A DNA stretch of 64,000 nucleotides from Escherichia coli (GTDB lineage: Bacteria; Pseudomonadota; Gammaproteobacteria; Enterobacterales; Enterobacteriaceae). Both the position numbers and the translations under genes were made by a program. Location of the stretch: the NCBI RefSeq assembly GCF_024502345.1, contig NZ_JALDNN010000003.1. One strand, written 5' to 3'. The notes under the pieces were generated by a model that was not told the DNA's origin, did not search any database, and saw only the letters and a program-made list of their open reading frames with translations. Every line of letters begins with the position of its first letter. Within the stretch, counting starts at the first letter, position 1. This document shows positions 1 to 64,000 of the stretch, one piece after another.

Positions 1-1008
1 ATGAGTGATGAGCAGCATATCGGGAACGACAAATCCCGTTATATTAATGCGCCTAAGCGTACTGAAGTAATCCATCGCTCCGGGCTTCAAGGCCTGAAAG
101 GTCAGCCACGCCTGAAGAAACTTTTTACATTACACAATGGGCGGAAGCTTGAGGCGGAACACATCATTGTTCCGGCGGAAAAGGTGGAACTGGAAACCAC
201 AGTACACCCTCTGAACCCACGAAATCAGGAGGCTCTTTCTGTAAATGCAGTAAGAGATATTCTGAAGGACATTGAAGCAAGAGGTGTTGATACTGAGGGC
301 GTTGCAGTTAAGCGGAACGGAGTGTATCTGCTAATAGAAGGTAGCCGCAGGCGTTTCTGTTGCATTCAATCAGCAAAAGAATTGCCATTATGGGTTTTGC
401 CTGATGATGTTAACGCAGATGATATTAATTCCATCATATCAGCAACACAAACTTCTCGACGCTTTTCATATCGTGAAGTAGGTTTAAAGTATTTAAGGGA
501 AATGGAAGAGCATGGATTTGTTACCAATGAAGAGCTTGCAAACTATCATGGTATCAGTCACGTGTCCGTCTCTAAGCGAGTTCAGGCTGCAAAGATTAAC
601 AGCACTCTTATTGCACTGTTTCCTGACTATGAAGCTATTCCGAATTCTTATTACAATCGCCTATTCCGACTTCAAAAATATATAGAGAAGAATTTATTTT
701 CTCTTGAAGAAGTTGTTGAGAATACACGTGAGGAAATTCGAGATCTGGATATTTCTGATATTGCTGAAGCACAGAAAACCGTAATGGAGAAGATTACAAC
801 GGTAGTTGAAAAACTTGATATTAAACCACCTAGCAAAGGTTGGGATACACGTGAATTGGCAACTTTTACTAATAAAGATAAATATGCAAGAATTAGCAAA
901 AGTTCCTCGGGGCGTAAAATCCGTTTTGAGTTTAATAGAATGAACCGAGAATTAATTGACGAAATTGAGAAGTTTATAAAATCAAAACTGAGCGAAATGA
1001 ATAATTAA
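1..1008 (+). CDS. parB: ParB-like partition protein (type I partition, ParB/Spo0J N-terminal domain)
   Basis: Translation contains the ParB-box-like segment HPLNPRNQ ... LIEGSRRRFC typical of ParB/SopB nuclease-like N-domains. The ORF starts at base 1, so it may be 5'-truncated by the window edge; ParA would lie upstream. Confidence 0.6.
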   Translation: MSDEQHIGNDKSRYINAPKRTEVIHRSGLQGLKGQPRLKKLFTLHNGRKLEAEHIIVPAEKVELETTVHPLNPRNQEALSVNAVRDILKDIEARGVDTEGVAVKRNGVYLLIEGSRRRFCCIQSAKELPLWVLPDDVNADDINSIISATQTSRRFSYREVGLKYLREMEEHGFVTNEELANYHGISHVSVSKRVQAAKINSTLIALFPDYEAIPNSYYNRLFRLQKYIEKNLFSLEEVVENTREEIRDLDISDIAEAQKTVMEKITTVVEKLDIKPPSKGWDTRELATFTNKDKYARISKSSSGRKIRFEFNRMNRELIDEIEKFIKSKLSEMNN

Positions 1009-1019
1009 AATCAAAAAAT

Positions 1020-1041
1020 ATCCGCATCATTAGATGCGGAT
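1020..1041. repeat. Perfect 9-bp inverted repeat (ATCCGCATC-atta-GATGCGGAT) just downstream of parB
   Basis: Read directly from the sequence; could be a terminator stem or a protein-binding palindrome. Confidence 0.4.
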
Positions 1042-1163
1042 GAAATTATTCATGTACGCTTTTATTTAGTCTACGCATTACCAAGTCCTAAAAGAAATCA
1101 ATAGCAAAAAATATCTTAACTATCTGATAATGATGGGTTTTAACATATACGGTATTGTTAAGC

Positions 1164-1184
1164 AGGCCCCAAAGATTGGGGCCT
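1164..1184. repeat. Perfect 9-bp inverted repeat (AGGCCCCAA-aga-TTGGGGCCT) between convergent genes
   Basis: Read directly from the sequence; lies between the parB 3' end and the stop of the minus-strand 130-aa gene; possible bidirectional terminator. Confidence 0.35.
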
Positions 1185-1191
1185 AGAAGTG

Positions 1192-1584
1192 TTATTGAAC
1201 AGGGTGATGGGCCGGTTCAGACAGAAAAGGTCTTAGATCTATATGAACCGCTGCTGCATTACTGTCATTGGTCACGTTTAACGGGGCCTTACCCGGTAAA
1301 GACATAGTGGCAACGTCTGGACCAGAAACAGTAAAATTATTTTCTGCATTTGGCATTACTGTAAAAATTTTAATAGCTACATTCTCATGACGATACATTG
1401 AAATTCCGAAAGTTGATCCAGCTTCAGTATTGCTGACATCAACTTCAACCGGTGTTTTCCCGATCACTTCATTAGTAAGTATATTTTTCACAATTGCACC
1501 TTCTGGGGCAGTGTAAATGCGATAAGGGTAAGCACTTGCAGTCTGGCAGAAAAAAATACACAAAACGGTCAATATATATTTCAT
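1192..1584 (-). CDS. Small exported protein, unknown function
   Basis: N-terminal signal-peptide-like segment MKYILTVLCIFFCQTASA; last gene of a four-gene minus-strand operon with overlapping stop/start codons. Confidence 0.4.
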   Translation of the reverse strand: MKYILTVLCIFFCQTASAYPYRIYTAPEGAIVKNILTNEVIGKTPVEVDVSNTEAGSTFGISMYRHENVAIKIFTVMPNAENNFTVSGPDVATMSLPGKAPLNVTNDSNAAAVHIDLRPFLSEPAHHPVQ

Positions 1585-2102
1585 GATTGCTCCTTTTGCA
1601 AAAATTCTAAATCAAATGATTGAGTGACTACAATTTGTTTGGAATCAAATGAACCTGGGAATTTATATTTAATACTGAACAGTAATGGCAATGTGAGTCC
1701 ATCTCGTGAAGACTGTGAGATGTTCTTAAATGAGTTATTAATAAATGTTAATTGGTCATTGTTATCGTAACAAAGACCAAGTAAACCAACTGTGGGCACC
1801 GTAAAAATTGTAACTGAACTAGGTGATATCAACTGTTTTCCACGTGACGAATAGGTGCAACGACTCCCGCCGAGATTCAGATCAGACAACTCAATAAATT
1901 CTTTGGTCCCATTCTTGGCGAGTAACCAGACATCAGTGCCTGAACTCTCAATCAGAAAAGTAACTTTTCCGTCGGTGTAGGCTTCAGTTCTGTTGCTCAT
2001 TATAGGGTCGAACCCTACCGAAGGGAGGACTGCAATTTTGCTTCCAACCGACTGACATCCAGTCACAAGTAAGGTAAGAATAAATGCTGAAACTCTAATC
2101 AT
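1581..2102 (-). CDS. Putative lipoprotein, unknown function
   Basis: Signal peptide with lipobox-like LLVTGC; start overlaps the stop of the upstream gene (translational coupling). Confidence 0.4.
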   Translation of the reverse strand: MIRVSAFILTLLVTGCQSVGSKIAVLPSVGFDPIMSNRTEAYTDGKVTFLIESSGTDVWLLAKNGTKEFIELSDLNLGGSRCTYSSRGKQLISPSSVTIFTVPTVGLLGLCYDNNDQLTFINNSFKNISQSSRDGLTLPLLFSIKYKFPGSFDSKQIVVTQSFDLEFLQKEQS

Positions 2103-2934
2103 TTTCAGTCCTCATAGTCGTTTTCTGTATGGTACTGATATCGAAGTTTTCTCCTGGGTAAATTTTCAACTCTTTGGTGAAATAATCTGAACCACCGAGG
2201 AGGTTGTTACGCTTTCCAACCCAAACGAACGACGAAAATTTAAAAGTCCTTACTTTTTCTGCCGCTCTGATCTTGTAGGTATGTGAAGGTAATAAAGATG
2301 CACTAGCGTCCTCCGGGATTGCGATAGCGGGTTGAAGTTTTTTGGGGGCATTGATACGTAATGCGATTTCTGGAGAGGGGACATAGTCGATTGACGATTG
2401 TTGTGAATCTGACGGTAGGGGCAGGGTGAATTTTTTACCCTGATCTGGGCCAAAAATGGCAATAACCTCTTTTTTCTGCTTTGTTACGGACACTAACGCC
2501 TGTAACGGGGTACTGGATAGATCATTGACGAATGAAATTGTCATGCTGGAACCAGGTTCTAACCAGAGAATTCGTTTCCCGGATGCATCTTCATCAAGGG
2601 AGATAAATTTTGATATAAACACGCCATTTTTTGCAATGATGGAAAATTCAATTTTGGGTATTACAAGATTTAAAGGAGTTGAAGCAGAGTCGTTTTCAAT
2701 CTGAAGATAGTTACGCTTAGTCATGCTTGTTTTAATTACTGGTCTTTGTCGACCATCAACAAGCCACATTCCGTTGACGTAATTTGCAGCAATAGTAATA
2801 AATTCATAGTTAACCCCAGTTTTGGCATCAGATAGCTGGGACGACGGTATCGGGGTTTTAGTCGATGCATTTGTAATGTTGGATGGACCTAAAAATGCCA
2901 GCAACGGCAAAATTATCAGTTCTAATTTAAGCAT
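2095..2934 (-). CDS. Exported protein, unknown function
   Basis: N-terminal hydrophobic signal MLKLELIILPLLAFLG; tightly coupled to flanking genes. Confidence 0.4.
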   Translation of the reverse strand: MLKLELIILPLLAFLGPSNITNASTKTPIPSSQLSDAKTGVNYEFITIAANYVNGMWLVDGRQRPVIKTSMTKRNYLQIENDSASTPLNLVIPKIEFSIIAKNGVFISKFISLDEDASGKRILWLEPGSSMTISFVNDLSSTPLQALVSVTKQKKEVIAIFGPDQGKKFTLPLPSDSQQSSIDYVPSPEIALRINAPKKLQPAIAIPEDASASLLPSHTYKIRAAEKVRTFKFSSFVWVGKRNNLLGGSDYFTKELKIYPGENFDISTIQKTTMRTEND

Positions 2935-3905
2935 TATAATGTGGCCTCTATATTATTATCATTTGAATCCAGGTTAAGTGGTGCAGTGTTTTGTGTGTAA
3001 ATACCGTTTTTATTCAGGATCATTTGGTGGCAAATCAGGGTCGGTGTAGATGCCAGGATCAACTCGACCAGTGTTATTGCCGGAACTGTAGTAGGCGGAA
3101 TACCTGGTGCCAGTAGTGCTGGGCTACTGATTTCTGACATGTACAGAGAACCTGTATTGATGTGGAGGCAGTTTCCTATGAGTACCGGTAAGTTAGTCAG
3201 CGGTAGCCCATGGGCCTTTCTGATGCTGTTAACTGGATTCCGACCCAACACTACGAGGTTTACATCGCTGACATTCACTGGCCTGACTGCGTGATCCATG
3301 CCGTATAGAAACTGACTCTGAAAAATATTCACATTTGCCTGATTAAAAGCGAGGAGGGCGTTATATGTATTGTTGAAGCCCTGCCGTATGTCTGTGTAAT
3401 CGGATGGGCAAATACCTATAGAAATATTGCCTTTAAAAAGCACCTTCATCACAGTAGCCAGCTGGGTGGAGAGCAGTTTGCAGATTTCCTCTTCAAGATA
3501 GTTGCGGTTAATTTGTTTATGCCATCGCCCGCCTCTTGCACACCACCGTTCATTAAGAAATGTGCTTGGATAATAAGTCCTGCGGTCTTTATTTATGGGT
3601 AAGAGCTTTTTCAGCATCTCTTCTCCGGCCCCGGCAGCTGAGAACACACGAACAGAACGGCCGTCAAAAATCCCTGTGTTGATCGCTGTCATTAACTCCA
3701 TAGGCTCAGGTCCATAATCGAAGAGATTTCCTGTGGAGAAAACGATCAACTCCTCATCAGGTTCTGATATCGAATGGATAAGGTTACATAGCGTCGAATA
3801 ATGACCATGAGGGTCTGCCAGAAAGAAAACCCTTCCTGAAAAATTAGTCAGATCAATTGTCTGGACGTGCTCGGATGCCATAAATGCCTCTTTCTGAAAT
3901 TGCAT
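2934..3905 (-). CDS. Putative metallophosphoesterase-like protein (calcineurin-like fold), first gene of operon
   Basis: Motifs FFLADPHGHY and GNLFDYGPEP resemble the DxHG / GDxxDRG metal-binding motifs of PPP-family phosphoesterases, but they are degenerate. Confidence 0.35.
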   Translation of the reverse strand: MQFQKEAFMASEHVQTIDLTNFSGRVFFLADPHGHYSTLCNLIHSISEPDEELIVFSTGNLFDYGPEPMELMTAINTGIFDGRSVRVFSAAGAGEEMLKKLLPINKDRRTYYPSTFLNERWCARGGRWHKQINRNYLEEEICKLLSTQLATVMKVLFKGNISIGICPSDYTDIRQGFNNTYNALLAFNQANVNIFQSQFLYGMDHAVRPVNVSDVNLVVLGRNPVNSIRKAHGLPLTNLPVLIGNCLHINTGSLYMSEISSPALLAPGIPPTTVPAITLVELILASTPTLICHQMILNKNGIYTQNTAPLNLDSNDNNIEATL

Positions 3906-4254
3906 TAATACTACCGGATGAAAGTCATCAATTTTTTCGATAAGAGGGGTAATTTTTGTGAGTGTCCAAAATGGAGCTAGAAATCATTTTTCGGTTTCCG
4001 AGCCGTATCAACTGTAATGCACCTCAGTTGTTTTATTTTTGGTATAAAAACGCTGAGCAAAATATAGTTTTTGCGTGTGTTGCTCAGGTGTACATGAATC
4101 TAGGGTTGTATCTGGATTAAAACTGAAGGATTCTTTTTTAACAAGGACTTACGTTAGTGTTTTGTCCCGTTTAATGTTGACCTAAAGCAACCATTGGTGT
4201 ATAAATTCCATAACAAAAGTGGTGGGCTAAATAAACCAATACGAGGGTTTCTGC

Positions 4255-5289
4255 ATGACTGAATTAGCAAAAACAAAACTGGCTGTGGCTGAATCAAACT
4301 CTACTGAACTTGAGACACTCAAAGTTGTTATTGATGATGGTAGTAAAGCGGCAAAACTGGTTTGCACTAACAATCAAGGTGACCTTGTACCTTTATTGAC
4401 TCAAAATAGTTTCGTTGCAGATTTCCGGGTAAGCCATGACGGACTTATTCCATTCAATTATCTAATTGATGGTCTTCAACGATTCTCGCACCACAGCGAA
4501 TCAAGCAATGCTTTAGAAACTACCGACGTTGCGCATCAGTACGATGAAATCAGTCGTCTTAATGTTCACCATGCTCTACATTCCTCAGGTCTAATGCCAC
4601 AGGATGTTCATCTCTACGTAACTTTGCCACTCAGTCAGTTTTATACCGCTCTGGGTGAAACCAATAATGAAAACATCCAACGAAAAAAAGACAACCTGAT
4701 GAAGCCGGTGGAGCGTTATATTGATGGTAAACGTGTTTCATTTAATGTTGTTTCAGTTACCGTTTTCCCGGAATCCCTTCCAGCGGTAACGCGTGCTGAT
4801 GAAATCGAATCAATTGAATCTTTTGAATCAAGCCTGGTTATCGATTTAGGTGGGACAACACTTGATGTTGCAAGCATTACAGGTCAGCTGGAACAGATCT
4901 CCAGTGTCAGGGGTTTTGACCGTATTGGTTGCTCAATCGTATATGATGAAATCCGTCGTTATTTGGATTCTGCAAAGCTGAATGCAAGTAACGCCTATAT
5001 TCATCACCTAGTCGATAATCGTGAAAACAAAGCCTCGCTCAAGGTGTCCCCGGAAGATCTTGACGGCGTGTTCAATGCTGTTAATGGGGCTGTGGCGCAA
5101 CTTCAAGAAAAAGTGATTAAAGCAGTCACTCAAGTGGAAGAACGGCCGCATAATGTTTTCCTTGTTGGTGGAGGTTCTTACCTGATTGAACCGGCAGTTC
5201 GTAAACATTTTGACAAATCGAAAATCATCATGGTTGATAATCCGCAATTCGCACTTTCACTGGCTATCGCAGATACTGTTTTTGCATGA
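4255..5289 (+). CDS. parM: ParM/StbA-like actin-type segregation ATPase (type II partition)
   Basis: Actin-fold phosphate motifs LKVVIDDGSKAAKL, LVIDLGGTTLDVA and FLVGGGSYL; length about 344 aa as in ParM. Confidence 0.65.
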   Translation: MTELAKTKLAVAESNSTELETLKVVIDDGSKAAKLVCTNNQGDLVPLLTQNSFVADFRVSHDGLIPFNYLIDGLQRFSHHSESSNALETTDVAHQYDEISRLNVHHALHSSGLMPQDVHLYVTLPLSQFYTALGETNNENIQRKKDNLMKPVERYIDGKRVSFNVVSVTVFPESLPAVTRADEIESIESFESSLVIDLGGTTLDVASITGQLEQISSVRGFDRIGCSIVYDEIRRYLDSAKLNASNAYIHHLVDNRENKASLKVSPEDLDGVFNAVNGAVAQLQEKVIKAVTQVEERPHNVFLVGGGSYLIEPAVRKHFDKSKIIMVDNPQFALSLAIADTVFA

Positions 5290-5316
5290 TGATGGTTTTG
5301 CAAAGGGGAGAGTTTT

Positions 5317-5994
5317 ATGACTAAAAAATCTGAGAAGGAAAACGATCGTATTCAGATTAGTGCGTTTTGGTTATCGGAACGACAATCTCCGTATGCCTAT
5401 AATTTTTTGAAAAAAAATGCCCTAACACATCGTGGCGAGCAGATTTCTCTAATAAGATCTGCAATCACTACGGGGTTAGTGCTAAATAATCTCTTCCCCG
5501 AGTTATCTAGTTTTATTAATGGACTGAATGAGAGATTAACAGCTGCTGATCTAAATCGATTTTTTAATGATGAATTTAATAAAGACAAATTAAACAATGA
5601 AAATTTGAAAGAACAAATAAGCTTTATGCTTGATTCGAAATTCAATGAATTATTTTCAATGATTAATGGCTGTGATTTTTCTAAGGCAACTTTTTCAACT
5701 ACTAGTCAATCTGATGTCAGTGAAACATTAAAGGCAGAGAGGGTAAGGGATCAGCGGCTGGAATTAATACCTAAAGAACTGACTGTAAATCCCAAACCTG
5801 AGACTTTAGAGATTTTAACGCCGATTGAGAGCGCAAAAAAGAATGATTCAGGTTTAAATACTAGTCATGGTTCTGCTGCTGTTAGCGCCTCACAAAGCGA
5901 AAACACGGTGCTGAGTGAACATGCGCAAATCCAAGGTGTGACAAGGAAGCCGAAGAAAAAGGCCAATGCAAACCTCGCAAATCTTGCGAAGTAA
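5317..5994 (+). CDS. Candidate ParR-like adaptor (partner of ParM), unknown otherwise
   Basis: Immediately downstream of parM in the position ParR occupies in parMR loci; low-complexity C-terminus; no motif recognised, so this is a positional inference only. Confidence 0.3.
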   Translation: MTKKSEKENDRIQISAFWLSERQSPYAYNFLKKNALTHRGEQISLIRSAITTGLVLNNLFPELSSFINGLNERLTAADLNRFFNDEFNKDKLNNENLKEQISFMLDSKFNELFSMINGCDFSKATFSTTSQSDVSETLKAERVRDQRLELIPKELTVNPKPETLEILTPIESAKKNDSGLNTSHGSAAVSASQSENTVLSEHAQIQGVTRKPKKKANANLANLAK

Positions 5995-6035
5995 GTATAG
6001 TAATATCAATTGATTAGATTGAGTTATCTATTAAT

Positions 6036-6068
6036 AAAAAGTCAGCTTACCAGCTGGCTTTTTTTTGG
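6036..6068 (+). terminator. Rho-independent terminator after the parM operon
   Basis: Stem AAAGTCAGC / GCTGGCTTT followed by a T8 run. Confidence 0.5.
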
Positions 6069-6559
6069 TATATTATTAACAGGTGAGGGGGAATGGTAAA
6101 CCGGTTTCATGTACTAAATGAATCCCTCGTTGTCACATCTCCAGTTAAGCCAGTTTGAAGAATTATAGAGCCAGTTCTAAGAAATCATTAAAATTCGCGT
6201 GGGTTGATTCAGGTCGAACCAGTTACGATTTTGGATAAATTATTGTTGGTTAGGTAAACCACTAAAAAAAGGTGGTTTAGGCCCCGTTTACTGTTCTTTG
6301 TTTGCACGATGTATGTATAGGTGTTAAAACGGGTACAGATTTTTCCTAAAGTATTGGCTGAGATAGGAAATATCTTAATAAAATTGGTACTTATTTATTA
6401 TTTTATGTAAAAAATCTCTATGCTTTACTGGTTAAGTTAGATTTTTTTGTTACCCTAACCCATAAGACCTTAATGGTTACTACGCTGCAAGCGGGAAGAT
6501 GGTAAGGAACTAGCGGGATCATGTGTAACTATCTGATTATTATAATAAAGGCTGACTGA

Positions 6560-7012
6560 ATGTTATCACGCAACTCACTAATACACGGTTTACGTCGAGA
6601 TCAGTTAATCGAAGTTCTGTCTATTTCTGAATTCCCAGTTGTCCTGGTCGAGAATCCCTTCATTCAGCCTAAATCAACAGGCAAAAAACCAGTCATTTTT
6701 AATATTGATGAATTTCATGTTTCCATTGCCCCAATTTCATCGCTTAAGTACGACTGGGAGTGGGCTCCAATTGATACAATACTCATCGAAGTGGTCATTC
6801 CGCCTGCTGAAGCAGACCTGGTAAGCGCCGAGAATGATTTCCTTCGCGATGCAGGTATTGGCCATATTCAATGCGAGCCTGGAGGCGTTTCGATACGCCG
6901 TACAGTGACATTTGTTGGGGGGATCACCGCCGACAATTTGCTGTATCAACTCAGGCTTATGTGCGTAAGTGCTTTACACTTGATTGGAGAGGAACTGGAG
7001 GATGAAAGTTAA
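6560..7012 (+). CDS. Hypothetical protein
   Basis: 150-aa ORF, first of three co-oriented genes upstream of the large secreted protein; no motif recognised. Confidence 0.3.
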   Translation: MLSRNSLIHGLRRDQLIEVLSISEFPVVLVENPFIQPKSTGKKPVIFNIDEFHVSIAPISSLKYDWEWAPIDTILIEVVIPPAEADLVSAENDFLRDAGIGHIQCEPGGVSIRRTVTFVGGITADNLLYQLRLMCVSALHLIGEELEDES

Positions 7013-7436
7013 TTTTAAAAAGGTAATCCCCCTTTTAATGGTTGGTTTAACAGTGGCGGGGTCTTACTCGATCTTTAACGCAAAACCGTCGAAGCCTGAC
7101 TTGTACGATTTTACTGGCAAAGTTCTTAAAACCACTTCTGTTTTCCAACCTTGTGATAAAGAATCCACACCTTCGTTGAACATCCAGATAGCAGATAACG
7201 GAAGCGTACATATCAATGGCGTTGCATCAAAAGTTACTTTTGTTGAGAGAGTTCCGGGTAATGAAATTGCAGTTAAGTGTACGGGTCTGCAAGTCAAAAA
7301 TTCCCGCCTTGTGCATACGAGCTCTTACACCATGATAATTTCGGAAGGAAAAGGTGGTTTTGTTATTTCGGATTTGACGCACACGAAGGATAATGAAGTT
7401 ATGTCCGGTACATGGTTCTTTAAGAAGAGAGTATGA
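6984..7436 (+). CDS. Exported hypothetical protein
   Basis: Signal-peptide-like N-terminus (VIPLLMVGLTVAGSYSIFNA); contains one copy of the 13-bp palindrome at 7229. Confidence 0.35.
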   Translation: MERNWRMKVNFKKVIPLLMVGLTVAGSYSIFNAKPSKPDLYDFTGKVLKTTSVFQPCDKESTPSLNIQIADNGSVHINGVASKVTFVERVPGNEIAVKCTGLQVKNSRLVHTSSYTMIISEGKGGFVISDLTHTKDNEVMSGTWFFKKRV

Positions 7437-7996
7437 CAATGAGCGATCTGTCAGCAACTGGTGCGAAGCCTCAACGGGTCAGAGTATTCAGCCAATCTGT
7501 CGCGATGGCATTCGAAGTAAATCTCGACAAAAGTCGCTCTGCTGATAATTCGGCGTTTGTAACTGAGACTGAAAAGTATTACCTGTCTCTCCAGTTTGCT
7601 CCTCCGTCTGACAATAGGGAATATGGATGGAATTCAGAGGGCAGCATTCTCATGAAACTATCCCAAAACGAAGCCATGGCGCTGGCATCTGTTTTTCTGA
7701 GAATTAAGCCGACACTAAAATTTGAAAAGCGTAAGACCACGCATCGCACTCACCAAGCCTACAAAAATATCAATATCGGACCCAACGACCGTGGGGGCCT
7801 TTTGGTAAGCGCAAGCATTGTACCGGTTAAAATGGGGACGTTTAAGCCTTTAAATTATAACCTTCCCGTAACACAAATGGATTGCGTTTCAACAGGCTTG
7901 TTCTTGTTGGGGTTCCTGACACTTAAAATGCCTTGGGTATCCTCAGAATCGATAATTACCGCCCTTCGCCTATCTGAGTCTAAGAGCGGTCAGTGA
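7433..7996 (+). CDS. Hypothetical protein
   Basis: 187-aa ORF overlapping the previous stop; hydrophobic C-terminus. Confidence 0.35.
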   Translation: MTMSDLSATGAKPQRVRVFSQSVAMAFEVNLDKSRSADNSAFVTETEKYYLSLQFAPPSDNREYGWNSEGSILMKLSQNEAMALASVFLRIKPTLKFEKRKTTHRTHQAYKNINIGPNDRGGLLVSASIVPVKMGTFKPLNYNLPVTQMDCVSTGLFLLGFLTLKMPWVSSESIITALRLSESKSGQ

Positions 7997-8106
7997 GCTA
8001 AAAAATCTCAATTTCCTGCAAAAATTTAATGTTTTTTTTCCTCTTTACGAACAAGATTTCAGAATTTTTTAACGTAGAGTGATTCTAATTCTGCGTAAAA
8101 AAACAG

Positions 8107-11100
8107 GTGTTCGTCATGAGAAAATCAGGTTTATGTTTAACCCTGTTGTTTTCTTTAATTGCTTCGATTAAATCGGTACAAGCTGAGGCAATTATGATTT
8201 CCGGAAAACTCCAGGCTGATATGCCTGCCGTCACGTTTAATCCCGGCCCGGGCGATTTTGTTGCATTCGTCAACAATAATACAATTACTGCTTCAGGTAC
8301 TGGCAACGCATGCAATGTGACGGTTGATGATCGTGCGACATCAAGCGTAGATAACTTGGTCTGCTTTTTTGAATGGCTTCCAAATACCTCTGGCTTTACA
8401 GCAAACGGATTCAATTTAACAGGGATACCCAATGCGGCAGGAGAACTAAAACTGCCGTATAAAATTTCTTATTTTTCTGGATCAGAAAGGCAGAAAGTAG
8501 AAGTGGTTAATGGGGAGTATACAGTTAATGCTCTTGTACCGGTTAAACCGACGATAACGGGCCTGAAATCGTCTATGAATGGAGTGGTTCAGGATGGTTA
8601 CACTCTTAAATCCTATCTTAAGGATGAAGCAATTAGGAATGTCACTGTCTCCGTAGAGCCTCGCAATTATGTGCAATATATCTCTATCGGGTCTGGATCA
8701 GCTTGCGAAGTCGAAATTGGTGGGAATGGCTGCACGATCGATGTTGGAAGCATCAAAGTAAGTGATTCGGATTTGCTGATGGGTTCACGGGAAATCACGG
8801 TCACTGCCAATTCGAAAAATAATTACTTTGCCCCTCCTGAAGCGCAGAAGCTAACGCTGACCTGGGATTACCGTCCTCCTGTTGTTGACCATACTCTCTG
8901 GAATTTCACGGATGAAGCTAAAACAATAAGTATTGGTGGACAGGAGATCTATACAGGAGCTAGAACGGTGGCCGTAGCCGTCAAAGTGCCTCAGGAAGAA
9001 ACTGAGGGTGAGTGGTGGTTACCAACCGCTATGACGCTAACGATGAATCCTGATGGGGTGTTTAAGCCGACAACAAAAGTTACTTTAGAAGATGGTACGG
9101 TTATCGACTTTAAGCAATCCTGGGCAACACCGCTACGTCGTACTCTTCAGCCCGTGAGCGGGCCACAGAAAGTCGGCGATGAATATCTGTATATCTTTGA
9201 CTTAACAGACTTGACGAATGGTTCTTATGCCGCCTCGTTCACGGTAGAGAACAATAGCAAGAATACCTCTACGTACAATGAGCCTGAAAGCAAACTGATG
9301 CTTTCTGATAACCCAACACTGATGGTGCTTAAGGACGGTGCAGCTCTGGCCAAACGAGCTCCTGTGTATTTCTTAAATGAAATTATTGTTGCCGCATTCC
9401 AGGGCCAGGCCGGAGTCGCGGATATTAAAGCTGTTACGATAGATAACAAACTTGTTGAGCTCACCCCCACGAACCACAAAGGCATTTATTATCTGCCGGT
9501 TGGGGATGATCTAGAAGTGAATGCTGACCATGAAATCACGGTCATAGCTGAAAACCTGTACGGCAAGATTGTGACATTTAATACTACTTTCACGTATCAA
9601 CCAACAGGATTCACGCTTAAAAACTTTGAGAAAGACATCACATTGTACTCACGAGTTCGGCAGTATACCGATCTCATGAGTCAGACGGCCGGTGATAAAT
9701 GCACTCTCTTTACTACAGAAGAGAACGCACTGGCATACCTTGAATGGTATGGTGACAAATCTGATATCACCGCCTGTTACCCTCAGTGGAACAATGTGCC
9801 TGACGGGCTTGAATTTTACTTTAAAGGCCGGACGCCAGGCCTGACAGGGTTCTTCAATAAAACAGGCGATAACCTGCTCGACTATCAGGTCTATATGATA
9901 AACGGCAAGGGCTCTAAAGCTGTATCGTCCAGAAACCGCCATGTGCTGATTACGCAGTTACCTTATAACCCGGTCCTTACCTACAAGAAAAACAAGGTGT
10001 TGACGGGGATTAACGATAACACCGCACTGGCGTATACCACTGGCGGGGAAGCAGCTCGTCTATTGGCAAAAGTGGTTCCTGCTGATGTGACAGTCTATGT
10101 TTCACAAAACGGGGGGGAAAGCGTAAAAACGACGTTTAAGAACCGTTCATCAAATAACGATGCAACGACGTTTGTTCAACGTCTTAAAGTGGCATCAGCC
10201 CCGTTGTGGACGAAGAATGTCTTCGACATAGCTGTCGAGTACTCGAAGGAACCGACTATGCGAACCGTTGATACGCTCAATGTGTATACGGTACCCGACT
10301 TTAACATTAGAGCGGCAATGGAAATTGAGGACAAAAAGACTGCTACCACGATGGAATTGCCATTGAAGGTGTCTGTTGGCCGCTATAACAATTCAACCCG
10401 CAAAAGTTCATTTAGTCGGACAACAATGGGGGACTGGGATGTAACCATTTACGCTCAGAAAAGTGTTTATGGAAAAGATCCAGAAACAGGCCGATATAAA
10501 ACGACGTATGAACGTACACCCCTAACCGAAGCACTGCCCGTGAATGATGCCGGGGTGGTTGAAACCAAGATCAAGATAGAAAATTTGGACCTCGGGAACG
10601 TGCGACTTGTCGGGATTGCTAAAGTACGATCGCCTTTCGCAGATTTCGAACTGACCCGGGAAACCAGTGCAGTTAGCATCCGTGTTTATAAGGGCGAAGA
10701 GCTAGAAGGTAATCTCTCAAAGAGTCTGATTATCGGACGTATCCCGCTCAGTACGCTTGTTAACTTCAAATCGGCCAGTACAGCTAACTCCGATGCGCTG
10801 GCGCCTACCGAGTGGCAGGAGTCTTCTGATAATGGACAGACATGGACTATGCTTCAGGACATGACAGGGAAGCGAAGCATTTCGATCAGGAAAACTGAGG
10901 TTGGTAAATGGCTTTACAGGGCAAAAATGACCAACAAGTTTACGTCGAAAGAGTCTTATAGCGACGTTCTGACGGTTGTAACGTACAAACAGCCTAAGCT
11001 GAGCATCGATGTTGCTGAAATTCTCGAAGGCGATGATTTGCCTGTCACGCTGCTGGATAACGATGAACCAATTCCGCAGGGTACGGCCGAAGTGATGTGG

Positions 11101-12414
11101 TCGGAGGATAAAGTGAATTGGGTTCAGGGTGACACTACCTATAACGTATCGGCCGCTGATACGCTACCTCCGACCATTTACGCCCGAATGCGTTACCTGG
11201 ATTCTGATGAGTTGGCTGAAGAGTCATCCTGGAAAGAGACGTCTGCCCGGTTAACCGTCGCTAAACCCAAGCGCCTATCTGTTTCAGTAAGTGGTATTTC
11301 AAGCGTCGAGGTGGGAAGTAAAGTTACTTTAGATGGTAAATACACTAACCCGAACAGCCGATTCAAGAACGGAAATGACGTCATTGAAGAATGGACTGCC
11401 CCTGACGGACAAAAAATCAGAGGTGCGAATCTGTCGATAACTTTGACTGAGCAGATGCTGGATAAGCAAGGATATGCGGCATTTGAATACAGTGCATGGC
11501 TTGCTGGCAGTAAGGACAGTACTATTTCCACGCGGAAAGTATCTGTTAAATCTTGGGTGTATAAGTTTCCTGAGATGAAAGTCAGTACAAAGCTTAAATA
11601 CACCATGGCCCCGTCGACCTTACATGTTGCGCTGAGCGGAATAAAAGACGGTGGCTATCCTGGGGTAACTTATTCTCGGGAATGGATCTACGATAAGGAC
11701 AATATCTCAGTTTTAAAAGATGATGGTGATACGAAAGAATTTGCAATTGCGAAGCCGGGGAAATATACGTTGGTAATCGTTTTCCGTGATAACCGTAACA
11801 ACGAACAGCGTATTGAAAATACCTTCGTAGTCGATGAGCAAACGCCCATGACTGTAGAAATGACACCGAAATTCTCTAATAAGTTCATGAGGGCGCCTCT
11901 TGATGTCACGCTAAGATCTAACATTAAACTGGCGCACTCTGCTGACAGTATTGATACTGTGACATACAAAGTAAACGGCGAGGTTGTTCCTGGTAGTAAA
12001 AACTATTGGGCTCAGTTAATTTCTGGTCTTACTGAGAAGAAATACGAAGTCACGCTGGATGTTGTCAGTAAAATGGGCCAAAGAGGTACCGCATCAGTTG
12101 ATTTTGAGGTTGTTAAAAACGCGGCTCCGCAATGTGCATTAAGCTACACAGAGTCTAATATGAGCTGGAGTTTCACAAACAAATGTATTGACACTGATGG
12201 CAAGCTGGTTCGATATGAATGGTATATCAATGATGAGCTAAGGAATGTTTTCGGCAGCACTGCGACACTGTCCAAAAACCTTAATCGTGGGAAGCAAGAT
12301 ATACGAGTTGTCGCGTATGATGATAGTGGGGATTCAGCAACTCAGCGTACGACCGTTTATGGTCCGGATGAGGGCGCGTCAAAGTCCGTAGATTCAGTTG
12401 AAACCTCGCAGTAA
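8107..12414 (+). CDS. Large (1435 aa) secreted protein, Thr/Ser/Val/Asn-rich, probably multi-domain beta-rich surface protein
   Basis: Signal peptide MRKSGLCLTLLFSLIASIKSVQA; long uninterrupted ORF; composition suggests repeated Ig-like domains; sits directly upstream of the transfer genes. Confidence 0.55.
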   Translation: MFVMRKSGLCLTLLFSLIASIKSVQAEAIMISGKLQADMPAVTFNPGPGDFVAFVNNNTITASGTGNACNVTVDDRATSSVDNLVCFFEWLPNTSGFTANGFNLTGIPNAAGELKLPYKISYFSGSERQKVEVVNGEYTVNALVPVKPTITGLKSSMNGVVQDGYTLKSYLKDEAIRNVTVSVEPRNYVQYISIGSGSACEVEIGGNGCTIDVGSIKVSDSDLLMGSREITVTANSKNNYFAPPEAQKLTLTWDYRPPVVDHTLWNFTDEAKTISIGGQEIYTGARTVAVAVKVPQEETEGEWWLPTAMTLTMNPDGVFKPTTKVTLEDGTVIDFKQSWATPLRRTLQPVSGPQKVGDEYLYIFDLTDLTNGSYAASFTVENNSKNTSTYNEPESKLMLSDNPTLMVLKDGAALAKRAPVYFLNEIIVAAFQGQAGVADIKAVTIDNKLVELTPTNHKGIYYLPVGDDLEVNADHEITVIAENLYGKIVTFNTTFTYQPTGFTLKNFEKDITLYSRVRQYTDLMSQTAGDKCTLFTTEENALAYLEWYGDKSDITACYPQWNNVPDGLEFYFKGRTPGLTGFFNKTGDNLLDYQVYMINGKGSKAVSSRNRHVLITQLPYNPVLTYKKNKVLTGINDNTALAYTTGGEAARLLAKVVPADVTVYVSQNGGESVKTTFKNRSSNNDATTFVQRLKVASAPLWTKNVFDIAVEYSKEPTMRTVDTLNVYTVPDFNIRAAMEIEDKKTATTMELPLKVSVGRYNNSTRKSSFSRTTMGDWDVTIYAQKSVYGKDPETGRYKTTYERTPLTEALPVNDAGVVETKIKIENLDLGNVRLVGIAKVRSPFADFELTRETSAVSIRVYKGEELEGNLSKSLIIGRIPLSTLVNFKSASTANSDALAPTEWQESSDNGQTWTMLQDMTGKRSISIRKTEVGKWLYRAKMTNKFTSKESYSDVLTVVTYKQPKLSIDVAEILEGDDLPVTLLDNDEPIPQGTAEVMWSEDKVNWVQGDTTYNVSAADTLPPTIYARMRYLDSDELAEESSWKETSARLTVAKPKRLSVSVSGISSVEVGSKVTLDGKYTNPNSRFKNGNDVIEEWTAPDGQKIRGANLSITLTEQMLDKQGYAAFEYSAWLAGSKDSTISTRKVSVKSWVYKFPEMKVSTKLKYTMAPSTLHVALSGIKDGGYPGVTYSREWIYDKDNISVLKDDGDTKEFAIAKPGKYTLVIVFRDNRNNEQRIENTFVVDEQTPMTVEMTPKFSNKFMRAPLDVTLRSNIKLAHSADSIDTVTYKVNGEVVPGSKNYWAQLISGLTEKKYEVTLDVVSKMGQRGTASVDFEVVKNAAPQCALSYTESNMSWSFTNKCIDTDGKLVRYEWYINDELRNVFGSTATLSKNLNRGKQDIRVVAYDDSGDSATQRTTVYGPDEGASKSVDSVETSQ

Positions 12415-12433
12415 GGCAAGCTAATGAAATAAC

Positions 12434-12469
12434 AGCCGGGGCAGAAATGTCCCGGCTTTTTTGTTTTTC
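12434..12469 (+). terminator. Rho-independent terminator after the large secreted protein gene
   Basis: Stem AGCCGGG-gcagaaatgt-CCCGGCT followed by a T-run. Confidence 0.55.
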
Positions 12470-12687
12470 ACTTTTTGATGGGGTAACGTCGGGAAAGTTA
12501 CTTTACATGAGTAAGACAGCGGCCAGGACAATCACAAATCAAAGACGGAATGAAAGAAAAAAAGGCGGTAAATAATCAGAAATAGCTGGCTTTGCTGAAA
12601 TAAGGAAGTACCAAAATATGGATAATAGGTTTTAAAGTAATGTAAAAGACAGTCCATTTTGCTTTCTGATTCTGAGAGAAGTAGGTT

Positions 12688-13200
12688 ATGAGAGAATACA
12701 TACCTAAGAAGCGTGGTTTACTGAGTTTTGATTGGTACGTGCCAATAAATCTCGGAATCCTGATACTGGTTATGTTGATTTTTTTTAATCGATTTACGTT
12801 TGGTCATGGACTATTAAATGGATGTTTACCTGCTGATTTTTACATGATCGATCTGAAGGATAAATCGGTAAGGTCAGGGAATATCATAGCTTTTCATATG
12901 CCAAAATCAGTCCGTTTTATACGTGAAAATGAGAAGGTTATTAAAATTGTGGCAGGAGTCGGCGGAGATCGCCTGAGGGTCACATTGGATGGTGTTTATA
13001 ATGGGAACAAATTTTATAAAGCCAATGCCAGACGTATTTCTGTGAAATACGGCATACCTGCCGAGACCATTGAAAGAGAATTAACTATTCCGGAAGGGGA
13101 GGTCTTTTTAATTGGGCAAACGGACCACTCATGGGACTCACGTTTTTGGGGGCCGGTTAAGTTGACTTCAGTTATTGGGAAAACATATGCGATCTTTTGA
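12688..13200 (+). CDS. Conjugative transfer signal peptidase (S26 family, TraF/TrhP-like)
   Basis: N-terminal membrane anchor plus signal-peptidase-like core (IVAGVGGDRLRV ... FLIGQTDHSWDSRFWGPV); first gene of a transfer operon. Confidence 0.6.
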   Translation: MREYIPKKRGLLSFDWYVPINLGILILVMLIFFNRFTFGHGLLNGCLPADFYMIDLKDKSVRSGNIIAFHMPKSVRFIRENEKVIKIVAGVGGDRLRVTLDGVYNGNKFYKANARRISVKYGIPAETIERELTIPEGEVFLIGQTDHSWDSRFWGPVKLTSVIGKTYAIF

Positions 13201-14695
13201 ATTAAAAACAACTATTAAGCCTCTGGCCTCCTGTCTGGCATTTTACGCCTTAATATCCACCGCTGTGGCTAGCCCCCAGTATCAACAGGTTGCTGATGAC
13301 ATTGCAAGGCAAGCTCAGGTTCTGGGCGCCCAAATACCGGTACCACACGCATCAGAAGGTCCGCTCCCGTCTGGTTCTCTGGATTCTCCTGATACCAAGA
13401 AATACATCCGCCAGGCCGAAGCTATGAAGAAAAACGGGGACCTCAGTCAGCAAACAAATCGCGGTTATGTCCCGGGTATGAATGCTGACAGTGTGCAGGC
13501 AGTTATAGACCATACGCAGGCTATCCGCGCTCAGAGTAATAACTCGGAAGCAGTTAACGACATCATTCGCAGACGTGATGAGATTCAGGGAAATTCACAG
13601 CTCAGCGAGTCTGCACTGAAATCCGTCGAAAATAAACCAGAAGTTATGCGCAGTCAGTCTTCGAATATCGAAAAGATGTTTGGTTCATCAGGAATCACCG
13701 CCGCTGACTTCGAGCGTAAAATAGACAGCAGTCGGGAAGAGGTGCTCTCGACAGAAAACGGTATCACTATCTTTGCGTCATTTAGCTTGCCTGATTACGT
13801 CCTGGAAGATCTACTCCGTACCGCGTCAGAACATAAGGCGAGAGTGGTTTTTAATGGTCTGAAGAAAGGCACTACACGCCTCCCTGAAACTCAGGCAGCT
13901 ATCAACCAGCTGGTGGTGAAGGGGAAGTTTGACTCCCCACTAATTACGATTGACCCGGACGCATTTAACCAGTACCAGATCACGCAGGTCCCGACAATAA
14001 TCTCCCGTGAGCAATCCCGGTTTGCAAAAATGGTCGGCTCTTTCAACGTTGATTTCTTCCAGCGCGAACTGGCCAGAAAACCCAACCAAGATCTTTTCCC
14101 GATTGCTGGTACGACCTATCCGGTTGAAGAGAAGAGCATTATTAAAGAGCTCGAAGAGCGAGCACAGAAATACGACTGGGACGGCGCCAAGAAGAGAGCA
14201 GTCGCTGATACCTGGAAAAACCAGTACATGGTTAATCTGCCTCCCGCTCAAGAGCACAAGGAATGGCTAATCGACCCGACAATCAGGGTTACTCAGGACG
14301 TTAAAGATAAGCAGGGTCGCGTCATTGCTTCTGCTGGCGAGCTCATTAACCCACTGGCCAGGTTCCCGCAGAACCTCACAATGATAATTTTTGACCCAAT
14401 GAACCCAGGGCAACTTGAGTGGGCAGAGAAGCAATATCGCCAGCGTCTTGGCAGCGGTCAGGTGATGCCGATGTTCACGCGCATCAAACAGGAAAATGGA
14501 TGGGATCATTTGAATGATCTGCGCGAAAAATTCAATGGGAAGGTGTTCAAAGTTAATGAGCAAATTATTGCTCGTTTCCAGATAAAAAACACGCCAGCGC
14601 TGATCTCCACTGAAAAAGAGAAATTCCGTATAACGCAATTCAGTGAAGCTGAAATACGTGGTATTGGAACAAAAATCGCGGCAGAGGAGAATTGA
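13175..14695 (+). CDS. TrbC/TraW-like fusion protein (F-type pilus assembly; TrhW-like)
   Basis: 506-aa signal-peptide protein between the peptidase and TraU; the size and position match the TrbC+TraW fusion described for IncHI-type transfer regions; the start may be the ATG at 13187. Confidence 0.5.
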   Translation: MGKHMRSFELKTTIKPLASCLAFYALISTAVASPQYQQVADDIARQAQVLGAQIPVPHASEGPLPSGSLDSPDTKKYIRQAEAMKKNGDLSQQTNRGYVPGMNADSVQAVIDHTQAIRAQSNNSEAVNDIIRRRDEIQGNSQLSESALKSVENKPEVMRSQSSNIEKMFGSSGITAADFERKIDSSREEVLSTENGITIFASFSLPDYVLEDLLRTASEHKARVVFNGLKKGTTRLPETQAAINQLVVKGKFDSPLITIDPDAFNQYQITQVPTIISREQSRFAKMVGSFNVDFFQRELARKPNQDLFPIAGTTYPVEEKSIIKELEERAQKYDWDGAKKRAVADTWKNQYMVNLPPAQEHKEWLIDPTIRVTQDVKDKQGRVIASAGELINPLARFPQNLTMIIFDPMNPGQLEWAEKQYRQRLGSGQVMPMFTRIKQENGWDHLNDLREKFNGKVFKVNEQIIARFQIKNTPALISTEKEKFRITQFSEAEIRGIGTKIAAEEN

Positions 14696-14827
14696 TATGA
14701 AAATAGGATTTATTTTTGGGGCGCTGCTGGCCACTTGGCTGACGCTAACTTACCCGGACCAGATGAGAGAGTGTTTTAACAAAGTGGTTGCGTATATGGA
14801 AAGCGTGACAACATTCATTACTAAATA

Positions 14828-15892
14828 GTGAGCGTGCCGGTGAAGAAGCTAAAAAAGTTACTTTTGGAAATATTGATCGCTGTCATGCTGTCGCTCTCGC
14901 TGCCTGCAATGACAATGGCCGCAGATACCGGTGTCCCGGGAGCAATGTGCCAGTCAGCGGGAGTATGGCAGGGCCTAATCAAAAACATCTGCTGGAGTTG
15001 TATCTTCCCGATGCGGATCATGGGAATTGGAGCAGCCCCTGAAGGTGCCGCCCCCTCACGCCCTGGTTGCTATTGCACGGATCAAAATGGGATACCAGAA
15101 ATCGGATGGCAGCTAAGTTTTTTCCAACCAGTAAAAATTGTTGAAGTGGTGAAAAGTCCGTGGTGCAGCCCATTTTTAGAGGGAACCATGCTGCAAAAAT
15201 CACAGTTCGACATCGGCAAGAGCAATACTAACCAGCCTATGACCGCAACAGAAGCCGGATTCTACGACGTACATCTCTGGGAATTCCCAATCATGACGAT
15301 GTTGAAATTGCTGGTTATTGGTGAATGTACAGCAGAACCTTATGTTGATGCCAGTCTGACGTATATCAGCGAAGTAGATCCGATGTGGGAAAGTGACCTA
15401 TTGACGCTCGTGCTAAACCCCGAAGCTGTGGTATTTGCAAACCCTATCGCCTCAATGGTATGTGCAGCTGACTGCGTGGCCGTGACTGCCGGGAAGGATA
15501 ATTTGGCTGCATATTTTTGTGCCGGGTGTGATGGGAACCTTTACCCGTTAACTGGACACATCTATGCGAATGATGATGCCGTCAGAACCAGCTCACTTAT
15601 AACTCAGCGTCTACTGACGAAGTTACATAGGCAGGGAATGCTTATGAGAACAATGGGAGCTGACGCAATGTGTGAAAAAACGTGGGAATACTTCACTCCT
15701 CGATCTCAATACCGACTTTCAATGCTTTACCCAACGCCGGAGGCGAATGGTCCGGATTGCTGTCATCGCCTAGGCGATTCTGTCCATGACTGGTCAACGC
15801 TTAAAGGTGGACGGAAAAAAATCGGCATAGATAACTATGTTTACATGCTGTGGCGCTATAATGATTGCTGCGTCAGGTATATACCCAACTAA
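14828..15892 (+). CDS. traU: TraU-like F-type conjugal pilus assembly protein
   Basis: Signal peptide, a CxxC-containing segment (ICWSCIFPM) and many conserved Cys, typical of the TraU family; the track's first codon is GTG. Confidence 0.7.
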   Translation: MSVPVKKLKKLLLEILIAVMLSLSLPAMTMAADTGVPGAMCQSAGVWQGLIKNICWSCIFPMRIMGIGAAPEGAAPSRPGCYCTDQNGIPEIGWQLSFFQPVKIVEVVKSPWCSPFLEGTMLQKSQFDIGKSNTNQPMTATEAGFYDVHLWEFPIMTMLKLLVIGECTAEPYVDASLTYISEVDPMWESDLLTLVLNPEAVVFANPIASMVCAADCVAVTAGKDNLAAYFCAGCDGNLYPLTGHIYANDDAVRTSSLITQRLLTKLHRQGMLMRTMGADAMCEKTWEYFTPRSQYRLSMLYPTPEANGPDCCHRLGDSVHDWSTLKGGRKKIGIDNYVYMLWRYNDCCVRYIPN

Positions 15893-15914
15893 TTGAAAAC
15901 ATTGAGTATTATAT

Positions 15915-18900
15915 ATGAAACATAGAAAAATAATTTCTTCAGCAATTATTGCGTCTATGATAGCTAATACTATGAGTTGGGCATTTTACGTGTCGCTCAT
16001 AAACATTGCGTTAACGCCTAAAATATTTGCGGCAGATGCGATTTTTGACCAGCTTGAAAACAATTTTAACCTTGCCAATCCCAACGCCAACCGGAACGCA
16101 ACCACCAGTGCTCAGGATATTGTGGAAAAGTATAAAAATGCTGATTCCGGGGAAAATCTGAGCGGCAAAATTTCCGAGAAATATGTTGGTAAAGCAGAGT
16201 CAACAAACCTAAATGTTGGGAAGTACGGGACGCCGAACTCAAATGAAAGTGTTATGAGTAATGCGGTGTCCGACGGGAAATCGATCGGTAAGGCTGTACA
16301 ATTACCTAGCATGTCGGGCGGTACAATTAACTCGAATTATACGAAAGAGGGGGCAAAGTTACTTTCTAGGGACAGCAGCGGTAATATTGGAATAAGTAAC
16401 AACCCGAATACAACGGCAGGTACCAAAACCAGTACAGGGGAATTATTCAGCTCAGAGCAGAAGCACAGTGATGTTCAGTTCAATGCTGGTGGCCGGTATG
16501 GAGATGAAAATGGCTTCATCAATGACATCAAAAATCGAAAAAGTCAGCTGTTTGAAGCGCAAAGTTATGATGGAGTCGCCTACCGTACTCTGGTGAATGC
16601 AAATAAAGAAAACCCAGCATCTACTATTAAACCTAACGACCCTATGTTCAATGCGGGTCGAAACGAAATAGGAAATGCTGTAGCTGGTACAGGAAACTGG
16701 CTACAGAATTGTAATACGGAAACATCAAAACAAACAATTACTACGCACTATCCAGATTACAAAGAGTTTTACTGCAATTCACCCAAGAAAGATAATTTTA
16801 ACAGTTGCACGATAACTCGTGATTTTTCCGTGCCGGTTTATATCTCAGGTGGTAATGGTGATATGTCCATGTGCGGAGATAATTGTGTGAGAGTCTGGTT
16901 TGGCAGAAGGGACGACAACTATTGGAACGATGGAGTCTATGACAACTCATTAACCTTAAAATTCCATCCAGATGCAAAGCTCGCAACTGCGAAAATAATT
17001 AACGCAGAGTGGGATGACCATATGAGGGTCACGCTTGATGGTACACAGATTTTTGCTCATATAGATGGAGCATATAGAAGTAGCAATTATCCATCTCCAC
17101 AAGGTCAATGGGAGTTAAAGAAATCCTGGAAGCTCGATAAAGTCTACGATATTACTGAACAAGTAAAAACCTCTGTATATCAGGAGCAGGATCGTGAAGT
17201 GACTATGGCTTCGCGCGTATGGGTTGGCGGTGGTGGGGAAGGCTATTTTGAAGTTGAGATGACTTTTGAAAATATGAAGTTGGAGGATAAACATATACAG
17301 GAGCCCGCAGGATGTTTTGATGCAGTACAAACGCCGAATTCATTCTGTCGGTTTGACAGGTTTGTCAACATGGATGTTGGTACAAAGCGACTCCCGGAAA
17401 GTGTGCTTAAGATGGCCACACCGCTTTACAAAGGTGATACAGGATACTTAACCTGGAAAACAAACCTTGAAGGCTATTTCTGTGATCCCCTGGCGAAGGA
17501 AAAACTGTGCTCTTATGATGCGAAGGGAAACATCATGAAAGACCCCACAGGCAAAGACCTTTGCTACAACTACGACGATATAAAAAATATGCCTGACGCA
17601 TGCAGCACATATAAAAATGATGCTGCGTGTGTGCTAGATAATCAGACATGTGCTGAAGGTTGGTTCGATGAAGGCACAAATACTTGCTACATGTATGAGC
17701 AGAAATATACATGTGACAGAGGGAAAGACGTAGTCAGAGAGGTAGAGTCACAGACTAACTCCTGTGTAGGTATGATCCCATGTTCTGGCGGAACATGTGA
17801 AACAGGCCCAAAAGAAGAAAACAAAGATTTTGGGAAAGTGGCCGCGTACTCCAATATGGTTCAGTACATGCAAGGTGAAGCAAAATGCGAAGATCCAAAC
17901 GACCCTAACTCCTGCTCTGTCTTTGAAGGGAAAGCAGAGTGGTGCGGCAGGTCCGTTGGTTTTGTGAACGGACTGGCCAAAACAGATTGCTGCGAAAAGC
18001 CGCAGGGTGCTGCTGGGTCACTGGAGGCGATAATGCTGGCCGGGTCGATGATCCGAAACACGAACTGGACCCGAGTGAATGCTCAACTGGTAAACTGGAC
18101 TGGAGGGGAGAGCGGAACCTGGGCATCAATGGCTAACTCAGTGGGTGAATGGACTGCATCGGCAGGTAAAACTGTCGGACAAATGTGGAACAATGTGACC
18201 AGTTCAATAACCAGCGTTTACGAAAACGTGGCCGGTAACCTTGGCCGAACAGTAGGATCATCCGCTGCTGGTGAAAGTGGTCAGCTTGCTAAGGAGACTA
18301 TGAGTTCATTCGGGCTTGGTAAACTTAAGCAGATGGCCATGGAAAAAGCCTATGACCTGCTTCCCGATACAGTTAGAGACTTCGTATTTAAAAATGTAGC
18401 GACAACGGGGGGAGAAATAGTCTTTTCTGCTGCTGTTCAAAACTTTATGCTTGCATTAAATGTAATCGGCTGGATTTATACGGCATATCAAGTCACAAAA
18501 ATGCTGCTTGAAATGCTGGTGGCCTGCGATCAAAAAGAAATGGAAGCATCTATTCACAAAAATCAGAAATCCTGTTTTACACTGGATACAAACCGTTGTG
18601 TTAAATATCTGAATCTGGGATTTACAAAGAAATGTGTTAAAAAAGCAACAGACATGTGCTGTTACAATTCAATGTTATCTCGCGTTATTATGCAGCAGGC
18701 CTACCCGCAGCTTGGAATAGACCCGGTTACTTCAAACTGCGTTGGCTTATCAATAGGGCAGATCCAAAAGTTAGATTTTGACAAGATTGATTTAACAGAA
18801 TGGATTAACGATGCTGTTCAGGTCGGAGAAGTACCGGACCAGTACGCTACATTCTCAGAATCGTCAATAACAGCAAATTTGCCATTTAAAAACGAGAATT

Positions 18901-19091
18901 ATCAACTTCCATCAGAAAGAACAAAAGATGCAATGGGAGGAGAGGAGAATATGATAAAAGCCAGACAGGAAAACGCTCAGGCCATTAAAGAGGAGAACGT
19001 AGACTGTAGCTATCTTCCACGCCCTGCGATTTGTGAAGTTGGGTCAACTTATGTAGATCCAATTACAGGTAAGGAAATACCAAAATATTAA
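15915..19091 (+). CDS. traN: TraN-like mating-pair stabilisation protein (Cys-rich outer membrane protein)
   Basis: 1058-aa secreted protein with dense Cys clusters in the central and C-terminal regions, immediately downstream of traU as in F-type systems. Confidence 0.6.
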   Translation: MKHRKIISSAIIASMIANTMSWAFYVSLINIALTPKIFAADAIFDQLENNFNLANPNANRNATTSAQDIVEKYKNADSGENLSGKISEKYVGKAESTNLNVGKYGTPNSNESVMSNAVSDGKSIGKAVQLPSMSGGTINSNYTKEGAKLLSRDSSGNIGISNNPNTTAGTKTSTGELFSSEQKHSDVQFNAGGRYGDENGFINDIKNRKSQLFEAQSYDGVAYRTLVNANKENPASTIKPNDPMFNAGRNEIGNAVAGTGNWLQNCNTETSKQTITTHYPDYKEFYCNSPKKDNFNSCTITRDFSVPVYISGGNGDMSMCGDNCVRVWFGRRDDNYWNDGVYDNSLTLKFHPDAKLATAKIINAEWDDHMRVTLDGTQIFAHIDGAYRSSNYPSPQGQWELKKSWKLDKVYDITEQVKTSVYQEQDREVTMASRVWVGGGGEGYFEVEMTFENMKLEDKHIQEPAGCFDAVQTPNSFCRFDRFVNMDVGTKRLPESVLKMATPLYKGDTGYLTWKTNLEGYFCDPLAKEKLCSYDAKGNIMKDPTGKDLCYNYDDIKNMPDACSTYKNDAACVLDNQTCAEGWFDEGTNTCYMYEQKYTCDRGKDVVREVESQTNSCVGMIPCSGGTCETGPKEENKDFGKVAAYSNMVQYMQGEAKCEDPNDPNSCSVFEGKAEWCGRSVGFVNGLAKTDCCEKPQGAAGSLEAIMLAGSMIRNTNWTRVNAQLVNWTGGESGTWASMANSVGEWTASAGKTVGQMWNNVTSSITSVYENVAGNLGRTVGSSAAGESGQLAKETMSSFGLGKLKQMAMEKAYDLLPDTVRDFVFKNVATTGGEIVFSAAVQNFMLALNVIGWIYTAYQVTKMLLEMLVACDQKEMEASIHKNQKSCFTLDTNRCVKYLNLGFTKKCVKKATDMCCYNSMLSRVIMQQAYPQLGIDPVTSNCVGLSIGQIQKLDFDKIDLTEWINDAVQVGEVPDQYATFSESSITANLPFKNENYQLPSERTKDAMGGEENMIKARQENAQAIKEENVDCSYLPRPAICEVGSTYVDPITGKEIPKY

Positions 19092-19125
19092 AAAAAAGGG
19101 GCTGTAAAGCCCCTTTTGTTATTTT
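19092..19125. terminator. Bidirectional rho-independent terminator between traN and a convergent lipoprotein gene
   Basis: A8-GGGGCT-gtaa-AGCCCC-T-run; usable on both strands. Confidence 0.5.
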
Positions 19126-19991
19126 GATTTCAGAGTTTTTTCCGGGAATCCTTTCTGACCATACTCACCAGAGAAGAGGTAATAGTCTTTCCCATTAATT
19201 GAAGCAGCTGCGCCGCCTGGCATGGTGAACTTTGGACTATCAGAACGGAAAATAATACCTGAGAAATTATTGCTTGACTCATTGCCTTTAAATGGAATGA
19301 ACACGTAACGAATAACTGAATACTCACCGGCAGGTAGATTAAGTTGGGGAATTTCAGTTCCAGTCGCAGGGCGAATAGCCTGGAAGCTGTACATGGAATT
19401 AGTTGGCATTACGTCAGGAGCTGGTTTTGAAGTGAGCTCGCATGTACTCCATTTATTGATGACCGCCCTATCAATCTTGCAGGACGCCAGAGCTGCACTT
19501 TGCTTCGATGGGTTGAATCCGAGCATTACCTGTGACTCTTTGGTGTGATTGTAAACATACGCAGCACCGGCACGAACTAGGCTTTCATCGTTATAAGGAA
19601 GTTTCTTCGGGTTCGGGACAAAGACAACATACTGGTTAACCTGAATGTATTCGGCGTCAGAGGAGCTGTATAGAGAGCCCAAACTCATAATGCTTAATCC
19701 GCTGAGACCGCCTGTCACATATCCCATAGAGCCGCTAATCAAGAGTTTGGAAAGGAAGTTATCTGCATCACCACCTGGCTGAACAGTTTCCTCATTAAAA
19801 GAAACGTCAAACCCGGCCAGAGAGTAAGCATTTTTGGCTACAGAATCTTTTGCGTTAGCATGCCAGTAGAGCCCATGAGTGTCGCTGTGCTGGGCGGAGT
19901 TAGGGGATTGACCTGCGTTCCCAGCACACCCTACCAGAGACGCACTTGCAACTAAAGCTGAAACCAAGGATACAAACCGTTTATTTTTCAT
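19119..19991 (-). CDS. Putative lipoprotein, unknown function
   Basis: Signal peptide with lipobox ASLVGCAG. Confidence 0.45.
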   Translation of the reverse strand: MKNKRFVSLVSALVASASLVGCAGNAGQSPNSAQHSDTHGLYWHANAKDSVAKNAYSLAGFDVSFNEETVQPGGDADNFLSKLLISGSMGYVTGGLSGLSIMSLGSLYSSSDAEYIQVNQYVVFVPNPKKLPYNDESLVRAGAAYVYNHTKESQVMLGFNPSKQSAALASCKIDRAVINKWSTCELTSKPAPDVMPTNSMYSFQAIRPATGTEIPQLNLPAGEYSVIRYVFIPFKGNESSNNFSGIIFRSDSPKFTMPGGAAASINGKDYYLFSGEYGQKGFPEKTLKSK

Positions 19992-20100
19992 TTATGACCC
20001 TTTTTGAATGAATTTTATGTCTAGAAGCATTATTTCATACTCGCCAGTTTCTCAAACAACCTAAATGAAGAAAAAATGGAAAAATATGAAGTGACCAAAA

Positions 20101-21957
20101 ATGAGTCTTGTAAAGAAAAATCCGTCAAATTTAAATCGTATAATAAAGGGGACTAAATATTCAGAGGCTTTTATGGGTAAACCAACAGATGAGCAAAGGG
20201 TCATCATTGAAAATGCAAATGCTAATAATATGGTTATTGCAGCACCGGGATCTGGAAAGTCATTCACGATGATAGAGGCGGTGATCTCTATCCTCAGGCA
20301 GTTCCCTTATGCCAAAGTGGGGATGGTCACATTTACCCGTGCAGCAACAAATTCATTGGCTGAAAAACTGAAACGTCGATTAAGTAAGAAAGACCAGGAT
20401 AGGGTGCTGGTCAATACATTCCACGGCTTTATCCGGATGCAACTGGATATGGTCAACTGGAAGGGCAAGATGTTGATTAGCTCGGCACAGCGTTCTGTAA
20501 TTCACAGGGCATTGAAGGAGTCCGGCGCGCCTTTTCGATACCCGGATGCAGAATTTGCTATTGACGCGATTGGAAGGGAAATGGATACGGACATCATTTC
20601 AGTTCGCCATACGCGGCAACAAATCCACTTGTTCAACACCTATCAGGCAATATGTCAGAAAGACCACGTTGCAGATTTGAATGCACTCTCACGTTTTGTT
20701 GTGGGCCAGATGTACTCGGGGAAAATGCAGCCACTTAACTTGACACATTTAGTTGTAGATGAAGTTCAGGATACCGACTCGATTCAGTATGCCTGGATCT
20801 CACTACATACGAGGGCAGGTGTTAACACTAGCATCGTTGGGGATGATGATCAGGCAATTTATTCATTCAGGGCATCAGGTGGAGTCAAAATATTCCAGCA
20901 GTTTGAAAAACAATTCAGGCCCAACATATTTTATTTGAATACTTGTTTCAGATGTGAACCAGAGATTTTGAAGATAGCAGGGGCATTGATTGAAAAAAAT
21001 GTTTACAGATACGCTAAAGATCTCCGTTCAGCTAAGGGCGGTGGGGGAAAAGTTCATTTCCGCTCATATGTTGATATGGATGAGCAAATTCAAGGCATTC
21101 TCAATCTGATTAACCAAGACCCGATTGGGTGGGCAATCCTCAGCAGAGGTAATGCACATCTCGATCAGCTTGAAAGCCTGATAGAGCAGCCGGTACTTCG
21201 TTATGGTGGGAAGTCATTTTGGGATGAAAAGGAGACAAGCGATGTATTGCATTTGATGGCATTCTTCCGACATTCCAACGATGTCCGGTTAATGAAGAGG
21301 GGGCTGGCGCTTTTCGGTGAAAATGAAGAGGTCTTGGACCAGACAGCATTGAGCATGAAAGGAAGAAAAGTAACTTTTGGTGAACTGAACATCCCGAATG
21401 AAAGTTCCCTGGAAACAAGAACGCTTCATTCAAACTTCACCCGGTTTACACAGGAGACTCGGGAAAAGGTTGAAATAGAAAAAAGGTTCGCAAATCTGAT
21501 TAAGTGGATGGAGTTGTCGTCGATAAAAATGAGGACGCAGAAAGGATCACCATCACTGAGCAGAATTGCGCTGGATACCTGTAAGCAATGGGCCGAAAAG
21601 ACAGGCTGGCAAAATATGATAAATCGAGCTGCGGCGATGTGTCTGGGGCCAAAGAAGAAGGATGAGGAATATACACCGGATAAAGTAGTTTTATCGACGT
21701 TGCACGGTTCGAAGGGTCTTGAATGGAAAAATGTAATTATTATGAGTTGTAATGCAGATCAGATTCCAAGTAAGCGGTCAGTGGGGCAGGAGGCGATTGA
21801 AGAAGAAAGACGACTGCTTTTTGTTGGGTTTACACGAGCAGAGCAACAGCTGCATGTAATGTGGTACGGTGATCCGTCTTTCTTTTTAAGCGAATGTGCT
21901 GAAGATAAATTGAAAGAGGCTGCGAAAAGTAGAACAGAATCCCCTTTGACAGAATAA
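20101..21957 (+). CDS. UvrD/Rep-like superfamily 1 DNA helicase
   Basis: Walker A AAPGSGKSF, Walker B-like VVDEVQDTD, and C-terminal motifs LSTLHGSKGLEW and LLFVGFTRAEQQL; an alternative start is the ATG near 20173 (MGKPTDEQ). Confidence 0.65.
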   Translation: MSLVKKNPSNLNRIIKGTKYSEAFMGKPTDEQRVIIENANANNMVIAAPGSGKSFTMIEAVISILRQFPYAKVGMVTFTRAATNSLAEKLKRRLSKKDQDRVLVNTFHGFIRMQLDMVNWKGKMLISSAQRSVIHRALKESGAPFRYPDAEFAIDAIGREMDTDIISVRHTRQQIHLFNTYQAICQKDHVADLNALSRFVVGQMYSGKMQPLNLTHLVVDEVQDTDSIQYAWISLHTRAGVNTSIVGDDDQAIYSFRASGGVKIFQQFEKQFRPNIFYLNTCFRCEPEILKIAGALIEKNVYRYAKDLRSAKGGGGKVHFRSYVDMDEQIQGILNLINQDPIGWAILSRGNAHLDQLESLIEQPVLRYGGKSFWDEKETSDVLHLMAFFRHSNDVRLMKRGLALFGENEEVLDQTALSMKGRKVTFGELNIPNESSLETRTLHSNFTRFTQETREKVEIEKRFANLIKWMELSSIKMRTQKGSPSLSRIALDTCKQWAEKTGWQNMINRAAAMCLGPKKKDEEYTPDKVVLSTLHGSKGLEWKNVIIMSCNADQIPSKRSVGQEAIEEERRLLFVGFTRAEQQLHVMWYGDPSFFLSECAEDKLKEAAKSRTESPLTE

Positions 21958-22034
21958 TTTTGATTTCTTTATTTACAGGAATGAACCCGTGTAGTATAAC
22001 GTATATGAGCTTGAATTTATTGCTCCCACATTTC

Positions 22035-22150
22035 AAGTAACTTTATAAAAGTTACTTTGCGCGTTAAGCGCATATTCAGCCGTGAAAAGCGGCCAGCTTT
22101 CTAAAGCTGCAAGGCACCACCGGCAAAATGTCACCTTTGTCGCTGGTGCC
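22035..22150. promoter_or_regulatory. Cluster of five consecutive hairpins, opening with a 23-bp perfect palindrome; candidate ssDNA promoter, ssi or origin-like structured element
   Basis: Inverted repeats read directly: 22035-22057 AAGTAACTTT-ata-AAAGTTACTT; 22058-22072 TGCGC-gttaa-GCGCA; 22079-22093 GCCG-tgaaaag-CGGC; 22094-22109 CAGCTTT-ct-AAAGCTG; 22113-22150 GGCACCA...TGGTGCC. The function is inferred. Confidence 0.4.
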
Positions 22151-22354
22151 TTTCCCATGTCTGAAAAAGGACAATCGAATTTACCAAATCGTAACTAACT
22201 TAGCTCTTAATTGAGCTATTTTCGTTGCGTACTTCTAATGCCAGAAAGTATAAATCAGGCGGTTCATAGCTTACGGGAGATGAATGACAGGCTTTGCCTT
22301 TGTGTTGGGATATTTAATGATTCCTTCCTTCTTACTATATATAGGTGACCCCAA

Positions 22355-23230
22355 ATGTCTAAAAGTAAAGCACGCAGTAAAGCTCTTCTCATCGCCTTCG
22401 CTGATCTGATCCCAGATATGGATAAGGTGGTTAACAAGAAGTTATTGGATTCTCTGAATGTTTATTCAGGGCATGATAATGACCTTATTGTTATTATGAA
22501 TGAAGATGGTCCAACCATAATTGAACTGAATTCTTTGAAATCAGTTTCAATGCTGGCTCAAAAGCTTTCTGCTTTTTCTACTTATTATCATGTGGAAATG
22601 CAGCAAATTCTTGTCAATCCAATTGACTTTGAGAAAGCTTACACACTTCTCAAAGAAGCACCTGCAATTCCAATGTTTAAAACTTTAGCCGATCTGGATA
22701 AGTTCTTAAATGAAGAGTTTGAAAAGTACGGGTTGAACACATTTCTTGATGTGGATAACCTTGATTATTCACTCGCTAAATCCAGAGAGTTAAAAAATGA
22801 TCAGTTGGTTGCCTGGGTTTCTGAAATTATTGAGAAGCGCGAGAAATTAGCATTGCGTAATCGATTTAATGAAGTGACCAAAGCACATTATGAAACTGTA
22901 GATGCAATGTATGCAGCCGTTCGCCCATTAATGAAAGAGTTAGGTTTTCCTGATGAACTCATGTTACACACCTTTAGTGAATTGAGCGTTTTCGATTCCA
23001 AAGGCTGGGATTATGCTATCAAGTCGAAAATTGAGTTTCTCACTAAACGCGAGGAGCAATGTTTAGATTATCAAATGAAAGCAGATAAACGGCAAGCGAC
23101 AGTTGATGAACTCTTGGCACAAATCAATAACGCTAAAACGGTAAAAGCACCAAGATCTTTTGGTCAGCTGTTTGGCTTTTCTGTTATTGCCATGATGACA
23201 TTTATGTTCATTGTAAACAAATTTATCTAA
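22355..23230 (+). CDS. Hypothetical protein with C-terminal transmembrane anchor
   Basis: 291-aa ORF, first gene of the long unidirectional block; hydrophobic C-terminus FGFSVIAMMTFMFIV. Confidence 0.4.
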   Translation: MSKSKARSKALLIAFADLIPDMDKVVNKKLLDSLNVYSGHDNDLIVIMNEDGPTIIELNSLKSVSMLAQKLSAFSTYYHVEMQQILVNPIDFEKAYTLLKEAPAIPMFKTLADLDKFLNEEFEKYGLNTFLDVDNLDYSLAKSRELKNDQLVAWVSEIIEKREKLALRNRFNEVTKAHYETVDAMYAAVRPLMKELGFPDELMLHTFSELSVFDSKGWDYAIKSKIEFLTKREEQCLDYQMKADKRQATVDELLAQINNAKTVKAPRSFGQLFGFSVIAMMTFMFIVNKFI

Positions 23231-23288
23231 TCCTGTTAAGGGGAAACCCTGACGGGGCTTCTCTTTGCTTAAATTGAGGAGAGAAGTA

Positions 23289-23666
23289 ATGTCATATCTT
23301 GAATATGTTAATGAAGTAAAAGTGTCCGGGATAGTTATCAGTGCAATGGAGAAAGAAATGACTAGCGGAAACGTTGGGTTATTGATAAAGCTCAAAAACA
23401 GAATGAAAACTGAAATTAATGGTGAAATTACTGAGAGAGAATTTTCGATTCAAATCAAAGTATCACCAGAGATGTATTCAGGCTGTTTCACTGGTATAAA
23501 TCAAGGTGATGAGTTAATGGTCTCCGGTTATCTTGTTGTGGATACCATCACATTGGAAGGGAGAGAGCATCCTCTTGACTACATGAGAGTAGTTGCAACA
23601 AGTAAGTTAGCTCACATACCTAAACCTCCTAAGGGTTTTGGGCAAAGTAGCTTTAGACAGATCTGA
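23289..23666 (+). CDS. Putative OB-fold single-stranded DNA-binding-like protein
   Basis: Pattern VKVSGIVIS...G..V.....L...G...V.GYLVV resembles the SSB/PriB OB-fold layout; weak, by-eye only; start chosen at the ATG following the RBS GAGGAGAG. Confidence 0.3.
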   Translation: MSYLEYVNEVKVSGIVISAMEKEMTSGNVGLLIKLKNRMKTEINGEITEREFSIQIKVSPEMYSGCFTGINQGDELMVSGYLVVDTITLEGREHPLDYMRVVATSKLAHIPKPPKGFGQSSFRQI

Positions 23667-23726
23667 CATTTAAACCACCCAAAAGGGGAGAAATCCCTTC
23701 ATGGGAGTTCTCCCTTAGGAGATCCC

Positions 23727-24713
23727 ATGAAACAAAAAATAAGGCCGACTGCATTTTGCAGTAAGCAAATGGATTTTTTCTCTATATTCGATTTTGAAGA
23801 AGAGGAAAAAGAAATAATAACTATAGTTGAGTCTCCACTTGACTATATAAATGATGCAATAGCCGCACAACAAAGTATTCAATCAGAAGATAAACATTCA
23901 GGCCCGGAACTGGAGCCTAGTGTGTCGGAAGATGTTGCTTTGCCTGGTAATTGTCCCAAACTACTCAAAAATCAAATTCTGCATGACATTAGTTTTGCTG
24001 CGGAAACTGATTATCTCTTCACTCTAGAAGAGTACAGTGCGGAGTTAGGTGGTCTGGTTTTTGACTGGGCCCCTGAAGATGTATATCAGTTATACGTCGT
24101 CGCAATGGAAGAGTCGTTGGAAAACGTAAGGCATCTCGTCATTACAAAATCACTCTATTCCACTGATGAATTCGGTAACATAACCGTGAATCCGCTTCTT
24201 GAAGCCGAAACACGGTGGTATATGTCGAAATCATTTGAGCTTACATGTGCCACTCATGGTATTGATGCTATTGAGTTCAGGTCAGAGCTTAAAAAAAGCT
24301 TATATGAATATACGCACAGTTACGGAGGTGAAAATGCTGAATTAGCTCGTTATCATCAAGATAAAGAGGTTATTCTGCATGATTGTAAGGAAGAGATGGG
24401 ATGGGATATCTTTTTCGAACAGGACTATTTGTTGCAAGAAAACAAACTGGCAATGAAATGGACTGATCGGGATATAATGGATGTCTATTCTAAAGTATTT
24501 AAATCAACAATTAATTTGTTTGAAAAACTTGTCGTTAATAACAAGTTAACCTCAAGAGATACTTTTGGTTGGGTAATCGTAAACCCTACATTTGAACGCC
24601 AGTTTGAATGGATTGAGTCAGAAGTATTCGAAATCGTAGGAACTCATCTTGGTTACAACGTTGCCGCTATCAGAACACAGATGGCGACGGCGTGTAGGAT
24701 GACTTTCCACTAA
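23727..24713 (+). CDS. Hypothetical protein
   Basis: 328-aa ORF preceded by a GC-rich leader hairpin; no motif recognised. Confidence 0.35.
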   Translation: MKQKIRPTAFCSKQMDFFSIFDFEEEEKEIITIVESPLDYINDAIAAQQSIQSEDKHSGPELEPSVSEDVALPGNCPKLLKNQILHDISFAAETDYLFTLEEYSAELGGLVFDWAPEDVYQLYVVAMEESLENVRHLVITKSLYSTDEFGNITVNPLLEAETRWYMSKSFELTCATHGIDAIEFRSELKKSLYEYTHSYGGENAELARYHQDKEVILHDCKEEMGWDIFFEQDYLLQENKLAMKWTDRDIMDVYSKVFKSTINLFEKLVVNNKLTSRDTFGWVIVNPTFERQFEWIESEVFEIVGTHLGYNVAAIRTQMATACRMTFH

Positions 24714-24772
24714 CATGCCACTGGCAAACATCTGCCAGCGGGCGGTGTTTGCATTTTACCGGAGTTTTAAAA

Positions 24773-25825
24773 ATGACTAACGCCGCAACTGTATTAAAAT
24801 CCGACAATTCCGTACAGGAAGAAATCATTGGTAATCTGTTACCCGCAAATGTTATATCAAGTAAGATGTTTGCGAATAAAGAACAGTATTATCTTGTCAA
24901 AGCAAAAGATTTATTTGGCATTCCTGAGATGGATGAGGATATGATTGTTCCAGTGTTTAAAAAGTTTTCTCCATATCGTGCGAATCTGAATAAGGACTAT
25001 ATACCAAATTCTCGAATACTTGAGCAAGTAGTAAAATTGCTTGTAAGTAACGATATAGATTTGAGTGTATGCCTGAAAGGAGAATCTGGATCAGGTAAGA
25101 CTGAAATGGCAATGTATATTAGCCATATGCTGAACTGGCCGCTAACCATAAAGCAAATCAACAGCAATATTCGCGCTGATGAGCTGGAAGGTGAGCGTAG
25201 TCTTATTAACGGTAACACCAGTTTTGTGCCTAGCGAGCTTGTAACGGCATTTCAGGAAGGCCACCTCATTCTTCTGGATGAAGTGGACAAGATTGACCCT
25301 GATACTGCCGCAAAGCTTCATATGCCTATAGAGCGAAAGCCCTGGTCACTAGCTGCCAACGGTGGCGAAGTGGTTAAGGCAAATAAGTTTACGCGATTTA
25401 TGGGTACTTCAAACACAAACATGAGTGGGGGATCTCGTAAGTTCGTTTCATCGCAGCGGCAGGATGCAGCGTTTATCAAGCGCTTCCTGATTGTGGAGAT
25501 GGAAAGGCCTTCAGAGGTTGCATTAACCAACGTTTTGCTTAAACGCTACAATAACCTGCCTATGCTGGTAATTGAAAAATTCGTTTCGGTAGCCGTTGCA
25601 GTAAACAACACAGGAACTGACGACAGTGTAATGGATATACGCCAGCTTGTGGCATGGGTTGGAACGTCAATGACGTTAAAGACCATGTCCTTACTGGATA
25701 CATTTAAAATTGCTTTTGCGTCGGCTCTGCCTGCACATGCCACTGGTATGGTGTTGGAAGCCATCGACTTAATTCTCGGTGACGACAAGAACCGTACAAT
25801 GGAGTATTACACTGCAAAAAAGTAG
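24773..25825 (+). CDS. AAA+ ATPase, CobS/MoxR-like (AAA_5-type)
   Basis: Walker A GESGSGKT and Walker B ILLDEVDK; size about 350 aa; start set at the ATG after a SD-like CCGGAG. Confidence 0.6.
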   Translation: MTNAATVLKSDNSVQEEIIGNLLPANVISSKMFANKEQYYLVKAKDLFGIPEMDEDMIVPVFKKFSPYRANLNKDYIPNSRILEQVVKLLVSNDIDLSVCLKGESGSGKTEMAMYISHMLNWPLTIKQINSNIRADELEGERSLINGNTSFVPSELVTAFQEGHLILLDEVDKIDPDTAAKLHMPIERKPWSLAANGGEVVKANKFTRFMGTSNTNMSGGSRKFVSSQRQDAAFIKRFLIVEMERPSEVALTNVLLKRYNNLPMLVIEKFVSVAVAVNNTGTDDSVMDIRQLVAWVGTSMTLKTMSLLDTFKIAFASALPAHATGMVLEAIDLILGDDKNRTMEYYTAKK

Positions 25826-25863
25826 TTATAGATGGGACGAGTTATCAGAAGGCTGAATGCCGT

Positions 25864-26133
25864 GTGACAGACTTTGCTCATCTTACGTTTTACGGTTTTC
25901 TGAGTGCAAACGGAACTGAAACTTTCGTGATTGCACAAGATGGAAATCAATATATAGGTCTGAAGCAGCATAATAATGACTATTCATTTATTTGTTATGA
26001 AGTCTGTAACAAAGATATGGAAGCCATGATTAAGGGCCTTGAATCAAAAGGATTCATGTATCAAGGGAGCATTCAATCGGCGGATGTCGAAAATGAATTT
26101 CCTGGAATTCTTTTAACAACACTTGAAAAGTAA
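25864..26133 (+). CDS. Small hypothetical protein
   Basis: 89-aa ORF between the AAA+ gene and the next gene. Confidence 0.3.
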   Translation: MTDFAHLTFYGFLSANGTETFVIAQDGNQYIGLKQHNNDYSFICYEVCNKDMEAMIKGLESKGFMYQGSIQSADVENEFPGILLTTLEK

Positions 26134-26203
26134 TATTATTAACCCTATCGGGAAATCTTTCCCGACGGGGAGGTTTTCCCATTTCTAAATCTGGAGAAAA
26201 CCT

Positions 26204-27331
26204 ATGACTTTCAATACTTCTAAACTTAATAAAGTTTCTGCAAAGGAAATCAGTGAAAACTTTATAAAAGCATATCCTGACTTGCAGAAAGGTGCTGTTA
26301 TAACAAAAATTGAAATTAGTGGGTGTCAGGGCTCTCGGCGAACTGATAAAATCGAACTGTCCTATGGCGGTGATGATATAACAGACCAGAAGAGCGTGTC
26401 TAAAAGCGAAGTTCGCTGGATAGACATAAAGGCACTGAGTTTCAAAAGCACTATCACTAGTCGAATTTCAACCCTTTGTTCACGGTTGTGCATCCGCTAT
26501 AGCAATATGTGGATACTGCCAGTTGAAAGGATGGAGGAGTTTCTCGAAGAGGCACAAGAAATCGAACGTGAATTTCAAGCCGGTATCCAGAACGTGGTTG
26601 ATAACTATGACACTCATATTCAGGCTGAGAAAGATCGCAGTCCGTTGATGTCAGATTTAATTGACCAGTTGAAATTGACTAAAGATGATTTTGTTAAATC
26701 ATTCCGGTTTAATCTGGCACATTTCATTCCGTTTTCACCGATTAGTGTGGAGGGGGATGAAACGCAGGACTTTTATCAAGAACAACTGATAACTGACTTG
26801 GCCGATGAAGCTATGAAGGTTTATACAAAAATCAGCAAAAATGATAATTTGCGTTCCAGCACGATTGACCGATTAAAGCAGATGCAGGATAAAATAATTA
26901 GCTTCATGTTCATTCATAAAGAGGCTGTTGTTCTTGCAGAAGCTATTAAGCATATCATGAATAATTTACCAAAAGGTGCCATTTCTTCTCCCCGTGATGT
27001 TGCGGTATTAAAGCAGTGGTTCTATTTCATGAGCGATGCGTCAATGCTGAAACGTATTATCTCCGGTGAACAAAAGGTAACCGACTGGCTGGATTCCATA
27101 ACCCGGTCATTCAATATCGATTCACAGGTTACAGCGGCTAACTCTCTGAATACTGCTGAGGATGATGTTTTTTCTTCAGCAAATGTTTTCAGAGAAGACC
27201 CGGTTGAAGATCTTGAGAACAAGGCAGTGAATGCACCTGAGCCTGCTGTTGGCCCTGATGAAGATGTTTCTATTCAGGCCAGTGGTAGTAATAGAGCATT
27301 TGACTGCGAACTCGAATTGACCGGTTGGTAA
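26204..27331 (+). CDS. Hypothetical protein associated with the AAA+/vWA pair (possibly the DUF3150-type partner seen with CobS/CobT-like pairs)
   Basis: 375-aa ORF located between the AAA+ ATPase and the vWA protein; family assignment is from recollection of gene-neighbourhoods, not a search. Confidence 0.35.
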   Translation: MTFNTSKLNKVSAKEISENFIKAYPDLQKGAVITKIEISGCQGSRRTDKIELSYGGDDITDQKSVSKSEVRWIDIKALSFKSTITSRISTLCSRLCIRYSNMWILPVERMEEFLEEAQEIEREFQAGIQNVVDNYDTHIQAEKDRSPLMSDLIDQLKLTKDDFVKSFRFNLAHFIPFSPISVEGDETQDFYQEQLITDLADEAMKVYTKISKNDNLRSSTIDRLKQMQDKIISFMFIHKEAVVLAEAIKHIMNNLPKGAISSPRDVAVLKQWFYFMSDASMLKRIISGEQKVTDWLDSITRSFNIDSQVTAANSLNTAEDDVFSSANVFREDPVEDLENKAVNAPEPAVGPDEDVSIQASGSNRAFDCELELTGW

Positions 27332-27408
27332 TTTAGTCTTGTAAAAATATCCCCAGATGGGTACTTCACCATCTGGGTGAGTACCCTTTATCAAATAAAG
27401 GTACTCAA

Positions 27409-29421
27409 ATGAAATTTGATTTAAAATCTTCACCACGCCATATTCAACGCCTGACGAATATAGCCAGCGTGATAAGCGGTATAAATGGGATTTATGTAAT
27501 TATTGACAATAAGGTGAGTACACCTTATTTCAACACCCAAAACAATGTCTGTGTTTTACCTAACGGTGATTATAGCGATGAGAGATTTGTCAAGCTAATT
27601 GAAGGATTCATATGTCATGAAGCAGGACACGGTCGTTATACAGAGCATGAAGTATACCGTGAAGCTTTTGTTGGAGAATTGATCAATGCAGATGGCTTCA
27701 TCAGTATTGATGATGACTTGAAGGCTGATTTTCAAAACCTAAAACAAAAGCAAAAAGCATATGCTCGTGCTTGTCGACTAAAAGGACTTATTAATCTTTT
27801 TGATGATGTCCAGATGGAAGAGAAGACGGGTATTGATTATCAGGAGGCAAAAAAACGCCTCGCGGTGACTTATGCCTTGATGGTTGAAGCTGGGCGAATG
27901 ACGGTTGATATTTCTTCAACCCCTCAAAACCCGGTTCAGTTTATTGAAATGTACCTGCTTAATACATTGCGGGTTAACGTTCTCCAACAAGAAGGGCATA
28001 AAGAAACGCTTGACCCATTTTTCGATTATGCAAAGAAAATCCTTGCACCTGTAACTTCAGAAGTCGATGAGATCATTCATCAAGCTCTAAGTTGCAAAAG
28101 TACGCAAAATTGCGATTCTCTGGCGCGTAAAACTCTGGCTCTTTTAGAGCGTTTAAGGGATGAAGCAAAAGAGAAACAGCAAGAAGAGGAGCAGTCGAAA
28201 GACCCGCATGACGATACAGATGAATCATCTGGCTCTGAGAATGAACCTGATACCGAACCCAATGGTGATAGCCAGGGTGAAGGGGATGGTGATAAAGAAG
28301 GTCAAGGCGATGATTCTGGTGATGGTAAGGCGCCTGCGGAAGGTAATGGGTTACCGGACCAATCCGGAGGGGATGAACAAAATGCTGAGAACTCTAACGG
28401 CGAACCTGATGGTGAGTCTGAAGGTGATGAATCGGCGACCCCCGGCTCGGATGATGCTGACTCGACACCTTCCCTAAACGACAGTTCAAATGGAAATTCT
28501 TCTGATGGGGAAAGTAACTTTTCTCCTGAACAGTGGGATATGCTTGCCAAATTGCTGGATGATTTTTTAAACAGTGATGAGGAAAGCGAGGATTTTCATG
28601 AGGTTCTTGCAAAAGAGATCTCCGTAATTGCTGCCAGTGTGTCGGATGAGGTTAAAGCTGAATTTGGTGCAAGTGAGTGGGATGTTCCAGATTTGAACAT
28701 TGATCTGAATGTCTACAATGAAGCATTAAATATCAGCCAGACCCTTGGGGCAGATTTATCTGTTTTACAGCAGGTAAAAATGCGTGGTCAATTTAAAACC
28801 CGTGATAGAGGCTTGTCATTCGATATTAATCGACTGATCCAGTCTCCGATGGGTGTTAGGGATGTATTTCGGTCACAAAGCGAATCTAAAAACCGGGGCC
28901 ACGTCGGCTTGGTCATTGTTCGTGATATTTCAGGTTCAATGAGTCTGGAACACCGTTATATCCATGCAATTAAGACTGACCTTGCATTAACTCTGGCAAT
29001 TGAAGCTATTTCAAAAATGCATGTTGCTAATGTGATTTATCCGTTTGTAGACAAAGATTTTGAAGTTATCAAAACGTTTGATGAAAACGCGGAAGAGAAA
29101 CTTTCAAAATTCTCACTTGGCTGCAAGGGCAATAATACCCCAACGGGTTCTGCATTAAATGCTGCTTTAGAGTTGTTACTTGAAAGCCAGTTTGACAGGA
29201 AAATTGTTTTCCTTATTACTGATGGTTATCCGACTGAGTCGGCTTACACCATTAATGATGTTTTTTCAGTTGCTGAAAGTAACGGCATTGAAATCGCTGG
29301 TGTTGGTATTAAAACTGATGTGTTGATGGGTTTTAATGAGGGCACCTTCGTAAATGTTGATGATATTTCTTTATTGCCGAATGAGGTCAGTAAATTAGTA
29401 CATCAAATTCTATCTAATTAA
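27409..29421 (+). CDS. vWA-domain protein with long acidic linker (CobT-like partner of the AAA+ ATPase)
   Basis: C-terminal MIDAS-like motif VIVRDISGSMS followed by FLITDGYPTE; a central D/E/G/S-rich low-complexity region of roughly 120 aa. Confidence 0.55.
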   Translation: MKFDLKSSPRHIQRLTNIASVISGINGIYVIIDNKVSTPYFNTQNNVCVLPNGDYSDERFVKLIEGFICHEAGHGRYTEHEVYREAFVGELINADGFISIDDDLKADFQNLKQKQKAYARACRLKGLINLFDDVQMEEKTGIDYQEAKKRLAVTYALMVEAGRMTVDISSTPQNPVQFIEMYLLNTLRVNVLQQEGHKETLDPFFDYAKKILAPVTSEVDEIIHQALSCKSTQNCDSLARKTLALLERLRDEAKEKQQEEEQSKDPHDDTDESSGSENEPDTEPNGDSQGEGDGDKEGQGDDSGDGKAPAEGNGLPDQSGGDEQNAENSNGEPDGESEGDESATPGSDDADSTPSLNDSSNGNSSDGESNFSPEQWDMLAKLLDDFLNSDEESEDFHEVLAKEISVIAASVSDEVKAEFGASEWDVPDLNIDLNVYNEALNISQTLGADLSVLQQVKMRGQFKTRDRGLSFDINRLIQSPMGVRDVFRSQSESKNRGHVGLVIVRDISGSMSLEHRYIHAIKTDLALTLAIEAISKMHVANVIYPFVDKDFEVIKTFDENAEEKLSKFSLGCKGNNTPTGSALNAALELLLESQFDRKIVFLITDGYPTESAYTINDVFSVAESNGIEIAGVGIKTDVLMGFNEGTFVNVDDISLLPNEVSKLVHQILSN

Positions 29422-29492
29422 ACTCTACCCAATCGGGGCAAAACGACGCCCGGTTGGGTCGCTTTGCTCCCTGAAGGATTAAGGAGCAATAT

Positions 29493-29714
29493 ATGACTCA
29501 GATAAAGACTTACCGTGTCGAGTATGAAAAAGTCGGGACGATGCATCGTGTCCGTATTTTTGGTCGCATGGGTGAAATTGTCAAAAGTGAATTGCCAGAA
29601 GAAAGAATTCTCCGGGATGTATCTATACCAGAGGGTAATGGAGAAATGGCAACGTCAATGGTTGATGGTTTTATCCAGCGTCTTGAAAATATCGGCTTCA
29701 AGACTGAAGCGTAA
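29493..29714 (+). CDS. Small hypothetical protein
   Basis: 73-aa ORF with a leader hairpin and an SD-sequestering hairpin upstream. Confidence 0.3.
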   Translation: MTQIKTYRVEYEKVGTMHRVRIFGRMGEIVKSELPEERILRDVSIPEGNGEMATSMVDGFIQRLENIGFKTEA

Positions 29715-29807
29715 TTGTTGAGGGCTCTTGTGGGCCCTCATTCTTAGATTCTGCGTTGTGGGTTTCTCCCTGTTTTCTGCATCGCAGAGGGCATTGAGAA
29801 ACCCACA

Positions 29808-31061
29808 ATGCCAGATAAGAGAGAACAAATGACTTATGCATCCCAGGCTGTTAAGCGTACACCACATGAAGTCACTGACCACTTTATAAAAATGGTTCAC
29901 GCTCGTATAGCGGAAGTATCAGGCTGGCGCTATGTATTCGATAGAATACCGGCATTTAAAGACGCTTGTGATAAAGCACCTGGCCAGGTTCCTTGCCCAT
30001 TTAGTGGGGTCGGGAAATCAAAGTTCCGGTTCCGTAAAAAGGACCTCTTTACCGGTTGTGCCATTCACAATGATTTTCCAGTGAATGCATTTTGTGACGG
30101 TATTGATGTATTGGCAGAGTACTACAAGCTGAGCAAGACCCAGACTTGTAAGAAGATCCTGACTGATTTCTTTGGGATGGATTTGTACGCTCCATTAACT
30201 GATGCGGATCTCGAAAGTGAACGTCGTTATAAATCAACAGTTCGTGCAACCGAAACGCTTGACAGCGATGAAGTTGAAAAACGAGGGCGTAAACTTGAAG
30301 TGATATATCACTATACCGGTGAAATCAAACCTGAGAGCCCTGTGTGGGTGTATCTCCGAAATCGAGGTCTTAATCGAGTTCTGAGCAACCTTCCCAAGGA
30401 TTTAGGTCTGAACAAACGACTTTACTACATGGATAAGTCACTGGAAAAACCCACGATTTACCCGGGAATGATCGCAATTTATCGCGATACCCGTGGGCGT
30501 CCTCTGACAATCCACAGAACGTTCGTCGAGTTAAATGGTGATAAGGCACATGTTGAGAATCCGAAACTGATGATGAAACCGCCTGCCGATATGACTGGCG
30601 GCTCAATTCAGCTGTACGATCCACACTTCAATCCAGGTACCCGTACCTGGACGTTAGGTGTGGCTGAAGGCATAGAAAACGCGCTGTCAGTTACTGAAGC
30701 GACTTCAACACCGTGCTGGGCCGCGAGCTCTGCCTGGTGCCTTGAAAACGTTGAAGTGCCGGATAGTCTCCTGCCTCCCCCTGGTGTGAAAGTAATACAG
30801 TTTTACATCTGGGCGGATAAGGATCTTGTGAATACAAAAGGCACTTCCCCGGGAATGGAGTCAGCTAAACGACTTCAGGAACGTATGAAAGAGTTTTTTG
30901 CAAAGCGATATCCCACTTCAGAGCTGACAATTAAAGTCTTTGAACCTGATTTCGATATTCCTGTAGGGAAGAAAGGAGTCGACTGGAACGATGTACTAAA
31001 ATTAACAGGACCGGATGGATTCCCCGTAAAATGGGCTCCTGAATGTCTTGCTCAGCTTTAA
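29808..31061 (+). CDS. Toprim-domain DNA primase-like protein with N-terminal zinc-binding region
   Basis: Cys/His cluster PCPFSGVGKSKF...TGCAIHNDFPVNAFCDG, a Toprim-like acidic motif TLGVAEGIENALSV and a downstream WADKD segment. Confidence 0.55.
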   Translation: MPDKREQMTYASQAVKRTPHEVTDHFIKMVHARIAEVSGWRYVFDRIPAFKDACDKAPGQVPCPFSGVGKSKFRFRKKDLFTGCAIHNDFPVNAFCDGIDVLAEYYKLSKTQTCKKILTDFFGMDLYAPLTDADLESERRYKSTVRATETLDSDEVEKRGRKLEVIYHYTGEIKPESPVWVYLRNRGLNRVLSNLPKDLGLNKRLYYMDKSLEKPTIYPGMIAIYRDTRGRPLTIHRTFVELNGDKAHVENPKLMMKPPADMTGGSIQLYDPHFNPGTRTWTLGVAEGIENALSVTEATSTPCWAASSAWCLENVEVPDSLLPPPGVKVIQFYIWADKDLVNTKGTSPGMESAKRLQERMKEFFAKRYPTSELTIKVFEPDFDIPVGKKGVDWNDVLKLTGPDGFPVKWAPECLAQL

Positions 31062-31335
31062 ATCCGATAACTCCCCCGCCTTTTCAGGCCGGGGGGGGTT
31101 ATCTCTTTAGTGTTTATTTACGTTAAATCCTAAACAGATAATCCGATTTCCTTCGTGAAAATCACCTGTTATTCAGGTTTTTTTTACGGCTGAGATGCTT
31201 GCTCAGTTTAATAAATGTGCGATACAGCTGGCTACGGTCGGTTGTATGACATGGTATATCCATAAAACTTAAAACCCCTGACGGGAGTATTACCGTTAGG
31301 GTGATGCTCATCGTTAAATATCGGAGAGCATTGTT

Positions 31336-31860
31336 ATGAATATTGAAAATCAAGATTTATTTAATACGTTCGCTGCTGTGATTTCATCTCATATCGTTGA
31401 GCAACCATCTTCGTGTTATTACCTTCATGATAATGAAATTGACTTCACGATTTTAAAACACAGCATAATAGATAAAGACAAAAACCTGTTGTACGTTATT
31501 CGTCCTTCAGGAACCTGTTTGTTGCGTTGTGATAAATACTTCTTTCCGAATTACTATCTTACAAGTCGTGGAGATTATAAAGCATTTAAGTATGTGCATT
31601 TTAATCTTGCAACACGAGAAGCGGAAGAAATCACCTGGCAGCAAGCTTTTGAAATTTTGTCCAAGCCGGGAAGACCTCCATTAAGAGGTTCACTTGGTAA
31701 ATTTGATTATTTAAAACTTGTTATTGATGATCTTCGTGCGCGAGGGTATGCCGATTTCCTTCCAGCATACAACCTTGATGGCCTTCGTCACTTTGCAGTA
31801 AAGGATGAGCGACCATCACTTGTCAGTTATATCGACAATGTCATGGCACTTTGCGCATAA
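31336..31860 (+). CDS. Hypothetical protein
   Basis: 174-aa ORF preceded by a leader hairpin. Confidence 0.35.
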   Translation: MNIENQDLFNTFAAVISSHIVEQPSSCYYLHDNEIDFTILKHSIIDKDKNLLYVIRPSGTCLLRCDKYFFPNYYLTSRGDYKAFKYVHFNLATREAEEITWQQAFEILSKPGRPPLRGSLGKFDYLKLVIDDLRARGYADFLPAYNLDGLRHFAVKDERPSLVSYIDNVMALCA

Positions 31861-31937
31861 AGATAACACATATTTTTACTACATCCCTGATGGCACCTCC
31901 CATCGGGGTGGCCCTCAGAGTTGAATCTGGAGGTCTT

Positions 31938-32816
31938 ATGAAATTAGCTACAGATCTGGTCAATGCGGTTCTGATAAAGAATGGCATTGTACCAACTTCC
32001 ATTAATGAGTTGCCTGTAACGTCGCTGGTAAAGCCATTGACACAAGTGCATCTCAGCCTGTATCTGAAAACAACGCATTTATCTCAGTTCGTCCCTGACT
32101 ACGTTGAGTCTCTGAAAGATTGTCCGGTTTCGTATGATATCGGCCTTGAACTTCAGCAGTGTATCAACAGTGCTGAATTGCTCTGTGAAGACATGGAGTC
32201 ACTTGAGTTTATCTCTGTATGGATAGAGCTCTATACGTGTAATTCAAAGCAACAGCGGTTTGAGAAAAGTAACTTTTCTTTTCGAACTGAAGATATCGAG
32301 CTGGCTAAGATGCTGTCTTGCTCGCATGAAATCTTAATAAGTCAGGCGGCTTGTTTCTGGCTTTTGTATTTTGAAGATTTCATGAAATATGTTCGTAATA
32401 GGCTCTGTGCATTACTCAGACAGGTTTTAATTTTGATTGCAGGACTGCGAAATGTATACCTGCAACGGAATGAAGATCAGTTGATTAAGAGAGTTAAGCA
32501 CGGGAATGAAATGCTGGAGGTGACTCTTAAAGCTGTTGCACTATGTTCAATGGAAAGGTATCTGAAATCATATGCCTCTTTACGAACAGAAGCGGCGGCT
32601 TCTGGGTTTATCAAATGCATTCAGTCTTATATCAGTACTGGTTGGAGACATGGCTATATAGTCTGTCAATATTCAAAAAATGGACGGTCTCTTGGTAAGT
32701 CATTACCACTTTTTATAAAAGAGACATCTGAGCATAATATACAGAAACGTGTCAATCGCCTTATATCTTCCACGATTTCGGGGCGAAATAAAGATTTAGG
32801 TCTTTACGATTTCTGA
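31938..32816 (+). CDS. Member 1 of a tandem five-gene paralog family, unknown function
   Basis: Shares the N-terminal pattern (L/I)(V/I)xA(V/F/M)L and the size class with the four following genes; start set at the ATG after the SD CTGGAGG. Confidence 0.45.
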   Translation: MKLATDLVNAVLIKNGIVPTSINELPVTSLVKPLTQVHLSLYLKTTHLSQFVPDYVESLKDCPVSYDIGLELQQCINSAELLCEDMESLEFISVWIELYTCNSKQQRFEKSNFSFRTEDIELAKMLSCSHEILISQAACFWLLYFEDFMKYVRNRLCALLRQVLILIAGLRNVYLQRNEDQLIKRVKHGNEMLEVTLKAVALCSMERYLKSYASLRTEAAASGFIKCIQSYISTGWRHGYIVCQYSKNGRSLGKSLPLFIKETSEHNIQKRVNRLISSTISGRNKDLGLYDF

Positions 32817-32832
32817 TTAACATTACCCATCC

Positions 32833-32869
32833 GGGGATTACATCCCTGATGGGTGTAATCCCATTTTTT
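32833..32869 (+). terminator. Intercistronic hairpin with U-run between paralogs 1 and 2 (attenuator-like; an alternative pairing is possible)
   Basis: GGGGATTACA (32833-32842) pairs with TGTAATCCC (32854-32862) and is followed by T6; alternatively CCCATC (32826-32831) pairs with GATGGG (32848-32853). Confidence 0.45.
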
Positions 32870-32886
32870 ATTTAAGTGAGGATTAC

Positions 32887-33822
32887 ATGAAAATTATTGA
32901 GAAAATCATTAATGCATTTCTGATATCGCGTAAACATTCAGTGAAGGTCAGTAATGTTATCTGCTTGAGTGGCACCGACGGTAAATTTACTGGAATATGC
33001 TGTGACGCCGATGTTTCATTTGATTTTCTTTATTCGTATGCCCCCGCATACAGTTCAACATTTTTAGATATCCCGTTTCCTGGGTTTGAAGACCAGGACA
33101 TCGCGGATTGTGTTAAATGTCAGTTAGATGTAGTTAAAAATAAACGGAATCGGTCTTTTTTAATTGACCATATTAGATTTCCAGTTTCCTCAAGGGAAGG
33201 ATTCACTCTGACACGCGGTGATAGTTACGACGTGACTGAATGTGAATATAATAAGGAACGATTGCTACATCTGACCCGACAAGGACGTTTTTGTGAAGAC
33301 TATCTCACGTTCAAGGATGGCCTGAGTTCCTTCTTTTCATTTGTGAATTTCGAATTACATGAAATAGTGAAGGAAGGTATACGTTTGGCACTTGATGTTT
33401 TAAACAAGATTACATCTGATCAACCAGACCGTCTTATAAAAGACTTTAAGTATCATGATTGCTTCGGCAGTTATAATGTACAAATATTTTCTAAGGGTCT
33501 GCCAGTTGATATCCTTGAAACGATGATTGCACCTGATAGGTTGTTGTCTAACTTGTCAGGTAGTCGTCAGATTATGAAAAATGCAAGTCGCTATCTTAAA
33601 GGCTTTGCCCTCAGTAATCGTGTTTACATGAAATACGGATGGCGTTTAGCAGATGTTGACACATCTGACTATGCGAAAGTTATGTCAGATAGAGAAATGC
33701 ATGCCAGAGATGATCTTAAGGCGTTTTGCAGTGTCTTTTTTAAAGAGTGTTTCGCATCCGGAAAATATGAATACGAAGCATACCTGAGTGAAAGACAACA
33801 CGCGATTCGTAACGGGTATTAA
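32887..33822 (+). CDS. Member 2 of the tandem paralog family
   Basis: N-terminus MKIIEKIINAFL parallels MKAIYKIIEAML of member 3; the C-terminal segment NASRYLKGFALSNRVYMKYGW parallels NHVNRYLSGRVMKRRIYAVIEA. Confidence 0.45.
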   Translation: MKIIEKIINAFLISRKHSVKVSNVICLSGTDGKFTGICCDADVSFDFLYSYAPAYSSTFLDIPFPGFEDQDIADCVKCQLDVVKNKRNRSFLIDHIRFPVSSREGFTLTRGDSYDVTECEYNKERLLHLTRQGRFCEDYLTFKDGLSSFFSFVNFELHEIVKEGIRLALDVLNKITSDQPDRLIKDFKYHDCFGSYNVQIFSKGLPVDILETMIAPDRLLSNLSGSRQIMKNASRYLKGFALSNRVYMKYGWRLADVDTSDYAKVMSDREMHARDDLKAFCSVFFKECFASGKYEYEAYLSERQHAIRNGY

Positions 33823-33899
33823 TACTTATTATCAACTTATCTAATCCCTGAGGGAATTCTTCCCTTGGAGAGGATTCCCTCTTAACCGAGGGCTACAAA

Positions 33900-34820
33900 A
33901 TGAAAGCGATTTATAAAATAATTGAAGCGATGCTGGTGAAAATGGGCTTTGAAGGTGCCGTGATCCAAAGTGTCAATCTGGAAACGGGTGTGATTCAGAG
34001 TCTAGTTGTTAAGGCTGATATTCCTGTCCGGACTTTAATGCCGCATTTAAGGCGATATCTGCGCGATTGTGAGCCTTTATGGGGACATGACGTGGATTAC
34101 CACCCTATAGCACAATATTGCTCAGGAGCTGCGTTGTTGAAGGCTGGGCCGGTCACTCTTGAAACCTTTCGGTTTGAGGTTTCAGTGTCAACTGCTCACC
34201 TGCGGCTTGTGGATATTGAGCCGGACTGTCTAAATGAGGGTGTGAACCGTGAAAAACTGGAGTATGTATATTACCGCTCCAGCAATGCAGACAAGGATCT
34301 AATACTTGGTATGGTTGAAAAAGGACATAATTTTATCAATCATCTGCATGAACTTTTACGCTCGCGCTTATCAACGGCTTTGCCGCTGATTTTCGCAGTT
34401 ACAGAAAAGATTGCGGAGAGTTCAGTTCCACAAGTAGTCACCAGCTTTTTCAGTGTTGACCATCAAATCAATGCCCAGATAGTAGTCGAACCTGTACCCG
34501 TTTCAGTCGCAGACCAGATAATTTCTGCTGACTGGAATGTGTGTAGTGTTTCAGGAGCGGATAAGTTCCTGAACCATGTTAATCGTTATCTGTCGGGTAG
34601 GGTGATGAAGCGGCGTATTTACGCTGTTATAGAAGCTTGCGACGGTGGATCTTTATCCCTCAATGCGAACTTAGGTTGCTTTACATCACCTCTTCTCGTA
34701 ACTGAGTATAAAATGGTTCAGTCACACTCTTCATCGCTTTATCGAAAGGCTATAAATAACTCGCTTAAGCAAGTTAATTCGTATGCTCCAGAGCATTCAG
34801 ATGACCTGCTTTCTATGTAA
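33900..34820 (+). CDS. Member 3 of the tandem paralog family
   Basis: See member 2; similar length of 306 aa. Confidence 0.45.
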   Translation: MKAIYKIIEAMLVKMGFEGAVIQSVNLETGVIQSLVVKADIPVRTLMPHLRRYLRDCEPLWGHDVDYHPIAQYCSGAALLKAGPVTLETFRFEVSVSTAHLRLVDIEPDCLNEGVNREKLEYVYYRSSNADKDLILGMVEKGHNFINHLHELLRSRLSTALPLIFAVTEKIAESSVPQVVTSFFSVDHQINAQIVVEPVPVSVADQIISADWNVCSVSGADKFLNHVNRYLSGRVMKRRIYAVIEACDGGSLSLNANLGCFTSPLLVTEYKMVQSHSSSLYRKAINNSLKQVNSYAPEHSDDLLSM

Positions 34821-34892
34821 TTAATTTTACCCATTGGGGAAGCGTATTCCCCGTGGGGGTTGCTTCCTTTCTTCATTAAAGAGGAAGTGAAT

Positions 34893-35828
34893 ATGTTTAA
34901 TGAAAGTGATGATAAAAACTTTGTTAGTGCAATGCTTAAATGTCAACTTGGCCTGAATATAAGCCAAGAGGATATTACAATATATGACAAAGAAAATCAT
35001 TTTGAACAACTTTCTTTTAAAGCAAATGTGGCGCTTGATGATTTGTTATTTTATCTGGATTTATATATATCAGAATTGATTAAGCATAATGCGCCGTATT
35101 CTGAAACTGAAGTCCTTCGGACTAAAATCAAATACTTTCTTAAAGTATATGAAAAGTCTGGTTTTCAGAACATAAGAATTCGCGGTTATCATAACGCGCA
35201 CAGCACTATAGATATTGTCGATATCGCATCATTAATATTGGCGGGGTCTGTACCGGAGTCTGAACATGATTCAATAGATCCTGTTTTAAGAAAGGAAATC
35301 TATCAAAATCGCATGAGTGTTGAGGGTAAAGTTCTCATTGCCCGTTTTGCACTTAAGCAATTTTTCCATTCTGATTTTGGTGATTTCATCTTAGAGTTCG
35401 AGAAAAGTATCTCCAAGTGTTTGAATACTTCTCTCCAGATAATTAAATCTGTAAAGAACTCATTTAACCGTTTAGGTCAATATCAATATCAGCGTCGTGT
35501 AAAAGATGACCTGACTTTGCATCTTGATTTGAATACAGATGAATACCCGGCCTGTATGCCAGACCTTTACATCGGTTTCAAGGAGTCTGAAGGGACGACG
35601 GGAGTGTATCGCGATGATGAAAAAATCATTCGTCTTTATACTGGCGTTAGTTCCGGAAAGGATGTTCCTGTAATGATGACCGTTCGATTCACTGGCTGTG
35701 ACGGGAGTGTTTTGTCTGAATCATCGCACGGTACTTTCTGTTCCGTGGGACCTACCGGCCGAGTGCAGGTTTGTGACAGAGTTGCGTTGGTCCAAGAAGC
35801 GGTCGAAGAGTTACGGGATGTTGTTTAA
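34893..35828 (+). CDS. Member 4 of the tandem paralog family
   Basis: Clear paralogy with member 5: VEGKVLIARFALKQFFHSDFGDFI versus VDGQVLIARFALEKFWDTHFIGLI, and YQRRVKDDLTLHLDL versus YTRRITDELSLHISL. Confidence 0.5.
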   Translation: MFNESDDKNFVSAMLKCQLGLNISQEDITIYDKENHFEQLSFKANVALDDLLFYLDLYISELIKHNAPYSETEVLRTKIKYFLKVYEKSGFQNIRIRGYHNAHSTIDIVDIASLILAGSVPESEHDSIDPVLRKEIYQNRMSVEGKVLIARFALKQFFHSDFGDFILEFEKSISKCLNTSLQIIKSVKNSFNRLGQYQYQRRVKDDLTLHLDLNTDEYPACMPDLYIGFKESEGTTGVYRDDEKIIRLYTGVSSGKDVPVMMTVRFTGCDGSVLSESSHGTFCSVGPTGRVQVCDRVALVQEAVEELRDVV

Positions 35829-36004
35829 CCCTTGTTTTTTACCTCTTCATTCCAAAAAGTAACTTTGTTCTACCAAATGACCGCGCTACCTATTCTGATC
35901 AACTTGCAGGAAAGAATGGCGCAGTAGTACATATTTTTAATCCACCCACTGGGGAAGTCGCTCCCCTGTGGGGCACTTCCTTTAATAATCCTGAGGAAGT
36001 GAAG

Positions 36005-36961
36005 ATGACTAATTCTACTGATAACCAGAACTACGTTCGTGCAGTACTGGCAGGCATTGGTATTGATTTTGATGAAACAGAGATGTTTATCAGTGTCTCT
36101 CATTGCCAGAGCGACGAAGTTTCGTTTACATGCAGTATATCAGCCAGTGAGTTAAGAGAATCTGCGGGGCATTATGTGGATACTCTTAATGATACCCAAC
36201 TGGCTGGCCTGGATGCGGATGCACTCAAGAAGCGACTGGTTTACTTCCTTGAGGTTTTCGACCTGGTTTCCGGTCAATATCTGGATATTTCCGGTAAACA
36301 TTTCGCGACCAGCCGCTTTGAATACGACGATGTCTGTAGTGAGATCCTGAGTAACTCTGCGGACAGCGCCCAGCCAGGTGGCTATGATCGTGAAGAGTAC
36401 AAAAGACTGATGGAAGTTGATGGTCAGGTTTTAATCGCCCGATTTGCACTGGAAAAATTCTGGGATACGCATTTTATTGGGCTTATCAACTATGTATCAG
36501 ATGAAATAACATCCGGGCTTTATGAGGCTTATCGCACGTTCAGTGATATAAACATGGCCGGTTATACATTTAGTGAGTATTCATATACGCGTCGTATTAC
36601 CGACGAACTTAGTTTGCATATTTCACTTAAAGAGGACGATTTCGAAGAGCAATTAACCGATTGTTATATGGATGAAACAACGCTGCCGTCTGGCAAGGTG
36701 GTTTTACGCCGTAATAATGAATCAATTATTGGGATTTATGAAGGATATGCTTCAAAATCTTACTTTCCTATGGTTGCTAATGTTAGAGTCCTTGATACAG
36801 ATGGTGAAGTTGTTACTGAACTTTACCAAGGGGTGAATGTATCAGAATTAGCTGGTGGTCGGATTAAAATCCATGACCGTCAGGAATTAATTTCTGAGGT
36901 GTTCGCTAACTTACGTGAATTCATCCCAGCATCAGAGGATAAAATCTTTGATGCGGCATGA
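36005..36961 (+). CDS. Member 5 of the tandem paralog family
   Basis: See member 4; start set at the ATG after the SD GAGGAAG. Confidence 0.5.
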   Translation: MTNSTDNQNYVRAVLAGIGIDFDETEMFISVSHCQSDEVSFTCSISASELRESAGHYVDTLNDTQLAGLDADALKKRLVYFLEVFDLVSGQYLDISGKHFATSRFEYDDVCSEILSNSADSAQPGGYDREEYKRLMEVDGQVLIARFALEKFWDTHFIGLINYVSDEITSGLYEAYRTFSDINMAGYTFSEYSYTRRITDELSLHISLKEDDFEEQLTDCYMDETTLPSGKVVLRRNNESIIGIYEGYASKSYFPMVANVRVLDTDGEVVTELYQGVNVSELAGGRIKIHDRQELISEVFANLREFIPASEDKIFDAA

Positions 36962-37005
36962 GTCCTGAAGGTTGAATTATATATTTTCAGGTTTTTATAC
37001 TTCTA

Positions 37006-37038
37006 AGAAGGCACGGTTATCCGTGCCTTTTTTTTTGC
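37006..37038 (+). terminator. Rho-independent terminator ending the paralog array
   Basis: AAGGCACGG-ttat-CCGTGCCTT followed by T9. Confidence 0.55.
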
Positions 37039-37373
37039 TTTCGTCAAAACTTGCATTGATTTCACAATTTTACAACGTTCTTACTGCCCTATATGTTTTA
37101 CGGTACTGTACTCTTGGCACCGTTACATGTAAGCCTTCCATTACCTTCTTCAACCAAACCTAGCCTAATTTACATCCTTCCAGCTGTTTCCTTCTCTGCT
37201 TCTTTTACTCGAATGTTTTGCCCCTTGCTGACGTTTCCGGCAGCACACAGTCCGAATGCTGGAGCCTCCAAATTACTTTTTACTTCTTTTGTTTCGGTTT
37301 CGCGAAAATAGGTCTCTTATCTGAAAAATGGATCGTTAGAGATTTGTATACTGTTTAAAACAAAGGAGTCACT

Positions 37374-37643
37374 ATGCCTGCCACTACAATCCTGAGCAAT
37401 AACCCTGTGAATTCGGTCTTCTCTAATGACAATAGCCATTTCACATACCGGCATATTGATTTCAGTATTGAGCTACTGCTTTCTTCAGGAACTGACTCAC
37501 AACTGGAATATCTGTTTCTCAAACCGGCGGCTGAAGTAAAGATCGATTTACAGCGCCGTTTAGCTAGTGGGGAACGTTACGTTACAACCGAGAGTTGTGA
37601 CAATTTTAGCGAAGTTGATGGCTGCATGGGACACGATTGCTGA
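37374..37643 (+). CDS. Hypothetical protein
   Basis: 89-aa ORF; no motif recognised. Confidence 0.25.
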   Translation: MPATTILSNNPVNSVFSNDNSHFTYRHIDFSIELLLSSGTDSQLEYLFLKPAAEVKIDLQRRLASGERYVTTESCDNFSEVDGCMGHDC

Positions 37644-37697
37644 GGACTTTATAACGGCAGGCGTCCGATTTAAAACAACACGAGACACTATCACCTA

Positions 37698-38288
37698 ATG
37701 ATGACTGAATCGTTCTTTGACTGGGTTGTGTATTGCATCACAGGCGTAATACTGGCATCTGCGTTCCTCGAAGGAAAAAGAACCCGTTTTCCGGCTGCAT
37801 TTTTTTACGGAAGCATTGTGCTGCTGGTCGTTTTGATAGTGGCCGGTGCCCTCAACTGGTGGTTCTACCGTTCTAAATTCGGCTCAGTTGTCGTTATTTT
37901 TGCCGCGACAACGCTGTTAATGACCCGATTCAGATTGGTTATTTATGCGTTCAGGTTTCGGACGCTGGTGGCAGATCTCCAATCACATGTAGCCAAGGGA
38001 TTCAGGATAATCCTTGTCTTACCCGAAAATGAAGACGAGAAGACCGTTTTGCTTAGCAAATTGTCGAAAGTGATACATTCTGGGACGTTGTTTTATACCC
38101 GAACTGCTCTGGGTCCATATTCTGGGGATCTCCTGCATGCTCTGGGACAAAAGCACCGAAATGGCGAGGGCTATCTGCTTCTTTGTGAGCAACAACTTCC
38201 GGCTCGAACCTGGCTAAGCACTGTAGAAAACGGTCAACCAGAGAAGTCTATTGCAGTTAATTTTCATTCGATCCCTGATATGGAGTGA
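37698..38288 (+). CDS. Hypothetical membrane protein
   Basis: Several N-terminal hydrophobic helices. Confidence 0.35.
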   Translation: MMTESFFDWVVYCITGVILASAFLEGKRTRFPAAFFYGSIVLLVVLIVAGALNWWFYRSKFGSVVVIFAATTLLMTRFRLVIYAFRFRTLVADLQSHVAKGFRIILVLPENEDEKTVLLSKLSKVIHSGTLFYTRTALGPYSGDLLHALGQKHRNGEGYLLLCEQQLPARTWLSTVENGQPEKSIAVNFHSIPDME

Positions 38289-38295
38289 TACCCCT

Positions 38296-38553
38296 ATGAG
38301 CAATACAGATTCACAGACCGTACCAGCTGATGCCCTGTGTGAAAACAGTTCTCAGGTGAAAATTCAGCTAAGTCGAAGCGCCTCACGAGCATTGACGACG
38401 GCGAAAGAAATTCTTGAAACCCGAGGGCTGGTATCCGTATCCACTGAAGACCTTGTTCAGGCCTGTCTCGAAGAAAATCAGCCACTCGACCTGGCAAGTA
38501 TCTATCTTGAGCACCGGCTAAAACAGAAGGGAACCAGTATCTGTGAATTTTAG
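38296..38553 (+). CDS. Small hypothetical protein
   Basis: 85-aa ORF starting at ATG 38296 (MSNTDSQ). Confidence 0.3.
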   Translation: MSNTDSQTVPADALCENSSQVKIQLSRSASRALTTAKEILETRGLVSVSTEDLVQACLEENQPLDLASIYLEHRLKQKGTSICEF

Positions 38554-38626
38554 TGTTTTCCAACCTATTGGGGAAATTCCGGAATGTGTTTATATAGCTG
38601 TAAGTAAAGCACTCTACAGGTAAATA

Positions 38627-39163
38627 ATGAAAAGCAAAATTCACTCTTCAGGAACGTCCGGCACGAAACGAGTACTTAAAACGGATATTGCGTTGCCTCT
38701 GCTTTGTTGGGTGTTCACCAGTCCATTCAGTAACTGGACTGATAAGTTTTTTACCGGCACAGAAGTGCCGGAGGGCTCGCTGCCGGGTCTAGAACAGGCG
38801 CCTGAGGCTATCTTCCGATTTGTGCTCAATGACGAAGGTTTTGATGTTGGTTTTGACGCGGTGGGAATGGATCTCTGTTGTTTCTCTATCCCGCTTTCGA
38901 CGATGCCCACAAAGAATCTGGACGACGAAGAGACGTTGTCGAGGCTTACCGGCGACGTGATACACGGCGTCCTGCTTTCGCTTCCGGAGTACATTGAAAT
39001 GCCAGACAGGCTGGTCTATCAGCTAACTGATGAGGTCATGGCGTTCAATTCACACTGTGGCAACGGAATTCTACATGGATGGACGACGGCTCAAGAGTTG
39101 TGGCGAAACGAGATCCTGCCACGCACCACTATTTTGATGCAGCAGACATCAGTCATTCACTGA
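38627..39163 (+). CDS. Hypothetical protein
   Basis: 178-aa ORF preceded by a leader-hairpin variant at 38563-38590. Confidence 0.35.
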   Translation: MKSKIHSSGTSGTKRVLKTDIALPLLCWVFTSPFSNWTDKFFTGTEVPEGSLPGLEQAPEAIFRFVLNDEGFDVGFDAVGMDLCCFSIPLSTMPTKNLDDEETLSRLTGDVIHGVLLSLPEYIEMPDRLVYQLTDEVMAFNSHCGNGILHGWTTAQELWRNEILPRTTILMQQTSVIH

Positions 39164-39179
39164 GTTCCGGGGGCTCTGG

Positions 39180-39635
39180 ATGAAAAAGCGACTTTACCTT
39201 CTTGAATGGAAACTTCGTGAGACAAGAGCCTGGTTAGGATGGATGGTGTTCTGGATTATCATCAGTTTTATGTTTTTATCAGCGATGCTCATGACAGGTC
39301 ATTTGTTAAACAAAGTTGTCCTCCAGCCCGTTTGGCTGTGTATCTGGTCTTTACCCTGGCTGGGCTTCTTGTTGAAGGTACGCGTGACCGAGATGGATAA
39401 AGGGCTCGTGAATACACTTCAGCTCGGAGATCTGCCGGTTTTCCGCTGGAGTCGTTCTGTAGTTCCTGGCACCTGGTCTGTTGACAGAATTAATGGACGC
39501 TACCGGTTGAACCGGATTGGAACGGATGGTTTGACGGTACACTATCCGTGGCGCCTGAACTATCAGCCTTTGTTCCTGACACCGGATAAGCAGATTTCTG
39601 ATATTAACGGACGTGAACATGAACGAAAATTCTGA
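39180..39635 (+). CDS. Hypothetical membrane protein
   Basis: Two predicted transmembrane helices near the N-terminus. Confidence 0.35.
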   Translation: MKKRLYLLEWKLRETRAWLGWMVFWIIISFMFLSAMLMTGHLLNKVVLQPVWLCIWSLPWLGFLLKVRVTEMDKGLVNTLQLGDLPVFRWSRSVVPGTWSVDRINGRYRLNRIGTDGLTVHYPWRLNYQPLFLTPDKQISDINGREHERKF

Positions 39636-40216
39636 CGCAGTAGTGAGTGCCGCTACTTCCTGCCTGCTGTATGTGCGTGAAATCGAAAGGTCAGGCCCCG
39701 GTGAAATGCCGGTGTCATATTCAAATGAGCTTATCCAGAGATGGCTTAGTTCGGCTGAACGTCGTAATTTGCATTCCCGCCACAGCTTGCGTTCGATTCG
39801 TACAATTCTGAAGCACGCAAGGAAGAGCCGTCAGCCTGATTTTTAGAGCGTGATGCATTTGCTGGTGGAAGGGAAGGGTGTAATCCCGGATGTTTCAGTA
39901 TCGGATTTGGGCAATGTGCAGAACATACGTAATGAACTGATTGGTCTGGATTGGTGGGTGAAGTTTGGTGTAAAGCAGGACTGGCAGCGCATCAATCTGC
40001 AACGCCAGCCGGTCAGTTTTGGCCTTTTGAATGACCCTAATCGTTGTTTTCGGCATGACGGTCAGCAGGTTGAACCTCTGCCACTTTATACAACCGGCAA
40101 TCCCGGGGAATTGCGGAAGGTGCTGTAAAAGTACAACTACCGGCTGCATATCGACTCTTCAGAAGTCGTTGAAGACGTAACGGTGTTGCGCTGCTTTATT
40201 GAAACCGGAGTGATGA

Positions 40217-41176
40217 ATGGCCAGTGAAGATTTACTCTTTTACCGTGACCGGATTCTGGAGCGAATTGAAAAGCTCAGATCCTTTCTGAATGACCATCAG
40301 CCGGTGATGGCCGAGCTGATGACTGTGGGGACCGTCACACGACACGAAGAGCGGTTGAAAGAGGTGAACCCCATCGAGGTGAGTACTATTTCAGATGCCT
40401 CCGTGGATGAAATTATCCGTGTTATTCAGGATTTCTGTATCGATGACATTGATGTACTCAGCAGGAATTCGACGAAAGTGACAACCAAATACCCGGGGTT
40501 GATTATTGTTCCTGAGGGTGCCGAACAGCTGAGCGGAATTATTTGCGATATAAATGATGCCAAAAGTGACTTTGCCTCTGCAATGAAAAGGGTGAATTCG
40601 GAGAAACACATCCGGTTTAAGGAAGTTCACCGTAAGCTTCCCGGTCTGGTGACTGCGCATTCCACTCGCAAAATTCTGTTTGTGGAAGAACAGCTCAAAA
40701 AAGTTACTTTTGCCTGGCGGCTAAACCGAAACCAGGTAAAAACAAACGCAAGTGATCTCATCGCGATGCTGGATAAGCGTCGTTTAGTAGCGGTCAAATC
40801 GCCCGTGACAACTGACCTGACAGTGGTGGCGAACATCGATAGAGCGAAGGCATTACTGGAAAGAAAAGTACTGAGAGACGGCGAAGGGTATCGCCTTTGT
40901 CGAACCAATACCTTCCCGGTTCCGATAGCGCATTTGTTCACATACCGGCCTGAAGGCAAGGAGCGTGGAAGTAGCAAATATGCCGAGACTGATTACAAGG
41001 TGGTGAAAGCCTCATTACCCATTTTTGGCGTCGGACAAAAGCCAACAATTAAAAGACTTCAGGACTGGGTGCCAGCGCAGGATGAAGCACTGTCCAATGG
41101 TCGAAGGAGCAACCATAGCTACACGGAACTTGTACCCGGTGCAGATCTTGGCATTTTCATTATGAGAAAGGTCTGA
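40217..41176 (+). CDS. Tus-like replication terminus-binding protein homolog
   Basis: The segment RFKEVHRKLPGLVTAHSTRKILFVEEQLKKVTFAWRLNRNQVK aligns by eye with E. coli Tus [43 protein letters not shown]; the length of 319 aa is similar to Tus. Confidence 0.5.
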   Translation: MASEDLLFYRDRILERIEKLRSFLNDHQPVMAELMTVGTVTRHEERLKEVNPIEVSTISDASVDEIIRVIQDFCIDDIDVLSRNSTKVTTKYPGLIIVPEGAEQLSGIICDINDAKSDFASAMKRVNSEKHIRFKEVHRKLPGLVTAHSTRKILFVEEQLKKVTFAWRLNRNQVKTNASDLIAMLDKRRLVAVKSPVTTDLTVVANIDRAKALLERKVLRDGEGYRLCRTNTFPVPIAHLFTYRPEGKERGSSKYAETDYKVVKASLPIFGVGQKPTIKRLQDWVPAQDEALSNGRRSNHSYTELVPGADLGIFIMRKV

Positions 41177-41186
41177 GGAGAAAAGC

Positions 41187-42095
41187 ATGCAATGGATTTC
41201 CACGACCAGCCAGAAACTTGATGAGAGACTTTATCGTGTCTGTGTCTGGGTGAAAAAATACCATGAGGATGCCATCAACCGTGTTGTGTTGACGGTTGAT
41301 CTCAGTAAGGCCCGCCATGACCCGATAGAGGACCAGGTACGGGCCGAGTTACTGTGTGGGCATTATTTTCTGATGCGGAAAGAGAACAACGCAAAATCGG
41401 CGCCAGCGGATCAGAACTTTGAATTTTTGCCTGACGGCCGCAACCTGAGCTGGCAGACGTCGACACCGGGGCTTCAGCACCTTCTCCTGAACAGCAATGT
41501 ACCTGAGTCCCTTAGGCCCCTGGCTGATTACATTCAGATGCGTCTGGCCAAGCTGACCATGGTCCCGATGTCGGGAACCATCATGAAAGCCGCACTGGAA
41601 GACAGCATCAGCTGGGTAAAAGTGGATCTGCGATACTACTGGCAGTATGAACTGGTTAATTCCCATCTGGGGCCTGTTCAGGTAACTCATAAGGCGCTTG
41701 TGCGATTCGGGAGGCTGGCAAAACACGATGAAAACGCTAGTGCAATTCGAATGCTTCGCCAGCGGTTGTCATCACCGTTTATTCAGGAATTTGAGATGCC
41801 TGGGGAGGAGCTGAAGCGCAAGCAGAAGATCATGAATACCGTTGATGTGAAAATGCTTTTCCACACACATTATCCGGGCCAGAAATTACTGCTGGCCCGA
41901 TATGCTAATGGTTGGGTGCTGGTGGATTGTTTCCTGTTCCACCATATCAAACCCAAAAAGAAGGCGAAAAACAAAACCAAAGCGGGTAAATCAGAAACTC
42001 AAAATATCAAATCGACGGGGAGTGAGGATCATGGAACTGGGCATTATGGTGTGCATCGTGTTGTTACTCTCACTGGCAGCGGTGTGGATCAGTAA
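41187..42095 (+). CDS. Hypothetical protein
   Basis: 302-aa ORF with a Lys-rich C-terminal region. Confidence 0.35.
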   Translation: MQWISTTSQKLDERLYRVCVWVKKYHEDAINRVVLTVDLSKARHDPIEDQVRAELLCGHYFLMRKENNAKSAPADQNFEFLPDGRNLSWQTSTPGLQHLLLNSNVPESLRPLADYIQMRLAKLTMVPMSGTIMKAALEDSISWVKVDLRYYWQYELVNSHLGPVQVTHKALVRFGRLAKHDENASAIRMLRQRLSSPFIQEFEMPGEELKRKQKIMNTVDVKMLFHTHYPGQKLLLARYANGWVLVDCFLFHHIKPKKKAKNKTKAGKSETQNIKSTGSEDHGTGHYGVHRVVTLTGSGVDQ

Positions 42096-42375
42096 CAAGA
42101 CGGTCGGATTGCTGGAAATCCATTACTTTAAGCGGCCGCTGAGCATGGAGTATGCAGCCTGGCTGCGTGTGATGTGTGCCGGTTTGCTATTTATTTTTAT
42201 TCAGATGGTCCCGGCATTCACGTTTCTGTATACCCTGAAGCTGGTGGCACTGTTAAATCTGGGCGTGCAGACGATGAAGCTAAACGGGGTTTATAAATTT
42301 AAACGCACCGGGATGATGCCGCCGAAAGACGCCCCTCATGATCTTGGCCGCTTTAATCCATTTCGAAAGAAGTAA
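42031..42375 (+). CDS. Hypothetical small membrane protein
   Basis: Hydrophobic N-terminus MELGIMVCIVLLLSLAAVWI; overlaps the end of the preceding ORF. Confidence 0.25.
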   Translation: MELGIMVCIVLLLSLAAVWISNKTVGLLEIHYFKRPLSMEYAAWLRVMCAGLLFIFIQMVPAFTFLYTLKLVALLNLGVQTMKLNGVYKFKRTGMMPPKDAPHDLGRFNPFRKK

Positions 42376-42476
42376 TCCTCATTAGCGCCCCGAAGGAGTA
42401 TATAGTAAAAACAGTGTCTATTCGCGTGTGAGTGAGTGACAGGGCTTTACATATAACGTCAGCGGCTTTCATTTCA

Positions 42477-42514
42477 AACGTACATACTGTGTATAATGGT
42501 ATGTACGTTTTTTA
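42477..42514 (+). terminator. Rho-independent terminator preceding the IS3-family fragment
   Basis: ACGTACATAC-tgtgtataatg-GTATGTACGT followed by T6. Confidence 0.5.
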
Positions 42515-42526
42515 TTTGCGCCGAGT

Positions 42527-42739
42527 CCTTCGGCGGTACCCGCCCGTGAACTCTGCCGCAAGCATGCCATTTCCGATGCCACGTTTTACACCTGGCGTAA
42601 GAAGTATGGCGGTATGGAGGTGCCTGAAGTTAAGCGCCTGAAGTCGCTTGAGGAAGAGAACGCCAGACTCAAGAAGCTGCTTGCCGAAGCCATGCTGGAT
42701 AAAGAGGCGCTTCAGGTGGCTCTTGGGCGAAAGTACTGA
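42527..42739 (+). pseudogene. IS3-family orfA fragment (N-terminus missing)
   Basis: Frame translates to ...[65 protein letters not shown], i.e. the HTH and leucine-zipper portion of an IS3 OrfA, with no initiator codon. Confidence 0.5.
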
Positions 42740-42762
42740 CGACAGACCAGAAGCGGGAAGCC

Positions 42763-43596
42763 GTGATGTTGATGTGTGATGCGACCGGTCTGTCGCAACG
42801 TCGTGCCTGCAGGCTTACAGGTTTATCCCTGTCGACCTGCCGCTATGAGGCTCACCGTCCGGCTGCTGATGCGCATTTATCAGGGCGCATCACTGAGCTG
42901 GCACTGGAGCGCAGGCGTTTTGGCTACCGTCGTATTTGGCAGTTGCTGCGCCGTGAAGGGCTTCATGTTAATCATAAGCGCGTGTACCGGCTTTATCACC
43001 TCAGTGGCCTGAGCGTAAAACGCAGAAGACGTCGTAAAGGGCTGGCAACAGAACGTCTGCCGCTGCTCCGTCCGGCGGCGCCCAATCTGACCTGGTCGAT
43101 GGATTTCGTCATGGACGCACTTTCCACCGGTCGCAGGATCAAGTGTCTTACCTGCGTCGATGATTTCACAAAGGAATGCCTGACGGTCACTGTTGCCTTT
43201 GGGATTTCAGGCGTTCAGGTCACGCGTATTCTGGACAGCATTGCACTGTTTCGAGGCTATCCGGCGACGATAAGAACTGACCAGGGGCCGGAGTTCACTT
43301 GCCGTGCACTGGATCAATGGGCCTTTGAGCATGGTGTTGAGTTGCGCTTAATCCAGCCGGGCAAGCCAACGCAGAACGGATTTATTGAGAGCTTTAACGG
43401 ACGATTTCGCGATGAATGTTTGAATGAGCACTGGTTCAGCGATATCGTTCATGCCAGGAAAATTATTAATGACTGGCGGCAGGATTATAACGAATGCCGC
43501 CCGCACTCCACGCTGAATTATCAGACACCGTCTGAATTTGCAGCGGGCTGGAGAAAGGGTCATTCTGAGAATGAAGATTCCGACGTTACTAACTGA
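42763..43596 (+). CDS. IS3-family transposase OrfB (DDE integrase-like catalytic domain)
   Basis: Typical IS3 OrfB segments: [23 protein letters not shown] and [13 protein letters not shown]. Confidence 0.65.
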
Positions 43597-43786
43597 GTGT
43601 TGTATCTAATCGTGGGGGCAGGTCACTTGGTCGGTGCCATGACGCGACTATTTTCAGGTGATTGCTGATACAACTCACAACAGGCTTGAGCAATGTCGCT
43701 CTTTGCCGTTTCGTGGAAGTGAATAGCCCCCGTACTTAGTTTTTCAGGCACGATACCTTGATTAATGAGCTTGGAGTATTCAGGAA

Positions 43787-44606
43787 GGCACTGTTGCAAA
43801 GTTAGCGATGAGGCAGCCTTTTGTCTTATTCAAAGGCCTTACATTTCAAAAACTCTGCTTACCAGGCGCATTTCGCCCAGGGGATCACCATAATAAAATG
43901 CTGAGGCCTGGCCTTTGCGTAGTGCACGCATCACCTCAATACCTTTGATGGTGGCGTAAGCCGTCTTCATGGATTTAAATCCCAGCGTGGCGTCGATTAT
44001 CCGTTTCAGTTTGCCATGATCGCATTCAATCACGTTGTTCCGGTACTTAATCTGTCGGTGTTCAACGTCAGACGGGCACCGGCCTTCGCGTTTGAGCAGA
44101 ACAAGCGCGCGACCATAGGCGGGCGCTTTATCCGTGTTGATGAATCGCGGGATCTGCCACTTCTTCACGTTGTTGAGGATTTTACCCAGAAACCGGTATG
44201 CAGCTTTGCTGTTACGACGGGAGGAGAGATAAAAATCGACAGTGCGGCCCCGGCTGTCGACGGCCCGGTACAGATACGCCCAGCGGCCATTGACCTTCAC
44301 GTAGGTTTCATCCATGTGCCACGGGCAAAGATCGGAAGGGTTACGCCAGTACCAGCGCAGCCGTTTTTCCATTTCAGGCGCATAACGCTGAACCCAGCGG
44401 TAAATCGTGGAGTGATCGACATTCACTCCGCGTTCAGCCTGCATCTCCTGCAGCTCACGGTAACTGATGCCGTATTTGCAGTACCAGCGTACGGCCCACA
44501 GAATGATGTCACGCTGAAAATGCCGGCCTTTGAATGGGTTCATGTGCAGCTCCATCAGCAAAAGGGGATGATAAGTTTATCACCACCGACTATTTGCAAC
44601 AGTGCC
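43787..44606 (-). mobile_element. IS26 (IS6 family), complete 820-bp copy
   Basis: 14-bp terminal inverted repeats GGCACTGTTGCAAA at 43787-43800 and the reverse complement at 44593-44606; the internal sequence matches my recollection of IS26; the flanking 8-mers differ, so there is no target-site duplication. Confidence 0.9.
43839..44543 (-). CDS. tnpA: IS26 transposase Tnp26
   Basis: Translation MNPFKGRHFQRDIILWAVRWYCKYGISYRELQEM... matches Tnp26 essentially throughout; the track ORF extends 6 codons upstream of the true start. Confidence 0.9.
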   Translation of the reverse strand: MNPFKGRHFQRDIILWAVRWYCKYGISYRELQEMQAERGVNVDHSTIYRWVQRYAPEMEKRLRWYWRNPSDLCPWHMDETYVKVNGRWAYLYRAVDSRGRTVDFYLSSRRNSKAAYRFLGKILNNVKKWQIPRFINTDKAPAYGRALVLLKREGRCPSDVEHRQIKYRNNVIECDHGKLKRIIDATLGFKSMKTAYATIKGIEVMRALRKGQASAFYYGDPLGEMRLVSRVFEM

Positions 44607-44807
44607 GTTAATTCTGCTGGCGGTAGTCGTTTGGTTTACCCTGCCAGAGAGGAAAATACGGCAATTGGGCAAACAGCGTGCCACACCTCACTGATTAGGG
44701 TGTGGTTAACACTTCATTAATTAAACAGTCATTACTCTTACTTAACTGTGTGATATACCTATTTAGGGTTTGAAACATTAGAGTTTGAAATAGGTAAGGT
44801 CTGAGCA

Positions 44808-45953
44808 ATGACTGAGCAAACGTCCCCCGCACAACTTGATCTCGATAGCGCGGCTCAGCCCCCCAGAGTTTATATCCGGGGGGACTGGGTGTTGGCGCAT
44901 TACTGCGTTTTGGAGCCGCGCGTTGCGCAATTGCGCGCTAATATGCCCAGTGGGGGGGTATTTGATCTCAACCAACTGGGGGCGTTAGATACCGCCGGTG
45001 CAACGTTGTTAGCTCTGCTTCTGGGTGAGGACCGTGTAGCAAATTTACGCGAACTTGCGCCTAAATTGCCAGAAGAGCGGAGGATATTACTTGAAACGGT
45101 AAGCCATGTATTGCCTGACTTAACCCCTGAGTTGTCTGAAAAACCCACACGGTTTTGGCTTGAGATGCTGGCTAATACCGGCCGTTCGGTAGATAACTTA
45201 TGGCAAGATATTAAGTCACTATTGGGCTTTATTGGTCTGGCGCTGGAAACCTTGCTGGGAACACTTTTTCGCCCCTCCCGCTGGCGCATTACCTCATTAA
45301 TTGCCAATATTCAACAGATTGGCCTCAATGCTGTGCCGATCATTATGTTGCTCACCTTTTTGGTGGGGGCAGTTATCGCCTTTCTCGGTGCAACCGTACT
45401 CACTACTTTCGGCGCGGGCATTTTTACCGTCGATTTGGTGGTATTTTCTTTTCTACGTGAATTTGCGGTACTGCTTACCGCGATCCTGATGGCAGGGCGA
45501 ACAGCCAGTGCTTTTACCGCTGAAATTGGCTTGATGAAAGCCAATGAAGAGATTGATGCTATCCAAACACTGGGCTTGAATCCGGTCGAACTGTTGGTGC
45601 TACCGCGCGTCTTGGCACTATTGATCTCTCTGCCGATGCTAACCTTTATTGGCATGGTTTGCGGTATTTTCGGTGGCATGGTGGTGTGTGCCTTAACACT
45701 GGATATCTCTCCCACTATGTTTTTGTCGATTATGCAAAACAGTAATGGGTTGCAGCATTTTCTGGTGGGAATAAGTAAAGCCCCTATTTTTGCTTTCCTG
45801 ATTGCTATTATTGGCTGTCTGGAGGGGTTCAAAGTAACCGGTAGTGCTGAATCAGTCGGGGTTCATACCACCACCAGTGTGGTGCATTCGATCTTTGTGG
45901 TGATTTTGCTTGATGCCGTGGCAGCGCTATTTTTCATGGAAATGGGGTGGTGA
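44808..45953 (+). CDS. MlaE/YrbE-family ABC transporter permease with extended N-terminal domain
   Basis: Multiple transmembrane helices and the characteristic MlaE-like organisation upstream of the ATPase and MCE genes. Confidence 0.55.
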   Translation: MTEQTSPAQLDLDSAAQPPRVYIRGDWVLAHYCVLEPRVAQLRANMPSGGVFDLNQLGALDTAGATLLALLLGEDRVANLRELAPKLPEERRILLETVSHVLPDLTPELSEKPTRFWLEMLANTGRSVDNLWQDIKSLLGFIGLALETLLGTLFRPSRWRITSLIANIQQIGLNAVPIIMLLTFLVGAVIAFLGATVLTTFGAGIFTVDLVVFSFLREFAVLLTAILMAGRTASAFTAEIGLMKANEEIDAIQTLGLNPVELLVLPRVLALLISLPMLTFIGMVCGIFGGMVVCALTLDISPTMFLSIMQNSNGLQHFLVGISKAPIFAFLIAIIGCLEGFKVTGSAESVGVHTTTSVVHSIFVVILLDAVAALFFMEMGW

Positions 45954-46750
45954 GCCAAATGACGCAAGATGCAATCATTCAAATTCGCGATCTGGTTAAC
46001 TGCTTTGGCGTACAGTGCGTGCATCAAGGGTTGAATCTTGATGTTAAGCGCGGCGAAGTTCTTGGCGTGGTTGGTGGCTCGGGTACCGGTAAATCTGTTC
46101 TGTTACGCAGTATTGTTGGGTTACGTCGTCCGACTGACGGGAAAATTCATGTTTTTGGCAAGGATTTAATGGCACTGTCAGGTCAATCCCGCGCCATGGT
46201 CGAGCGCCGATTCGGCGTATTATTTCAACGAGGCGCACTGTTCAGTTCTCTAACCGTGACCGAGAACGTGGCATTACCATTAATAGAAAACGCCGGATTA
46301 CCCCGGTCTGAGGCTGAGCGATTGGCTCAGGTTAAACTGGCACTGGCTGGGCTACCGCCGGGCACTGGCAGTAAGTATCCAGCATCTCTGTCGGGTGGTA
46401 TGGTCAAGCGTGTTGCGCTAGCCCGTGCCTTAGCACTGGACCCGGATATTCTGTTTCTTGATGAACCGACTGCGGGTCTTGATCCCATTGGTGCGGCGGC
46501 GTTTGACAGTTTGATCCGCACCCTGCGGGATGCCCTCAATCTAACGGTATTCTTGGTGACCCACGATCTGGATACGCTGTATACACTGTGTGATCGTGTG
46601 GCGGTGCTTTCGCAGAAAAAAGTGCTGGTGGTTGATACTCTGGATAAAGTTGCAGCGACTGATGATGGCTGGATTCAGGCGTATTTTCATGGCCCACGTG
46701 GCCGGGCTGCTTATCAGGCAGCGGCAATTAACAGTGGAGAGAGGTTGTAA
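45947..46750 (+). CDS. MlaF-like ABC transporter ATP-binding protein
   Basis: Walker A GGSGTGKS, ABC signature LSGGMVKRVALARAL and Walker B ILFLDEPT; an alternative start is the ATG at 45959. Confidence 0.65.
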   Translation: MVSQMTQDAIIQIRDLVNCFGVQCVHQGLNLDVKRGEVLGVVGGSGTGKSVLLRSIVGLRRPTDGKIHVFGKDLMALSGQSRAMVERRFGVLFQRGALFSSLTVTENVALPLIENAGLPRSEAERLAQVKLALAGLPPGTGSKYPASLSGGMVKRVALARALALDPDILFLDEPTAGLDPIGAAAFDSLIRTLRDALNLTVFLVTHDLDTLYTLCDRVAVLSQKKVLVVDTLDKVAATDDGWIQAYFHGPRGRAAYQAAAINSGERL

Positions 46751-46751
46751 T

Positions 46752-47690
46752 ATGGAAACCCGTGCTCATCATGTCGTTATTGGTTTGTTCACTCTTATTG
46801 TGGTGAGTGCCGCGCTGCTGTTTTGCCTATGGCTGACAAATTCCGGTTCTGATCGCCAGTTCAGATTGTACGATATCGTTTTCAATGAGCCTGTGAGTGG
46901 CCTGTCACAGGGTAGCACCGTTCAGTACAGCGGGATTCGAGTCGGTGAGGTGACGCAATTACGCCTGGACCGAGACAATCCGAATAAGGTTTGGGCACGT
47001 ATTCGCGTTTCTGCATCTACTCCGATACGCGAAGATACCCAAGCTCGTCTCACCGTCGCGGGTATTACCGGCACCTCAAATATTCAATTCAGCAGTGGCA
47101 GCCAGACCAGCCCGTTGCTGGAGGGCAAAGATGACGAGGTTCCTATCATTATTGCTACCCCTTCGCCGATGAGCCAGTTACTGGCTAACGGTGAGAATTT
47201 CATGACCAATGCGAATGAAGTGTTGGTGCGTTTGAACCAGTTGCTGGCACCGGATAACCAGCAGCGCCTAGTAACGACACTGGATAATCTCGCGCTGGTC
47301 ACCCAAACTGTGGCTGATCAACGTGGTGATCTCCGTACCCTGTTGCAGCAGTTGGCGCAGGCCAGTAAACAGGCTAATGAGACACTGACTCAAACCAATC
47401 GCCTGCTGCGTAATGCTAACGGCTTAATGGATGGGCAGGGGAAACAACTGGTCAGTGATGCCGCCAAAACCATGGCATCGTTGCAAAATACCAGTACCAT
47501 CCTCAATAAATTGGTGAGTGAAAATAAAACCTCACTCAATAACGGGATGCAAGGGATGAATGAGCTGGGGCCGGCAGTAGATGAGCTGCGCAGAACATTA
47601 GCGACATTACGTGCCGCCGTTTCTCGTTTGGAAGAAAACCCAGCGGCCTTGTTGCGCGGCCGTGAAAGAACACAGGAGTTTACGCCTTAA
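46752..47690 (+). CDS. MCE-domain (MlaD/PqiB-like) substrate-binding protein
   Basis: N-terminal transmembrane anchor followed by an MCE-like region (YSGIRVGEVTQLRLD) and a coiled-coil-like C-terminus; the track ORF starting at 46590 is an upstream over-extension. Confidence 0.6.
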   Translation: METRAHHVVIGLFTLIVVSAALLFCLWLTNSGSDRQFRLYDIVFNEPVSGLSQGSTVQYSGIRVGEVTQLRLDRDNPNKVWARIRVSASTPIREDTQARLTVAGITGTSNIQFSSGSQTSPLLEGKDDEVPIIIATPSPMSQLLANGENFMTNANEVLVRLNQLLAPDNQQRLVTTLDNLALVTQTVADQRGDLRTLLQQLAQASKQANETLTQTNRLLRNANGLMDGQGKQLVSDAAKTMASLQNTSTILNKLVSENKTSLNNGMQGMNELGPAVDELRRTLATLRAAVSRLEENPAALLRGRERTQEFTP

Positions 47691-48331
47691 TGCTCTCTTT
47701 TAATGTGATGCGCTATGCAGGCCGCCGCGTGTGGCTATTGATGATATCCGGGGGGGCGATACTGCTCTCTGCCTGCACCATTTTACCTTCGGCCCCTGTA
47801 TCACAAGTTTATCTTCTGCCGGTGCCACCTGCAGTCAGTGTGCCACACGCGCAGACAGTAAACTGGTCATTACGGGTTTCACAACCGGCGACGAACCAGT
47901 TTCTTAATAGCTCACGCATAGCGGTGCAGCCTCAGGGCCAGGAGATTGCGGTTTATAAAAACTCCCGTTGGAGTGATTCGGCGCCGATTTTGGTGCGCAA
48001 TCGTCTTATTCAGGCGTTCCGTAGCGATGGGCGAATCCGTGCAGTCAGTAGCGACGATGATAGCTTGCAGGCTGATGTGGAGTTGAGTGGTGATCTGTCC
48101 GCGTTCCAAGGGGTATACCATGTTGGTAGCAGCGAAGTGCTGATCCGTTTTGATGCTCGGCTGGTAAGAATTTCAGATCGTAGGATTATTGCGACTCGCC
48201 AGTTTGACATTCGCCAACCGATAAAAGGTAACGAGATGAACGAGGTGGTTCAGGCCTTTGGCCTGGCCAGTGACCAGTTAGCCACTCAAGTGCTCAACTG
48301 GACGATGCAGCAATCCCCTGCGCAGGGTTGA
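47690..48331 (+). CDS. ABC-type transport auxiliary lipoprotein (PqiC-like)
   Basis: Lipobox LLSAC and its position as the fourth gene of the MCE operon. Confidence 0.5.
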   Translation: MLSFNVMRYAGRRVWLLMISGGAILLSACTILPSAPVSQVYLLPVPPAVSVPHAQTVNWSLRVSQPATNQFLNSSRIAVQPQGQEIAVYKNSRWSDSAPILVRNRLIQAFRSDGRIRAVSSDDDSLQADVELSGDLSAFQGVYHVGSSEVLIRFDARLVRISDRRIIATRQFDIRQPIKGNEMNEVVQAFGLASDQLATQVLNWTMQQSPAQG

Positions 48332-48361
48332 TATCTAAACCAGCACCGGTTGGTTTTATCT

Positions 48362-48397
48362 GAGGCGAGTTGGCAGTAGCTAACTCGCCTTTTTTAT
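48362..48397 (+). terminator. Rho-independent terminator after the MCE operon
   Basis: GGCGAGTT-ggcagtagct-AACTCGCC followed by T6. Confidence 0.5.
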
Positions 48398-48678
48398 CGT
48401 CTAGTTTAATGATTCAAGGCGAATAATTGCGTCTAAGGGGAAAATATTCTCTTTATTGTTTTGTGATTAGTATCTCATTGAGTAAGGGATTAATGGTGTT
48501 TGAGTTATCTATTTCATTGTTTTTAATATGTTTTTATTTAAATTGTTCTGTGGTTATCTTTTTTGTTAAAGAGAACAATATTCTCCAAGCATTAAAAACA
48601 ACAAGAAAATAGGAAAAGTATTTCTCCCCGTAAAACCCTAAGATAAAAATAATCCAAATCACTGATTAATTACTTCAA

Positions 48679-64000: not shown

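What the first reader, a model, noticed from the sequence alone, without database searches (positions are those of the whole stretch)
1..5994. Two partition systems of different types flank an operon of exported proteins
A ParB-type protein (1-1008) and a ParM-type actin ATPase with a candidate adaptor (4255-5994) lie within 6 kb. Between them is a divergently organised four-gene operon of signal-peptide and lipoprotein genes plus a metallophosphoesterase-like gene (1192-3905). Dual partition modules embedded in transfer DNA are known from IncHI-type plasmids; the function of the intervening exported-protein operon is unknown. A 9-bp inverted repeat at 4052-4087 lies in the divergent promoter region.
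Basis: partly seen in the sequence, partly recalled or inferred. Interest (0 to 1): 0.4.

Follow-up and report, generated by a model that had tools for sequence, protein, structure and literature searches.

The report
IncHI1 partition genes flanking entry-exclusion operon
This is the well-studied Tra2 segment of IncHI1 typhoid resistance plasmids (R27/pHCM1): parB of one partition system, the parM-parR partition system, and between them the "Z operon", which is not of unknown function but encodes the plasmid's entry-exclusion system.

Summary
The gene-level observation holds. Window 1-8000 is 100% identical to pHCM1-type IncHI1 plasmids, and its proteins carry the same accessions as R27.

- **Partition genes.** ParB (1-1008) matches P1 ParB and ParM (4255-5289) matches R1 ParM. 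The 225-aa downstream protein has a ParR-like layout, but its sequence homology to ParR is weak.
- **Par1 is incomplete here.** Only parB lies in the window. parA and a candidate centromere array lie upstream of position 1.
- **The operon is known.** Genes at 1192-3905 are the R27 Z operon: trhO (R0015), eexB (R0016), lipoprotein R0017 and trhZ (R0018). The literature describes it as the entry-exclusion system, controlled by TrhR/TrhY and HtdA. "Function unknown" is out of date.
- **The par modules are additions.** Distant IncHI-like Klebsiella plasmids keep the Z operon between trhC and htdA with no par genes beside it.
- **The inverted repeat is chance-level.** It is 8 bp, not 9. A quarter of shuffles match it, and it is not conserved.

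New minor points:
- TrhO has lost most phosphatase catalytic residues.
- EexB is predicted as a copper-less double cupredoxin.
- No parC iteron array was found.

Verdict: already known, low interest.

The parts
1..1008 (+). parB (R27 R0019), the centromere-binding protein of the type Ia Par1 system. Its partner parA and the candidate centromere lie upstream of window position 1.
   Evidence: PF08775 ParB at 49.2 bits against a cut-off of 25. P1 ParB 1zx4 at E=3.8e-17 over residues 150-327. GSRRR arginine patch at residue 114. Same accession WP_001278833.1 as in R27. Named parB/R0019 in PMC7366339.
1020..1041 (-). Perfect 9-bp stem with a 4-nt loop followed by a T-run on the minus strand. Terminator of the Z operon, possibly acting in both directions for parAB as well.
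   Evidence: Terminator scan. The stem is kept in IncHI2 through two compensatory changes: ATCCGCATC/GATGCGGAT becomes AACTGCATC/GATGCAGTT.
1164..1184 (.). Second 9-bp perfect hairpin (AGGCCCCAA/TTGGGGCCT) just downstream of the trhZ stop codon.
   Evidence: The Pantoea lineage keeps a stem here with changed bases.
1192..1584 (-). trhZ (R0018), which from memory of Gunton 2008 is the same gene as eexA. Exported 130-aa beta-sandwich protein and last gene of the Z operon.
1581..2102 (-). R0017, a 173-aa lipoprotein of the Z operon, with lipobox LVTGC and Gln at position +2.
   Evidence: 'Lipoprotein (Z)'. 33% identical orthologue in par-less Klebsiella plasmids.
2095..2934 (-). eexB (R0016), an exported 279-aa exclusion protein predicted to be two cupredoxin-like domains without copper ligands.
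2934..3905 (-). trhO (R0015), a lambda-phosphatase-like protein with degenerate catalytic motifs and first gene of the Z operon. The conserved start codon is at 3881 (Met9 of the annotated ORF).
   Evidence: PF00149 at 23.4 bits. PHROG 246 NinI-like phosphatase at E=5e-9. Profile against lambda PP 1g5b at E=1e-4, with GDLVDRG aligned to GNLFDYG and GNHE aligned to GAGE. Start codon evidence.
3906..4254 (.). Divergent control region between trhO and parM. It holds the Z-operon and parM promoters, and probably parC, which was not located.
   Evidence: Six-lineage alignment. No tandem iterons found.
4053..4087 (.). It is 8 bp perfect with 19 nt between the arms, at chance level, and specific to IncHI1.
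4126..4155 (.). Most conserved block of the spacer (GAAGGATTCTTTTTTAACAAGGACTTACGT). It contains TAACAAGGACTTA, one mismatch from the IHF consensus WATCAANNNNTTR as I recall it. Candidate protein-binding site.
   Evidence: Near-invariant in six lineages. The IHF reading is an inference.
4177..4205 (+). parM promoter: TTGACC, 17-nt spacer, TATAAA.
   Evidence: Read directly from the sequence. Both hexamers are invariant in six lineages.
4193..4240 (.). Inverted repeat ATTGGTGTAT / ATAAACCAAT bracketing the -10 hexamer and the transcription start. Candidate ParR operator or parC core.
   Evidence: repeat I7. IncHI2 carries ATTAAT in both arms, so the arms change together. The evidence is weak.
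4255..5289 (+). parM (R0014), the actin-like ATPase of the type II Par2 system.
   Evidence: PF06406 at E=2.8e-63 and PF21523 at E=3.8e-53. R1 ParM 1mwk at E=1.2e-45, residues 24-332 against 3-309.
5317..5994 (+). parR (R0013), the adaptor. It has a conserved 85-aa N-terminal domain, a variable linker of about 110 aa, and an invariant C-terminal tail KKKANANLANLAK.
   Evidence: Alignment of 13 homologues. PF10784 (StbB/ParR) at E about 0.05 in 9 of 13 members, below the cut-off. hhalign against StbB-type ParR gives P=0.0017 and probability 15%. Named 'ParR-like'.
6036..6063 (+). Intrinsic terminator closing the parMR transcription unit.
   Evidence: 12-bp stem followed by a T-run. Conserved in six lineages, with compensatory changes in IncHI2.

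Best explanation
The region is the Par/Z segment of the Tra2 transfer region of an IncHI1 plasmid of the R27/pHCM1 type. It holds three independent functional units.

**1. parB of Par1, a type Ia ParABS system.** ParB is a relative of P1 ParB. It binds a centromere and, together with the Walker ATPase ParA, positions plasmid copies over the nucleoid. parA lies immediately upstream, outside the window. So does the probable centromere, which consists of arrays of a 21-bp core ATTTAACCCCCTTAATCGCCA.

**2. The Z operon (trhO-eexB-R0017-trhZ).** This is a transfer-backbone operon. Its envelope proteins mediate entry or surface exclusion of related IncH plasmids and are needed for full transfer frequency. 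It is switched on with the other tra operons by TrhR/TrhY and held down by HtdA.
- TrhO is a cytoplasmic lambda-phosphatase-fold protein that has probably lost catalysis.
- EexB, R0017 and TrhZ are exported.

**3. Par2 (parM-parR), a type II system.** ParR binds a site at or near the conserved parM promoter, though this site is not mapped here. Through its conserved C-terminal tail it captures ParM filaments, which push sister plasmids apart.

The adjacency reflects evolutionary history and not a joint mechanism. The two par modules were acquired on either side of a pre-existing Z operon.

**Shown here:** identity with R27, the family assignments, the operon anatomy, the terminators, the promoter, and the synteny in other lineages.

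**Taken from the literature:** the stability and exclusion phenotypes and the regulation.

**Inferred:** the centromere sites, TrhO inactivity, and the EexB fold.
For: **Identity with R27/pHCM1**
- 100% nucleotide identity to pHCM1-type plasmids over 8 kb, with 284 plasmids carrying the whole segment.
- Identical protein accessions in R27.

**Family assignments**
- ParM and ParB match solved structures.
- R27 gene names for R0013-R0020 come from the supplement of PMC7366339.

**Literature on function and regulation**
- In the htdA mutant at 25 C the Z genes rise 8- to 17-fold, while parM and parB stay at 1.0-fold.
- EexA and EexB are exclusion factors, and EexB is in the outer membrane.
- trhO and trhZ raise transfer frequency.
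- Par1 is the major and Par2 the minor stability determinant of R27.

**Anatomy and synteny**
- Terminators separate the units.
- The parAB / Z / parMR / htdAFK / rsp order is conserved in IncHI2 and in Pantoea, Salmonella and metagenome lineages.
- In two Klebsiella IncHI-like lineages the orthologous four-gene operon lies directly between trhC and the htdA-like genes, with no par genes.

**Candidate Par1 centromere (outside the window)**
- 23 copies of the 21-bp core lie upstream of R27 parA, and 11 identical copies lie upstream of IncHI2 parA. The window has none.
Against: - The primary papers (Lawley & Taylor 2003; Gunton et al. 2008; Lawley et al. 2003) are not held in the library. The phenotypes therefore rest on secondary citations and one supplement, and the equation eexA = trhZ = R0018 rests on my memory of the Gunton abstract.
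- The ParR assignment is statistically weak at sequence level.
- No parC iteron array was found.
- In wild-type R27 the Z operon is not thermo-induced, unlike the other tra operons.
- The centromere role of the 21-bp core is untested here.
Confidence: 0.93

Rival explanations
1. The four genes are an uncharacterised cargo operon of exported proteins, and the two partition systems and the operon form one composite module.
For: - There are no Pfam or NCBIfam hits for the three exported proteins, and RefSeq labels them 'hypothetical protein'.
- The par / operon / par order is conserved in IncHI1, IncHI2 and related lineages.
Against: - The operon is named and characterised in R27.
- It is co-regulated with the tra genes, while the par genes are not.
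- It persists in the same Tra2 position in lineages that lack both par modules.
- Conserved terminators separate the three units.
Confidence: 0.03
2. The Z-operon proteins are primarily accessory parts of the mating-pair apparatus in donors, and exclusion is a by-product of homotypic contact between the same proteins in donor and recipient.
For: - trhO and trhZ are reported to raise transfer frequency.
- EexA and EexB are reported to be needed in both donor and recipient for exclusion.
- The operon is induced 8- to 17-fold with the tra genes in the htdA mutant.
- It is conserved as a core Tra2 block across all IncHI-like lineages examined.
Against: - Exclusion genes of other plasmids are typically dispensable for transfer.
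- No sequence or fold link to known T4SS components was found.
- This reading overlaps with the main explanation and does not replace it.
Confidence: 0.2
3. Par2 (parMR), embedded among the tra genes and only a minor stability determinant, mainly serves conjugation, as reported for R1 ParM/ParR, and not vegetative partition.
For: - R1 partition proteins enhance conjugative transfer (title and abstract of PMC4949242).
- Par2 is the minor stability determinant.
- parR rises 2.4-fold in the htdA mutant.
- SXT/IncA/C relatives carry parMRC-like loci inside their transfer regions.
Against: - Secondary sources report that both R27 systems are functional in stabilisation.
- parM expression is constitutive and high, and is not induced with tra.
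- IncHI-like Klebsiella plasmids lack parMR at this site.
Confidence: 0.08

Closest known systems
R27 / pHCM1 Tra2 'Par region' (Par1 parAB, Z operon, Par2 parMR)
   Same: The locus is identical. Nucleotide identity is 100% to pHCM1-type plasmids. The protein accessions match those in R27, and gene order is the same from R0013 to R0020.
   Different: Differences are trivial. R27 has an extra 16-bp tandem unit between the parM stop codon and the parR ribosome-binding site. In the pHCM1 type, the repeat arrays upstream of parA are interrupted by IS421 and IS1.
R1 / NR1 ParMRC (StbA/StbB), type II partition
   Same: ParM is homologous over its full length (E=1e-45, about 38% identity in IncF plasmids). 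parR lies directly downstream. A strong sigma-70 promoter lies upstream. The adaptor has an N-terminal domain and a conserved C-terminal tail.
   Different: ParR is 225 aa against about 117-130 aa, with a long variable linker, and has only marginal sequence similarity. No array of 11-bp iterons is detectable upstream of parM.
P1 ParABS, type Ia partition
   Same: The C-terminal half of ParB aligns with the P1 ParB DNA-binding and dimerisation region. ParA is large, 417 aa. A 20-bp palindromic repeat lies just upstream of parA. The candidate centromere core contains ATTTAAC and TCGCCA, which resemble P1 box A and box B as I recall them.
   Different: The candidate centromere is a long array of 11-23 copies upstream of parA. 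P1 has a single parS with an IHF site downstream of parB. Downstream of parB this locus has only terminator-like hairpins.
Exclusion systems of other conjugative elements (F TraT/TraS, IncC Sfx, IncP TrbK)
   Same: The proteins are envelope-located, encoded inside the transfer region, and block redundant transfer. EexB is in the outer membrane, like TraT.
   Different: This is a four-gene operon that includes a cytoplasmic phosphatase-fold protein. The factors are reportedly required in both donor and recipient. There is no sequence similarity to TraT, TraS or TrbK.
Lambda phosphatase / NinI, PrpA/B (PPP-family metallophosphoesterases)
   Same: TrhO shares the fold-level signature and motif I, D-x-H-G.
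   Different: Motif II changes from GDxxDR to GNLFDY. Motif III changes from GNHE to GAGE. The later His ligands are replaced. There is a C-terminal extension of about 100 aa with a hydrophobic stretch at residues 274-292.
Multicopper oxidases / SufI (FtsP), two or three cupredoxin domains
   Different: Identity is 11-18%. EexB has one His and no Cys, so it has no copper sites. Like SufI, it would be a non-catalytic scaffold.

Membership tests
Type II (ParMRC) partition system | Actin-like ATPase ParM | tested here: met
   PF06406 and PF21523 score far above their cut-offs. R1 ParM structures match at E=1.2e-45 over the full length.
Type II (ParMRC) partition system | Small DNA-binding adaptor ParR encoded directly downstream of parM | tested here: inconclusive
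   The gene is in the right place and has an N-terminal domain, linker and conserved tail. PF10784 scores only E about 0.05. The PDB profile search finds nothing. hhalign gives probability 15% and P=0.0017.
Type II (ParMRC) partition system | Centromere parC of iterated ParR sites at the parM promoter | tested here: inconclusive
   No tandem iterons were found. There is a conserved promoter, plus a promoter-spanning inverted repeat whose arms change together in IncHI2.
Type II (ParMRC) partition system | Stabilises a plasmid in cis | not testable with these tools
   Reported for R27 Par2 as the minor determinant, by secondary citation of Lawley & Taylor 2003.
Type Ia ParABS partition system | ParB with helix-turn-helix and dimerisation domains and an N-terminal arginine patch | tested here: met
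   PF08775 is above its cut-off. P1 ParB 1zx4 matches at E=3.8e-17. GSRRR at residue 114.
Type Ia ParABS partition system | Walker-type ParA encoded immediately upstream | tested here: met
   It is not in the window. A 417-aa ParA family protein overlaps parB by 4 nt in pHCM1 and R27. The L013 orthologue hits PF01656 and PF13614.
Type Ia ParABS partition system | Centromere bound by ParB | tested here: inconclusive
   None in the window. The candidate is a 21-bp core present in 23 copies (R27) and 11 copies (IncHI2) upstream of parA. Binding was not tested.
IncHI Z operon (entry exclusion: trhO, eexB, R0017, trhZ/eexA) | Same genes as R27 R0015-R0018 | tested here: met
   Identical accessions in R27. 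Names come from the supplement of PMC7366339. TrhZ is named as such by UniRef and nr.
IncHI Z operon (entry exclusion: trhO, eexB, R0017, trhZ/eexA) | Confers exclusion of IncH plasmids | not testable with these tools
   Literature only.
PPP-family metallophosphoesterase (lambda phosphatase-like) | Sequence and fold signature of the family | tested here: met
   PF00149 at 23.4 bits against a cut-off of 21.5. PHROG 246 at E=4.8e-9. 1g5b at E=1e-4 with the profile.
PPP-family metallophosphoesterase (lambda phosphatase-like) | Catalytic motifs GDxHG, GDxxDRG and GNHE, plus the later His ligands | tested here: not met
   The motifs read ADPHG, GNLFDYG and GAGE, and the later His positions are replaced. 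This holds across seven orthologues.
Multicopper oxidase / cupredoxin | Tandem cupredoxin fold | tested here: met
Multicopper oxidase / cupredoxin | His and Cys copper ligands | tested here: not met
   EexB has one His and no Cys.

The most novel reading that the evidence does not exclude
The IncHI exclusion operon may encode an envelope complex built from 'disarmed' enzyme folds. These are a lambda-phosphatase-like protein that has lost most metal and catalytic residues (TrhO) and a copper-less double-cupredoxin protein (EexB), together with a lipoprotein and a beta-sandwich protein. The complex would act by homotypic recognition between donor and recipient.

Separately, a 21-bp core that is identical in IncHI1 and IncHI2 may be the shared Par1 centromere. 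That would give a partition-based reason for incompatibility between HI1 and HI2.
Probability: 0.3. Interest if true: 0.3.

Novelty: already known. Interest (0 to 1): 0.1.

Why it matters
IncHI1 plasmids carry multidrug resistance in Salmonella Typhi, so their stable inheritance and exclusion functions affect how resistance persists and spreads. This locus has been described experimentally since 2003-2008, so the finding adds nothing new at the level at which it was stated.

Three modest additions come from this work:
- The par modules are lineage-specific insertions around a core transfer operon.
- TrhO is probably a pseudo-phosphatase.
- EexB is predicted to be a copper-free double cupredoxin.

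These give testable starting points for the still unknown mechanism of IncH exclusion.

Tried and rejected
- **Primary papers.** Lawley & Taylor 2003 (by DOI and by PMC154067) and Sherburne 2000 (PMC105367) are not held.
- **Centromere iterons.** TRF at minimum score 30 on window 1-8200 gave only two trivial rows. Repeat scans of the three intergenic spacers gave only short two-copy families.
- **ParR homology.** A single-sequence and a profile search of the PDB gave only a spurious GlmU hit. hhalign against four StbB-type ParRs was weak.
Rejected as a feature after the shuffle test and phylogenetic footprinting.
- **The parR-htdA spacer as a parC site.** Its variable middle part is deleted in IncHI2, and its conserved part belongs to the htdA promoter region.
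- **Defence-system or phage origin of the operon.** There are no PADLOC hits, and the only PHROG hit is TrhO to the NinI phosphatase family.
- **Rfam.** Nothing in the region.
- **TrhZ fold searches.** Only generic beta-sandwich matches.
- **Left undone.** Structure jobs were exhausted before R0017, TrhO or ParR could be modelled.

Full report
**What the window is**

Window 1-8000 is 100% identical to many pHCM1-type IncHI1 plasmids of Salmonella Typhi. In all, 284 plasmid records carry the whole segment. In pHCM1 (L001) and in the reference plasmid R27 (L002), the ParB, ParM, metallophosphoesterase and three 'hypothetical' proteins carry the same RefSeq accessions. The proteins here are therefore the ones studied experimentally in R27.

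Window position 1 is the ATG of parB. The sequence ATGA overlaps the stop codon of a 417-aa ParA gene that lies just outside the window.

**Checking the observation**

- parB at 1-1008 (+).
- Four overlapping minus-strand genes at 1192-1584, 1581-2102, 2095-2934 and 2934-3905.
- parM at 4255-5289 (+).
- A 225-aa gene at 5317-5994 (+).

Three operon products begin with export signals, one of them a lipobox LVTGC. The fourth passes the Pfam Metallophos threshold.

The reported 9-bp inverted repeat is an 8-bp perfect repeat (4053-4060 / 4080-4087). An equal or better one occurs in 25% of 1000 dinucleotide-preserving shuffles of the spacer. It is absent from the other five lineages aligned. It should be dropped as a feature.

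**The partition genes**

ParM is unambiguous. Its Pfam E-values are 1e-63 and 1e-53, and it matches R1 ParM structures at E=1.2e-45 over the full length.

ParB hits PF08775 above threshold. Residues 150-327 align with the DNA-binding and dimerisation part of P1 ParB at E=3.8e-17. An arginine patch, GSRRR, lies at residue 114. This makes Par1 a P1-like type Ia system.

The adaptor is less clear at sequence level:
- Only 18 clusters of homologues exist.
- Pfam StbB/ParR (PF10784) scores about E=0.05 in 9 of 13 members.
- A PDB profile search finds nothing.
- hhalign against four StbB-type ParRs gives a 27-column match with P=0.0017 but only 15% probability.

Its architecture is nevertheless what an adaptor needs. 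It has a strongly conserved 85-aa N-terminal domain, a variable linker, and an invariant C-terminal tail KKKANANLANLAK. In R1 the ParR tail binds ParM; that point is from my own knowledge.

Secondary sources state that R27 has two functional systems. Par1 (ParAB) is the major and Par2 (ParMR) the minor stability determinant. The primary paper is not held.

**The operon between them is known**

PMC7366339 states that Tra2 contains the AC, Z and AN operons. It states that the Z operon codes for the entry-exclusion system and that TrhR/TrhY activate F, H, AC and Z, with HtdA counteracting them.

Its supplementary table lists the genes as follows:

| R27 locus | Name in the supplement |
|---|---|
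| R0013 | ParR-like |
| R0014 | ParM-like |
| R0019 | parB |
| R0020 | parA |

This is exactly the order seen here.

Other supporting points:
- Database names for homologues of the 130-aa protein are 'TrhZ'.
- EexA and EexB are cited as exclusion factors, with EexB in the outer membrane, and both are required in donor and recipient.
- trhO and trhZ are reported to raise transfer frequency.
- From my memory of the Gunton 2008 abstract, the operon is '015, eexB, 017, eexA', which makes eexA the same gene as trhZ/R0018. I could not verify this in a held text.
- In the htdA mutant at 25 C the four Z genes rise 8- to 17-fold, while parM (1.02x) and parB (1.00x) do not move. The three units are therefore regulated separately.

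**Anatomy that supports three separate units**

- A 9-bp-stem hairpin with a minus-strand T-run at 1020-1041 ends the Z operon. It keeps its stem in IncHI2 through two compensatory changes.
- A 12-bp-stem terminator at 6036-6063 ends parMR. It is conserved in six lineages.
- The parM promoter TTGACC-17-TATAAA (4177-4205) is invariant in six lineages.
- Upstream of the promoter, the block 4126-4155 is the most conserved part of the spacer. It contains a near-consensus IHF-like site, which is my inference.
- An inverted repeat bracketing the -10 hexamer and the transcription start (4193-4202 / 4231-4240) changes in both arms in IncHI2. It is my best candidate, though a weak one, for a ParR operator.
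- No iteron array of the R1 kind exists.

**Evolutionary context**

The order parAB > < Z | parMR > htdAFK rsp is conserved in four settings:
- IncHI2.
- A Pantoea plasmid.
- A divergent Salmonella plasmid.
- A metagenome contig, in part.

Two Klebsiella IncHI-like lineages differ: IncHI1B/FIB and pKP19-3088-375k. There the orthologous four-gene operon sits directly between trhC and the htdA-like genes, with no par genes on either side. The orthologues are 28% (TrhO), 25% (EexB), 33% (R0017) and 43% (TrhZ) identical.

The Z operon is therefore core Tra2 backbone, and the par modules are additions on each flank. A Photorhabdus contig has Z and parMR but a transposase where parAB would be.

**New details on the Z proteins**

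*TrhO.* It belongs to the lambda-phosphatase/NinI family. Across seven orthologues, however, motif II reads GNLFD(Y/W)G where the family has GDxxDRG. Motif III reads GAGE (or GFHE) where the family has GNHE. The later histidine ligands are also replaced. The alignment to the real 1g5b sequence confirms the first three motifs. I infer a catalytically inactive scaffold. The conserved start codon is Met9, at window 3881.

*TrhZ.* The model is a plain beta-sandwich (pLDDT 78.7) with only generic matches.

**Par1 is incomplete in the window**

In R27 the 3 kb between parA and trhC holds arrays of 52-54-bp repeats. They contain 23 same-strand copies of the 21-bp core ATTTAACCCCCTTAATCGCCA. IncHI2 has 11 copies of the identical core at about 249-bp spacing. 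Pantoea has 10.5 copies. In pHCM1 the arrays are split by IS elements. The window has none.

The core contains ATTTAAC and TCGCCA, which resemble P1 parS boxes A and B as I recall them. This fits the P1-like ParB. I regard it as the probable Par1 centromere, but it is untested.

**Verdict**

The 'unknown' operon is the IncHI entry-exclusion (Z) operon, and the inverted repeat is noise. Novelty: already known. Interest: low.

Noticed in passing
L002 (R27) 25602-26744 and 27544-27846; L003 (IncHI2) 268-3203; outside the window, upstream of parA: Arrays carrying a 21-bp core ATTTAACCCCCTTAATCGCCA: 23 copies in R27 and 11 identical copies in IncHI2, although the flanking DNA has diverged. The window has none. 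Probable Par1 centromere. The core resembles P1 parS boxes A and B as I recall them.
   Followed up: partly
L002 25381-25426 (43-88 bp upstream of R27 parA): A 20-bp palindromic unit TATGCGTAAACTTTACGCAT repeated 2.3 times. It looks like a ParA autoregulatory operator of the type Ia kind.
   Followed up: no
window 5285-5316 versus L002 18771-18809: R27 carries one extra 16-bp tandem unit (GCATGATGATGGTTTT) starting at the parM stop codon. It lengthens the parM-parR spacer from 27 to 43 nt. The window (pHCM1 type) has a single unit.
   Followed up: yes
window 6330-6559: The roughly 230 bp upstream of htdA are almost invariant across six lineages, including IncHI2. This is more conserved than the neighbouring coding DNA (about 72% identity). 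It is a strongly constrained regulatory region of the AN operon.
   Followed up: partly
window 7433-7996: The HtdK 'plasmid transfer protein' (187 aa) passes the Pfam gathering score for the Whirly single-stranded-DNA-binding fold. PF08536 scores 24.6 bits against a cut-off of 23, over residues 19-148.
   Followed up: no
window 3881-3905: The annotated trhO start (3905) adds eight codons that four other lineages lack. The conserved start, with a GAGG ribosome-binding site, is the ATG at 3881, and a candidate Z promoter would overlap the longer ORF.
   Followed up: partly
window 2937-3905 (TrhO residues 274-292): The C-terminal extension found in IncHI1 and IncHI2 contains a hydrophobic stretch (Kyte-Doolittle 19-residue mean of 1.77). 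It could anchor TrhO to the inner membrane. The Klebsiella orthologues lack this extension.
   Followed up: no
L005 6297-9364 and L006 6289-9361: Klebsiella IncHI1B/FIB-type plasmids and pKP19-3088-375k carry the Z operon between trhC and the htdA-like genes, with neither parAB nor parMR beside it.
   Followed up: yes
L011 586-1968: A Photorhabdus tasmaniensis contig has the Z operon and parMR but a DDE transposase where parAB would be.
   Followed up: no
window 8107-12414: A 1435-aa exported protein annotated as RSP, the large Ig-like protein known to be required for IncHI conjugation (PMC6764697).
   Followed up: no
window 42706-42823: The only Rfam match at gathering score in the 64-kb window is an IS1222-type ribosomal frameshift element (156.6 bits). 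It marks an IS3-family insertion sequence.
   Followed up: no

Follow-up and report, generated by a model that had tools for sequence, protein, structure and literature searches.

A large Ig-like secreted-protein gene upstream of trhF in an Escherichia coli plasmid corresponds to rsp of IncHI1 plasmids

Among the transfer genes in the 64,000-nucleotide stretch of Escherichia coli DNA analyzed here (the window) lies an exceptionally long open reading frame, which raises the question of what protein it encodes and how that protein would serve conjugation. The gene, at 8116-12414 on the plus strand, is identified by its sequence as rsp (R27 ORF R0009) of an IncHI1 plasmid and is already known and characterized. 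Its DNA is 100% identical to that annotated in RefSeq as rsp (WP_001232104.1) in many IncHI1 plasmids, its product matches R27 RSP at 1,428 of 1,432 amino acids (99.7%, with four substitutions), and the 124 residues of the published Big3 immunogen match exactly from amino acid 357. The finding is real but not new: mating of IncHI resistance plasmids (R27 and its relatives) is known to require RSP, a secreted Ig-like protein, and recognizing rsp matters for annotation rather than for discovery. IncHI plasmids disseminate multidrug, colistin, and tigecycline resistance, and RSP, surface exposed and essential for their transfer, has already been explored as an antibody and nanobody target.

An initial annotation made from the letters alone had described one long open reading frame here, and the plus strand is indeed uninterrupted from 8107 to 12414. 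It had placed the start at GTG 8107, giving 1,435 amino acids. That GTG is part of a Shine-Dalgarno-like AGGTG read in the sequence (8104-8108, plus strand), 7 nt before an ATG, and the start is therefore corrected to ATG 8116, the one also used by RefSeq, giving 1,432 codons plus a stop. The richness in Thr, Ser, Val, and Asn that it reported is real (Thr, 10.0%; Val, 8.8%; Ser, 7.9%; Asn, 6.1%), and the mature form, almost wholly β-strand, has a mass of about 156 kDa. The family was matched in neither NCBIfam nor PHROGs searches, for RSP or for its small neighbors. It is vanishingly improbable that the frame is a sequencing or assembly artifact, such as the fusion that the initial annotation had allowed for, or a decaying pseudogene. 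Occasional copies of rsp are disrupted by insertion sequences (one in the database matches, and a truncation by IS26 reported in the field [PMC12115866]), but the gene is present over at least 80% of its length in 281 plasmid records and has relatives of 1,390 to 1,450 amino acids down to 26% identity. The protein itself has been detected by SDS-PAGE and LC-MS/MS in the literature, and fold predictions are confident along its whole length; together these observations refute the artifact and pseudogene readings.

The gene also sits where rsp would be expected. The initial annotation had put it after small genes and directly before the mating-pair genes, and this position holds. Upstream, within 6560-7996 on the plus strand, are three small genes (6560-7012, 7002-7436, and 7433-7996), which RefSeq calls a "transfer repressor" and two "plasmid transfer proteins" and which we take to be htdA, htdF, and htdK, as in R27. 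Downstream, annotation of identical DNA places trhF (S26 peptidase-like; 12688-13200), trhW (TrbC/TraW; 13187-14695), trhU (14840-15892), and trhN (15915-19091), all on the plus strand. RSP of R27 is encoded in Tra2 between the three htd genes and trhF-trhW-trhU-trhN, and the same location is found here. Twenty nucleotides after the rsp stop codon is an intrinsic-terminator-like hairpin (12434-12467, plus strand), with a 10-bp stem containing seven G-C pairs and then a T-run. Comparable G+C-rich hairpins with T-runs, of other sequence, lie 3' of the rsp homologues in loci L002, L004, L005, L006, and L007. Its place directly 3' of rsp suggests a higher level of transcription for rsp than for trhF-trhN downstream. 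On the published operon map, an "AN operon" reportedly runs from htdA to trhN, which would imply read-through of the hairpin.

As judged from sequence and gene order, the RSP family is not confined to IncHI plasmids. Full-length relatives lie upstream of trhF-W-U-N in Shewanella, Neiella, Alteromonas, and a Paraglaciecola metagenome-assembled genome, and in these loci the order trhF-trhW-trhU-trhN is kept after the rsp homologue; overall, rsp-like genes upstream of S26 peptidase-TrbC-TraU-TraN are found at 26 to 60% identity. Family members from Vibrio and Photobacterium were found by sequence only. Metagenomic proteins of about 1,830 amino acids have only RSP domains 5 and 6 in common with the family and appear to belong to a different one. 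This breadth of the family and its conserved synteny show that RSP has long accompanied mating machinery of this kind.

The multi-Ig composition guessed at in the initial annotation is borne out by AlphaFold models and Foldseek matches. The models (pLDDT of 87.3 and 82.4) are all-β, with about 13 tandem β-sandwich domains, a count of strand groupings in two half-length models, and the Foldseek matches are all tandem Ig, FN3, cadherin, or MG-domain arrays, the GhpA neck, and the S-layer protein EA1. Sequence profiles (Pfam, scanned with the protein in two halves) detect two domains only. The first is Big_3_3 (bacterial Ig-like group 3; PF13750, E = 3e-4) at amino acids 356 to 497 (9181-9606, plus strand), the fourth of the roughly 13 β-sandwich domains, which is seen in 10 of 10 family members at an E of ≤0.1 and is equivalent to the "Big 3" domain described in PMC6764697. 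The second is a C-terminal PKD-like β-sandwich at approximately amino acids 1332 to 1413 (12109-12354, plus strand) that contains the invariant Cys1340 and Cys1357; the Pfam PKD match is weak, and the family profile matches PKD domains of proteases and collagenases in the PDB (4l9d, E = 1e-6). Searched against the PDB, the profile of the C-terminal half matched PKD- and FN3-like modules only, and that of the N-terminal half gave no match. No enzymatic domain, membrane anchor, or β-barrel was found in RSP. The search for a surface anchor returned no LPXTG motif, lipobox, transmembrane helix, or Pfam anchor domain; Cys7 is outside a lipobox context, and the models contain no barrel. The domain map indicates which regions of RSP to examine for pilus and flagellum binding.

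What such a protein does is known from experimental work published from 2019 to 2024 (Huttener et al. 2019, PLoS Genet; Huttener et al. 2022, mSphere; Prieto et al. 2024, eLife; PMC6764697, PMC8730810, and PMC11268884). All of the functional data below come from this literature on R27 RSP, at 99.7% identity to the protein here. It already contains the domain search, the liquid-versus-solid matings of a deletion mutant, and the localization that the initial annotation had proposed as checks. Deletion of rsp from R27 makes transfer undetectable in liquid and low on filters (PMC6764697 and PMC8730810), a loss of donor ability that is complemented in trans. RSP is located in the periplasm and the culture supernatant, and it is released from the cell only with intact trhC, trhH, and trhA, of which TrhC is the type IV secretion system (T4SS) ATPase and TrhA the pilin (PMC6764697 and PMC8730810). 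It binds and decorates flagella and conjugative H-pili (PMC6764697 and PMC8730810), coprecipitates with RSP2 and TrhH, lowers motility, and has served as a target for nanobodies. RSP goes unmentioned in both the H-pilus cryo-electron microscopy paper and the TraN paper. The surface adhesin or pilus-associated mating aid suggested initially thus agrees with the published R27 data and with the structure models.

The binding to flagella admits another reading, in which RSP is mainly an antimotility factor that jams flagella and its effect on conjugation is a by-product of reduced swimming. RSP does break filaments and lower motility, and deletion of flgE partly rescues transfer of the rsp-deleted plasmid on filters. 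Nonflagellated flgE donors nevertheless still need RSP for transfer in liquid, so flagella cannot be its essential target; it also binds the conjugative pilus and coprecipitates with TrhH, and the linkage of rsp to trhF-W-U-N is tight and ancient across diverse hosts. We consider this reading very unlikely. That RSP is an entry- or surface-exclusion determinant, an option offered by the initial annotation, found no support and is extremely unlikely: surface exposure and a position in the transfer region are all that speak for it, against a deletion phenotype of lost donor ability that is complemented in trans and a protein with no membrane anchor. Exclusion in R27 is ascribed to different genes, EexA/EexB.

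How RSP reaches the surface is where the sequence adds to the published account. A Sec signal peptide is predicted at amino acids 1 to 23 (8116-8184, plus strand) from hydropathy and an A-x-A-type site, reading MRKSGLCLTLLFSLIASIKSVQA before the cut and EA after it. The signal peptide proposed in the initial annotation is therefore recognizable in its parts, a basic n-region (MRK), a hydrophobic core (LCLTLLFSLIA), and then V-Q-A before E-A, and hydropathy of the whole of RSP reveals no other hydrophobic segment. The N terminus is signal-peptide-like in all full-length homologues and is followed by a conserved mature start, E[AS]IM[IV]SG. Translation from Met27 gives 1,406 amino acids and 155.49 kDa, in agreement with the published Big3 numbering (331 to 470) and mass (155.4 kDa). 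The published gene model thus appears to begin at Met27 and to lack the signal peptide, with the protein read here as starting 26 codons upstream; at the position of the alternative start, Met is absent from the Paraglaciecola homologues. A signal peptide for RSP is mentioned in neither the 2019 paper nor the 2024 eLife paper. With one at the true N terminus, the export model and expression constructs should change.

Four pairs of cysteines are invariant in the RSP family (66/83, 197/206, 529/554, and 1340/1357), and among the products of R27 are the disulfide isomerase HtdT, a DsbA-family protein, and thioredoxin-fold proteins. Disulfide formation and signal peptide cleavage in RSP are predictions. 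Together, the signal peptide and the four invariant pairs favor export in two steps. RSP would cross the inner membrane via Sec, with the signal peptide cut after Ala23, and would fold and form disulfides in the periplasm, where DsbC- and DsbA-like enzymes would be supplied by the plasmid. It would then reach the surface with, or through, the growing H-pilus machinery and there form a long flexible rod coating pili and flagella, acting as a mating-aggregation and pilus-stabilizing adhesin and not as a cytoplasmic T4SS "effector." We hold it to be highly probable that the gene is IncHI1 rsp and that its product is a Sec-exported protein of tandem Ig-like and PKD-like domains, delivered to the surface in an H-pilus-dependent manner as a mating adhesin that coats pili and flagella. 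Speaking against this explanation, the published fractionation also recovered RSP from the "cytoplasm" and "inner membrane" fractions and none from the outer membrane.

The dependence on TrhC, TrhH, and TrhA can also be read to mean that RSP is a classical one-step T4SS substrate, picked up in the cytoplasm and passed through the conjugation channel as a relaxase or effector would be. The published papers suggest a T4SS route from an SSPred prediction, and the literature's phrase "exported by the T4SS" can be so understood. That prediction, however, was based on the gene model without the signal peptide. Substrates recruited from the cytoplasm, which the coupling protein recognizes, have no Sec signal, and RSP carries a Sec-type one conserved across its family; a periplasmic pool of RSP has been seen experimentally, and the four invariant cysteine pairs fit oxidative folding in the periplasm. 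One-step export is accordingly judged quite unlikely, and two-step export remains the favored route. The requirement for trhC, trhH, and trhA could itself be indirect, as without pili there is perhaps nothing to carry RSP off the cell.

Comparison with known systems places RSP more precisely. R27 RSP is the same gene in the same place between the htd genes and trhF, with the same Big_3 domain and immunogen sequence, and it differs in the four substitutions and in a published start 26 codons downstream, with the Sec signal peptide undiscussed. RSP2 (R27 ORF R0055, 794 amino acids, with Big_1, Big_3, and DUF4165) is likewise a plasmid-encoded, secreted, Ig-like protein that shows trhC-dependent release, attaches to flagella and pili, aids conjugation, and interacts with RSP. 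It is nonetheless a distinct, shorter protein encoded between Tra2 and Tra1, found in IncHI1 but not IncHI2 plasmids, with a homologue also in some IncN plasmids; no open reading frame of its size occurs within the window. The Big proteins of IncA/C (ALG87338.1, pKAZ3) and IncP-2 plasmids are, like RSP, large Ig-like proteins encoded in plasmid tra regions, and that of the IncA/C plasmids, which are MOBH, is needed for conjugation at 25°C. The papers that group them with RSP do so on domain annotation rather than on sequence similarity, their genes lie at a different place, between dsbC and traL, and none is among the nameable RSP-profile matches.

Giant adhesins are similar in form. SiiE of Salmonella, secreted by a type I secretion system (T1SS), and SraP of Staphylococcus aureus are, like RSP, rods of tandem bacterial Ig-like domains, and Phyre2 matched the RSP C terminus to both in the 2019 paper. 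SiiE, however, is built of 53 near-identical BIg repeats and carries its T1SS signal at the C terminus, without an N-terminal signal peptide, whereas RSP has about 13 dissimilar domains, only two of them visible to Pfam, a Sec signal peptide, and T4SS-dependent release. RSP shares the domain chain of fibrillar tandem Ig-like surface proteins but has no recognized anchor. Pertussis toxin, with its Sec signal peptide, periplasmic disulfide folding, and exit through the Ptl T4SS, works like RSP only in its route, which for RSP is inferred; the toxin is unrelated, and Ptl has neither a pilus nor DNA transfer.

A last feature of the locus extends beyond rsp. The initial annotation had counted three copies of a 13-bp palindrome within the coding sequence. 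Two copies of its core, AAAGTNACTTT, lie in the coding sequence, to which allowing one mismatch adds none; the third, at 12494-12504, is 80 nt past the stop codon in the rsp-trhF spacer. In motif searches the first copy, at 9076-9086, is in frame as K-V-T-L (amino acids 321 to 324), and the second, at 11320-11330, again encodes K-V-T-L (amino acids 1069 to 1072). The first recurs at the same nucleotide offset (960) in L005, a diverged IncHI plasmid, and in L007 (RSP identity, 50%); in L005 the center base is changed from T to A with the palindrome preserved. L005 and L006 retain the second at offset 3204/3207, and the spacer copy is kept in L005 though its flanks differ. RSP has only two KVTL motifs, and both use the palindromic codons (chance, ~0.0017). 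From this codon evidence, the copies inside rsp are maintained by synonymous-codon choice.

The window contains 15 exact copies of the palindrome against 0.12 expected, and R27 contains 46 copies of AAAGTNACTTT against 0.23 expected, a roughly 200-fold excess. The array is absent from transposon islands, is conserved in IncHI-like elements with RSP only 50 to 60% identical, and was not found in the marine relatives L002 to L004. A by-product of a protein motif was considered and rejected: the sites fall in differing reading frames across genes and also in spacers, and only four one-mismatch variants accompany the 15 exact copies in the window. Full-text literature searches with exact and degenerate spellings returned nothing relevant to IncHI. 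As a lead on the organization or regulation of these large plasmids, the palindrome stands apart from RSP and may be new. A joint reading, tentative and held at less than even confidence, is that the palindrome forms an array of binding sites for a plasmid-wide DNA-binding protein not yet described (compare KorB, Noc, MatP, and VirB) and that RSP is a conserved, Sec-exported, pilus-loaded accessory adhesin of a T4SS lineage reaching marine Vibrionales and Alteromonadales, not an IncHI peculiarity. The sequence gives no support for the ParB encoded at window positions 1-1008 as KorB-like; it resembles P1 ParB and VirB and is a candidate binder of the palindrome.

The open reading frame at 8107 to 12414 on the plus strand, which the initial annotation had described as encoding a 1,435-amino-acid secreted protein, was found as described, but its start and length needed correction. 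The GTG at 8107 lies inside an AGGTG Shine-Dalgarno sequence, and an ATG at 8116 follows 7 nt downstream of it. Since the RefSeq annotation of identical DNA also starts at ATG 8116, the protein has 1,432 rather than 1,435 amino acids. It is identical to the protein from R27, the IncHI1 reference plasmid, at 1,428 of 1,432 positions, and the antibody immunogen printed by Huttener et al. (2019, PMC6764697) matches it exactly at residue 357. The window therefore derives from an IncHI1 plasmid, and the gene is rsp (R27 ORF R0009), which is already named, annotated, and experimentally characterized. A megablast search of PLSDB found the 4,308 bases of the gene at 99% or higher identity in 219 plasmid records, the best-ranked each at 100%, and another 62 records matched at 80 to 90%. 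The matching plasmids are conjugative almost without exception. The two records that were examined were typed as MOBH/MPF_F, and the feature was labeled "rsp: IncHI-type conjugal transfer protein RSP." The gene sits, as claimed, between three small genes (6560 to 7996) and trhF (S26 peptidase-like), trhW (TrbC/TraW), trhU, and trhN. The residual value of the region comprises the corrected N terminus with its consequences for the export route, a domain map of RSP, a wider RSP family with conserved synteny, and an unexplained plasmid-wide palindrome that deserves its own analysis.

RSP was discovered in the secretome of R27-carrying Salmonella and has been studied in three papers (Huttener et al. 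2019 PLoS Genet, PMC6764697; a 2022 mSphere paper, PMC8730810; and Prieto et al. 2024 eLife, PMC11268884). In that work, deletion of rsp made transfer undetectable in liquid (<3e-7) and low on filters, and the deletion was complemented in trans. At 25°C, rsp transcription exceeded its level at 37°C by more than 40-fold. Fractionation placed the protein in the cytoplasm, inner membrane, and periplasm as well as in the supernatant, and its release needs the VirB4-type ATPase TrhC, TrhH, and the pilin TrhA. RSP decorates flagella and conjugative pili and reduces motility, and RSP2 (R27 ORF R0055) and TrhH coprecipitate with it. Anti-RSP antibodies and nanobodies are under exploration against IncHI-borne resistance. 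The checks proposed with the early guess have thus already been published, and their outcomes show that the idea of a surface or pilus-associated mating protein was right in substance; the exception is the suggested exclusion determinant, which nothing supports. Natural knockouts of rsp also occur. In one PLSDB record (NZ_CP029947.1) ISVsa5 has inserted into the gene, in another (NZ_AP027830.1) only its last 65% is left, and field plasmids with an IS26-truncated rsp have been reported (PMC12115866). Such plasmids should be transfer deficient unless helped. R27 (locus L012) encodes three more proteins annotated as Ig-like domain containing between Tra2 and Tra1 (48925 to 51084, 55629 to 56225, and 57498 to 59882). 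The 794-amino-acid protein among them is RSP2; one of the other two is overlapped by an adjacent IS30 gene, and those two do not feature in the RSP papers cited here.

The corrected N terminus bears on the export route. It reads MRKSGLCLTLLFSLIASIKSVQA followed by EAIMISG and shows the tripartite organization of a Sec signal peptide, in agreement with the earlier claim; no hydrophobic segment was found elsewhere in RSP. The published Big3 position (residues 331 to 470) and mass (155.4 kDa) fit a gene model beginning at Met27 (1,406 amino acids, 155.49 kDa), which omits the signal peptide. A signal peptide for RSP is not mentioned in the full text of the 2019 (PMC6764697) or 2024 (PMC11268884) paper. 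The upstream start at ATG 8116 is supported by the Shine-Dalgarno sequence, by RefSeq, and most strongly by conservation among homologs: all full-length homologs have a signal-peptide-like start followed by a conserved mature start, E[AS]IM[IV]SG, and the Paraglaciecola homologs have no methionine at the alternative position. Homologs down to 24 to 29% identity invariably retain four cysteine pairs (66/83, 197/206, 529/554, and 1340/1357), and R27 has genes for a disulfide isomerase of its own (HtdT), a DsbA-family protein, and proteins with a thioredoxin fold. RSP might instead be recruited for export in the cytoplasm, but the conserved signal peptide, the four cysteine pairs, the plasmid-encoded disulfide enzymes, and the published periplasmic pool argue against this. 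The same observations favor a two-step route in which RSP, with a predicted signal-peptide cleavage and predicted disulfides, would first cross via Sec and would then exit in a manner dependent on the pilus or type IV secretion system (T4SS).

The composition of RSP is rich in Thr (10.0%), Val (8.8%), Ser (7.9%), and Asn (6.1%), as had been claimed. Each half of the protein was modeled separately with AlphaFold2 from a 10-sequence family alignment, giving a mean pLDDT of 87.3 for residues 24 to 730 and 82.4 for residues 705 to 1432. The models are β-strand nearly throughout, and strand grouping predicts about 13 sandwiches, at approximately residues 38 to 140, 147 to 251, 256 to 353, 356 to 497, 498 to 614, 620 to 726, 731 to 837, 847 to 957, 962 to 1045, 1055 to 1146, 1155 to 1240, 1246 to 1333, and 1339 to 1415. 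Foldseek searches against the PDB matched solely tandem arrays of Ig, FN3, cadherin, or macroglobulin domains, the neck of the grappling-hook protein GhpA, and an S-layer protein. Sequence profiles detected just two domains, a Big_3_3 and a PKD-like last domain. The models and the Foldseek matches bear out the proposed multi-Ig-like composition; no barrel, anchor, or enzyme domain appeared in the models, Foldseek matches, or profile searches.

RSP has been said to be restricted to IncHI plasmids (PMC8730810). A word-indexed search found full-length relatives at 92 to 49% identity, of which those with a named source came from Salmonella, Photorhabdus, and Yersinia intermedia, and others at 26 to 27% in a Paraglaciecola metagenome-assembled genome (MAG) and Shewanella. 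A profile of the N-terminal half, run against 1.84 billion cluster representatives, matched 326 proteins at E ≤ 0.001 and 94 at E ≤ 1e-30, with named members from Neiella, Alteromonas, Vibrio, Photobacterium, and Shewanella. About 60 of the matched proteins align end to end and have a length of some 1,400 amino acids, the match beginning at residue 23 to 34, just past a signal peptide. Eight loci were fetched, seven with downstream DNA (L011 stops just past the gene). In six of the seven, the rsp-like gene directly precedes S26 peptidase-TrbC-TraU-TraN; in the seventh, from Alteromonas, they are separated by an insertion of about 5 kb of cargo. Where the locus is long enough, an approximately 288-amino-acid reverse-strand gene and a UvrD-type helicase (TrhI) lie further downstream. 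Because distant relatives share this synteny, RSP is, by sequence and gene order, a long-standing partner of this F-like lineage of mating-pair genes and not an IncHI peculiarity. Some family members reach 1,900 to 2,800 amino acids (L004 7025 to 14509, from Shewanella plasmid CP033574.1, and proteins P0025 to P0028, P0033, P0042, and P0062), with an N-terminal extension of roughly 500 to 1,600 amino acids before the conserved body (about 1,100 in Shewanella P0020). Separate metagenomic proteins of about 1,830 amino acids (P0086 to P0170, one from a Desulfobacca MAG) have only RSP domains 5 and 6 (residues ∼500 to 730) in common with it.

A strong terminator-like hairpin with a 10-bp G+C-rich stem and a T-run lies at 12434 to 12467, 20 nt past the rsp stop and before trhF. 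Its position between rsp and trhF-trhN suggests that rsp may be transcribed more heavily than those genes. Comparable hairpins of different sequence lie 3′ of rsp homologs in five diverged loci (marine L002 and L004, the IncHI plasmid L005, and IncHI-like L006 and L007).

The 11-bp palindrome core AAAGTNACTTT occurs 15 times in the window versus 0.12 expected, at 1957, 7230, 9076, 11320, 12494, 14854, 16355, 21367, 22048, 28511, 32266, 35856, 40563, 40700, and 53968. Three copies had been assigned to the rsp coding sequence; those at 9076 and 11320 lie within it, and the third, at 12494, is in the spacer 80 nt past the stop. No further copy was found in rsp when one mismatch was allowed. Twelve of the 15 are within ORFs, in differing reading frames, and the window holds only 4 one-mismatch variants (3.3 expected). 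The extended consensus is S-A-AAAGT-W-ACTTT-T-S. R27 carries 46 copies in 180,461 bp versus 0.23 expected, evenly dispersed at about one per 4 kb, with none in its Tn10 or tcu/ISNCY island. In an IncHI plasmid 86% identical across the Tra2 segment, all seven palindromes there are at the same positions, one with its center base altered and its flanks diverged. The motif is just as enriched in IncHI-like elements whose RSP is only 60% and 50% identical, where 24 kb contain 7 and 6 sites, respectively (∼0.05 expected), including both rsp positions; the marine relatives L002 to L004 have none. Both rsp-internal copies encode K-V-T-L, a sequence that occurs nowhere else in RSP, and both use the palindromic codons, for which the chance under rsp's own codon usage is about 0.0017. 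We found no literature mention of the motif. The palindrome behaves like the site of a dimeric DNA-binding protein and is probably a plasmid-wide protein-binding array. The window also encodes, at 1 to 1008, a 335-amino-acid ParB-family protein that is similar to P1 ParB (1zx4, E = 4e-17) and to the Shigella antisilencer VirB (3vwb, E = 2.5e-6) in their DNA-binding domains. As a guess, it is one candidate binder of the palindrome, or of a conventional centromere.

Few or no palindrome copies lie past 54 kb. From about 38000 to 64000 the G+C content rises from ∼0.42 to 0.50 to 0.60, and the best matches to 40001 to 64000 are accessory DNA common to thousands of unrelated plasmids, with genes for a Mu-type transposase, an ABC transporter permease, a serine ammonia-lyase, and an integrase. 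This end of the window looks like a cargo island.

What the first reader, a model, noticed from the sequence alone, without database searches (positions are those of the whole stretch)
20101..31061. Replication-flavoured cargo (UvrD-like helicase, SSB-like OB-fold protein, Toprim primase) in one co-oriented region
The helicase (20101-21957), the OB-fold protein (23289-23666) and the primase (29808-31061) are all on the plus strand, and the latter two sit in the hairpin-regulated block. This is reminiscent of leading-region or establishment modules of conjugative plasmids, which often also carry anti-defence genes. If so, the unknown genes between them are candidates for early-expressed establishment functions.
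Basis: inference. Interest (0 to 1): 0.5.

Follow-up and report, generated by a model that had tools for sequence, protein, structure and literature searches.

The report
IncHI1 post-traN DNA-handling and defence-evasion operon
This stretch is conserved backbone of IncHI1 resistance plasmids (R27/pHCM1 type): a transfer helicase followed by a conjugation-regulated operon (SSB/PriB-like protein, AAA+ ATPase, DUF3150, VWA protein, primase-like Toprim protein) that matches the "host-defence-evasion" region of IncC plasmids, but lies about 65-110 kb from the transfer origin and so is not a leading region.

Summary
The three genes exist as described. The helicase is TrhI, the named IncHI transfer helicase. 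The 125-aa protein has an SSB/PriB-type OB fold by structure prediction, though Pfam does not detect it. The "primase" has DUF7146 and Toprim_3 domains but no PriCT.

The window is IncHI1 backbone, 99.9-100% identical to pHCM1 and related plasmids. The relaxase and MobI (beside oriT) lie 65-113 kb away in R27, pHCM1 and the 100%-identical plasmid, so the leading-region reading fails.

The nine genes after trhI are R27 R0002-R0204. Published arrays show them induced 5-23x at 25 °C with tra genes and 19-61x in an htdA mutant.

The same gene order follows traN in IncHI2, IncHI3, Shewanella and IncC plasmids. R0209 is homologous to IncC Vcrx089, part of the characterised hde operon (anti-restriction, DSB repair), which acts in recipients. 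An establishment or anti-defence role is therefore plausible by homology.

Every intercistronic gap from 23231 to 36004 carries a conserved two-hairpin element. Its parts form a three-segment switch consistent with translational coupling. This rests on folding calculations only.

The parts
19119..19991 (-). R0004 lipoprotein gene. A reverse-strand gene of similar size sits between traN and the helicase in every relative examined.
   Evidence: ORF; annotated 'lipoprotein' in pHCM1. The same position is occupied in IncHI2, Shewanella, L007, L009 and IncC. No family hit.
20101..21957 (+). trhI (R27 R0003): an SF1A UvrD/Rep/PcrA-like helicase. The RefSeq start is 20173.
   Evidence: All helicase motifs are visible in the translation (GSGKS, DEVQD, TLHGSKGLEW, VGFTRA). 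R27 arrays: not thermoregulated (1.13x), up 8.7x in the htdA mutant.
21958..22354 (+). 397-nt spacer, the presumed promoter and leader of the R0002 operon.
   Evidence: Inferred. The expression pattern changes here: trhI 1.13x against R0002 9.2x at 25 vs 37 °C. No promoter was mapped.
22355..23230 (+). R0002: 291 aa, hydrophobic C-terminus, no known family. It is the first cistron, and its SD is not buried in a strong hairpin.
23289..23666 (+). R0001: 125-aa SSB/PriB-like OB-fold protein without an acidic C-terminal tip.
   Evidence: Canonical SSB genes (PF00436) occupy the equivalent position in Shewanella pPN3F2_1, in L007 and in IncC.
23727..24713 (+). R0210: 328 aa, acidic N-terminus, no known family.
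   Evidence: It shows the highest induction at 25 °C (22.9x).
24773..25825 (+). R0209: AAA_5 (MoxR/CobS/NorQ-type) ATPase, homologous to IncC Vcrx089.
   Evidence: Walker A GESGSGKT and Walker B LLDEVD. CobS at 6e-9 and PHROG_249 at 2e-33. 28% identity over 284 aa to the IncC AAA protein, E 5e-27.
25864..26133 (+). R0208: 89 aa, unknown. A small ORF occupies this slot between the AAA and DUF3150 genes in most relatives examined.
26204..27331 (+). R0207: DUF3150 protein.
27409..29421 (+). R0206: N-terminal HExGH (metallopeptidase-like) region, acidic low-complexity linker, and C-terminal VWA domain with an intact MIDAS motif (CobT-like).
   Evidence: VWA at 3e-7. H70-E71-x-G73-H74, D133/E137, D506-x-S508-x-S510, T577/T579 and D605 are invariant in 7 homologues down to 22% identity. 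Full-length homology to the IncC VWA protein, E 1e-26. PHROG 'peptidase' at 1e-7.
29493..29714 (+). R0205: 73 aa, unknown.
29808..31061 (+). R0204: primase-like protein with DUF7146 and Toprim_3. A possible true start lies at 29829.
   Evidence: E287/E290, D337 and D392/D395 are invariant. 35% identity to the IncC toprim protein, E 3e-31. The zinc ribbon is degenerate here but intact in IncC.
23231..36004 (+). Series of about 12 intercistronic two-hairpin elements. hp1 is CCCn2-6GGG-loop-CCCn2-6GGG just after the stop codon. hp2 is an anti-SD:SD stem just before the start codon. The gaps are 23231-23288, 23667-23726, 24714-24772, 26134-26203, 27332-27408, 29422-29492, 29715-29807, 31861-31937, 32817-32886, 33823-33899, 34821-34892 and 35930-36004.
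   Evidence: The same elements occur in IncHI2, IncHI3, Shewanella and IncC. No Rfam family matches.
31336..36961 (+). R0203 and five distant paralogues of about 300 aa (R27 R0198-R0202).
   Evidence: Derepressed 38-115x in the htdA mutant at 25 °C.

Best explanation
The region is conserved IncHI1 backbone at the distal end of the Tra2 transfer cluster. It has two units.

(1) trhI encodes a UvrD/Rep/PcrA-type helicase. It probably unwinds the nicked plasmid, because the MobH relaxase has no recognisable helicase domain (inferred).

(2) A long co-oriented operon starts at R0002 (22355), runs through the Toprim gene, and more weakly continues to about 36961. It is switched on by the plasmid's conjugation circuit (TrhR/TrhY activation, HtdA repression, low temperature); this is shown by published arrays. 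It encodes an SSB/PriB-like ssDNA-binding protein, a MoxR-type AAA+ ATPase, a DUF3150 protein, a VWA protein with a conserved HExxH motif, and a primase-like Toprim enzyme.

This is the IncH version of the 'post-traN' operon of MOBH/MPF_F elements. Its IncC/SXT version contains the experimentally defined host-defence-evasion (hde) genes. I therefore propose that its products protect and convert the incoming single strand in a new host: ssDNA coating, priming of the complementary strand, and AAA+/VWA-dependent neutralisation of restriction. All of this is inferred by homology and synteny.

Expression would come from the conjugation regulon (including a burst in HtdA-free recipients) and not from leading-region ssDNA promoters.

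Translation along the operon appears chained. Each gap holds a three-segment RNA switch: A, an SD mimic inside hp1; B, an anti-SD; and C, the SD. A ribosome terminating on the upstream gene opens hp1, A captures B, and the next SD is freed. This is inferred from folding calculations only.
For: Identity: 99.9-100% identical to IncHI1 plasmids, with trhI, AAA, DUF3150, VWA and toprim annotated.

Regulation: R0204-R0002 are induced 5.3-22.9x at 25 vs 37 °C. The authors flag them as a 9-gene cluster of unknown function. They are up 19-61x in the htdA mutant at 25 °C, and R0198-R0203 are up 38-115x (PMC7366339).

Folds and domains.

Synteny: traN, reverse ORF, UvrD helicase, SSB, AAA_5, small ORF, DUF3150, then VWA and Toprim in either order. 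This order is seen in IncHI2, IncHI3, Shewanella, and two further contigs that carry traN (L007, L009). The AAA_5/DUF3150/Toprim/VWA set persists at about 20% identity.

IncC comparison: AAA (Vcrx089), vcrx090, ssb, bet, exo, DUF3150, VWA ... toprim lie downstream of traN. Pairwise homology is E 5e-27 (AAA), 1e-26 (VWA) and 3e-31 (Toprim).

IncC function: vcrx089-090 give type I anti-restriction and ssb-bet-exo give CRISPR-cut repair. Both are complemented from the recipient, not the donor (PMC7498323).

Relaxase: only MobH/TraI_2 domains were found.

Switch: 8 hp1 motifs occur in the window, all at 23232-35973, against about 1.8 sites expected. Cognate A:B duplexes average -12.0 kcal/mol against -6.5 for non-cognate pairs, p 4e-20. 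The cost of exposing SD-AUG falls from 10.0 to 5.5 kcal/mol when the hp1 5' arm is occluded, and is 8.6 if the loop is shuffled. hp1 starts within 12 nt of the stop codon in 29 of 53 cases.
Against: - No experiment on the IncHI1 genes themselves was found.
- R27 deletion 19 (R0206-R0210) was viable and stable, but only stability was tested, not transfer.
- bet/exo and a Vcrx090 homologue are absent from IncHI1, so the hde analogy rests mainly on the AAA protein and on synteny.
- DUF3150 homology to the IncC protein is weak pairwise (E 0.05) and rests on the shared Pfam family.
- The arrays measured plasmid-bearing cultures, so the proteins could act in donors.
- The Toprim protein lacks a conserved four-ligand zinc ribbon, so primase activity is not assured.
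- For the switch: minimum-free-energy folding with a 13-nt ribosome footprint opened the SD in only 1 of 12 window gaps, and 24 of 53 hp1 sites lie more than 12 nt from the stop codon.
Confidence: 0.55

Rival explanations
1. Donor-side or exported conjugative replication proteins. The SSB-like protein, the primase-like protein and their partners are made in the donor together with the T4SS. They then either serve donor strand handling or are carried into the recipient through the T4SS, as the Sog (IncI1) and TraC (IncP) primases are. No anti-defence role is involved.
For: The block is co-induced with tra genes in plasmid-bearing cells under transfer-permissive conditions. It sits at the end of the Mpf cluster beside the transfer helicase. 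Primase export by Sog and TraC is established knowledge (from memory, not checked here).
Against: In IncC the homologous operon's functions are complemented from the recipient, not the donor. Replacement-strand synthesis in the donor needs no primase. No translocation signal can be assessed with these tools.
Confidence: 0.25
2. One reading: an F-type leading or establishment region, transcribed early from ssDNA promoters formed by the hairpins.
For: The gene content resembles that of leading regions (SSB, primase). All genes are on one strand. The hairpins are also predicted to fold on the antisense strand, somewhat less stably than on the sense strand.
Against: oriT, MobI and the relaxase lie 65-113 kb and more than 80 ORFs away. 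The hairpins are short and pair the SD with an anti-SD. They are more stable on the sense strand in 29 of 40 cases, p 2e-4. Sigma-70-like sites are not enriched: 41 found against 44 expected. The block responds to HtdA and temperature in established cells. Genes typical of leading regions (hok, DUF905, DUF957, DUF3085, PAPS-reductase family) lie next to Tra1 instead.
Confidence: 0.05
3. Vegetative replication or maintenance module for the large plasmid: a plasmid primosome with helicase, PriB-like protein and primase.
For: The protein set resembles a primosome. A Tus-like gene lies downstream at 40217-41176. R27 deletion 18 (R0199-R0205, including the Toprim gene) could not be obtained.
Against: Deletion 19 (AAA, DUF3150, VWA, R0208, R0210) is viable and stable. 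The genes are nearly silent at 37 °C, where the plasmid still replicates. The block is linked to traN, not to replicons, in all relatives.
Confidence: 0.07
4. The AAA_5, DUF3150 and VWA/HExxH genes form a plasmid-borne conflict system (defence against phages or rival plasmids). On this view they are unrelated to DNA transfer and only happen to be adjacent to replication genes.
For: MoxR-VWA pairs occur in conflict systems (general knowledge). The HExxH motif suggests a protease effector.
Against: There are no significant PADLOC matches beyond generic P-loop similarity. The genes are tightly and anciently linked to the Toprim, SSB and traN genes. They are co-regulated with transfer. IncC Vcrx089 promotes entry rather than blocking invaders.
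Confidence: 0.05

Closest known systems
IncC/SXT-R391 hde (host defence evasion) operon, vcrx089-vcrx093, and the genes that follow it (Roy et al. 2020, PMC7498323)
   Same: It sits downstream of traN in a MOBH/MPF_F element as one long co-oriented operon. It holds an AAA_5 ATPase (28% identity, E 5e-27), an SSB-type protein, then DUF3150 and a VWA/HExxH protein (E 1e-26), with a Toprim protein further on (35% identity). It has the same two-hairpin intercistronic elements, and the authors noted an RBS-sequestering structure at vcrx089.
   Different: IncHI1 lacks bet/exo and any detectable Vcrx090 homologue. Its SSB is a short PriB-like form without an acidic tail. The Toprim gene is adjacent rather than about 16 kb downstream. 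A UvrD-type helicase precedes the block. No phenotype has been tested for IncHI1.
F/IncI-type leading regions (ssb, psiB, ardA, Frpo ssDNA promoters; Samuel et al. 2024, PMC11541004)
   Same: Single-strand orientation of the genes, an SSB, and a likely role early after entry.
   Different: The block is not near oriT (65-113 kb away). It has no Frpo-like structures. It is controlled by the conjugation regulon in established cells.
Plasmid primases Sog (IncI1) and TraC (IncP)
   Same: A plasmid-encoded Toprim enzyme linked to transfer genes and expressed with them.
   Different: A different domain set (DUF7146 + Toprim_3, 417 aa) and a degenerate zinc motif. Activity and export are untested.
PriB and bacterial SSB
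   Same: A single OB fold of about 100 residues. The best structural matches are SSB and PriB, with TM 0.6-0.76.
   Different: 12-21% identity, no significant profile match, no acidic C-terminal tip, and a conserved PKPxKGFG..SF tail instead.
MoxR-type AAA+/VWA pairs (CobS-CobT, NorQ-NorD, CbbQ-CbbO)
   Same: An AAA_5 ATPase plus a VWA partner with a MIDAS motif and an acidic linker.
   Different: The pair is always accompanied here by DUF3150 and a Toprim protein. The VWA partner carries an invariant HExGH motif. The genes sit in a transfer operon, not a metabolic one.
Structure-mediated translational coupling and attenuation (MS2 coat-replicase, ermC leader)
   Same: The SD is held in a hairpin, and an alternative pairing is made available by a ribosome on the upstream reading frame.
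   Different: The pairing scheme here is 1:2, 1:3, 3:4, not 1:2, 2:3, 3:4. The element is repeated at a dozen or more successive gaps of one operon and is conserved across distant plasmid families. It is untested experimentally.

Membership tests
Plasmid leading region (operational sense of Samuel et al. 2024) | Lies within roughly the first 30 ORFs next to oriT | tested here: not met
   mobI and mobH lie 65-113 kb from the block in R27, pHCM1 and NZ_LT795503. By R27 numbering, oriT lies between R0122 and R0123 while the block is R0204-R0002. MobI lies next to oriT in R27 according to PMC10838148.
Plasmid leading region (operational sense of Samuel et al. 2024) | Frpo/ssi-type ssDNA promoters upstream of the genes | tested here: inconclusive
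   No search with Frpo sequences was possible. The hairpins present are 25-30 nt, pair SD with anti-SD, are biased to the sense strand, and show no excess of -35/-10 matches.
Plasmid leading region (operational sense of Samuel et al. 2024) | Genes oriented so that the transferred strand is the template | not testable with these tools
   The nic site and transfer polarity of IncHI1 are not available here.
SSB family (PF00436) / PriB | OB fold of the SSB/PriB type | tested here: met
   AF2 model with pLDDT 85. The top 50 Foldseek PDB hits are almost all SSB or PriB, probability 1.0.
SSB family (PF00436) / PriB | Significant match to the family profile | tested here: not met
   PF00436 at E 0.32. 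No NCBIfam or PHROG hit, and no PDB sequence hit.
SSB family (PF00436) / PriB | Disordered linker with an acidic C-terminal tip (canonical SSB) | tested here: not met
   The protein ends ...PKPPKGFGQSSFRQI.
DnaG/TraC-type Toprim primase | Toprim domain with conserved acidic residues | tested here: met
   Toprim_3 at 3e-10. E287/E290, D337 and D392/D395 are invariant in 6 homologues.
DnaG/TraC-type Toprim primase | Zinc-binding (CHC2-like) template-recognition motif | tested here: inconclusive
   Only C63 and H87 are invariant in the IncH-type proteins. The IncC homologue keeps CPIHG...CNTCG.
   The Pfam scan returned only DUF7146 and Toprim_3.
DnaG/TraC-type Toprim primase | Primer synthesis activity | not testable with these tools
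   This needs a primase assay or dnaG(ts) suppression.
SF1A UvrD/Rep/PcrA helicases | Full-length match to the helicase profiles, with motifs I-VI | tested here: met
   rep, uvrD and pcrA at E 1e-51 to 1e-47 over residues 30-588, but far below the equivalog cut-offs, so it is a family member and not an orthologue. PHROG at 6e-71. Motifs are visible.
IncC/SXT hde operon | Vcrx089-type AAA_5 ATPase | tested here: met
   28% identity over 284 aa, E 5e-27.
IncC/SXT hde operon | Vcrx090 partner protein | tested here: not met
   No similarity to R0210 or R0002.
IncC/SXT hde operon | bet (RecT) and exo (YqaJ) recombination genes | tested here: not met
   None of the ten proteins matches RecT or YqaJ families.
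IncC/SXT hde operon | Position in a co-oriented operon downstream of traN, followed by DUF3150 and VWA genes | tested here: met
IncC/SXT hde operon | Protection against restriction or CRISPR in the recipient | not testable with these tools
   This needs mating assays.
MoxR-type AAA+/VWA pair | AAA_5 Walker A/B motifs, plus a VWA partner with a MIDAS motif | tested here: met

The most novel reading that the evidence does not exclude
MOBH/MPF_F conjugative elements (IncH, IncC, SXT-like, marine plasmids) share an undescribed expression architecture. In it, a 12-25 kb 'post-traN' operon has every cistron gated by a three-segment RNA switch, so that translation propagates gene to gene from a single entry point. 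Inside this operon, AAA_5, DUF3150, VWA(HExxH) and Toprim form one conserved machine. That machine combines priming of the incoming strand with ATP-driven, possibly proteolytic, neutralisation of restriction.
Probability: 0.3. Interest if true: 0.7.

Novelty: new member of a known kind. Interest (0 to 1): 0.5.

Why it matters
IncHI1 and IncHI2 plasmids carry multidrug resistance in typhoid Salmonella and mcr/tet(X) genes in E. coli. Two thirds of their genes have no assigned function. Linking the thermo-induced R0204-R0002 cluster to the IncC hde operon gives a concrete, testable role for it: helping the plasmid survive entry into restricting hosts. That would bear on host range and on CRISPR- or restriction-based anti-plasmid strategies. 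The repeated intercistronic switch, if real, would be an unusually extensive case of structure-mediated translational coupling. It would also be a possible single point of control for the whole module.

Tried and rejected
- **Ribosome-footprint test.** I fixed a 13-nt footprint at the stop codon and looked at MFE and pairing probability. The SD opened in only 1 of 12 gaps. I replaced the model 'hp1 3' arm captures the anti-SD' with the A:B model supported.
- **RNA thermometer.** Predicted SD pairing is unchanged between 25 and 45 °C. Rejected.
- **Antisense or ssDNA function of the hairpins.** The sense strand is more stable in 29 of 40 cases. hp1 alone shows no strand bias, with 11 G.U against 9 A.C pairs, so a DNA-level role for hp1 is not excluded.
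- **Rfam.** Nothing reached a gathering score.
- **PADLOC.** Only generic GajB/UvrD and P-loop hits, with no GajA neighbour, so this is not Gabija.
- **R0002, R0210, R0203 and the five paralogues.** No Pfam, NCBIfam or PHROG family.
- **Shewanella ORF after ssb as an R0001 homologue.** It did not align and is a membrane protein.
- **Primary R27 papers (Lawley 2002/2003).** Not held. Whether trhI is essential for transfer could not be checked.
- **Literature on DUF3150 or on these hairpins.** Nothing relevant was found.

Full report
**What the sequence is.** The 10,961-base region is 99.9-100% identical to more than 200 IncHI1 plasmids, including pHCM1 of S. Typhi CT18 and NZ_LT795503. R27 carries the same proteins. 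About 1,100 further records, mainly IncHI2, match at 60-80%.

RefSeq annotation of pHCM1 places the region at the distal end of the Tra2 cluster. The order is rsp, trhF, trhW, trhU, trhN, a reverse-strand lipoprotein gene, and trhI ('IncHI-type conjugal transfer helicase'). Nine genes follow, of which four are annotated: AAA ATPase, DUF3150, VWA and toprim.

Mapping to R27 coordinates and ORF numbers gives:
- trhI = R0003.
- The nine genes = R0002, R0001, R0210, R0209, R0208, R0207, R0206, R0205 and R0204.

**Check of the observation.** All three named ORFs exist on the + strand.

The helicase matches Rep, UvrD and PcrA models over its whole length at E 1e-51 to 1e-47. The scores are far below the orthologue cut-offs. 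It also matches a phage DNA-helicase family at 6e-71. It is therefore an SF1A helicase of its own lineage.

The 125-aa protein is invisible to profiles: Pfam gives SSB at E 0.32, and NCBIfam, PHROGs and PDB sequences give nothing. Structure prediction resolves it. An AlphaFold model built from ten homologues (pLDDT 85) has the beta1-3/helix/beta4-5 OB topology. Its best PDB matches are almost exclusively bacterial SSBs and PriB, at probability 1.0 and TM 0.6-0.76. It lacks the acidic tail of true SSBs and is PriB-sized. JGI's automatic name for homologues is 'primosomal replication protein N'.

The Toprim protein has DUF7146 (5e-16) and Toprim_3 (3e-10) and matches a phage primase family at 4e-19. 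Its catalytic acidic residues are invariant in six homologues. Only one Cys and one His of the N-terminal zinc motif are conserved. The IncC homologue keeps a full CxH...CxxC ribbon. PriCT is absent.

Co-orientation is a property of the whole 4-42 kb stretch, not of these genes in particular.

**Position relative to oriT.** MobI and the MobH relaxase mark oriT, and MobI lies next to oriT in R27 and SXT (PMC10838148).

| Plasmid | MobI | MobH relaxase | This block | Separation |
|---|---|---|---|---|
| pHCM1 | 201.4 kb | 202.6-205.7 kb | 82.2-93.2 kb | about 95/108 kb |
| NZ_LT795503 | 107.3 kb | 108.5-111.5 kb | 205.7-216.7 kb | about 98/113 kb |
| R27 | 107.7-108.1 kb | 103.9-106.9 kb | 173.5-180.4 kb and 0-4 kb | about 65/104 kb |

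Leading-region enrichment is defined over about the first 30 ORFs from oriT (PMC11541004). This block is more than 80 ORFs away.

Gene types typical of leading regions lie next to Tra1 instead and all point towards oriT. They are hok, DUF905, DUF957, DUF3085, a PAPS-reductase-family protein and RelE.

**Regulation.** Gibert et al. (PMC7366339) measured all R27 genes by microarray. [quoted passage not shown] It is induced 5.3-22.9x at 25 °C, the transfer-permissive temperature.

Their supplementary tables add three points:
- trhI is not thermoregulated (1.13x).
- In an htdA (derepressed) mutant at 25 °C the nine genes rise 19-61x and R0198-R0203 rise 38-115x.
- All are essentially silent at 37 °C.

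The block therefore belongs to the TrhR/TrhY-HtdA conjugation regulon and extends to about 36961 in the window.

In a deletion scan of R27, removing R0206-R0210 gave a stable plasmid. The deletion covering R0199-R0205, which includes the Toprim gene, could not be obtained (PMC4853401). Transfer of these deletion plasmids was not reported.

**Comparative anatomy.** The same order follows traN in several elements:
- IncHI2, at 79% protein identity.
- Klebsiella IncHI1B/'HI3' plasmids, at about 41%.
- Shewanella plasmid pPN3F2_1, at about 20%.
- Two further contigs that carry traN (L007, L009).

The order is a reverse-strand ORF, UvrD-type helicase, SSB, AAA_5, a small ORF, DUF3150, then VWA and Toprim in either order. 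A 2Fe-2S ferredoxin gene is often present. The non-IncH lineages carry a canonical PF00436 SSB where IncH has R0001. This supports the SSB-like role by position. The AAA_5/DUF3150/Toprim/VWA set is retained even at about 20% identity. These four genes are therefore very probably functionally linked.

The VWA protein has an invariant HExGH motif, a downstream D/E pair, an acidic linker and an intact MIDAS motif. The DUF3150 model (pLDDT 83) has no informative structural neighbour.

**Link to a characterised system.** IncC plasmid pAR060302 has, downstream of traN, the following genes: AAA ATPase, a 302-aa ORF, ssb, bet, exo, DUF3150, VWA..., yfaE (ferredoxin)..., dcm..., PAPS reductase..., toprim. 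The first five are vcrx089-093, the hde operon of Roy et al. (PMC7498323).

That study reports the following:
- Vcrx089 (AAA_5 + CbbQ_C) with Vcrx090 protects against a type I restriction system.
- ssb-bet-exo repairs CRISPR-Cas cuts.
- Both functions are complemented by expression in the recipient, not in the donor.

Pairwise comparisons with the window proteins:
- R0209 is 28% identical to Vcrx089, E 5e-27.
- The VWA proteins align end to end, E 1e-26, including the HExxH motif.
- The Toprim proteins are 35% identical, E 3e-31.
- A Vcrx090 homologue and bet/exo are absent from IncHI1.

The proposed architecture (a leading region with ssDNA promoters) is not.

**The helicase.** The MobH relaxase shows only the MobH/TraI_2 relaxase domain. 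A separate SF1A helicase next to the Mpf genes is the obvious candidate for unwinding from the nick. This is how host PcrA and UvrD serve relaxases and Rep proteins that lack a helicase; that comparison rests on established knowledge and is an inference here. I could not read the primary R27 mutagenesis papers.

**The hairpin block.** Each gap from R0002/R0001 to the last paralogue (58-93 nt in most cases) contains two hairpins:
- hp1 is a GC-clamped hairpin just after the stop codon.
- hp2 pairs an anti-SD with the SD of the next gene.

The 55 nt before each start codon in the block fold at -15 to -32 kcal/mol (z -2 to -5.5). The tra genes, trhI, R0002 and the genes after 37 kb fold at 0 to -12 kcal/mol (z about 0 to +1.4; one downstream gene reaches -15.0, z -1.0).

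The hp1 motif CCCn2-6GGG-loop-CCCn2-6GGG occurs eight times in the 64-kb window. All eight are at 23232-35973, against about 1.8 sites expected. It recurs in the orthologous gaps of other plasmids:
- IncHI2: 8 sites.
- IncHI3: 5 sites.
- Shewanella: 15 sites.
- IncC: 22 sites, all downstream of traN.

The sequences differ between families. No Rfam family matches.

Folding is stronger on the sense strand in 29 of 40 cases, p 2e-4. Predicted SD pairing does not change between 25 and 45 °C. This argues for an mRNA-level function that is not a thermometer.

The inner stem plus loop of hp1 (segment A) resembles the SD region (C) and is complementary to the cognate anti-SD (B). Cognate A:B duplexes average -12.0 kcal/mol against -6.5 for non-cognate pairs, p 4e-20. 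None of 300 random matchings fell below -7.7.

The calculated cost of exposing SD-AUG is 10.0 kcal/mol for the free RNA. It falls to 5.5 when the 5' arm of hp1 is occluded, as by a terminating ribosome. It is 8.6 if the hp1 loop is shuffled (p about 1e-9 for both comparisons).

hp1 starts within 12 nt of the stop codon in 29 of 53 cases.

I read this as a chain of translational-coupling switches. The evidence is purely computational. A simpler MFE test opened the SD in only 1 of 12 gaps. Roy et al. noted an RBS-sequestering structure for vcrx089 alone. I found no description of the repeated element.

**Verdict.** The leading-region interpretation is wrong on position and on the nature of the hairpins. 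The idea of an establishment or anti-defence module is plausible by homology to IncC hde.

The region itself is long-known, annotated plasmid backbone, so this is not a new kind of system. New here are three things: the fold assignment of R0001, the link of the R27 'unknown thermo-induced cluster' to hde, and the family-wide intercistronic switch.

Noticed in passing
window 23231-36004 (12 gaps); also L006, L004, L005, L015: A conserved two-hairpin element sits in every intercistronic gap. Its parts form a three-segment switch: an SD mimic in hp1, an anti-SD, and the SD. The element is block-specific in the window and is shared by IncHI2, IncHI3, Shewanella and IncC plasmids. No Rfam family matches it.
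   Followed up: yes
window 29753-29811: A 28-nt-arm hairpin (-54 kcal/mol for the gap) engulfs the annotated Toprim start codon. It is conserved at sequence level in IncHI1, HI2 and HI3. IncHI2 and HI3 annotations start the gene at a downstream ATG, equivalent to 29829 in the window, which has its own AAGAGAG SD. In Shewanella a comparable long hairpin lies just after the Toprim gene. It could be an RNase III site or a priming signal.
   Followed up: partly
window 27409-29421 (residues 70-74, 133-137): The VWA protein carries an HExGH motif and a downstream D...E pair. Both are invariant in homologues down to 22% identity, and the HExxH motif is also present in the IncC protein. This suggests a metallopeptidase-like N-terminal domain.
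   Followed up: partly
window 31938-36961: Five consecutive ORFs of about 290-320 aa are distant paralogues (15-19% identity) with no family assignment. They lie in the same hairpin block and rise 38-107x in the R27 htdA mutant. In R27 the last one is interrupted by IS2.
   Followed up: partly
L001 14718-17997 (pHCM1 77.4-80.7 kb), between trhN and the lipoprotein gene: pHCM1 has an insertion of about 3 kb that the window lacks. It carries a hypothetical gene, an 'ATP-dependent helicase' and a small ORF. It is possibly an accessory defence-type cassette.
   Followed up: no
L012 26000-47300 (NZ_LT795503 121-142 kb); L014 1200-10100 (R27 89-98 kb): A run of small co-oriented genes sits beyond the relaxase operon next to Tra1, all pointing towards oriT. 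It includes hok, DUF905, DUF957, DUF3085, a PAPS-reductase-family protein, a DNA-binding protein and RelE. This is a better candidate for the IncHI1 leading region.
   Followed up: no
R27 168,601-175,050 (window about 29500-36000): The R27 deletion covering R0199-R0205, which includes the Toprim gene, 'was unsuccessfully attempted several times'. The neighbouring deletion was easy to obtain (PMC4853401). No explanation is given.
   Followed up: no
L015 23540-23680, 28380-28515, 37105-37170: IncC carries a repeated element of about 60-130 nt, ending in an identical hp1 (CCCAACCGGGCGCATCCGCCCGGTTCGGG), ahead of vcrx089, DUF3150 and a later gene. These may be the 'rpt' repeats that Bet/Exo uses for repair, or repeated promoters.
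   Followed up: no
window 40217-41176: [quoted passage not shown] It is conserved in IncHI3, and pAQU1 lists one as well.
   Followed up: no

What the first reader, a model, noticed from the sequence alone, without database searches (positions are those of the whole stretch)
23241..36004. Nearly every cistron in the 23-36 kb block has a conserved GC-rich stem-loop leader plus an SD-sequestering hairpin
Upstream of at least 12 consecutive genes there is a 30-40 nt GC-rich nested hairpin with the core CCCA-N2-3-GGGG(A/C)...(T)CCCC...GGG. Examples are 23675-23714, 26141-26180, 27349-27386, 29425-29460, 31271-31307, 31881-31916, 32824-32863, 33843-33882, 34827-34867 and 35943-35980, with weaker variants at 23241-23262, 24719-24750 and 38563-38590. 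Each is followed within 10-40 nt by a second short hairpin whose 3' arm contains the Shine-Dalgarno sequence, for example 34864-34887 CTTCC...GGAAG, 29466-29487 GCTCC...GGAGC, 33877-33892 CCCTC...GAGGG and 23261-23287 CTTCTCT...AGAGAAG. A repeated modular leader of this kind, with the SD occluded, suggests coordinated post-transcriptional control of the whole operon: RNA-thermometer-like melting, an RNA-binding protein, or processing sites. IncHI-type plasmids are known for temperature-sensitive transfer, so a thermosensor role is a speculative but testable idea.
Basis: partly seen in the sequence, partly recalled or inferred. Interest (0 to 1): 0.8.

Follow-up and report, generated by a model that had tools for sequence, protein, structure and literature searches.

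The report
Repeated translation-blocking RNA switch leaders
Eleven genes of one operon on this Salmonella Typhi resistance plasmid are each preceded by the same three-hairpin RNA leader that hides the ribosome-binding site; the leader family is shared with the anti-defence operons of IncC and other related plasmids, and what switches it on is unknown.

Summary
The window is IncHI1 plasmid pHCM1. Eleven cistrons between 23.2 and 36.0 kb carry a GC-rich hairpin (P1) followed at once by a hairpin (P2) that pairs the Shine-Dalgarno sequence. These folds are far beyond chance. In the roughly 215 of 216.9 kb of pHCM1 scanned, canonical leaders occur only in this operon.

The 5' arm of P2 is also specifically complementary to the GGG-plus-loop part of P1. 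This gives an alternative hairpin (Alt) about as stable as P1. Alt cannot coexist with P1 or P2, and it leaves the ribosome site free.

The same architecture, on the sense strand only, precedes 5-15 genes in the syntenic operon of IncHI2, pNDM-MAR-type, IncC, Vibrio, Shewanella and Methylomonas plasmids.

A review states that a strong translational attenuator lies upstream of bet in SXT and is also present in IncA/C plasmids. IncC bet carries this leader.

Best reading: a modular translational attenuator with a built-in anti-sequestor helix, closed by default and opened only when the 5' strand of P1 is held or unwound. The trigger is not established. Simple thermometer melting is not supported. 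Novelty: a new member of a partly known kind; the operon-wide, three-helix description appears undescribed.

The parts
23232..23291 (+). Leader of the 125-aa OB-fold-like gene (variant with CCTGTTAAGGGG). P1 23232-23257; Alt 23238-23266; SD hairpin P2 23258-23286; ATG 23289.
   Evidence: (z = -4.8). The preceding stop codon lies 1 nt upstream.
23678..23729 (+). Leader of the 328-aa gene. P1 23678-23705; Alt 23684-23716; P2 23709-23722; ATG 23727.
   Evidence: (z = -3.3). In the IncHI2 orthologue the minimum-energy fold is the Alt hairpin.
24717..24775 (+). Degenerate variant before the AAA-ATPase gene. Hairpin GCCACTGGCA..TGCCAGCGGGC 24717-24743; GGTGTTTGC (24744-24752) is complementary to the loop GCAAACA; weak SD hairpin; ATG 24773.
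   Evidence: Sequence read directly. The fold is not significant (z = -1.3). Listed as doubtful.
26143..26206 (+). Leader of the DUF3150 gene. P1 26143-26170; Alt 26150-26180; P2 26171-26203; ATG 26204.
   Evidence: (z = -4.3). P2 changes compensatorily in IncHI2 (AGGTTTTC/GAAAACCT to GGGTTTC/GAAACCC).
27351..27411 (+). Leader of the VWA gene. P1 27351-27377; Alt 27359-27386; P2 27378-27407; ATG 27409.
   Evidence: (z = -5.3). Blocking the first 7 nt of P1 raises predicted SD accessibility from 0.04 to 0.71.
29428..29495 (+). Leader of the 73-aa gene. P1 29428-29458; Alt 29435-29470; P2 29464-29489; ATG 29493.
   Evidence: (z = -3.8). By my reading of the sequences, an Alt pair outside P2 changes C:G to A:T in IncHI2.
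31275..31338 (+). Leader of the 174-aa gene, the first cistron after a terminator-like hairpin. P1 31275-31301; Alt 31281-31314; P2 31303-31332; ATG 31336.
   Evidence: (z = -4.8). A P1 pair changes C:G to A:T in IncHI2.
31885..31940 (+). Leader of p1 (292 aa). P1 31885-31908; Alt 31892-31913; P2 31910-31935; ATG 31938.
   Evidence: (z = -3.0). Compensatory changes in P2 and Alt.
32826..32889 (+). Leader of p2 (311 aa). P1 32826-32853; Alt 32834-32862; P2 32855-32886; ATG 32887.
   Evidence: (z = -4.8). Triple covariation in IncHI2: GGGGATTACA/GTAATCC/GGATTAC becomes GGGGATCACA/GTGATCC/GGATCAC. Alt plus ATTTTTTATT is the top terminator-like hit.
33846..33902 (+). Leader of p3 (306 aa). P1 33846-33870 (weakened by one C.A mismatch); Alt 33852-33879; P2 33877-33892; ATG 33900.
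   Evidence: (z = -2.0; the minimum-energy fold here is Alt-like).
34830..34895 (+). Leader of p4 (311 aa). P1 34830-34859; Alt 34836-34869; P2 34860-34890; ATG 34893.
   Evidence: (z = -3.6). Compensatory changes in P1, P2 and Alt.
35945..36007 (+). Leader of p5 (318 aa). P1 35945-35973; Alt 35951-35982; P2 35974-36001; ATG 36005.
   Evidence: (z = -3.6).

Best explanation
Each leader is a cis-acting translational attenuator made of five RNA segments. They lie between about 50 and 65 nt upstream of the start codon and the start codon itself.

**Closed state.**
- Segment 1 (A)CCC-N3-4 and segment 2 (GGG plus the loop) pair with segment 3 (CCC-N3-5-GGG). This forms hairpin P1.
- Segment 4 pairs with segment 5, which contains the Shine-Dalgarno sequence. 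This forms hairpin P2.
- The ribosome site is therefore closed. This is the minimum-energy state by about 10 kcal/mol.

**Open state.**
- Segment 4 is also complementary to segment 2.
- Segment 3 can fold on itself as a CCC:GGG tip.
- A single alternative hairpin (Alt) can therefore replace both P1 and P2 and leave the last ~22 nt before the AUG single-stranded.

**Why a trigger is needed.** Alt pairs cross the outer pairs of P1. Alt can form only after the 5' strand of P1 (segment 1) has been held or unwound. Once formed, it should persist for seconds to minutes (inference from computed barriers).

**Proposed function.** The operon is transcribed as a unit, but each cistron is translated poorly by default. 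It is de-repressed when something occupies segment 1. The candidate I favour is the ribosome finishing the preceding cistron where the stop codon lies a few nt upstream, that is, translational coupling by a structural relay. The stop-to-P1 spacing would then set how strongly each gene is coupled.

**Status of each step.**
- Shown here: the three mutually exclusive helices, their specificity, their conservation, and the sense-strand bias.
- Taken from the literature: a strong translational attenuator exists upstream of bet in SXT and is also present in IncA/C plasmids.
- Inferred: that this reported attenuator is the leader I find at IncC bet, that Alt is used in vivo, and what triggers it.
For: **Structure and chance.**
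- P1+P2 folds have z = -2 to -5.3.
- The detector finds 8 leaders in the block against 0 in shuffles.

**The third helix.**
- For leaders segmented only by their P1+P2 fold, the duplex energy of a leader's own segment 2 with its own segment 4 is -10.6 kcal/mol. The cross-leader value is -6.9. Permutation p < 5e-5 in each of three plasmids.
- On 86 leaders from 8 plasmids the z-scores are: P1 -14.6, Alt -16.3, P2 -15.2, and the control (segment 2 x segment 5) -2.7.

**Energies.** P1 -16.0 +/- 2.5, Alt -16.8 +/- 3.2, P2 -11.1 +/- 2.7 kcal/mol. The closed state beats the open state by 10.3.

**Covariation.** Between IncHI1 and IncHI2 there are compensatory double changes in P1 (6), P2 (6) and Alt (5). 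Paired columns have diverged 16.5%, unpaired columns 32.5%. The p2 leader shows a triple covariation.

**Strand.** The sense strand folds better in 39 of 49 leaders (p = 6e-7), and 84 of 1006 pairs are G:U.

**Geometry.** P1-to-ATG distance is 49-79 nt, whereas stop-to-P1 distance is 0-723 nt. The Alt 3' end lies mostly 18-26 nt from the ATG.

**Kinetics.** Findpath barriers are about 20.7 kcal/mol closed-to-open, about 10.5 open-to-closed, and about 19 for P1-to-Alt.

**Relay.** Covering the first 3-7 nt of P1 raises predicted SD accessibility. The mean goes from 0.28 to 0.42, and 24 of 75 leaders exceed 0.5 against 3 of 75 uncovered. Covering 11 nt returns it to baseline.

**Context.**
- The first cistron of the operon (start 22355) has no such leader.
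- In the ~215 of 216.9 kb of pHCM1 scanned, canonical leaders occur only in this operon.
- The same family is found in IncHI2, pNDM-MAR-type, Shewanella, Vibrio, Methylomonas and IncC plasmids.

**Literature.**
- A strong translational attenuator lies upstream of bet in SXT and is also present in IncA/C plasmids (PMC4542580).
- A predicted structure sequesters the RBS of vcrx089, and a deletion there has polar effects on ssb/bet/exo (PMC7498323).
Against: **No experiment on these leaders.** All energies and barriers are nearest-neighbour predictions without pseudoknots, proteins or ribosomes.

**The ribosome trigger cannot be general.**
- Only 16 of 77 leaders have the preceding stop within 7 nt of P1, and 49 have it more than 11 nt away.
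- Some leaders precede first cistrons after gaps of 113-723 nt.
- With segment 1 covered, the predicted opening is partial and heterogeneous: about one third of leaders.

**Ascertainment.** The detector used for the large set requires an Alt hairpin, which inflates 'own' energies. The unbiased test is the smaller one.

**Noise in the orthologue comparison.** Sequence-based orthologue alignments also show many 'broken' pairs: P1 19, P2 31, Alt 13.

**Unverified link to the literature.** I could not read Garriss et al. 2013. That the SXT attenuator is this same element rests on the review's sentence plus my finding of the leader upstream of IncC bet.
Confidence: 0.6

Rival explanations
1. Static damping only. 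The leaders are constitutive SD-sequestering attenuators that set a low, fixed translation rate for each cistron of a strongly transcribed operon. The Alt complementarity is never used as a switch. It would be a folding aid, or a by-product of segment 2 and segment 5 both being G-rich.
For: - The closed state is favoured by about 10 kcal/mol, and the closed-to-open barrier is about 20 kcal/mol.
- No general trigger could be identified.
- The review describes the SXT element simply as a strong attenuator of highly transcribed genes.
Against: - Alt complementarity is leader-specific, so it is not explained by shared G-richness.
- It extends beyond the part of segment 4 used in P2.
- It shows compensatory changes.
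- It is kept in plasmids whose proteins are only about 20% identical.
- Alt is about as stable as P1 in most leaders.
Confidence: 0.2
2. A trans-acting factor drives the switch. A plasmid- or host-encoded RNA-binding protein, or an sRNA, binds P1 or segment 1 of all leaders and sets the state of the whole operon. One example would be a repressor that accumulates after plasmid establishment.
For: - One architecture is shared by all cistrons of a single operon and occurs nowhere else in the ~215 of 216.9 kb of the plasmid scanned.
- (A)CCC...GGG(T) blocks are conserved across very distant plasmids.
- Leaders also precede first cistrons, where no upstream ribosome is available.
- The operon encodes many proteins of unknown function.
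Against: - P1 loops are not conserved in sequence.
- The conserved CCC/GGG blocks are fully accounted for by the need to pair in two registers.
- There is no GGA in the P1 hairpin loops (sequences), which argues against CsrA.
- No candidate RNA-binding protein was identified by NCBIfam, PHROGs or Pfam.
Confidence: 0.2
3. RNA thermometer. The SD hairpins melt with temperature and link expression to the temperature-sensitive transfer of IncHI plasmids.
For: SD sequestration is the hallmark of RNA thermometers, and the plasmid is IncHI1.
Against: - Predicted SD accessibility is unchanged from 15 to 50 C.
- P2 averages -11 kcal/mol with perfect stems.
- There is no Rfam thermometer match.
- The same leaders occur in IncC, Vibrio, Shewanella and Methylomonas plasmids.
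- Melting would switch the genes on at high temperature, whereas (from my own knowledge) IncHI transfer is favoured at low temperature.
Confidence: 0.05
4. Processing or stability elements. The hairpins mark or block RNase sites, so that the polycistronic RNA is cut into stable monocistronic pieces, each with a protective 5' hairpin. Removal of segment 1 by cleavage might activate translation.
For: - AU-rich single-stranded spacers lie directly 5' of a stable hairpin in most leaders, a usual RNase E context (my knowledge).
- A cut that removed segment 1 would, by the model, open the SD.
- Intercistronic hairpins at every gene recall the T7 early RNase III sites (my knowledge).
Against: - P1 has only 9-11 bp, too short for RNase III (my knowledge of its requirement for about 20 bp).
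- A cut in the spacer would leave segment 1 in place.
- This idea explains neither the SD pairing nor the Alt covariation.
- No data on RNA ends are available.
Confidence: 0.1
5. Transcription attenuation. Alt followed by a U-run is an intrinsic terminator and P1 is its antiterminator, giving graded polarity along the operon.
For: - Alt of the p2 leader plus ATTTTTTATT is the best terminator-like site in the region.
- Several leaders in IncHI2, Methylomonas and IncC have 6-8 T directly after Alt.
Against: - Only about 20 of 69 leaders have at least 5 T in the 8 nt after Alt, and only 1 of 8 in the window.
- P1 forms first during transcription, and the P1-to-Alt barrier is high.
- The arrangement is anchored to the start codon.
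Confidence: 0.05
6. DNA-level element. The repeats act as single-stranded DNA hairpins during conjugation, as recombination repeats, or as cassette-boundary sites of a mobile-gene system.
For: - The element is modular, with one copy per gene, and gene content differs between plasmids.
- In IncC an identical leader plus its upstream sequence occurs twice.
- Roy et al. report repair by recombination between short repeats in that plasmid.
Against: - G:U-dependent strand asymmetry favours sense RNA.
- The element has a fixed distance to the start codon and covaries with the SD.
- No attC core sites are present.
- It has a single orientation and sits in a single operon.
Confidence: 0.03

Closest known systems
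Translational attenuator upstream of bet in SXT/R391 ICEs and IncA/C plasmids (Garriss et al. 2013, as cited in PMC4542580), and the RBS-sequestering structure upstream of vcrx089 in IncC (PMC7498323)
   Same: - It lies in the same syntenic operon of MOBH elements, downstream of traN and a helicase gene, with AAA ATPase, DUF3150, VWA and toprim genes.
- The window's AAA ATPase is 28% identical (E = 5e-27) to the IncC one.
- The same P1/Alt/P2 leader stands upstream of IncC ssb, bet, exo, the AAA gene and about ten other genes.
- It is reported to hinder translation of highly transcribed genes.
   Different: - The literature I could read mentions single sites (bet, vcrx089).
- It does not mention a family repeated before nearly every cistron, a third alternative helix, or IncHI plasmids.
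- The primary paper was not available, so I cannot say how much of this it already shows.
ermC/cat-type translational attenuation (my knowledge)
   Same: The leader has consecutive segments with mutually exclusive pairings. The default pairing (1:2 and 3:4 in ermC) hides the SD, and occupying the first segment lets the middle pairing form and frees the SD.
   Different: - There is no conserved leader peptide or stalling signal. Only the 174-aa gene leader has a candidate uORF (31246-31272), and its stop is not conserved.
- The preceding cistron would have to play that role.
- The module is repeated 11 times in one operon.
Translational coupling by RNA unfolding (E. coli rpmI-rplT at +52 nt spacing, MS2 coat-lysis; review PMC12548453)
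   Same: The downstream RBS is closed by structure. The intergenic distance (58-77 nt) is large enough for a new ribosome to load while the upstream one is still at its stop codon.
   Different: - In those cases the upstream ribosome itself unfolds or blocks the structure that closes the downstream RBS.
- Here the inhibitory strand (segment 4) is intergenic and out of reach, so a relay through P1 and Alt would be needed.
- Spacing allows that relay in only a minority of leaders.
IncI-alpha/IncB repY-repZ control (my knowledge)
   Same: It is a plasmid leader in which termination of an upstream reading frame opens a hairpin that hides the downstream RBS and allows a new pairing with an upstream hairpin loop.
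   Different: - The new pairing there is an activating pseudoknot, and the system is governed by an antisense RNA at a single gene.
- Here the pairing is a competing hairpin, no antisense RNA is known, and the module is repeated.
RNA thermometers (ROSE, fourU)
   Same: A hairpin pairs the SD.
   Different: The stems are too stable and perfect. Predicted accessibility is flat from 15 to 50 C, and there is no Rfam match.
Phage T7 intercistronic RNase III sites (my knowledge)
   Same: A structured element lies between almost every cistron of a long early operon of a mobile element.
   Different: - The helices here are 9-11 bp, not about 20 bp.
- They are tied to the SD by covariation.
- No processing data exist.

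Membership tests
SXT/IncC hde (bet-exo) operon translational attenuator | Lies in the syntenic operon of a MOBH conjugative element (after traN and a helicase gene; AAA ATPase, DUF3150, VWA, toprim genes). | tested here: met
   Annotation. The AAA ATPases are 28% identical, E = 5e-27.
SXT/IncC hde (bet-exo) operon translational attenuator | An RNA structure immediately upstream of the cistron pairs its ribosome-binding site. | tested here: met
   for the window. for IncC bet (P1 at L016 13912-13941; P2 covers the SD and the AUG) and for the AAA gene (L016 11351-11379).
SXT/IncC hde (bet-exo) operon translational attenuator | Identity with the element mapped experimentally in SXT by Garriss et al. 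2013. | not testable with these tools
   The paper is not held and no SXT sequence was fetched. The link rests on the review sentence 'also present in ACPs'.
SXT/IncC hde (bet-exo) operon translational attenuator | Lowers translation of the downstream gene in vivo. | not testable with these tools
   This needs reporter fusions.
RNA thermometer | The SD hairpin melts within the physiological range (about 25-42 C). | tested here: not met
   Predicted unpaired probability of the SD region is 0.15-0.17 from 15 to 50 C. P2 averages -11 kcal/mol.
RNA thermometer | Match to a described thermometer family (ROSE, fourU and others in Rfam). | tested here: not met
   Rfam at the gathering threshold and at E-value up to 10 gives no relevant hit in 22-40 kb.
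ermC/cat-type translational attenuator | Consecutive segments with mutually exclusive pairings, with the SD in the last segment. | tested here: met
ermC/cat-type translational attenuator | A short leader-peptide ORF whose ribosome covers the first segment. | tested here: not met
   There is no conserved uORF. The only candidate is 31246-31272, and its stop is not conserved. Preceding-cistron stops lie 0-24 nt upstream in the window.
Translational coupling by RNA unfolding | Translation of the upstream cistron opens the structure that closes the downstream RBS. | tested here: inconclusive
   Covering 3-7 nt of P1 opens the SD in about one third of leaders in silico. Only 16 of 77 leaders have a stop within 7 nt. 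A polar effect in IncC is reported but not resolved.
Intrinsic terminator / transcription attenuator | A GC-rich hairpin directly followed by a U-run. | tested here: not met
   At least 5 T in the 8 nt after Alt occurs in about 20 of 69 leaders and in 1 of 8 in the window. The p2 leader alone fits well.
REP/BIME- or MITE-like dispersed repeat | Sequence-conserved palindromes dispersed over the replicon in both orientations. | tested here: not met
   The leaders are on the sense strand only, sit in one operon only in the ~215 of 216.9 kb of pHCM1 scanned, and vary in sequence with covarying stems.
Integron attC site | Inverse core and core sites (RYYYAAC ... GTTRRRY) bounding an imperfect palindrome at the 3' end of each cassette. 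| tested here: not met
   There are no paired core sites in the leaders. The element is anchored to the downstream start codon.

The most novel reading that the evidence does not exclude
These leaders are an old and so far unclassified family of modular three-helix RNA switches. The family gates translation of nearly every cistron of the establishment and anti-defence operon of MOBH conjugative elements (IncHI1/2, pNDM-MAR-type, IncC and, by inference from a review, SXT, and Vibrio, Shewanella and Methylomonas plasmids). The switch responds to a specific event on the 5' strand of P1, either ribosome traffic from the preceding gene or a dedicated factor. Expression would then be all-or-none and timed, for example to the first minutes after entry into a new host.
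Probability: 0.3. Interest if true: 0.75.

Novelty: new member of a known kind. Interest (0 to 1): 0.55.

Why it matters
**Medical context.** pHCM1 is the multidrug-resistance plasmid of Salmonella Typhi (my knowledge).

**What the operon does in relatives.** The operon carrying these leaders is the IncHI1 counterpart of the IncC/SXT operon. That operon includes the 'hde' genes, which let incoming plasmids survive restriction and CRISPR cleavage in a new host (PMC7498323).

**A possible common control point.** Every cistron of that operon sits behind the same closed-by-default RNA switch. Whatever opens the switch would therefore be a single control point for plasmid establishment in several major resistance-plasmid families.

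**A candidate RNA family.** The family has no match to any Rfam family in the window at either threshold. About 90 sequence-diverse copies are already in hand, which is enough for a good covariance model.

**Reusable parts.** The module is also a natural example of compact, composable translation attenuators. Their strength may be set by simple parameters: helix balance and stop-to-hairpin spacing.

Tried and rejected
- **Rfam.** Searches at the gathering threshold and at E <= 10 gave nothing relevant.
- **Protein families.** NCBIfam, PHROGs and Pfam on ten operon proteins found only a primase-like hit for the toprim protein and a very weak SSB/OB signal for the 125-aa protein. No RNA-binding candidate emerged.
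- **Covariance model.** The MAFFT alignment of 42 leaders was not in structural register. I therefore did not build a covariance model. I used energy-based own-versus-cross permutation tests and a purpose-written detector instead.
- **Genome-collection scan.** A scan with a DUF3150 profile returned only 3 loci.
- **Pseudoknot idea.** P1 and Alt cannot coexist. The linker between P1 and segment 4 is 0-2 nt, and the pairs cross.
- **Terminator idea.** U-runs after Alt occur in only about 29% of leaders.
- **Leader-peptide idea.** There is no conserved uORF.
- **Co-transcriptional partition idea.** The computed P1-to-Alt barrier is about 19 kcal/mol.
- **CsrA idea.** There is no GGA in the P1 hairpin loops.
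- **attC idea.** No core sites are present.
- **Thermometer idea.** Rejected.
- **Literature.** Searches on IncHI/R27 hairpins found nothing. The primary SXT paper could not be read.

Full report
**What the window is.** The region 23000-36500 is 99.9% identical to pHCM1, the IncHI1 plasmid of Salmonella Typhi. In the annotated record the block is a run of plus-strand genes downstream of the Tra2 genes trhN and trhI. In order, the genes encode:
- a 291-aa protein;
- a 125-aa protein with a very weak SSB/OB signal;
- a 328-aa protein;
- an AAA ATPase;
- an 89-aa ORF;
- a DUF3150 protein;
- a VWA protein;
- a 73-aa protein;
- a toprim (primase-like) protein.

Then comes a terminator-like hairpin, followed by a 174-aa gene and five genes of about 300 aa.

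**Checking the observation.**
- The strict motif CCC-N2-6-GGG-N3-16-CCC-N2-6-GGG occurs six times, all in intergenic leaders of this block. About 0.55 are expected on both strands.
- Folding each intergenic region gives two tandem hairpins, the second pairing the Shine-Dalgarno sequence. Z-scores range from -2.0 to -5.3 for eleven leaders.
- The leaders at 24714, 25826 and 38554 are not significant.
- The toprim gene has a different hairpin of about 30 bp (z = -8.2).
- A detector that demands the whole architecture finds 8 leaders in the block and none in 60 shuffles of it.
- In the ~215 of 216.9 kb of pHCM1 scanned, canonical copies occur only in this operon.
The corrections are listed under the observation check.

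**Anatomy: a third helix.** Reading the leaders side by side shows five segments.
- Segment 1 is (A)CCC plus 3-4 variable bases.
- Segment 2 is GGG plus the P1 loop.
- Segment 3 is CCC-N3-5-GGG(T).
- Segments 1 and 2 pair with segment 3 to form P1.
- Segment 4 follows within 0-5 nt and pairs with segment 5, the SD region, to form P2.

Segment 2 resembles segment 5. In the p2 leader, for example, GGGGATTACAT compares with GAGGATTACATG. Segment 4 is therefore complementary to both.

With segment 3 folding on itself as a CCC:GGG tip, segments 2 and 4 make one long alternative hairpin (Alt). Alt excludes both P1 and P2 and leaves the last ~22 nt before the AUG free.

The conserved CCC and GGG blocks follow from the need to pair in two registers around a G-rich SD. 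No sequence-specific reader is needed to explain them.

**Is Alt more than chance?**
- I took leaders segmented only from their P1+P2 fold. Each leader's own segment 2 pairs with its own segment 4 at -10.6 kcal/mol, against -6.9 for other leaders' segments. Permutation p < 5e-5 in IncHI1, the 86%-identity lineage and IncHI2.
- On 86 leaders from eight plasmids the own-versus-cross z-scores are -14.6 (P1), -16.3 (Alt), -15.2 (P2) and -2.7 for the control pairing of segments 2 and 5.
- That larger set was chosen by a detector that requires Alt, so one search is the unbiased test.
- Between IncHI1 and IncHI2 orthologues there are compensatory double changes in P1 (6), P2 (6) and Alt (5). Paired columns have diverged half as much as unpaired ones, 16.5% against 32.5%.
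- The p2 leader shows a triple change: T to C in segments 2 and 5, and A to G in segment 4.
- By my reading of the sequences, the 73-aa gene leader changes an Alt pair lying outside P2 from C:G to A:T.

**Which molecule folds?** The plus (sense) strand folds better than its complement in 39 of 49 leaders (Wilcoxon p = 6e-7), and 84 of 1006 predicted pairs are G:U. With the fixed distance to the start codon and the covariation with the SD, this points to the mRNA rather than to DNA.

**Distribution.** The same architecture, in gene orientation only, precedes 5-15 genes of the syntenic operon in:
- IncHI2 plasmids;
- Klebsiella pNDM-MAR-type plasmids, whose DUF3150 protein is 41% identical;
- two Shewanella plasmids, about 20% identical;
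- a Vibrio alginolyticus plasmid and a Methylomonas plasmid of 54% G+C;
- an IncC plasmid, where it stands before ssb, bet, exo, the AAA ATPase, DUF3150 and others.

An Aeromonas plasmid with the same core genes lacks it. The genes behind the leaders differ between plasmids, so the module travels with the operon type and not with particular genes.

**Energetics, and how it probably works.**
- Across 49 leaders, P1 averages -16.0 kcal/mol, Alt -16.8 and P2 -11.1. P1 and Alt are nearly balanced, but P1+P2 beats Alt by about 10 kcal/mol.
- Alt pairs cross the outer P1 pairs. In a pseudoknot-free path P1 must therefore open first.
- Computed barriers are about 19-21 kcal/mol from closed to open, and about 10.5 from open back to closed.
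- With usual rate prefactors (my estimate) the leader would never open on its own. Once open, it would stay open for seconds to minutes.
- The default is therefore a closed ribosome site, that is, an attenuator.
- Opening needs something that holds or unwinds segment 1.
- In silico, covering only the first 3-7 nt of P1 raises SD accessibility. The mean goes from 0.28 to 0.42, and 24 of 75 leaders exceed 0.5 against 3 of 75 uncovered. Covering 11 nt, which also blocks segment 2, returns it to baseline.

**What could be the trigger?**

In favour of the ribosome of the preceding cistron:
- It arrives from the 5' side.
- The first cistron of the operon has no such leader.
- The stop codon never overlaps P1 and is often close to it.
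- Spacing is roughly kept between orthologues. For the VWA leader it is 19 nt in IncHI1 and IncHI2, although by eye the spacers are poorly conserved.
- In IncC a deletion upstream had an unexplained polar effect on ssb/bet/exo.

Against it as a general trigger:
- Only 16 of 77 leaders have the stop within 7 nt, and 49 have it more than 11 nt away.
- Some leaders precede first cistrons after long gaps.
- Predicted opening is partial.

I therefore hold the relay-coupling idea at roughly 0.3. Within it, spacing would act as a tuning knob: close stops would be coupled, and distant ones strongly attenuated. A trans-acting factor, or purely static damping, remain live alternatives.

**Rivals examined.**
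- Thermometer: SD accessibility is flat from 15 to 50 C, so this is not supported.
- Terminator: a U-run follows Alt in about 29% of leaders, although the p2 leader looks like a textbook terminator.
- Leader peptide: only one candidate uORF exists, and its stop is not conserved.
- attC, REP or MITE: not met.
- RNase processing: untested. P1 is short for RNase III (my knowledge).

**What is already known.**
[quoted passage not shown] - Roy et al. 2020 show that the IncC genes vcrx089-093 (AAA ATPase, vcrx090, ssb, bet, exo) protect the plasmid from restriction and CRISPR on entry into a new host. They also mention a predicted structure sequestering the RBS of vcrx089 (PMC7498323).
- The IncC bet and AAA-ATPase genes carry the leader described here. 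The window's AAA ATPase is homologous to the IncC one.
- The kind of element is therefore known from single sites in relatives.
- I found no text describing it as a family repeated before nearly every cistron, no text describing its third helix, and no mention of it in IncHI plasmids.
- I could not read the primary SXT paper.

**Verdict.**
- The general interpretation (operon-wide translational control by SD occlusion) is supported.
- The thermosensor idea is not supported.
- The element is best filed as a new member of a partly characterised attenuator kind.
- The present analysis adds the three-state architecture, its specificity and its wide conservation.
- The trigger is the open question.

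Noticed in passing
window 29750-29810 (leader of the toprim gene, start 29829): A different hairpin of about 30 bp (z = -8.2) precedes the primase-like gene. A comparably long hairpin precedes the toprim gene in IncHI2, pNDM-MAR-type, Shewanella, Vibrio and IncC plasmids. It may be an enlarged version of the same switch or an RNase III-type site.
   Followed up: partly
window 31246-31272: A candidate 8-codon uORF (ATGACATGG...TAA) ends 2 nt before P1 of the 174-aa gene leader. Its start is conserved in four IncHI lineages. Its stop moves: inside segment 1 in the 86% lineage, and inside segment 4 in IncHI2. No clear SD is visible.
   Followed up: partly
window 33846-33879 (p3 leader): In IncHI1, P1 of this leader carries a C.A mismatch, and the minimum-energy fold is the Alt hairpin with the SD partly free. 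In the 86% lineage and in IncHI2, P1 is intact. This may be a naturally de-repressed copy.
   Followed up: no
window 31938-36961: The five ~300-aa genes are not one clean paralogue family. p4 and p5 are 27.6% identical over their full length, p2 and p3 match weakly over 101 aa, and p1 matches none of them. None of the three tested (p1, p2, p4) hits NCBIfam or PHROGs; p3 and p5 were not submitted.
   Followed up: partly
window 22355-31061 versus L016 (IncC) 11413-26238: The block is the IncHI1 counterpart of the IncC/SXT operon that contains the host-defence-evasion (hde) genes. IncHI1 lacks bet and exo in this stretch and carries the five ~300-aa genes instead.
   Followed up: partly
L016 11313-11413 and 16148-16248 (IncC pEC2-NDM-3): An identical leader plus about 40 nt of upstream sequence occurs twice, before the AAA ATPase gene and before the DUF3150 gene. 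These may correspond to the short repeats that Roy et al. describe as substrates for recombinational repair.
   Followed up: no
L006 7126-7193, 9126-9182, 15429-15490 (Shewanella aestuarii plasmid): Complete leaders point to ATG codons where no gene is annotated. This suggests unannotated small genes and shows the leader could be used as a gene-finding signal.
   Followed up: no
L015 (Aeromonas pMCR5_045096) leaders at 8545, 17074, 18242, 18805: This plasmid has the AAA, DUF3150, VWA and toprim genes but no switch. Several of its genes instead have a bare CCC-N3-4-GGG mini-hairpin 2-12 nt upstream of an exposed SD. This may be a reduced remnant of segment 3.
   Followed up: no
window 31072-31100 and 37005-37032: Two terminator-like hairpins with U-runs bracket the second half of the block. 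The operon is therefore probably at least two transcription units: 22.3-31.1 kb and 31.2-37.0 kb.
   Followed up: no
window 42706-42823: Rfam match to the IS1222 ribosomal frameshifting element (156.6 bits), meaning an IS3-family insertion sequence downstream of the block.
   Followed up: no
window 27332-27350 versus L003 6146-6164: The spacer between the DUF3150 stop codon and P1 of the VWA leader is 19 nt in both IncHI1 and IncHI2, although by eye the sequences are poorly conserved. This hints that spacer length is under selection.
   Followed up: no

What the first reader, a model, noticed from the sequence alone, without database searches (positions are those of the whole stretch)
24773..29421. 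AAA+ ATPase / vWA-domain gene pair with an intervening unknown gene and a long acidic linker
A CobS/MoxR-like AAA+ ATPase (Walker A GESGSGKT) is followed by a small ORF, a 375-aa unknown protein, and a 670-aa protein with a C-terminal vWA MIDAS motif (DISGSMS) and a central region of about 120 aa made almost entirely of D/E/G/S/N. MoxR-vWA pairs have been described as cores of NTP-dependent conflict systems, and CobS/CobT-like pairs recur on plasmids and phages with unknown function. Here the pair sits inside the hairpin-regulated block, and the acidic segment could act as a DNA mimic.
Basis: partly seen in the sequence, partly recalled or inferred. Interest (0 to 1): 0.65.

Follow-up and report, generated by a model that had tools for sequence, protein, structure and literature searches.

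The report
Plasmid motor–adaptor–client machine for establishment
This IncHI1 resistance-plasmid block encodes a conserved three-protein ATP-driven machine whose motor, in related plasmids, helps newly transferred DNA escape the recipient's restriction enzymes, and two of its three parts have never been studied.

Summary
Window 24773-29421 (an IncHI1 plasmid, 99.9% identical to R27 and pHCM1) encodes an AAA_5 ATPase, an 89-aa ORF, a DUF3150 protein and a 670-aa protein with a C-terminal VWA/MIDAS domain and a 132-aa acidic linker.

It is not a cobaltochelatase. The 670-aa protein has CobT architecture: an M48-like N-domain with an invariant HExxH…E motif, a disordered tether, then VWA. AAA→DUF3150→VWA is a conserved triad: in 72 diverse loci, VWA directly follows DUF3150 in 60/63 and AAA lies upstream in 49/49. 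It usually sits in ssb/SSAP/exonuclease operons (37/48 have RecT or Erf), and one relative fuses the exonuclease to the motor.

In IncC plasmids the motor is vcrx089. Published deletions of vcrx089-090 raise type I restriction of incoming plasmid up to ~900-fold. DUF3150 and VWA (vcrx094/095) were never tested.

DUF3150, YqaJ and Vcrx090 proteins share an acidic tail ending in aromatic residues; motor and adaptor do not.

Best reading: a CobST-like motor–adaptor complex acting on tagged clients during plasmid establishment (defence evasion or break repair). IncHI1 lacks vcrx090, SSAP and exonuclease, so its exact role is inferred. The DNA-mimic idea is poorly supported.

The parts
24773..25825 (+). 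Motor: CobS/MoxR-class AAA+ ATPase (350 aa). Walker A is at nt 25079-25102 and Walker B at nt 25268-25288. It is the homologue of IncC Vcrx089 and R391 Orf70.
   Evidence: Pfam AAA_5 6e-32. The nearest solved relatives are Midasin AAA domains, CobS, NorQ and CbbQ. It is 27.8% identical to the IncC AAA protein located where Roy et al. place vcrx089. It is the only such gene in the window.
25864..26133 (+). Small lineage-specific gene (89 aa, GTG start) between motor and DUF3150, found only in IncHI1/IncHI2.
   Evidence: No family hits. The ORF is kept intact in IncHI2 at 47% identity, while its neighbours are 76-79% identical. It is absent in other lineages.
26204..27331 (+). DUF3150 protein (375 aa). 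Folded domain aa 1-312 (nt 26204-27139); disordered acidic tail aa 313-375 (nt 27140-27328) ending in ...ELELTGW. Proposed client or third subunit.
27409..28143 (+). Adaptor N-domain: CobT_N-like, M48/M56-type zincin fold with an intact HExxH (HEAGH, nt 27616-27630) and a downstream N-x-x-D-D-x-x-M-E (nt 27793-27822).
28144..28539 (+). Adaptor linker: 132-aa disordered acidic low-complexity tether (net charge -36).
   Evidence: Composition. The linker is hypervariable in length and charge among homologues. Solved CobT has an equivalent disordered linker of about 90 aa.
28540..29421 (+). Adaptor C-domain: VWA with a complete MIDAS. DISGSMS is at nt 28924-28944, T at nt 29134-29148 and D at nt 29215-29226.
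   Evidence: Pfam VWA, VWA_CoxE and VWA_2. A profile of the family hits NorD at 1.6e-8 and CobT_C at 5e-5 among PDB chains. MIDAS residues are invariant. DxSxS is present in 58/58 census proteins.
26134..26203 (+). Intergenic pair of RNA hairpins; the second stem covers the Shine-Dalgarno sequence of the DUF3150 gene. Similar pairs lie at 24714-24772, 27332-27408 and 29422-29492.
   Evidence: MFE -28.8 kcal/mol, z = -5.8. The other gaps give z = -2.0, -6.9 and -3.7. The same layout is seen in Klebsiella plasmid L002. Roy et al. describe an RBS-sequestering structure upstream of vcrx089 in IncC.
22355..24713 (+). Three co-oriented upstream genes (hypA 22355-23230, hypB 23289-23666, hypC 23727-24713), syntenic with the triad in IncHI-type plasmids only. 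They occupy the place held by ssb, SSAP and exonuclease genes in other lineages.
   Evidence: They are conserved at 22-33% identity in Klebsiella IncHI1B/FIB plasmid L002. They have no family hits, no relation to vcrx090 or SSB by hhalign, and no homologues in the 76 census loci.
29493..31061 (+). Downstream syntenic genes: a 73-aa ORF (29493-29714) and a toprim/primase-like gene (29808-31061).
   Evidence: PHROG 510 DNA primase 4e-19. toprim is conserved downstream of the triad in Klebsiella (44% identity), in the Proteus ICE (30%) and in 9/33 census loci.

Best explanation
The block is the IncHI1 version of a conserved three-protein machine of conjugative plasmids and ICEs. The parts are: (i) a CobS/MoxR-class AAA+ motor; (ii) a CobT-like adaptor made of an M48-like zinc-peptidase domain with an intact HExxH…E site, a disordered acidic tether and a VWA/MIDAS domain; and (iii) DUF3150, a protein of uncharacterised fold with an acidic tail ending in an aromatic residue.

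By analogy with solved CobS-CobT-CobN, NorQ-NorD and CbbQ-CbbO, I propose the following. The motor forms a ring and the adaptor docks on it. The adaptor holds a client or target through its MIDAS site and/or its peptidase groove. ATP hydrolysis then remodels that protein, and the HExxH site may cleave it.

In related elements the same triad is embedded in ssb / single-strand-annealing / exonuclease operons. There the motor gene (vcrx089), together with vcrx090, protects newly entered plasmid DNA from type I restriction in the recipient. I therefore propose that the IncHI1 triad acts in the recipient, just after transfer, on proteins bound to the incoming DNA. Candidate targets are a restriction complex, a host nuclease or end-processing factors. 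The outcome would be better plasmid establishment.

Shown: the domain identities, motif conservation, triad synteny, linkage to recombination genes, and the published phenotype of the IncC homologue. Inferred: complex formation, client docking through the C-terminal tip, peptidase activity, the target, and that IncHI1 has the same phenotype.
For: The CobT three-part architecture and the motor-adaptor-effector model come from the CobSTN preprint.

The triad is conserved across IncHI1, IncHI2, Klebsiella IncHI1B/FIB, IncC, an SXT/R391-like ICE and a Pseudomonas plasmid, with congruent divergence of all three proteins. In the census of 72 unique loci, VWA directly follows DUF3150 in 60/63 and AAA lies upstream on the same strand in 49/49. 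HExxH is present in 57/58 and DxSxS in 58/58.

Linkage to recombination: RecT or Erf is present in 37/48 loci, and YqaJ or a conserved ~390-aa protein in 43/48. One relative has a YqaJ-AAA_5 fusion protein.

An aromatic C-terminal tip is found on DUF3150 (66/69), YqaJ (21/26) and Vcrx090-like proteins (13/15), but on AAA in 0/67 and VWA in 1/60.

Experiments on the IncC homologue: Δ(vcrx089-090) reduces transfer 25-fold into type I R-M+ V. cholerae. The defect is rescued by expression in the recipient and is absent with a ΔhsdR recipient. One mRNA extends at least into vcrx094, the DUF3150 gene. In pKAZ3 the same deletion increases restriction by EcoBI 424-fold and by EcoKI 906-fold. In SXT the homologous operon is activated by the transfer activator SetCD.
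Against: The published phenotype is for a double deletion, vcrx089 plus vcrx090. Vcrx090 has no detectable IncHI1 homologue, so the active anti-restriction component could be Vcrx090.

The IncHI1 motor is only 27.8% identical to Vcrx089. IncHI1 has no detectable SSB, SSAP or exonuclease in the 64-kb window.

DUF3150 and VWA (vcrx094/095) have never been tested and were not flagged in the IncC TnSeq. That screen compared Cas+ with Cas- recipients that were both R-M+, so it could not have detected a restriction phenotype.

SXT deletions of s067, s068 and s070 reduced transfer ≤10-fold. The restriction status of the recipients was not checked here, and I did not map which of these genes are the triad members.

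No physical interaction, peptidase activity or target has been demonstrated. Whether genuine CobT retains HExxH could not be determined.
Confidence: 0.55

Rival explanations
1. The triad is primarily an accessory of single-strand-annealing recombination or double-strand-break repair. For example, it might load, activate or recycle the exonuclease and SSAP on DNA ends, or neutralise host RecBCD in the absence of a Gam protein. On this view the anti-restriction effect seen in IncC is a by-product of better repair.
For: An SSAP from two unrelated families (RecT 20, Erf-like 17) lies in the same operon in 37/48 loci, so the linkage survives non-orthologous replacement. One relative has a YqaJ exonuclease-AAA_5 fusion. 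The exonuclease carries the same C-terminal tip as DUF3150. Δexo (vcrx093) sensitises pKAZ3 to EcoBI as strongly as Δ(089-090), 426-fold against 424-fold. Roy et al. note that IncC and SXT lack gam.
Against: IncHI1, the Klebsiella IncHI1B/FIB plasmid and some other loci keep the triad without any recognisable SSAP or exonuclease. In pVCR94, Δ(ssb-exo) did not affect transfer into the restricting host when no CRISPR target was present, whereas Δ(089-090) did. The two functions are therefore at least partly separable.
Confidence: 0.25
2. It is a plasmid-borne defence system of the MoxR-vWA NTP-dependent conflict type, directed against phages or competing mobile elements.
For: A MoxR-class ATPase, a vWA protein and a conserved third gene resemble the 'ternary' logic described by Kaur et al., and the block is carried on mobile elements.
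Against: There is no VMAP, iSTAND, FtsH or beta-propeller component. The vWA protein has one fixed architecture with no variable effector domains. The phyletic pattern differs. PADLOC gives only marginal P-loop-level hits. The genes are a fixed backbone operon next to transfer and primase genes, not a variable island. The only experiments on a homologue show protection of the element from host defence.
Confidence: 0.08
3. The acidic linker of the VWA protein is the functional element. It would act as a DNA mimic that titrates type I restriction enzymes, like ArdA or Ocr.
For: The segment is 132 aa with net charge -36. The homologous operon in IncC has anti-type-I-restriction activity.
Against: Linker length, sequence and charge are not conserved: net -7 in IncC, which is the plasmid with the demonstrated phenotype, only 74 aa in the Proteus ICE, and (DGSD)n repeats in Klebsiella. 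The segment is low-complexity with almost no hydrophobic residues, so it is probably disordered. From general knowledge, ArdA and Ocr are folded proteins with fixed charge arrays. The same kind of linker joins the same two domains in genuine CobT, where it is disordered. The IncC phenotype maps to vcrx089-090, not to the VWA gene.
Confidence: 0.05
4. It is a genuine cobaltochelatase (CobS/CobT) or another metal-insertion chaperone that serves plasmid or host metabolism.
For: It has the same overall motor-adaptor architecture as CobST, and weak hits to CobS and CobT models. Some database entries label DUF3150 'cobalamin biosynthesis protein'.
Against: Scores are far below the curated cutoffs (35.6 against 558.55, 27.8 against 779.45). 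There are no CobN or cob genes nearby. The context is conjugation, primase and recombination genes. The 'cobalamin' labels appear to be guilt by association.
Confidence: 0.02

Closest known systems
Vcrx089-Vcrx090 anti-restriction pair of the hde (host defence evasion) operon of IncC plasmids pVCR94 and pKAZ3, with homologues in SXT/R391 ICEs (Roy et al. 2020; Dimitriu et al. 2024; listed as 'vcrx089_090' in AntiDefenseFinder)
   Same: The motor is homologous: AAA_5, 27.8% identity, and the best hit in IncC plasmids. The same operon in IncC also encodes DUF3150 and the CobT-like VWA protein just after ssb-bet-exo. Both occur on MOBH-type conjugative elements next to traN/trhN-side transfer genes.
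   Different: IncHI1 has no Vcrx090, ssb, bet or exo homologue. Its three triad genes are contiguous apart from a lineage-specific 89-aa gene. No phenotype has been measured for IncHI1. The literature defines the system as two genes and never mentions DUF3150 or VWA.
Aerobic cobaltochelatase CobS-CobT-CobN (solved 2026: motor-adaptor-effector)
   Same: An AAA_5 motor, plus an adaptor with an M48-like N-domain, a disordered linker and a C-terminal VWA/MIDAS domain, plus a third protein held by the adaptor.
   Different: Sequence scores are far below family cutoffs. There is no CobN, and the third protein is DUF3150 with an unrelated fold. HExxH…E is invariant here, whereas the CobSTN text I read mentions neither a zinc site nor HExxH. 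The genomic context is conjugation and recombination, not cobalamin synthesis.
CbbQ-CbbO (Rubisco activase) and NorQ-NorD (nitric oxide reductase maturation): MoxR-class motor with a VWA adaptor
   Same: The same motor class and a MIDAS-bearing adaptor that couples ATP hydrolysis to remodelling of a specific target protein.
   Different: The adaptor N-domains and the targets are different. Those systems are metabolic and chromosomal. Here the context is a mobile element and the target is unknown.
MoxR-vWA ternary conflict systems (VMAP, iSTAND, FtsH, beta-propeller; Kaur et al. 2020)
   Same: A MoxR-clade ATPase, a vWA protein and a conserved third component, with a proposed peptide-capture-and-release mechanism. 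Some of those systems are linked to a zincin peptidase that processes precursors with a conserved C-terminal peptide (FxSxx-COOH). That parallels the HExxH domain and aromatic-COOH tips seen here.
   Different: The third component is DUF3150. The vWA protein has a single fixed architecture and no variable effector domains. The system is found on plasmids and ICEs of unicellular Proteobacteria. The evidence points to anti-defence.
Midasin/Rea1
   Same: It gives the best sequence match of the motor among solved chains (8.6e-21). From general knowledge, it also joins AAA_5 modules to a MIDAS domain through a D/E-rich segment.
   Different: It is a eukaryotic 4,700-4,900-residue single polypeptide acting in ribosome assembly. 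The resemblance is architectural only.

Membership tests
hde / Vcrx089-090 anti-restriction system (IncC, SXT/R391) | AAA_5 (+CbbQ_C) ATPase homologous to Vcrx089 | tested here: met
   AAA_5 6e-32. It is 27.8% identical over 77% of its length to the IncC AAA protein at the vcrx089 position. The CbbQ_C domain itself was not detected in the IncHI1 protein.
hde / Vcrx089-090 anti-restriction system (IncC, SXT/R391) | Vcrx090 partner gene directly downstream of the ATPase | tested here: not met
   There is no BLAST, HMM or hhalign relative in the window or in any IncHI plasmid. The position is occupied by an unrelated 89-aa gene.
hde / Vcrx089-090 anti-restriction system (IncC, SXT/R391) | Same operon as ssb-bet-exo | tested here: not met
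   No SSB, RecT, YqaJ or Erf hit in the 64-kb window.
hde / Vcrx089-090 anti-restriction system (IncC, SXT/R391) | Protects incoming DNA from type I restriction when expressed in the recipient | not testable with these tools
   Shown only for pVCR94 and pKAZ3. It needs conjugation assays with R27/pHCM1 mutants.
AAA-DUF3150-CobT-like VWA triad (defined in this study) | Three co-oriented genes in the order AAA_5, DUF3150, VWA protein | tested here: met
   Window genes at 24773, 26204 and 27409. The pattern holds in 60/63 and 49/49 census loci.
AAA-DUF3150-CobT-like VWA triad (defined in this study) | Adaptor with HExxH…E N-domain, low-complexity linker and complete MIDAS | tested here: met
   HEAGH at aa 70-74, D133/E137, and DISGSMS…T…D. 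M48-like fold.
AAA-DUF3150-CobT-like VWA triad (defined in this study) | DUF3150 with an acidic disordered tail ending in an aromatic residue | tested here: met
   Tail aa 313-375 is disordered, has 15 D/E against 3 K/R and ends ...LTGW. The family frequency is 88-96%.
Aerobic cobaltochelatase CobS/CobT/CobN | Proteins reach the curated CobS/CobT family score cutoffs | tested here: not met
   35.6 bits against 558.55 (TIGR01650) and 27.8 against 779.45 (TIGR02442).
Aerobic cobaltochelatase CobS/CobT/CobN | CobN subunit and a cobalamin-biosynthesis gene context | tested here: not met
   The neighbours are trh transfer genes, a helicase, a primase-like toprim gene and Tus. Relatives sit with ssb, recT and yqaJ.
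Aerobic cobaltochelatase CobS/CobT/CobN | CobT architecture: M48C-like N-domain, disordered linker, VWA | tested here: met
   This shows common ancestry and a common mode of working, not membership.
MoxR-vWA ternary conflict systems (Kaur et al. 2020) | Third component is VMAP, iSTAND, FtsH-type ATPase or a beta-propeller fused to vWA | tested here: not met
   The third gene is DUF3150. Its fold matches only DUF3150 proteins.
MoxR-vWA ternary conflict systems (Kaur et al. 2020) | vWA component carries variable C-terminal effector domains that are displaced between relatives | tested here: not met
   The architecture is fixed, with the VWA domain at the C-terminus, in all 58 full-length relatives.
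DNA-mimic anti-restriction proteins (ArdA/Ocr type) | Conserved, structured array of acidic residues mimicking the DNA backbone | tested here: not met
   The linker is low-complexity and not conserved in length, sequence or charge. There is no hit to known anti-restriction families. Folding of the linker itself was not modelled.
M48/M56 zinc metallopeptidases | Zincin fold with HExxH and a downstream Glu ligand | tested here: met
M48/M56 zinc metallopeptidases | Demonstrated zinc binding and peptidase activity | not testable with these tools
   It needs biochemistry. No Pfam peptidase family reaches significance by sequence.

The most novel reading that the evidence does not exclude
The triad is a new kind of enzymatic anti-defence machine: a split, FtsH-like, ATP-dependent metalloprotease/remodeller. 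In this reading the MoxR-class ring powers a CobT-like adaptor. The adaptor uses its MIDAS site and intact M48-type HExxH site to capture proteins bearing, or bound by, aromatic-COOH acidic tails. It then dismantles or cleaves host restriction or nuclease complexes on freshly transferred DNA. DUF3150, the exonuclease and Vcrx090 would be interchangeable clients or targeting subunits. If so, the published 'two-gene' vcrx089_090 system is really built on this three-gene core, which is widespread in Proteobacterial mobile elements.
Probability: 0.2. Interest if true: 0.8.

Novelty: new variant of a known kind. Interest (0 to 1): 0.6.

Why it matters
IncHI1 plasmids carry multidrug resistance in typhoid Salmonella. 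IncC, SXT/R391 and IncHI2 elements are also major resistance vectors. How they survive restriction and DNA breaks on entering a new host helps set their host range.

The only functional data on this gene family (vcrx089-090) left the mechanism open. The authors described it as 'a novel anti-restriction mechanism' still being characterised.

This analysis supplies concrete, testable parts: two overlooked obligate partners (DUF3150 and a CobT-like VWA adaptor), an invariant metalloprotease motif, a complete MIDAS site, and a shared C-terminal tag on candidate clients. It also shows a tight evolutionary link to single-strand-annealing recombination modules.

The analysis also shows that databases and AntiDefenseFinder-style tools define the system too narrowly. 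IncHI plasmids carry a reduced variant that can be used to separate the core machine from its accessories.

Tried and rejected
- **Cobaltochelatase:** rejected on scores and context.
- **Known defence systems:** PADLOC gave only marginal P-loop hits.
- **Phage counterparts of the triad:** tblastn of DUF3150 and of the VWA protein against 50,697 phage records found nothing. Only distant CobS-like ATPases appear, and one 'phage' record is really an IncA/C plasmid.
- **A vcrx090 equivalent in IncHI1:** BLAST, tblastn across PLSDB at E≤0.1, hhalign of hypA/hypC against the vcrx090 family, and HMM scans of the window were all negative. hypB against SSB by hhalign was not significant. hypA/B/C, orf89, orf73 and orf174 have no homologues in the 76 census loci.
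- **Sequence link between the N-domain and solved CobT_N:** not detectable by phmmer or a family profile. I therefore could not read whether genuine CobT keeps HExxH.
- **Pfam for Vcrx090 and for the ~390-aa protein of Desulfovibrio-type loci:** no hits.
- **TnSeq data for vcrx094/095:** supplement text is not held.
- **Failed attempts:** The search for related loci with very divergent alignments failed twice before a tighter alignment worked. pVCR94 itself (KF551948) is not in the plasmid collection, so the vcrx numbering of IncC genes is inferred from gene order and the domains described in the paper.
- **An unusable HMM:** the VWA_C HMM was built out of frame and was ignored. MIDAS conservation was checked by motif instead.

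Full report
**1. What is there**

The 64-kb window is an IncHI1 plasmid. Region 24700-29500 is 100% identical to E. coli plasmid NZ_LT795503 and 99.9% identical to R27 (NC_002305) and pHCM1 (NC_003384).

The reported interval holds four co-oriented genes:
- a 350-aa AAA_5 ATPase (24773-25825; Pfam 6e-32; Walker A GESGSGKT at aa 103-110 and Walker B ILLDEVD at aa 166-172);
- an 89-aa ORF (25864-26133);
- a 375-aa DUF3150 protein (26204-27331; PF11348 2e-22);
- a 670-aa protein with a C-terminal VWA domain (27409-29421), a complete MIDAS (DISGSMS…T…D) and a 132-aa acidic low-complexity segment (aa 246-377; 43 D/E against 7 K/R).

The 89-aa ORF is kept intact at the same position in IncHI2 plasmids at 47% identity, while its neighbours are 76-79% identical. 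It is therefore a real, fast-evolving, lineage-specific gene.

**2. It is not a chelatase, but it is built like one**

Curated CobS and CobT models score 35.6 and 27.8 bits against cutoffs of 558 and 779. There is no CobN. The neighbours are trhU/trhN/trhI transfer genes, a helicase, a toprim (primase-like) gene and Tus.

The motor's nearest solved relatives are Midasin AAA modules, CobS, NorQ and CbbQ. All are MoxR-clade AAA_5 motors that work with a MIDAS-bearing partner.

A 2026 structural preprint on CobS-CobT-CobN describes CobT as an M48C-peptidase-like N-domain, a disordered linker of about 90 residues and a C-terminal VWA domain. CobT acts there as the adaptor between motor and effector.

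H70-E71-x-x-H74 and D133/E137 are invariant in 11 divergent sequences, and HExxH is present in 57 of 58 full-length relatives, the other having HExxxH. I could not determine whether genuine CobT keeps this motif.

**3. The acidic linker**

The linker exists in every homologue but is hypervariable:
- net charge -36 in IncHI1;
- net charge -44, as (DGSD)n repeats, in a Klebsiella plasmid;
- net charge -7 in IncC;
- only 74 residues in a Proteus ICE.

It joins the same two domains as the disordered CobT linker. This fits a flexible tether. It does not fit a DNA mimic with a conserved charge array, especially since the one plasmid family with a measured anti-restriction phenotype has the least acidic linker.

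**4. The 'unknown' gene is the obligate third member**

AAA, DUF3150 and the VWA protein co-occur with congruent divergence in IncHI1, IncHI2, Klebsiella IncHI1B/FIB, IncC, an SXT/R391-like Proteus ICE and a Pseudomonas plasmid.

A census of 72 unique loci from Gamma-, Alpha- and Deltaproteobacteria, Chromatiaceae, Lentisphaerae and Cloacimonadota gives:
- the VWA/CobT-like gene directly after DUF3150 in 60/63 loci;
- the AAA gene upstream on the same strand in 49/49 loci, adjacent in 37;
- DxSxS in 58/58 adaptor proteins.

DUF3150 and the VWA protein have no tblastn match in 50,697 phage records, so the triad is a feature of conjugative elements.

**5. Link to published function**

In IncC plasmids the gene order is AAA, a 302-aa gene, ssb, bet, exo, DUF3150, VWA. 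By gene order and described domains, this corresponds to vcrx089-090-091-092-093-094-095 of pVCR94.

Roy et al. 2020 showed that Δ(vcrx089-090) lowers transfer 25-fold into V. cholerae carrying a type I R-M system. [quoted passage not shown] One transcript reaches at least vcrx094.

Dimitriu et al. 2024 found that the same deletion in pKAZ3 raises restriction by EcoBI 424-fold and by EcoKI 906-fold. AntiDefenseFinder lists 'vcrx089_090' as a two-gene anti-RM system.

No paper in the searchable library mentions DUF3150 or the VWA gene in this connection. The IncC TnSeq compared two R-M+ recipients, so it could not have revealed a restriction role for vcrx094/095. In SXT the homologous operon is driven by the transfer activator SetCD. 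Deletions of s067, s068 and s070 changed transfer ≤10-fold; I did not check the restriction status of those recipients or map these genes onto the triad.

**6. Link to recombination**

The triad appears in three layouts:
- IncC-like: AAA-vcrx090-(ssb)-recT-yqaJ-DUF3150-VWA;
- SXT-like: (ssb)-recT-yqaJ-AAA-(vcrx090)-DUF3150-VWA;
- apparently bare triads.

Most of the 'bare' ones are in fact preceded by an Erf-like annealing protein (PHROG 2324, 9e-40) and a conserved ~390-aa protein of unknown family.

Overall, 37 of 48 loci with enough upstream sequence carry an SSAP (RecT 20, Erf-like 17). 43 of 48 carry YqaJ or the ~390-aa protein. The association thus survives replacement of one SSAP family by an unrelated one. 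One metagenomic relative encodes a single 746-aa protein that fuses the YqaJ exonuclease to the AAA_5/CbbQ_C motor.

**7. A shared C-terminal tag**

DUF3150 proteins end in an acidic disordered tail with an aromatic tip. 131 of 149 representatives and 66 of 69 census members end in F, W or Y. The typical endings are …[DE]x[FY][FY]F or …S[LM]GLW, and the window protein ends …LTGW.

The frequency of an aromatic C-terminal residue across the operon proteins is:

| Protein | Ends in F/W/Y |
|---|---|
| YqaJ exonuclease | 21/26 |
| Vcrx090-like | 13/15 |
| SSB (canonical D-x-P-F) | 11/14 |
| RecT | 6/23 |
| AAA motor | 0/67 |
| VWA adaptor | 1/60 |
| toprim | 0/9 |

The simplest reading is that several 'client' proteins share one docking peptide for a common receptor. 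That receptor could be the motor-adaptor pair, through the MIDAS site, the peptidase groove or the ring. It could instead be the SSAP or host SSB-binding proteins. This cannot be resolved here.

Kaur et al. note that some MoxR-vWA systems are linked to a zincin peptidase that processes precursors with a conserved C-terminal peptide. That is a suggestive parallel.

**8. What is special about IncHI1**

The window has one copy each of the AAA, DUF3150, VWA and toprim genes. It has no detectable vcrx090, SSB, RecT, YqaJ or Erf. Vcrx090 is confined to IncA/C-type plasmids (825 records, none IncHI).

Instead, three co-oriented genes of unknown function precede the motor. They are conserved only in IncHI-type plasmids and are unrelated to vcrx090 or SSB by profile comparison. 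IncHI1 therefore carries a reduced, or differently accessorised, variant of the system.

**9. Mechanism proposed**

- Shown: a MoxR-class motor, a CobT-like adaptor with intact MIDAS and zincin motifs, a conserved third protein with a tagged tail, operon linkage to ssDNA/dsDNA-end processing genes, and a recipient-side anti-type-I-restriction phenotype for the homologous motor (together with vcrx090).
- Inferred: the motor and adaptor assemble as in CobST. The adaptor captures a client or target. ATP hydrolysis remodels, and the HExxH site may cleave, a protein on newly entered plasmid DNA. This promotes establishment by defence evasion and/or break repair.

I give this general explanation 0.55. 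The specific claim that IncHI1's triad is anti-restriction is weaker, at about 0.35, because the published phenotype might reside in Vcrx090.

The rivals are:
- a primarily recombination-accessory role (0.25);
- a defence system of the Kaur type (0.08);
- a linker DNA mimic (0.05);
- a chelatase (0.02).

**10. Regulation**

Seven of the eight intergenic gaps in 23.2-29.8 kb fold into hairpins far more stable than shuffled controls (z = -2.0 to -7.8). They usually come as a pair, with the second stem covering the next gene's Shine-Dalgarno sequence or start codon. The same layout is present in the Klebsiella relative despite sequence divergence. Roy et al. reported an RBS-sequestering structure before vcrx089. 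The 'hairpin block' is therefore real. Its role, whether translational coupling or mRNA processing and stability, is inferred.

**11. Novelty and score**

The genes are annotated generically in RefSeq, and the motor's family is already catalogued as anti-RM. What is new here:
- the recognition that the conserved unit is a three-gene CobST-like machine including DUF3150 and an HExxH-bearing adaptor;
- its near-universal coupling to SSAP modules;
- the shared C-terminal tag;
- the fact that IncHI plasmids carry a variant lacking vcrx090, bet and exo.

I rate it a new variant of a known kind, with interest 0.6.

Noticed in passing
window 23231-29807 (intergenic gaps); L002 6392-12460: Almost every gap between genes of this co-oriented block holds one or two GC-rich hairpins (z = -2.0 to -7.8). 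The second often covers the Shine-Dalgarno sequence or start of the next gene. The layout is conserved in a Klebsiella IncHI1B/FIB plasmid. This suggests translational coupling or occlusion along a long operon.
   Followed up: partly
window 29753-29811; L002 12351-12460: A 28-nt-arm imperfect inverted repeat (MFE of the gap -49.5 kcal/mol, z = -7.8) ends on the ATG of the toprim/primase-like gene. It is nearly sequence-identical in the Klebsiella plasmid, although the flanking genes are only about 44% identical. It is much better conserved than its surroundings.
   Followed up: partly
L003, L004, L007, L013-L088 (relatives); window 27308-27328: An acidic tail ending in aromatic residues (…SFYF, …DHFF, …SMGLW) is shared by three unrelated protein families of these operons (DUF3150, YqaJ exonuclease, Vcrx090-like). 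It is absent from the AAA and VWA proteins. It resembles SSB and T7 gp2.5 C-terminal tails and looks like a common docking tag.
   Followed up: yes
L007 2072-4312 (and L008): A single 746-aa protein fuses a YqaJ-type exonuclease to the AAA_5/CbbQ_C motor, in an operon ordered SSB-RecT-fusion-280 aa-DUF3150-CobT/VWA. This is a Rosetta-stone link between motor and nuclease.
   Followed up: partly
L037 6700-8586 and 23 other census loci: Desulfovibrio/Mailhella-type triads are preceded by an Erf-like annealing protein and a conserved ~390-aa protein with no Pfam, NCBIfam or PHROG match. It may be an unrecognised nuclease partner of Erf.
   Followed up: partly
window 22355-24713: Three IncHI-specific genes sit upstream of the motor. 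hypA ends in a hydrophobic, membrane-anchor-like segment (…FGFSVIAMMTFMFIVNKFI). hypB is a small protein whose sequence pattern loosely resembles an OB-fold SSB, but hhalign does not support this. Their functions are unknown.
   Followed up: partly
window about 31900-37000 (L001 21239-26262): pHCM1 annotation shows five consecutive hypothetical genes of about 290-320 aa downstream of the block. They may be a paralogous tandem family. Paralogy was not checked.
   Followed up: no
L002 10084-12048: The Klebsiella adaptor's linker is an almost pure (D-G-S-D)n / (D-S-D-G-S-D) repeat of about 100 residues. This points to rapid expansion by repeat slippage.
   Followed up: no
public records NZ_OL790812.1 and AB571791.1: There are database mislabels. 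NZ_OL790812.1 in the plasmid collection is a 4.09-Mb Proteus mirabilis replicon, effectively a chromosome, carrying an SXT/R391-like element. AB571791.1 in the phage collection is a 127.7-kb record labelled Salmonella Typhimurium, not a phage; its AAA match is indistinguishable from the IncC plasmid hits (27.8% identity over the same residues).
   Followed up: no
AFDB50 hits: Many DUF3150 proteins are named 'cobalamin(e) biosynthesis protein' in UniProt. This appears to be annotation spread from the CobS/CobT-like labels of their neighbours.
   Followed up: no
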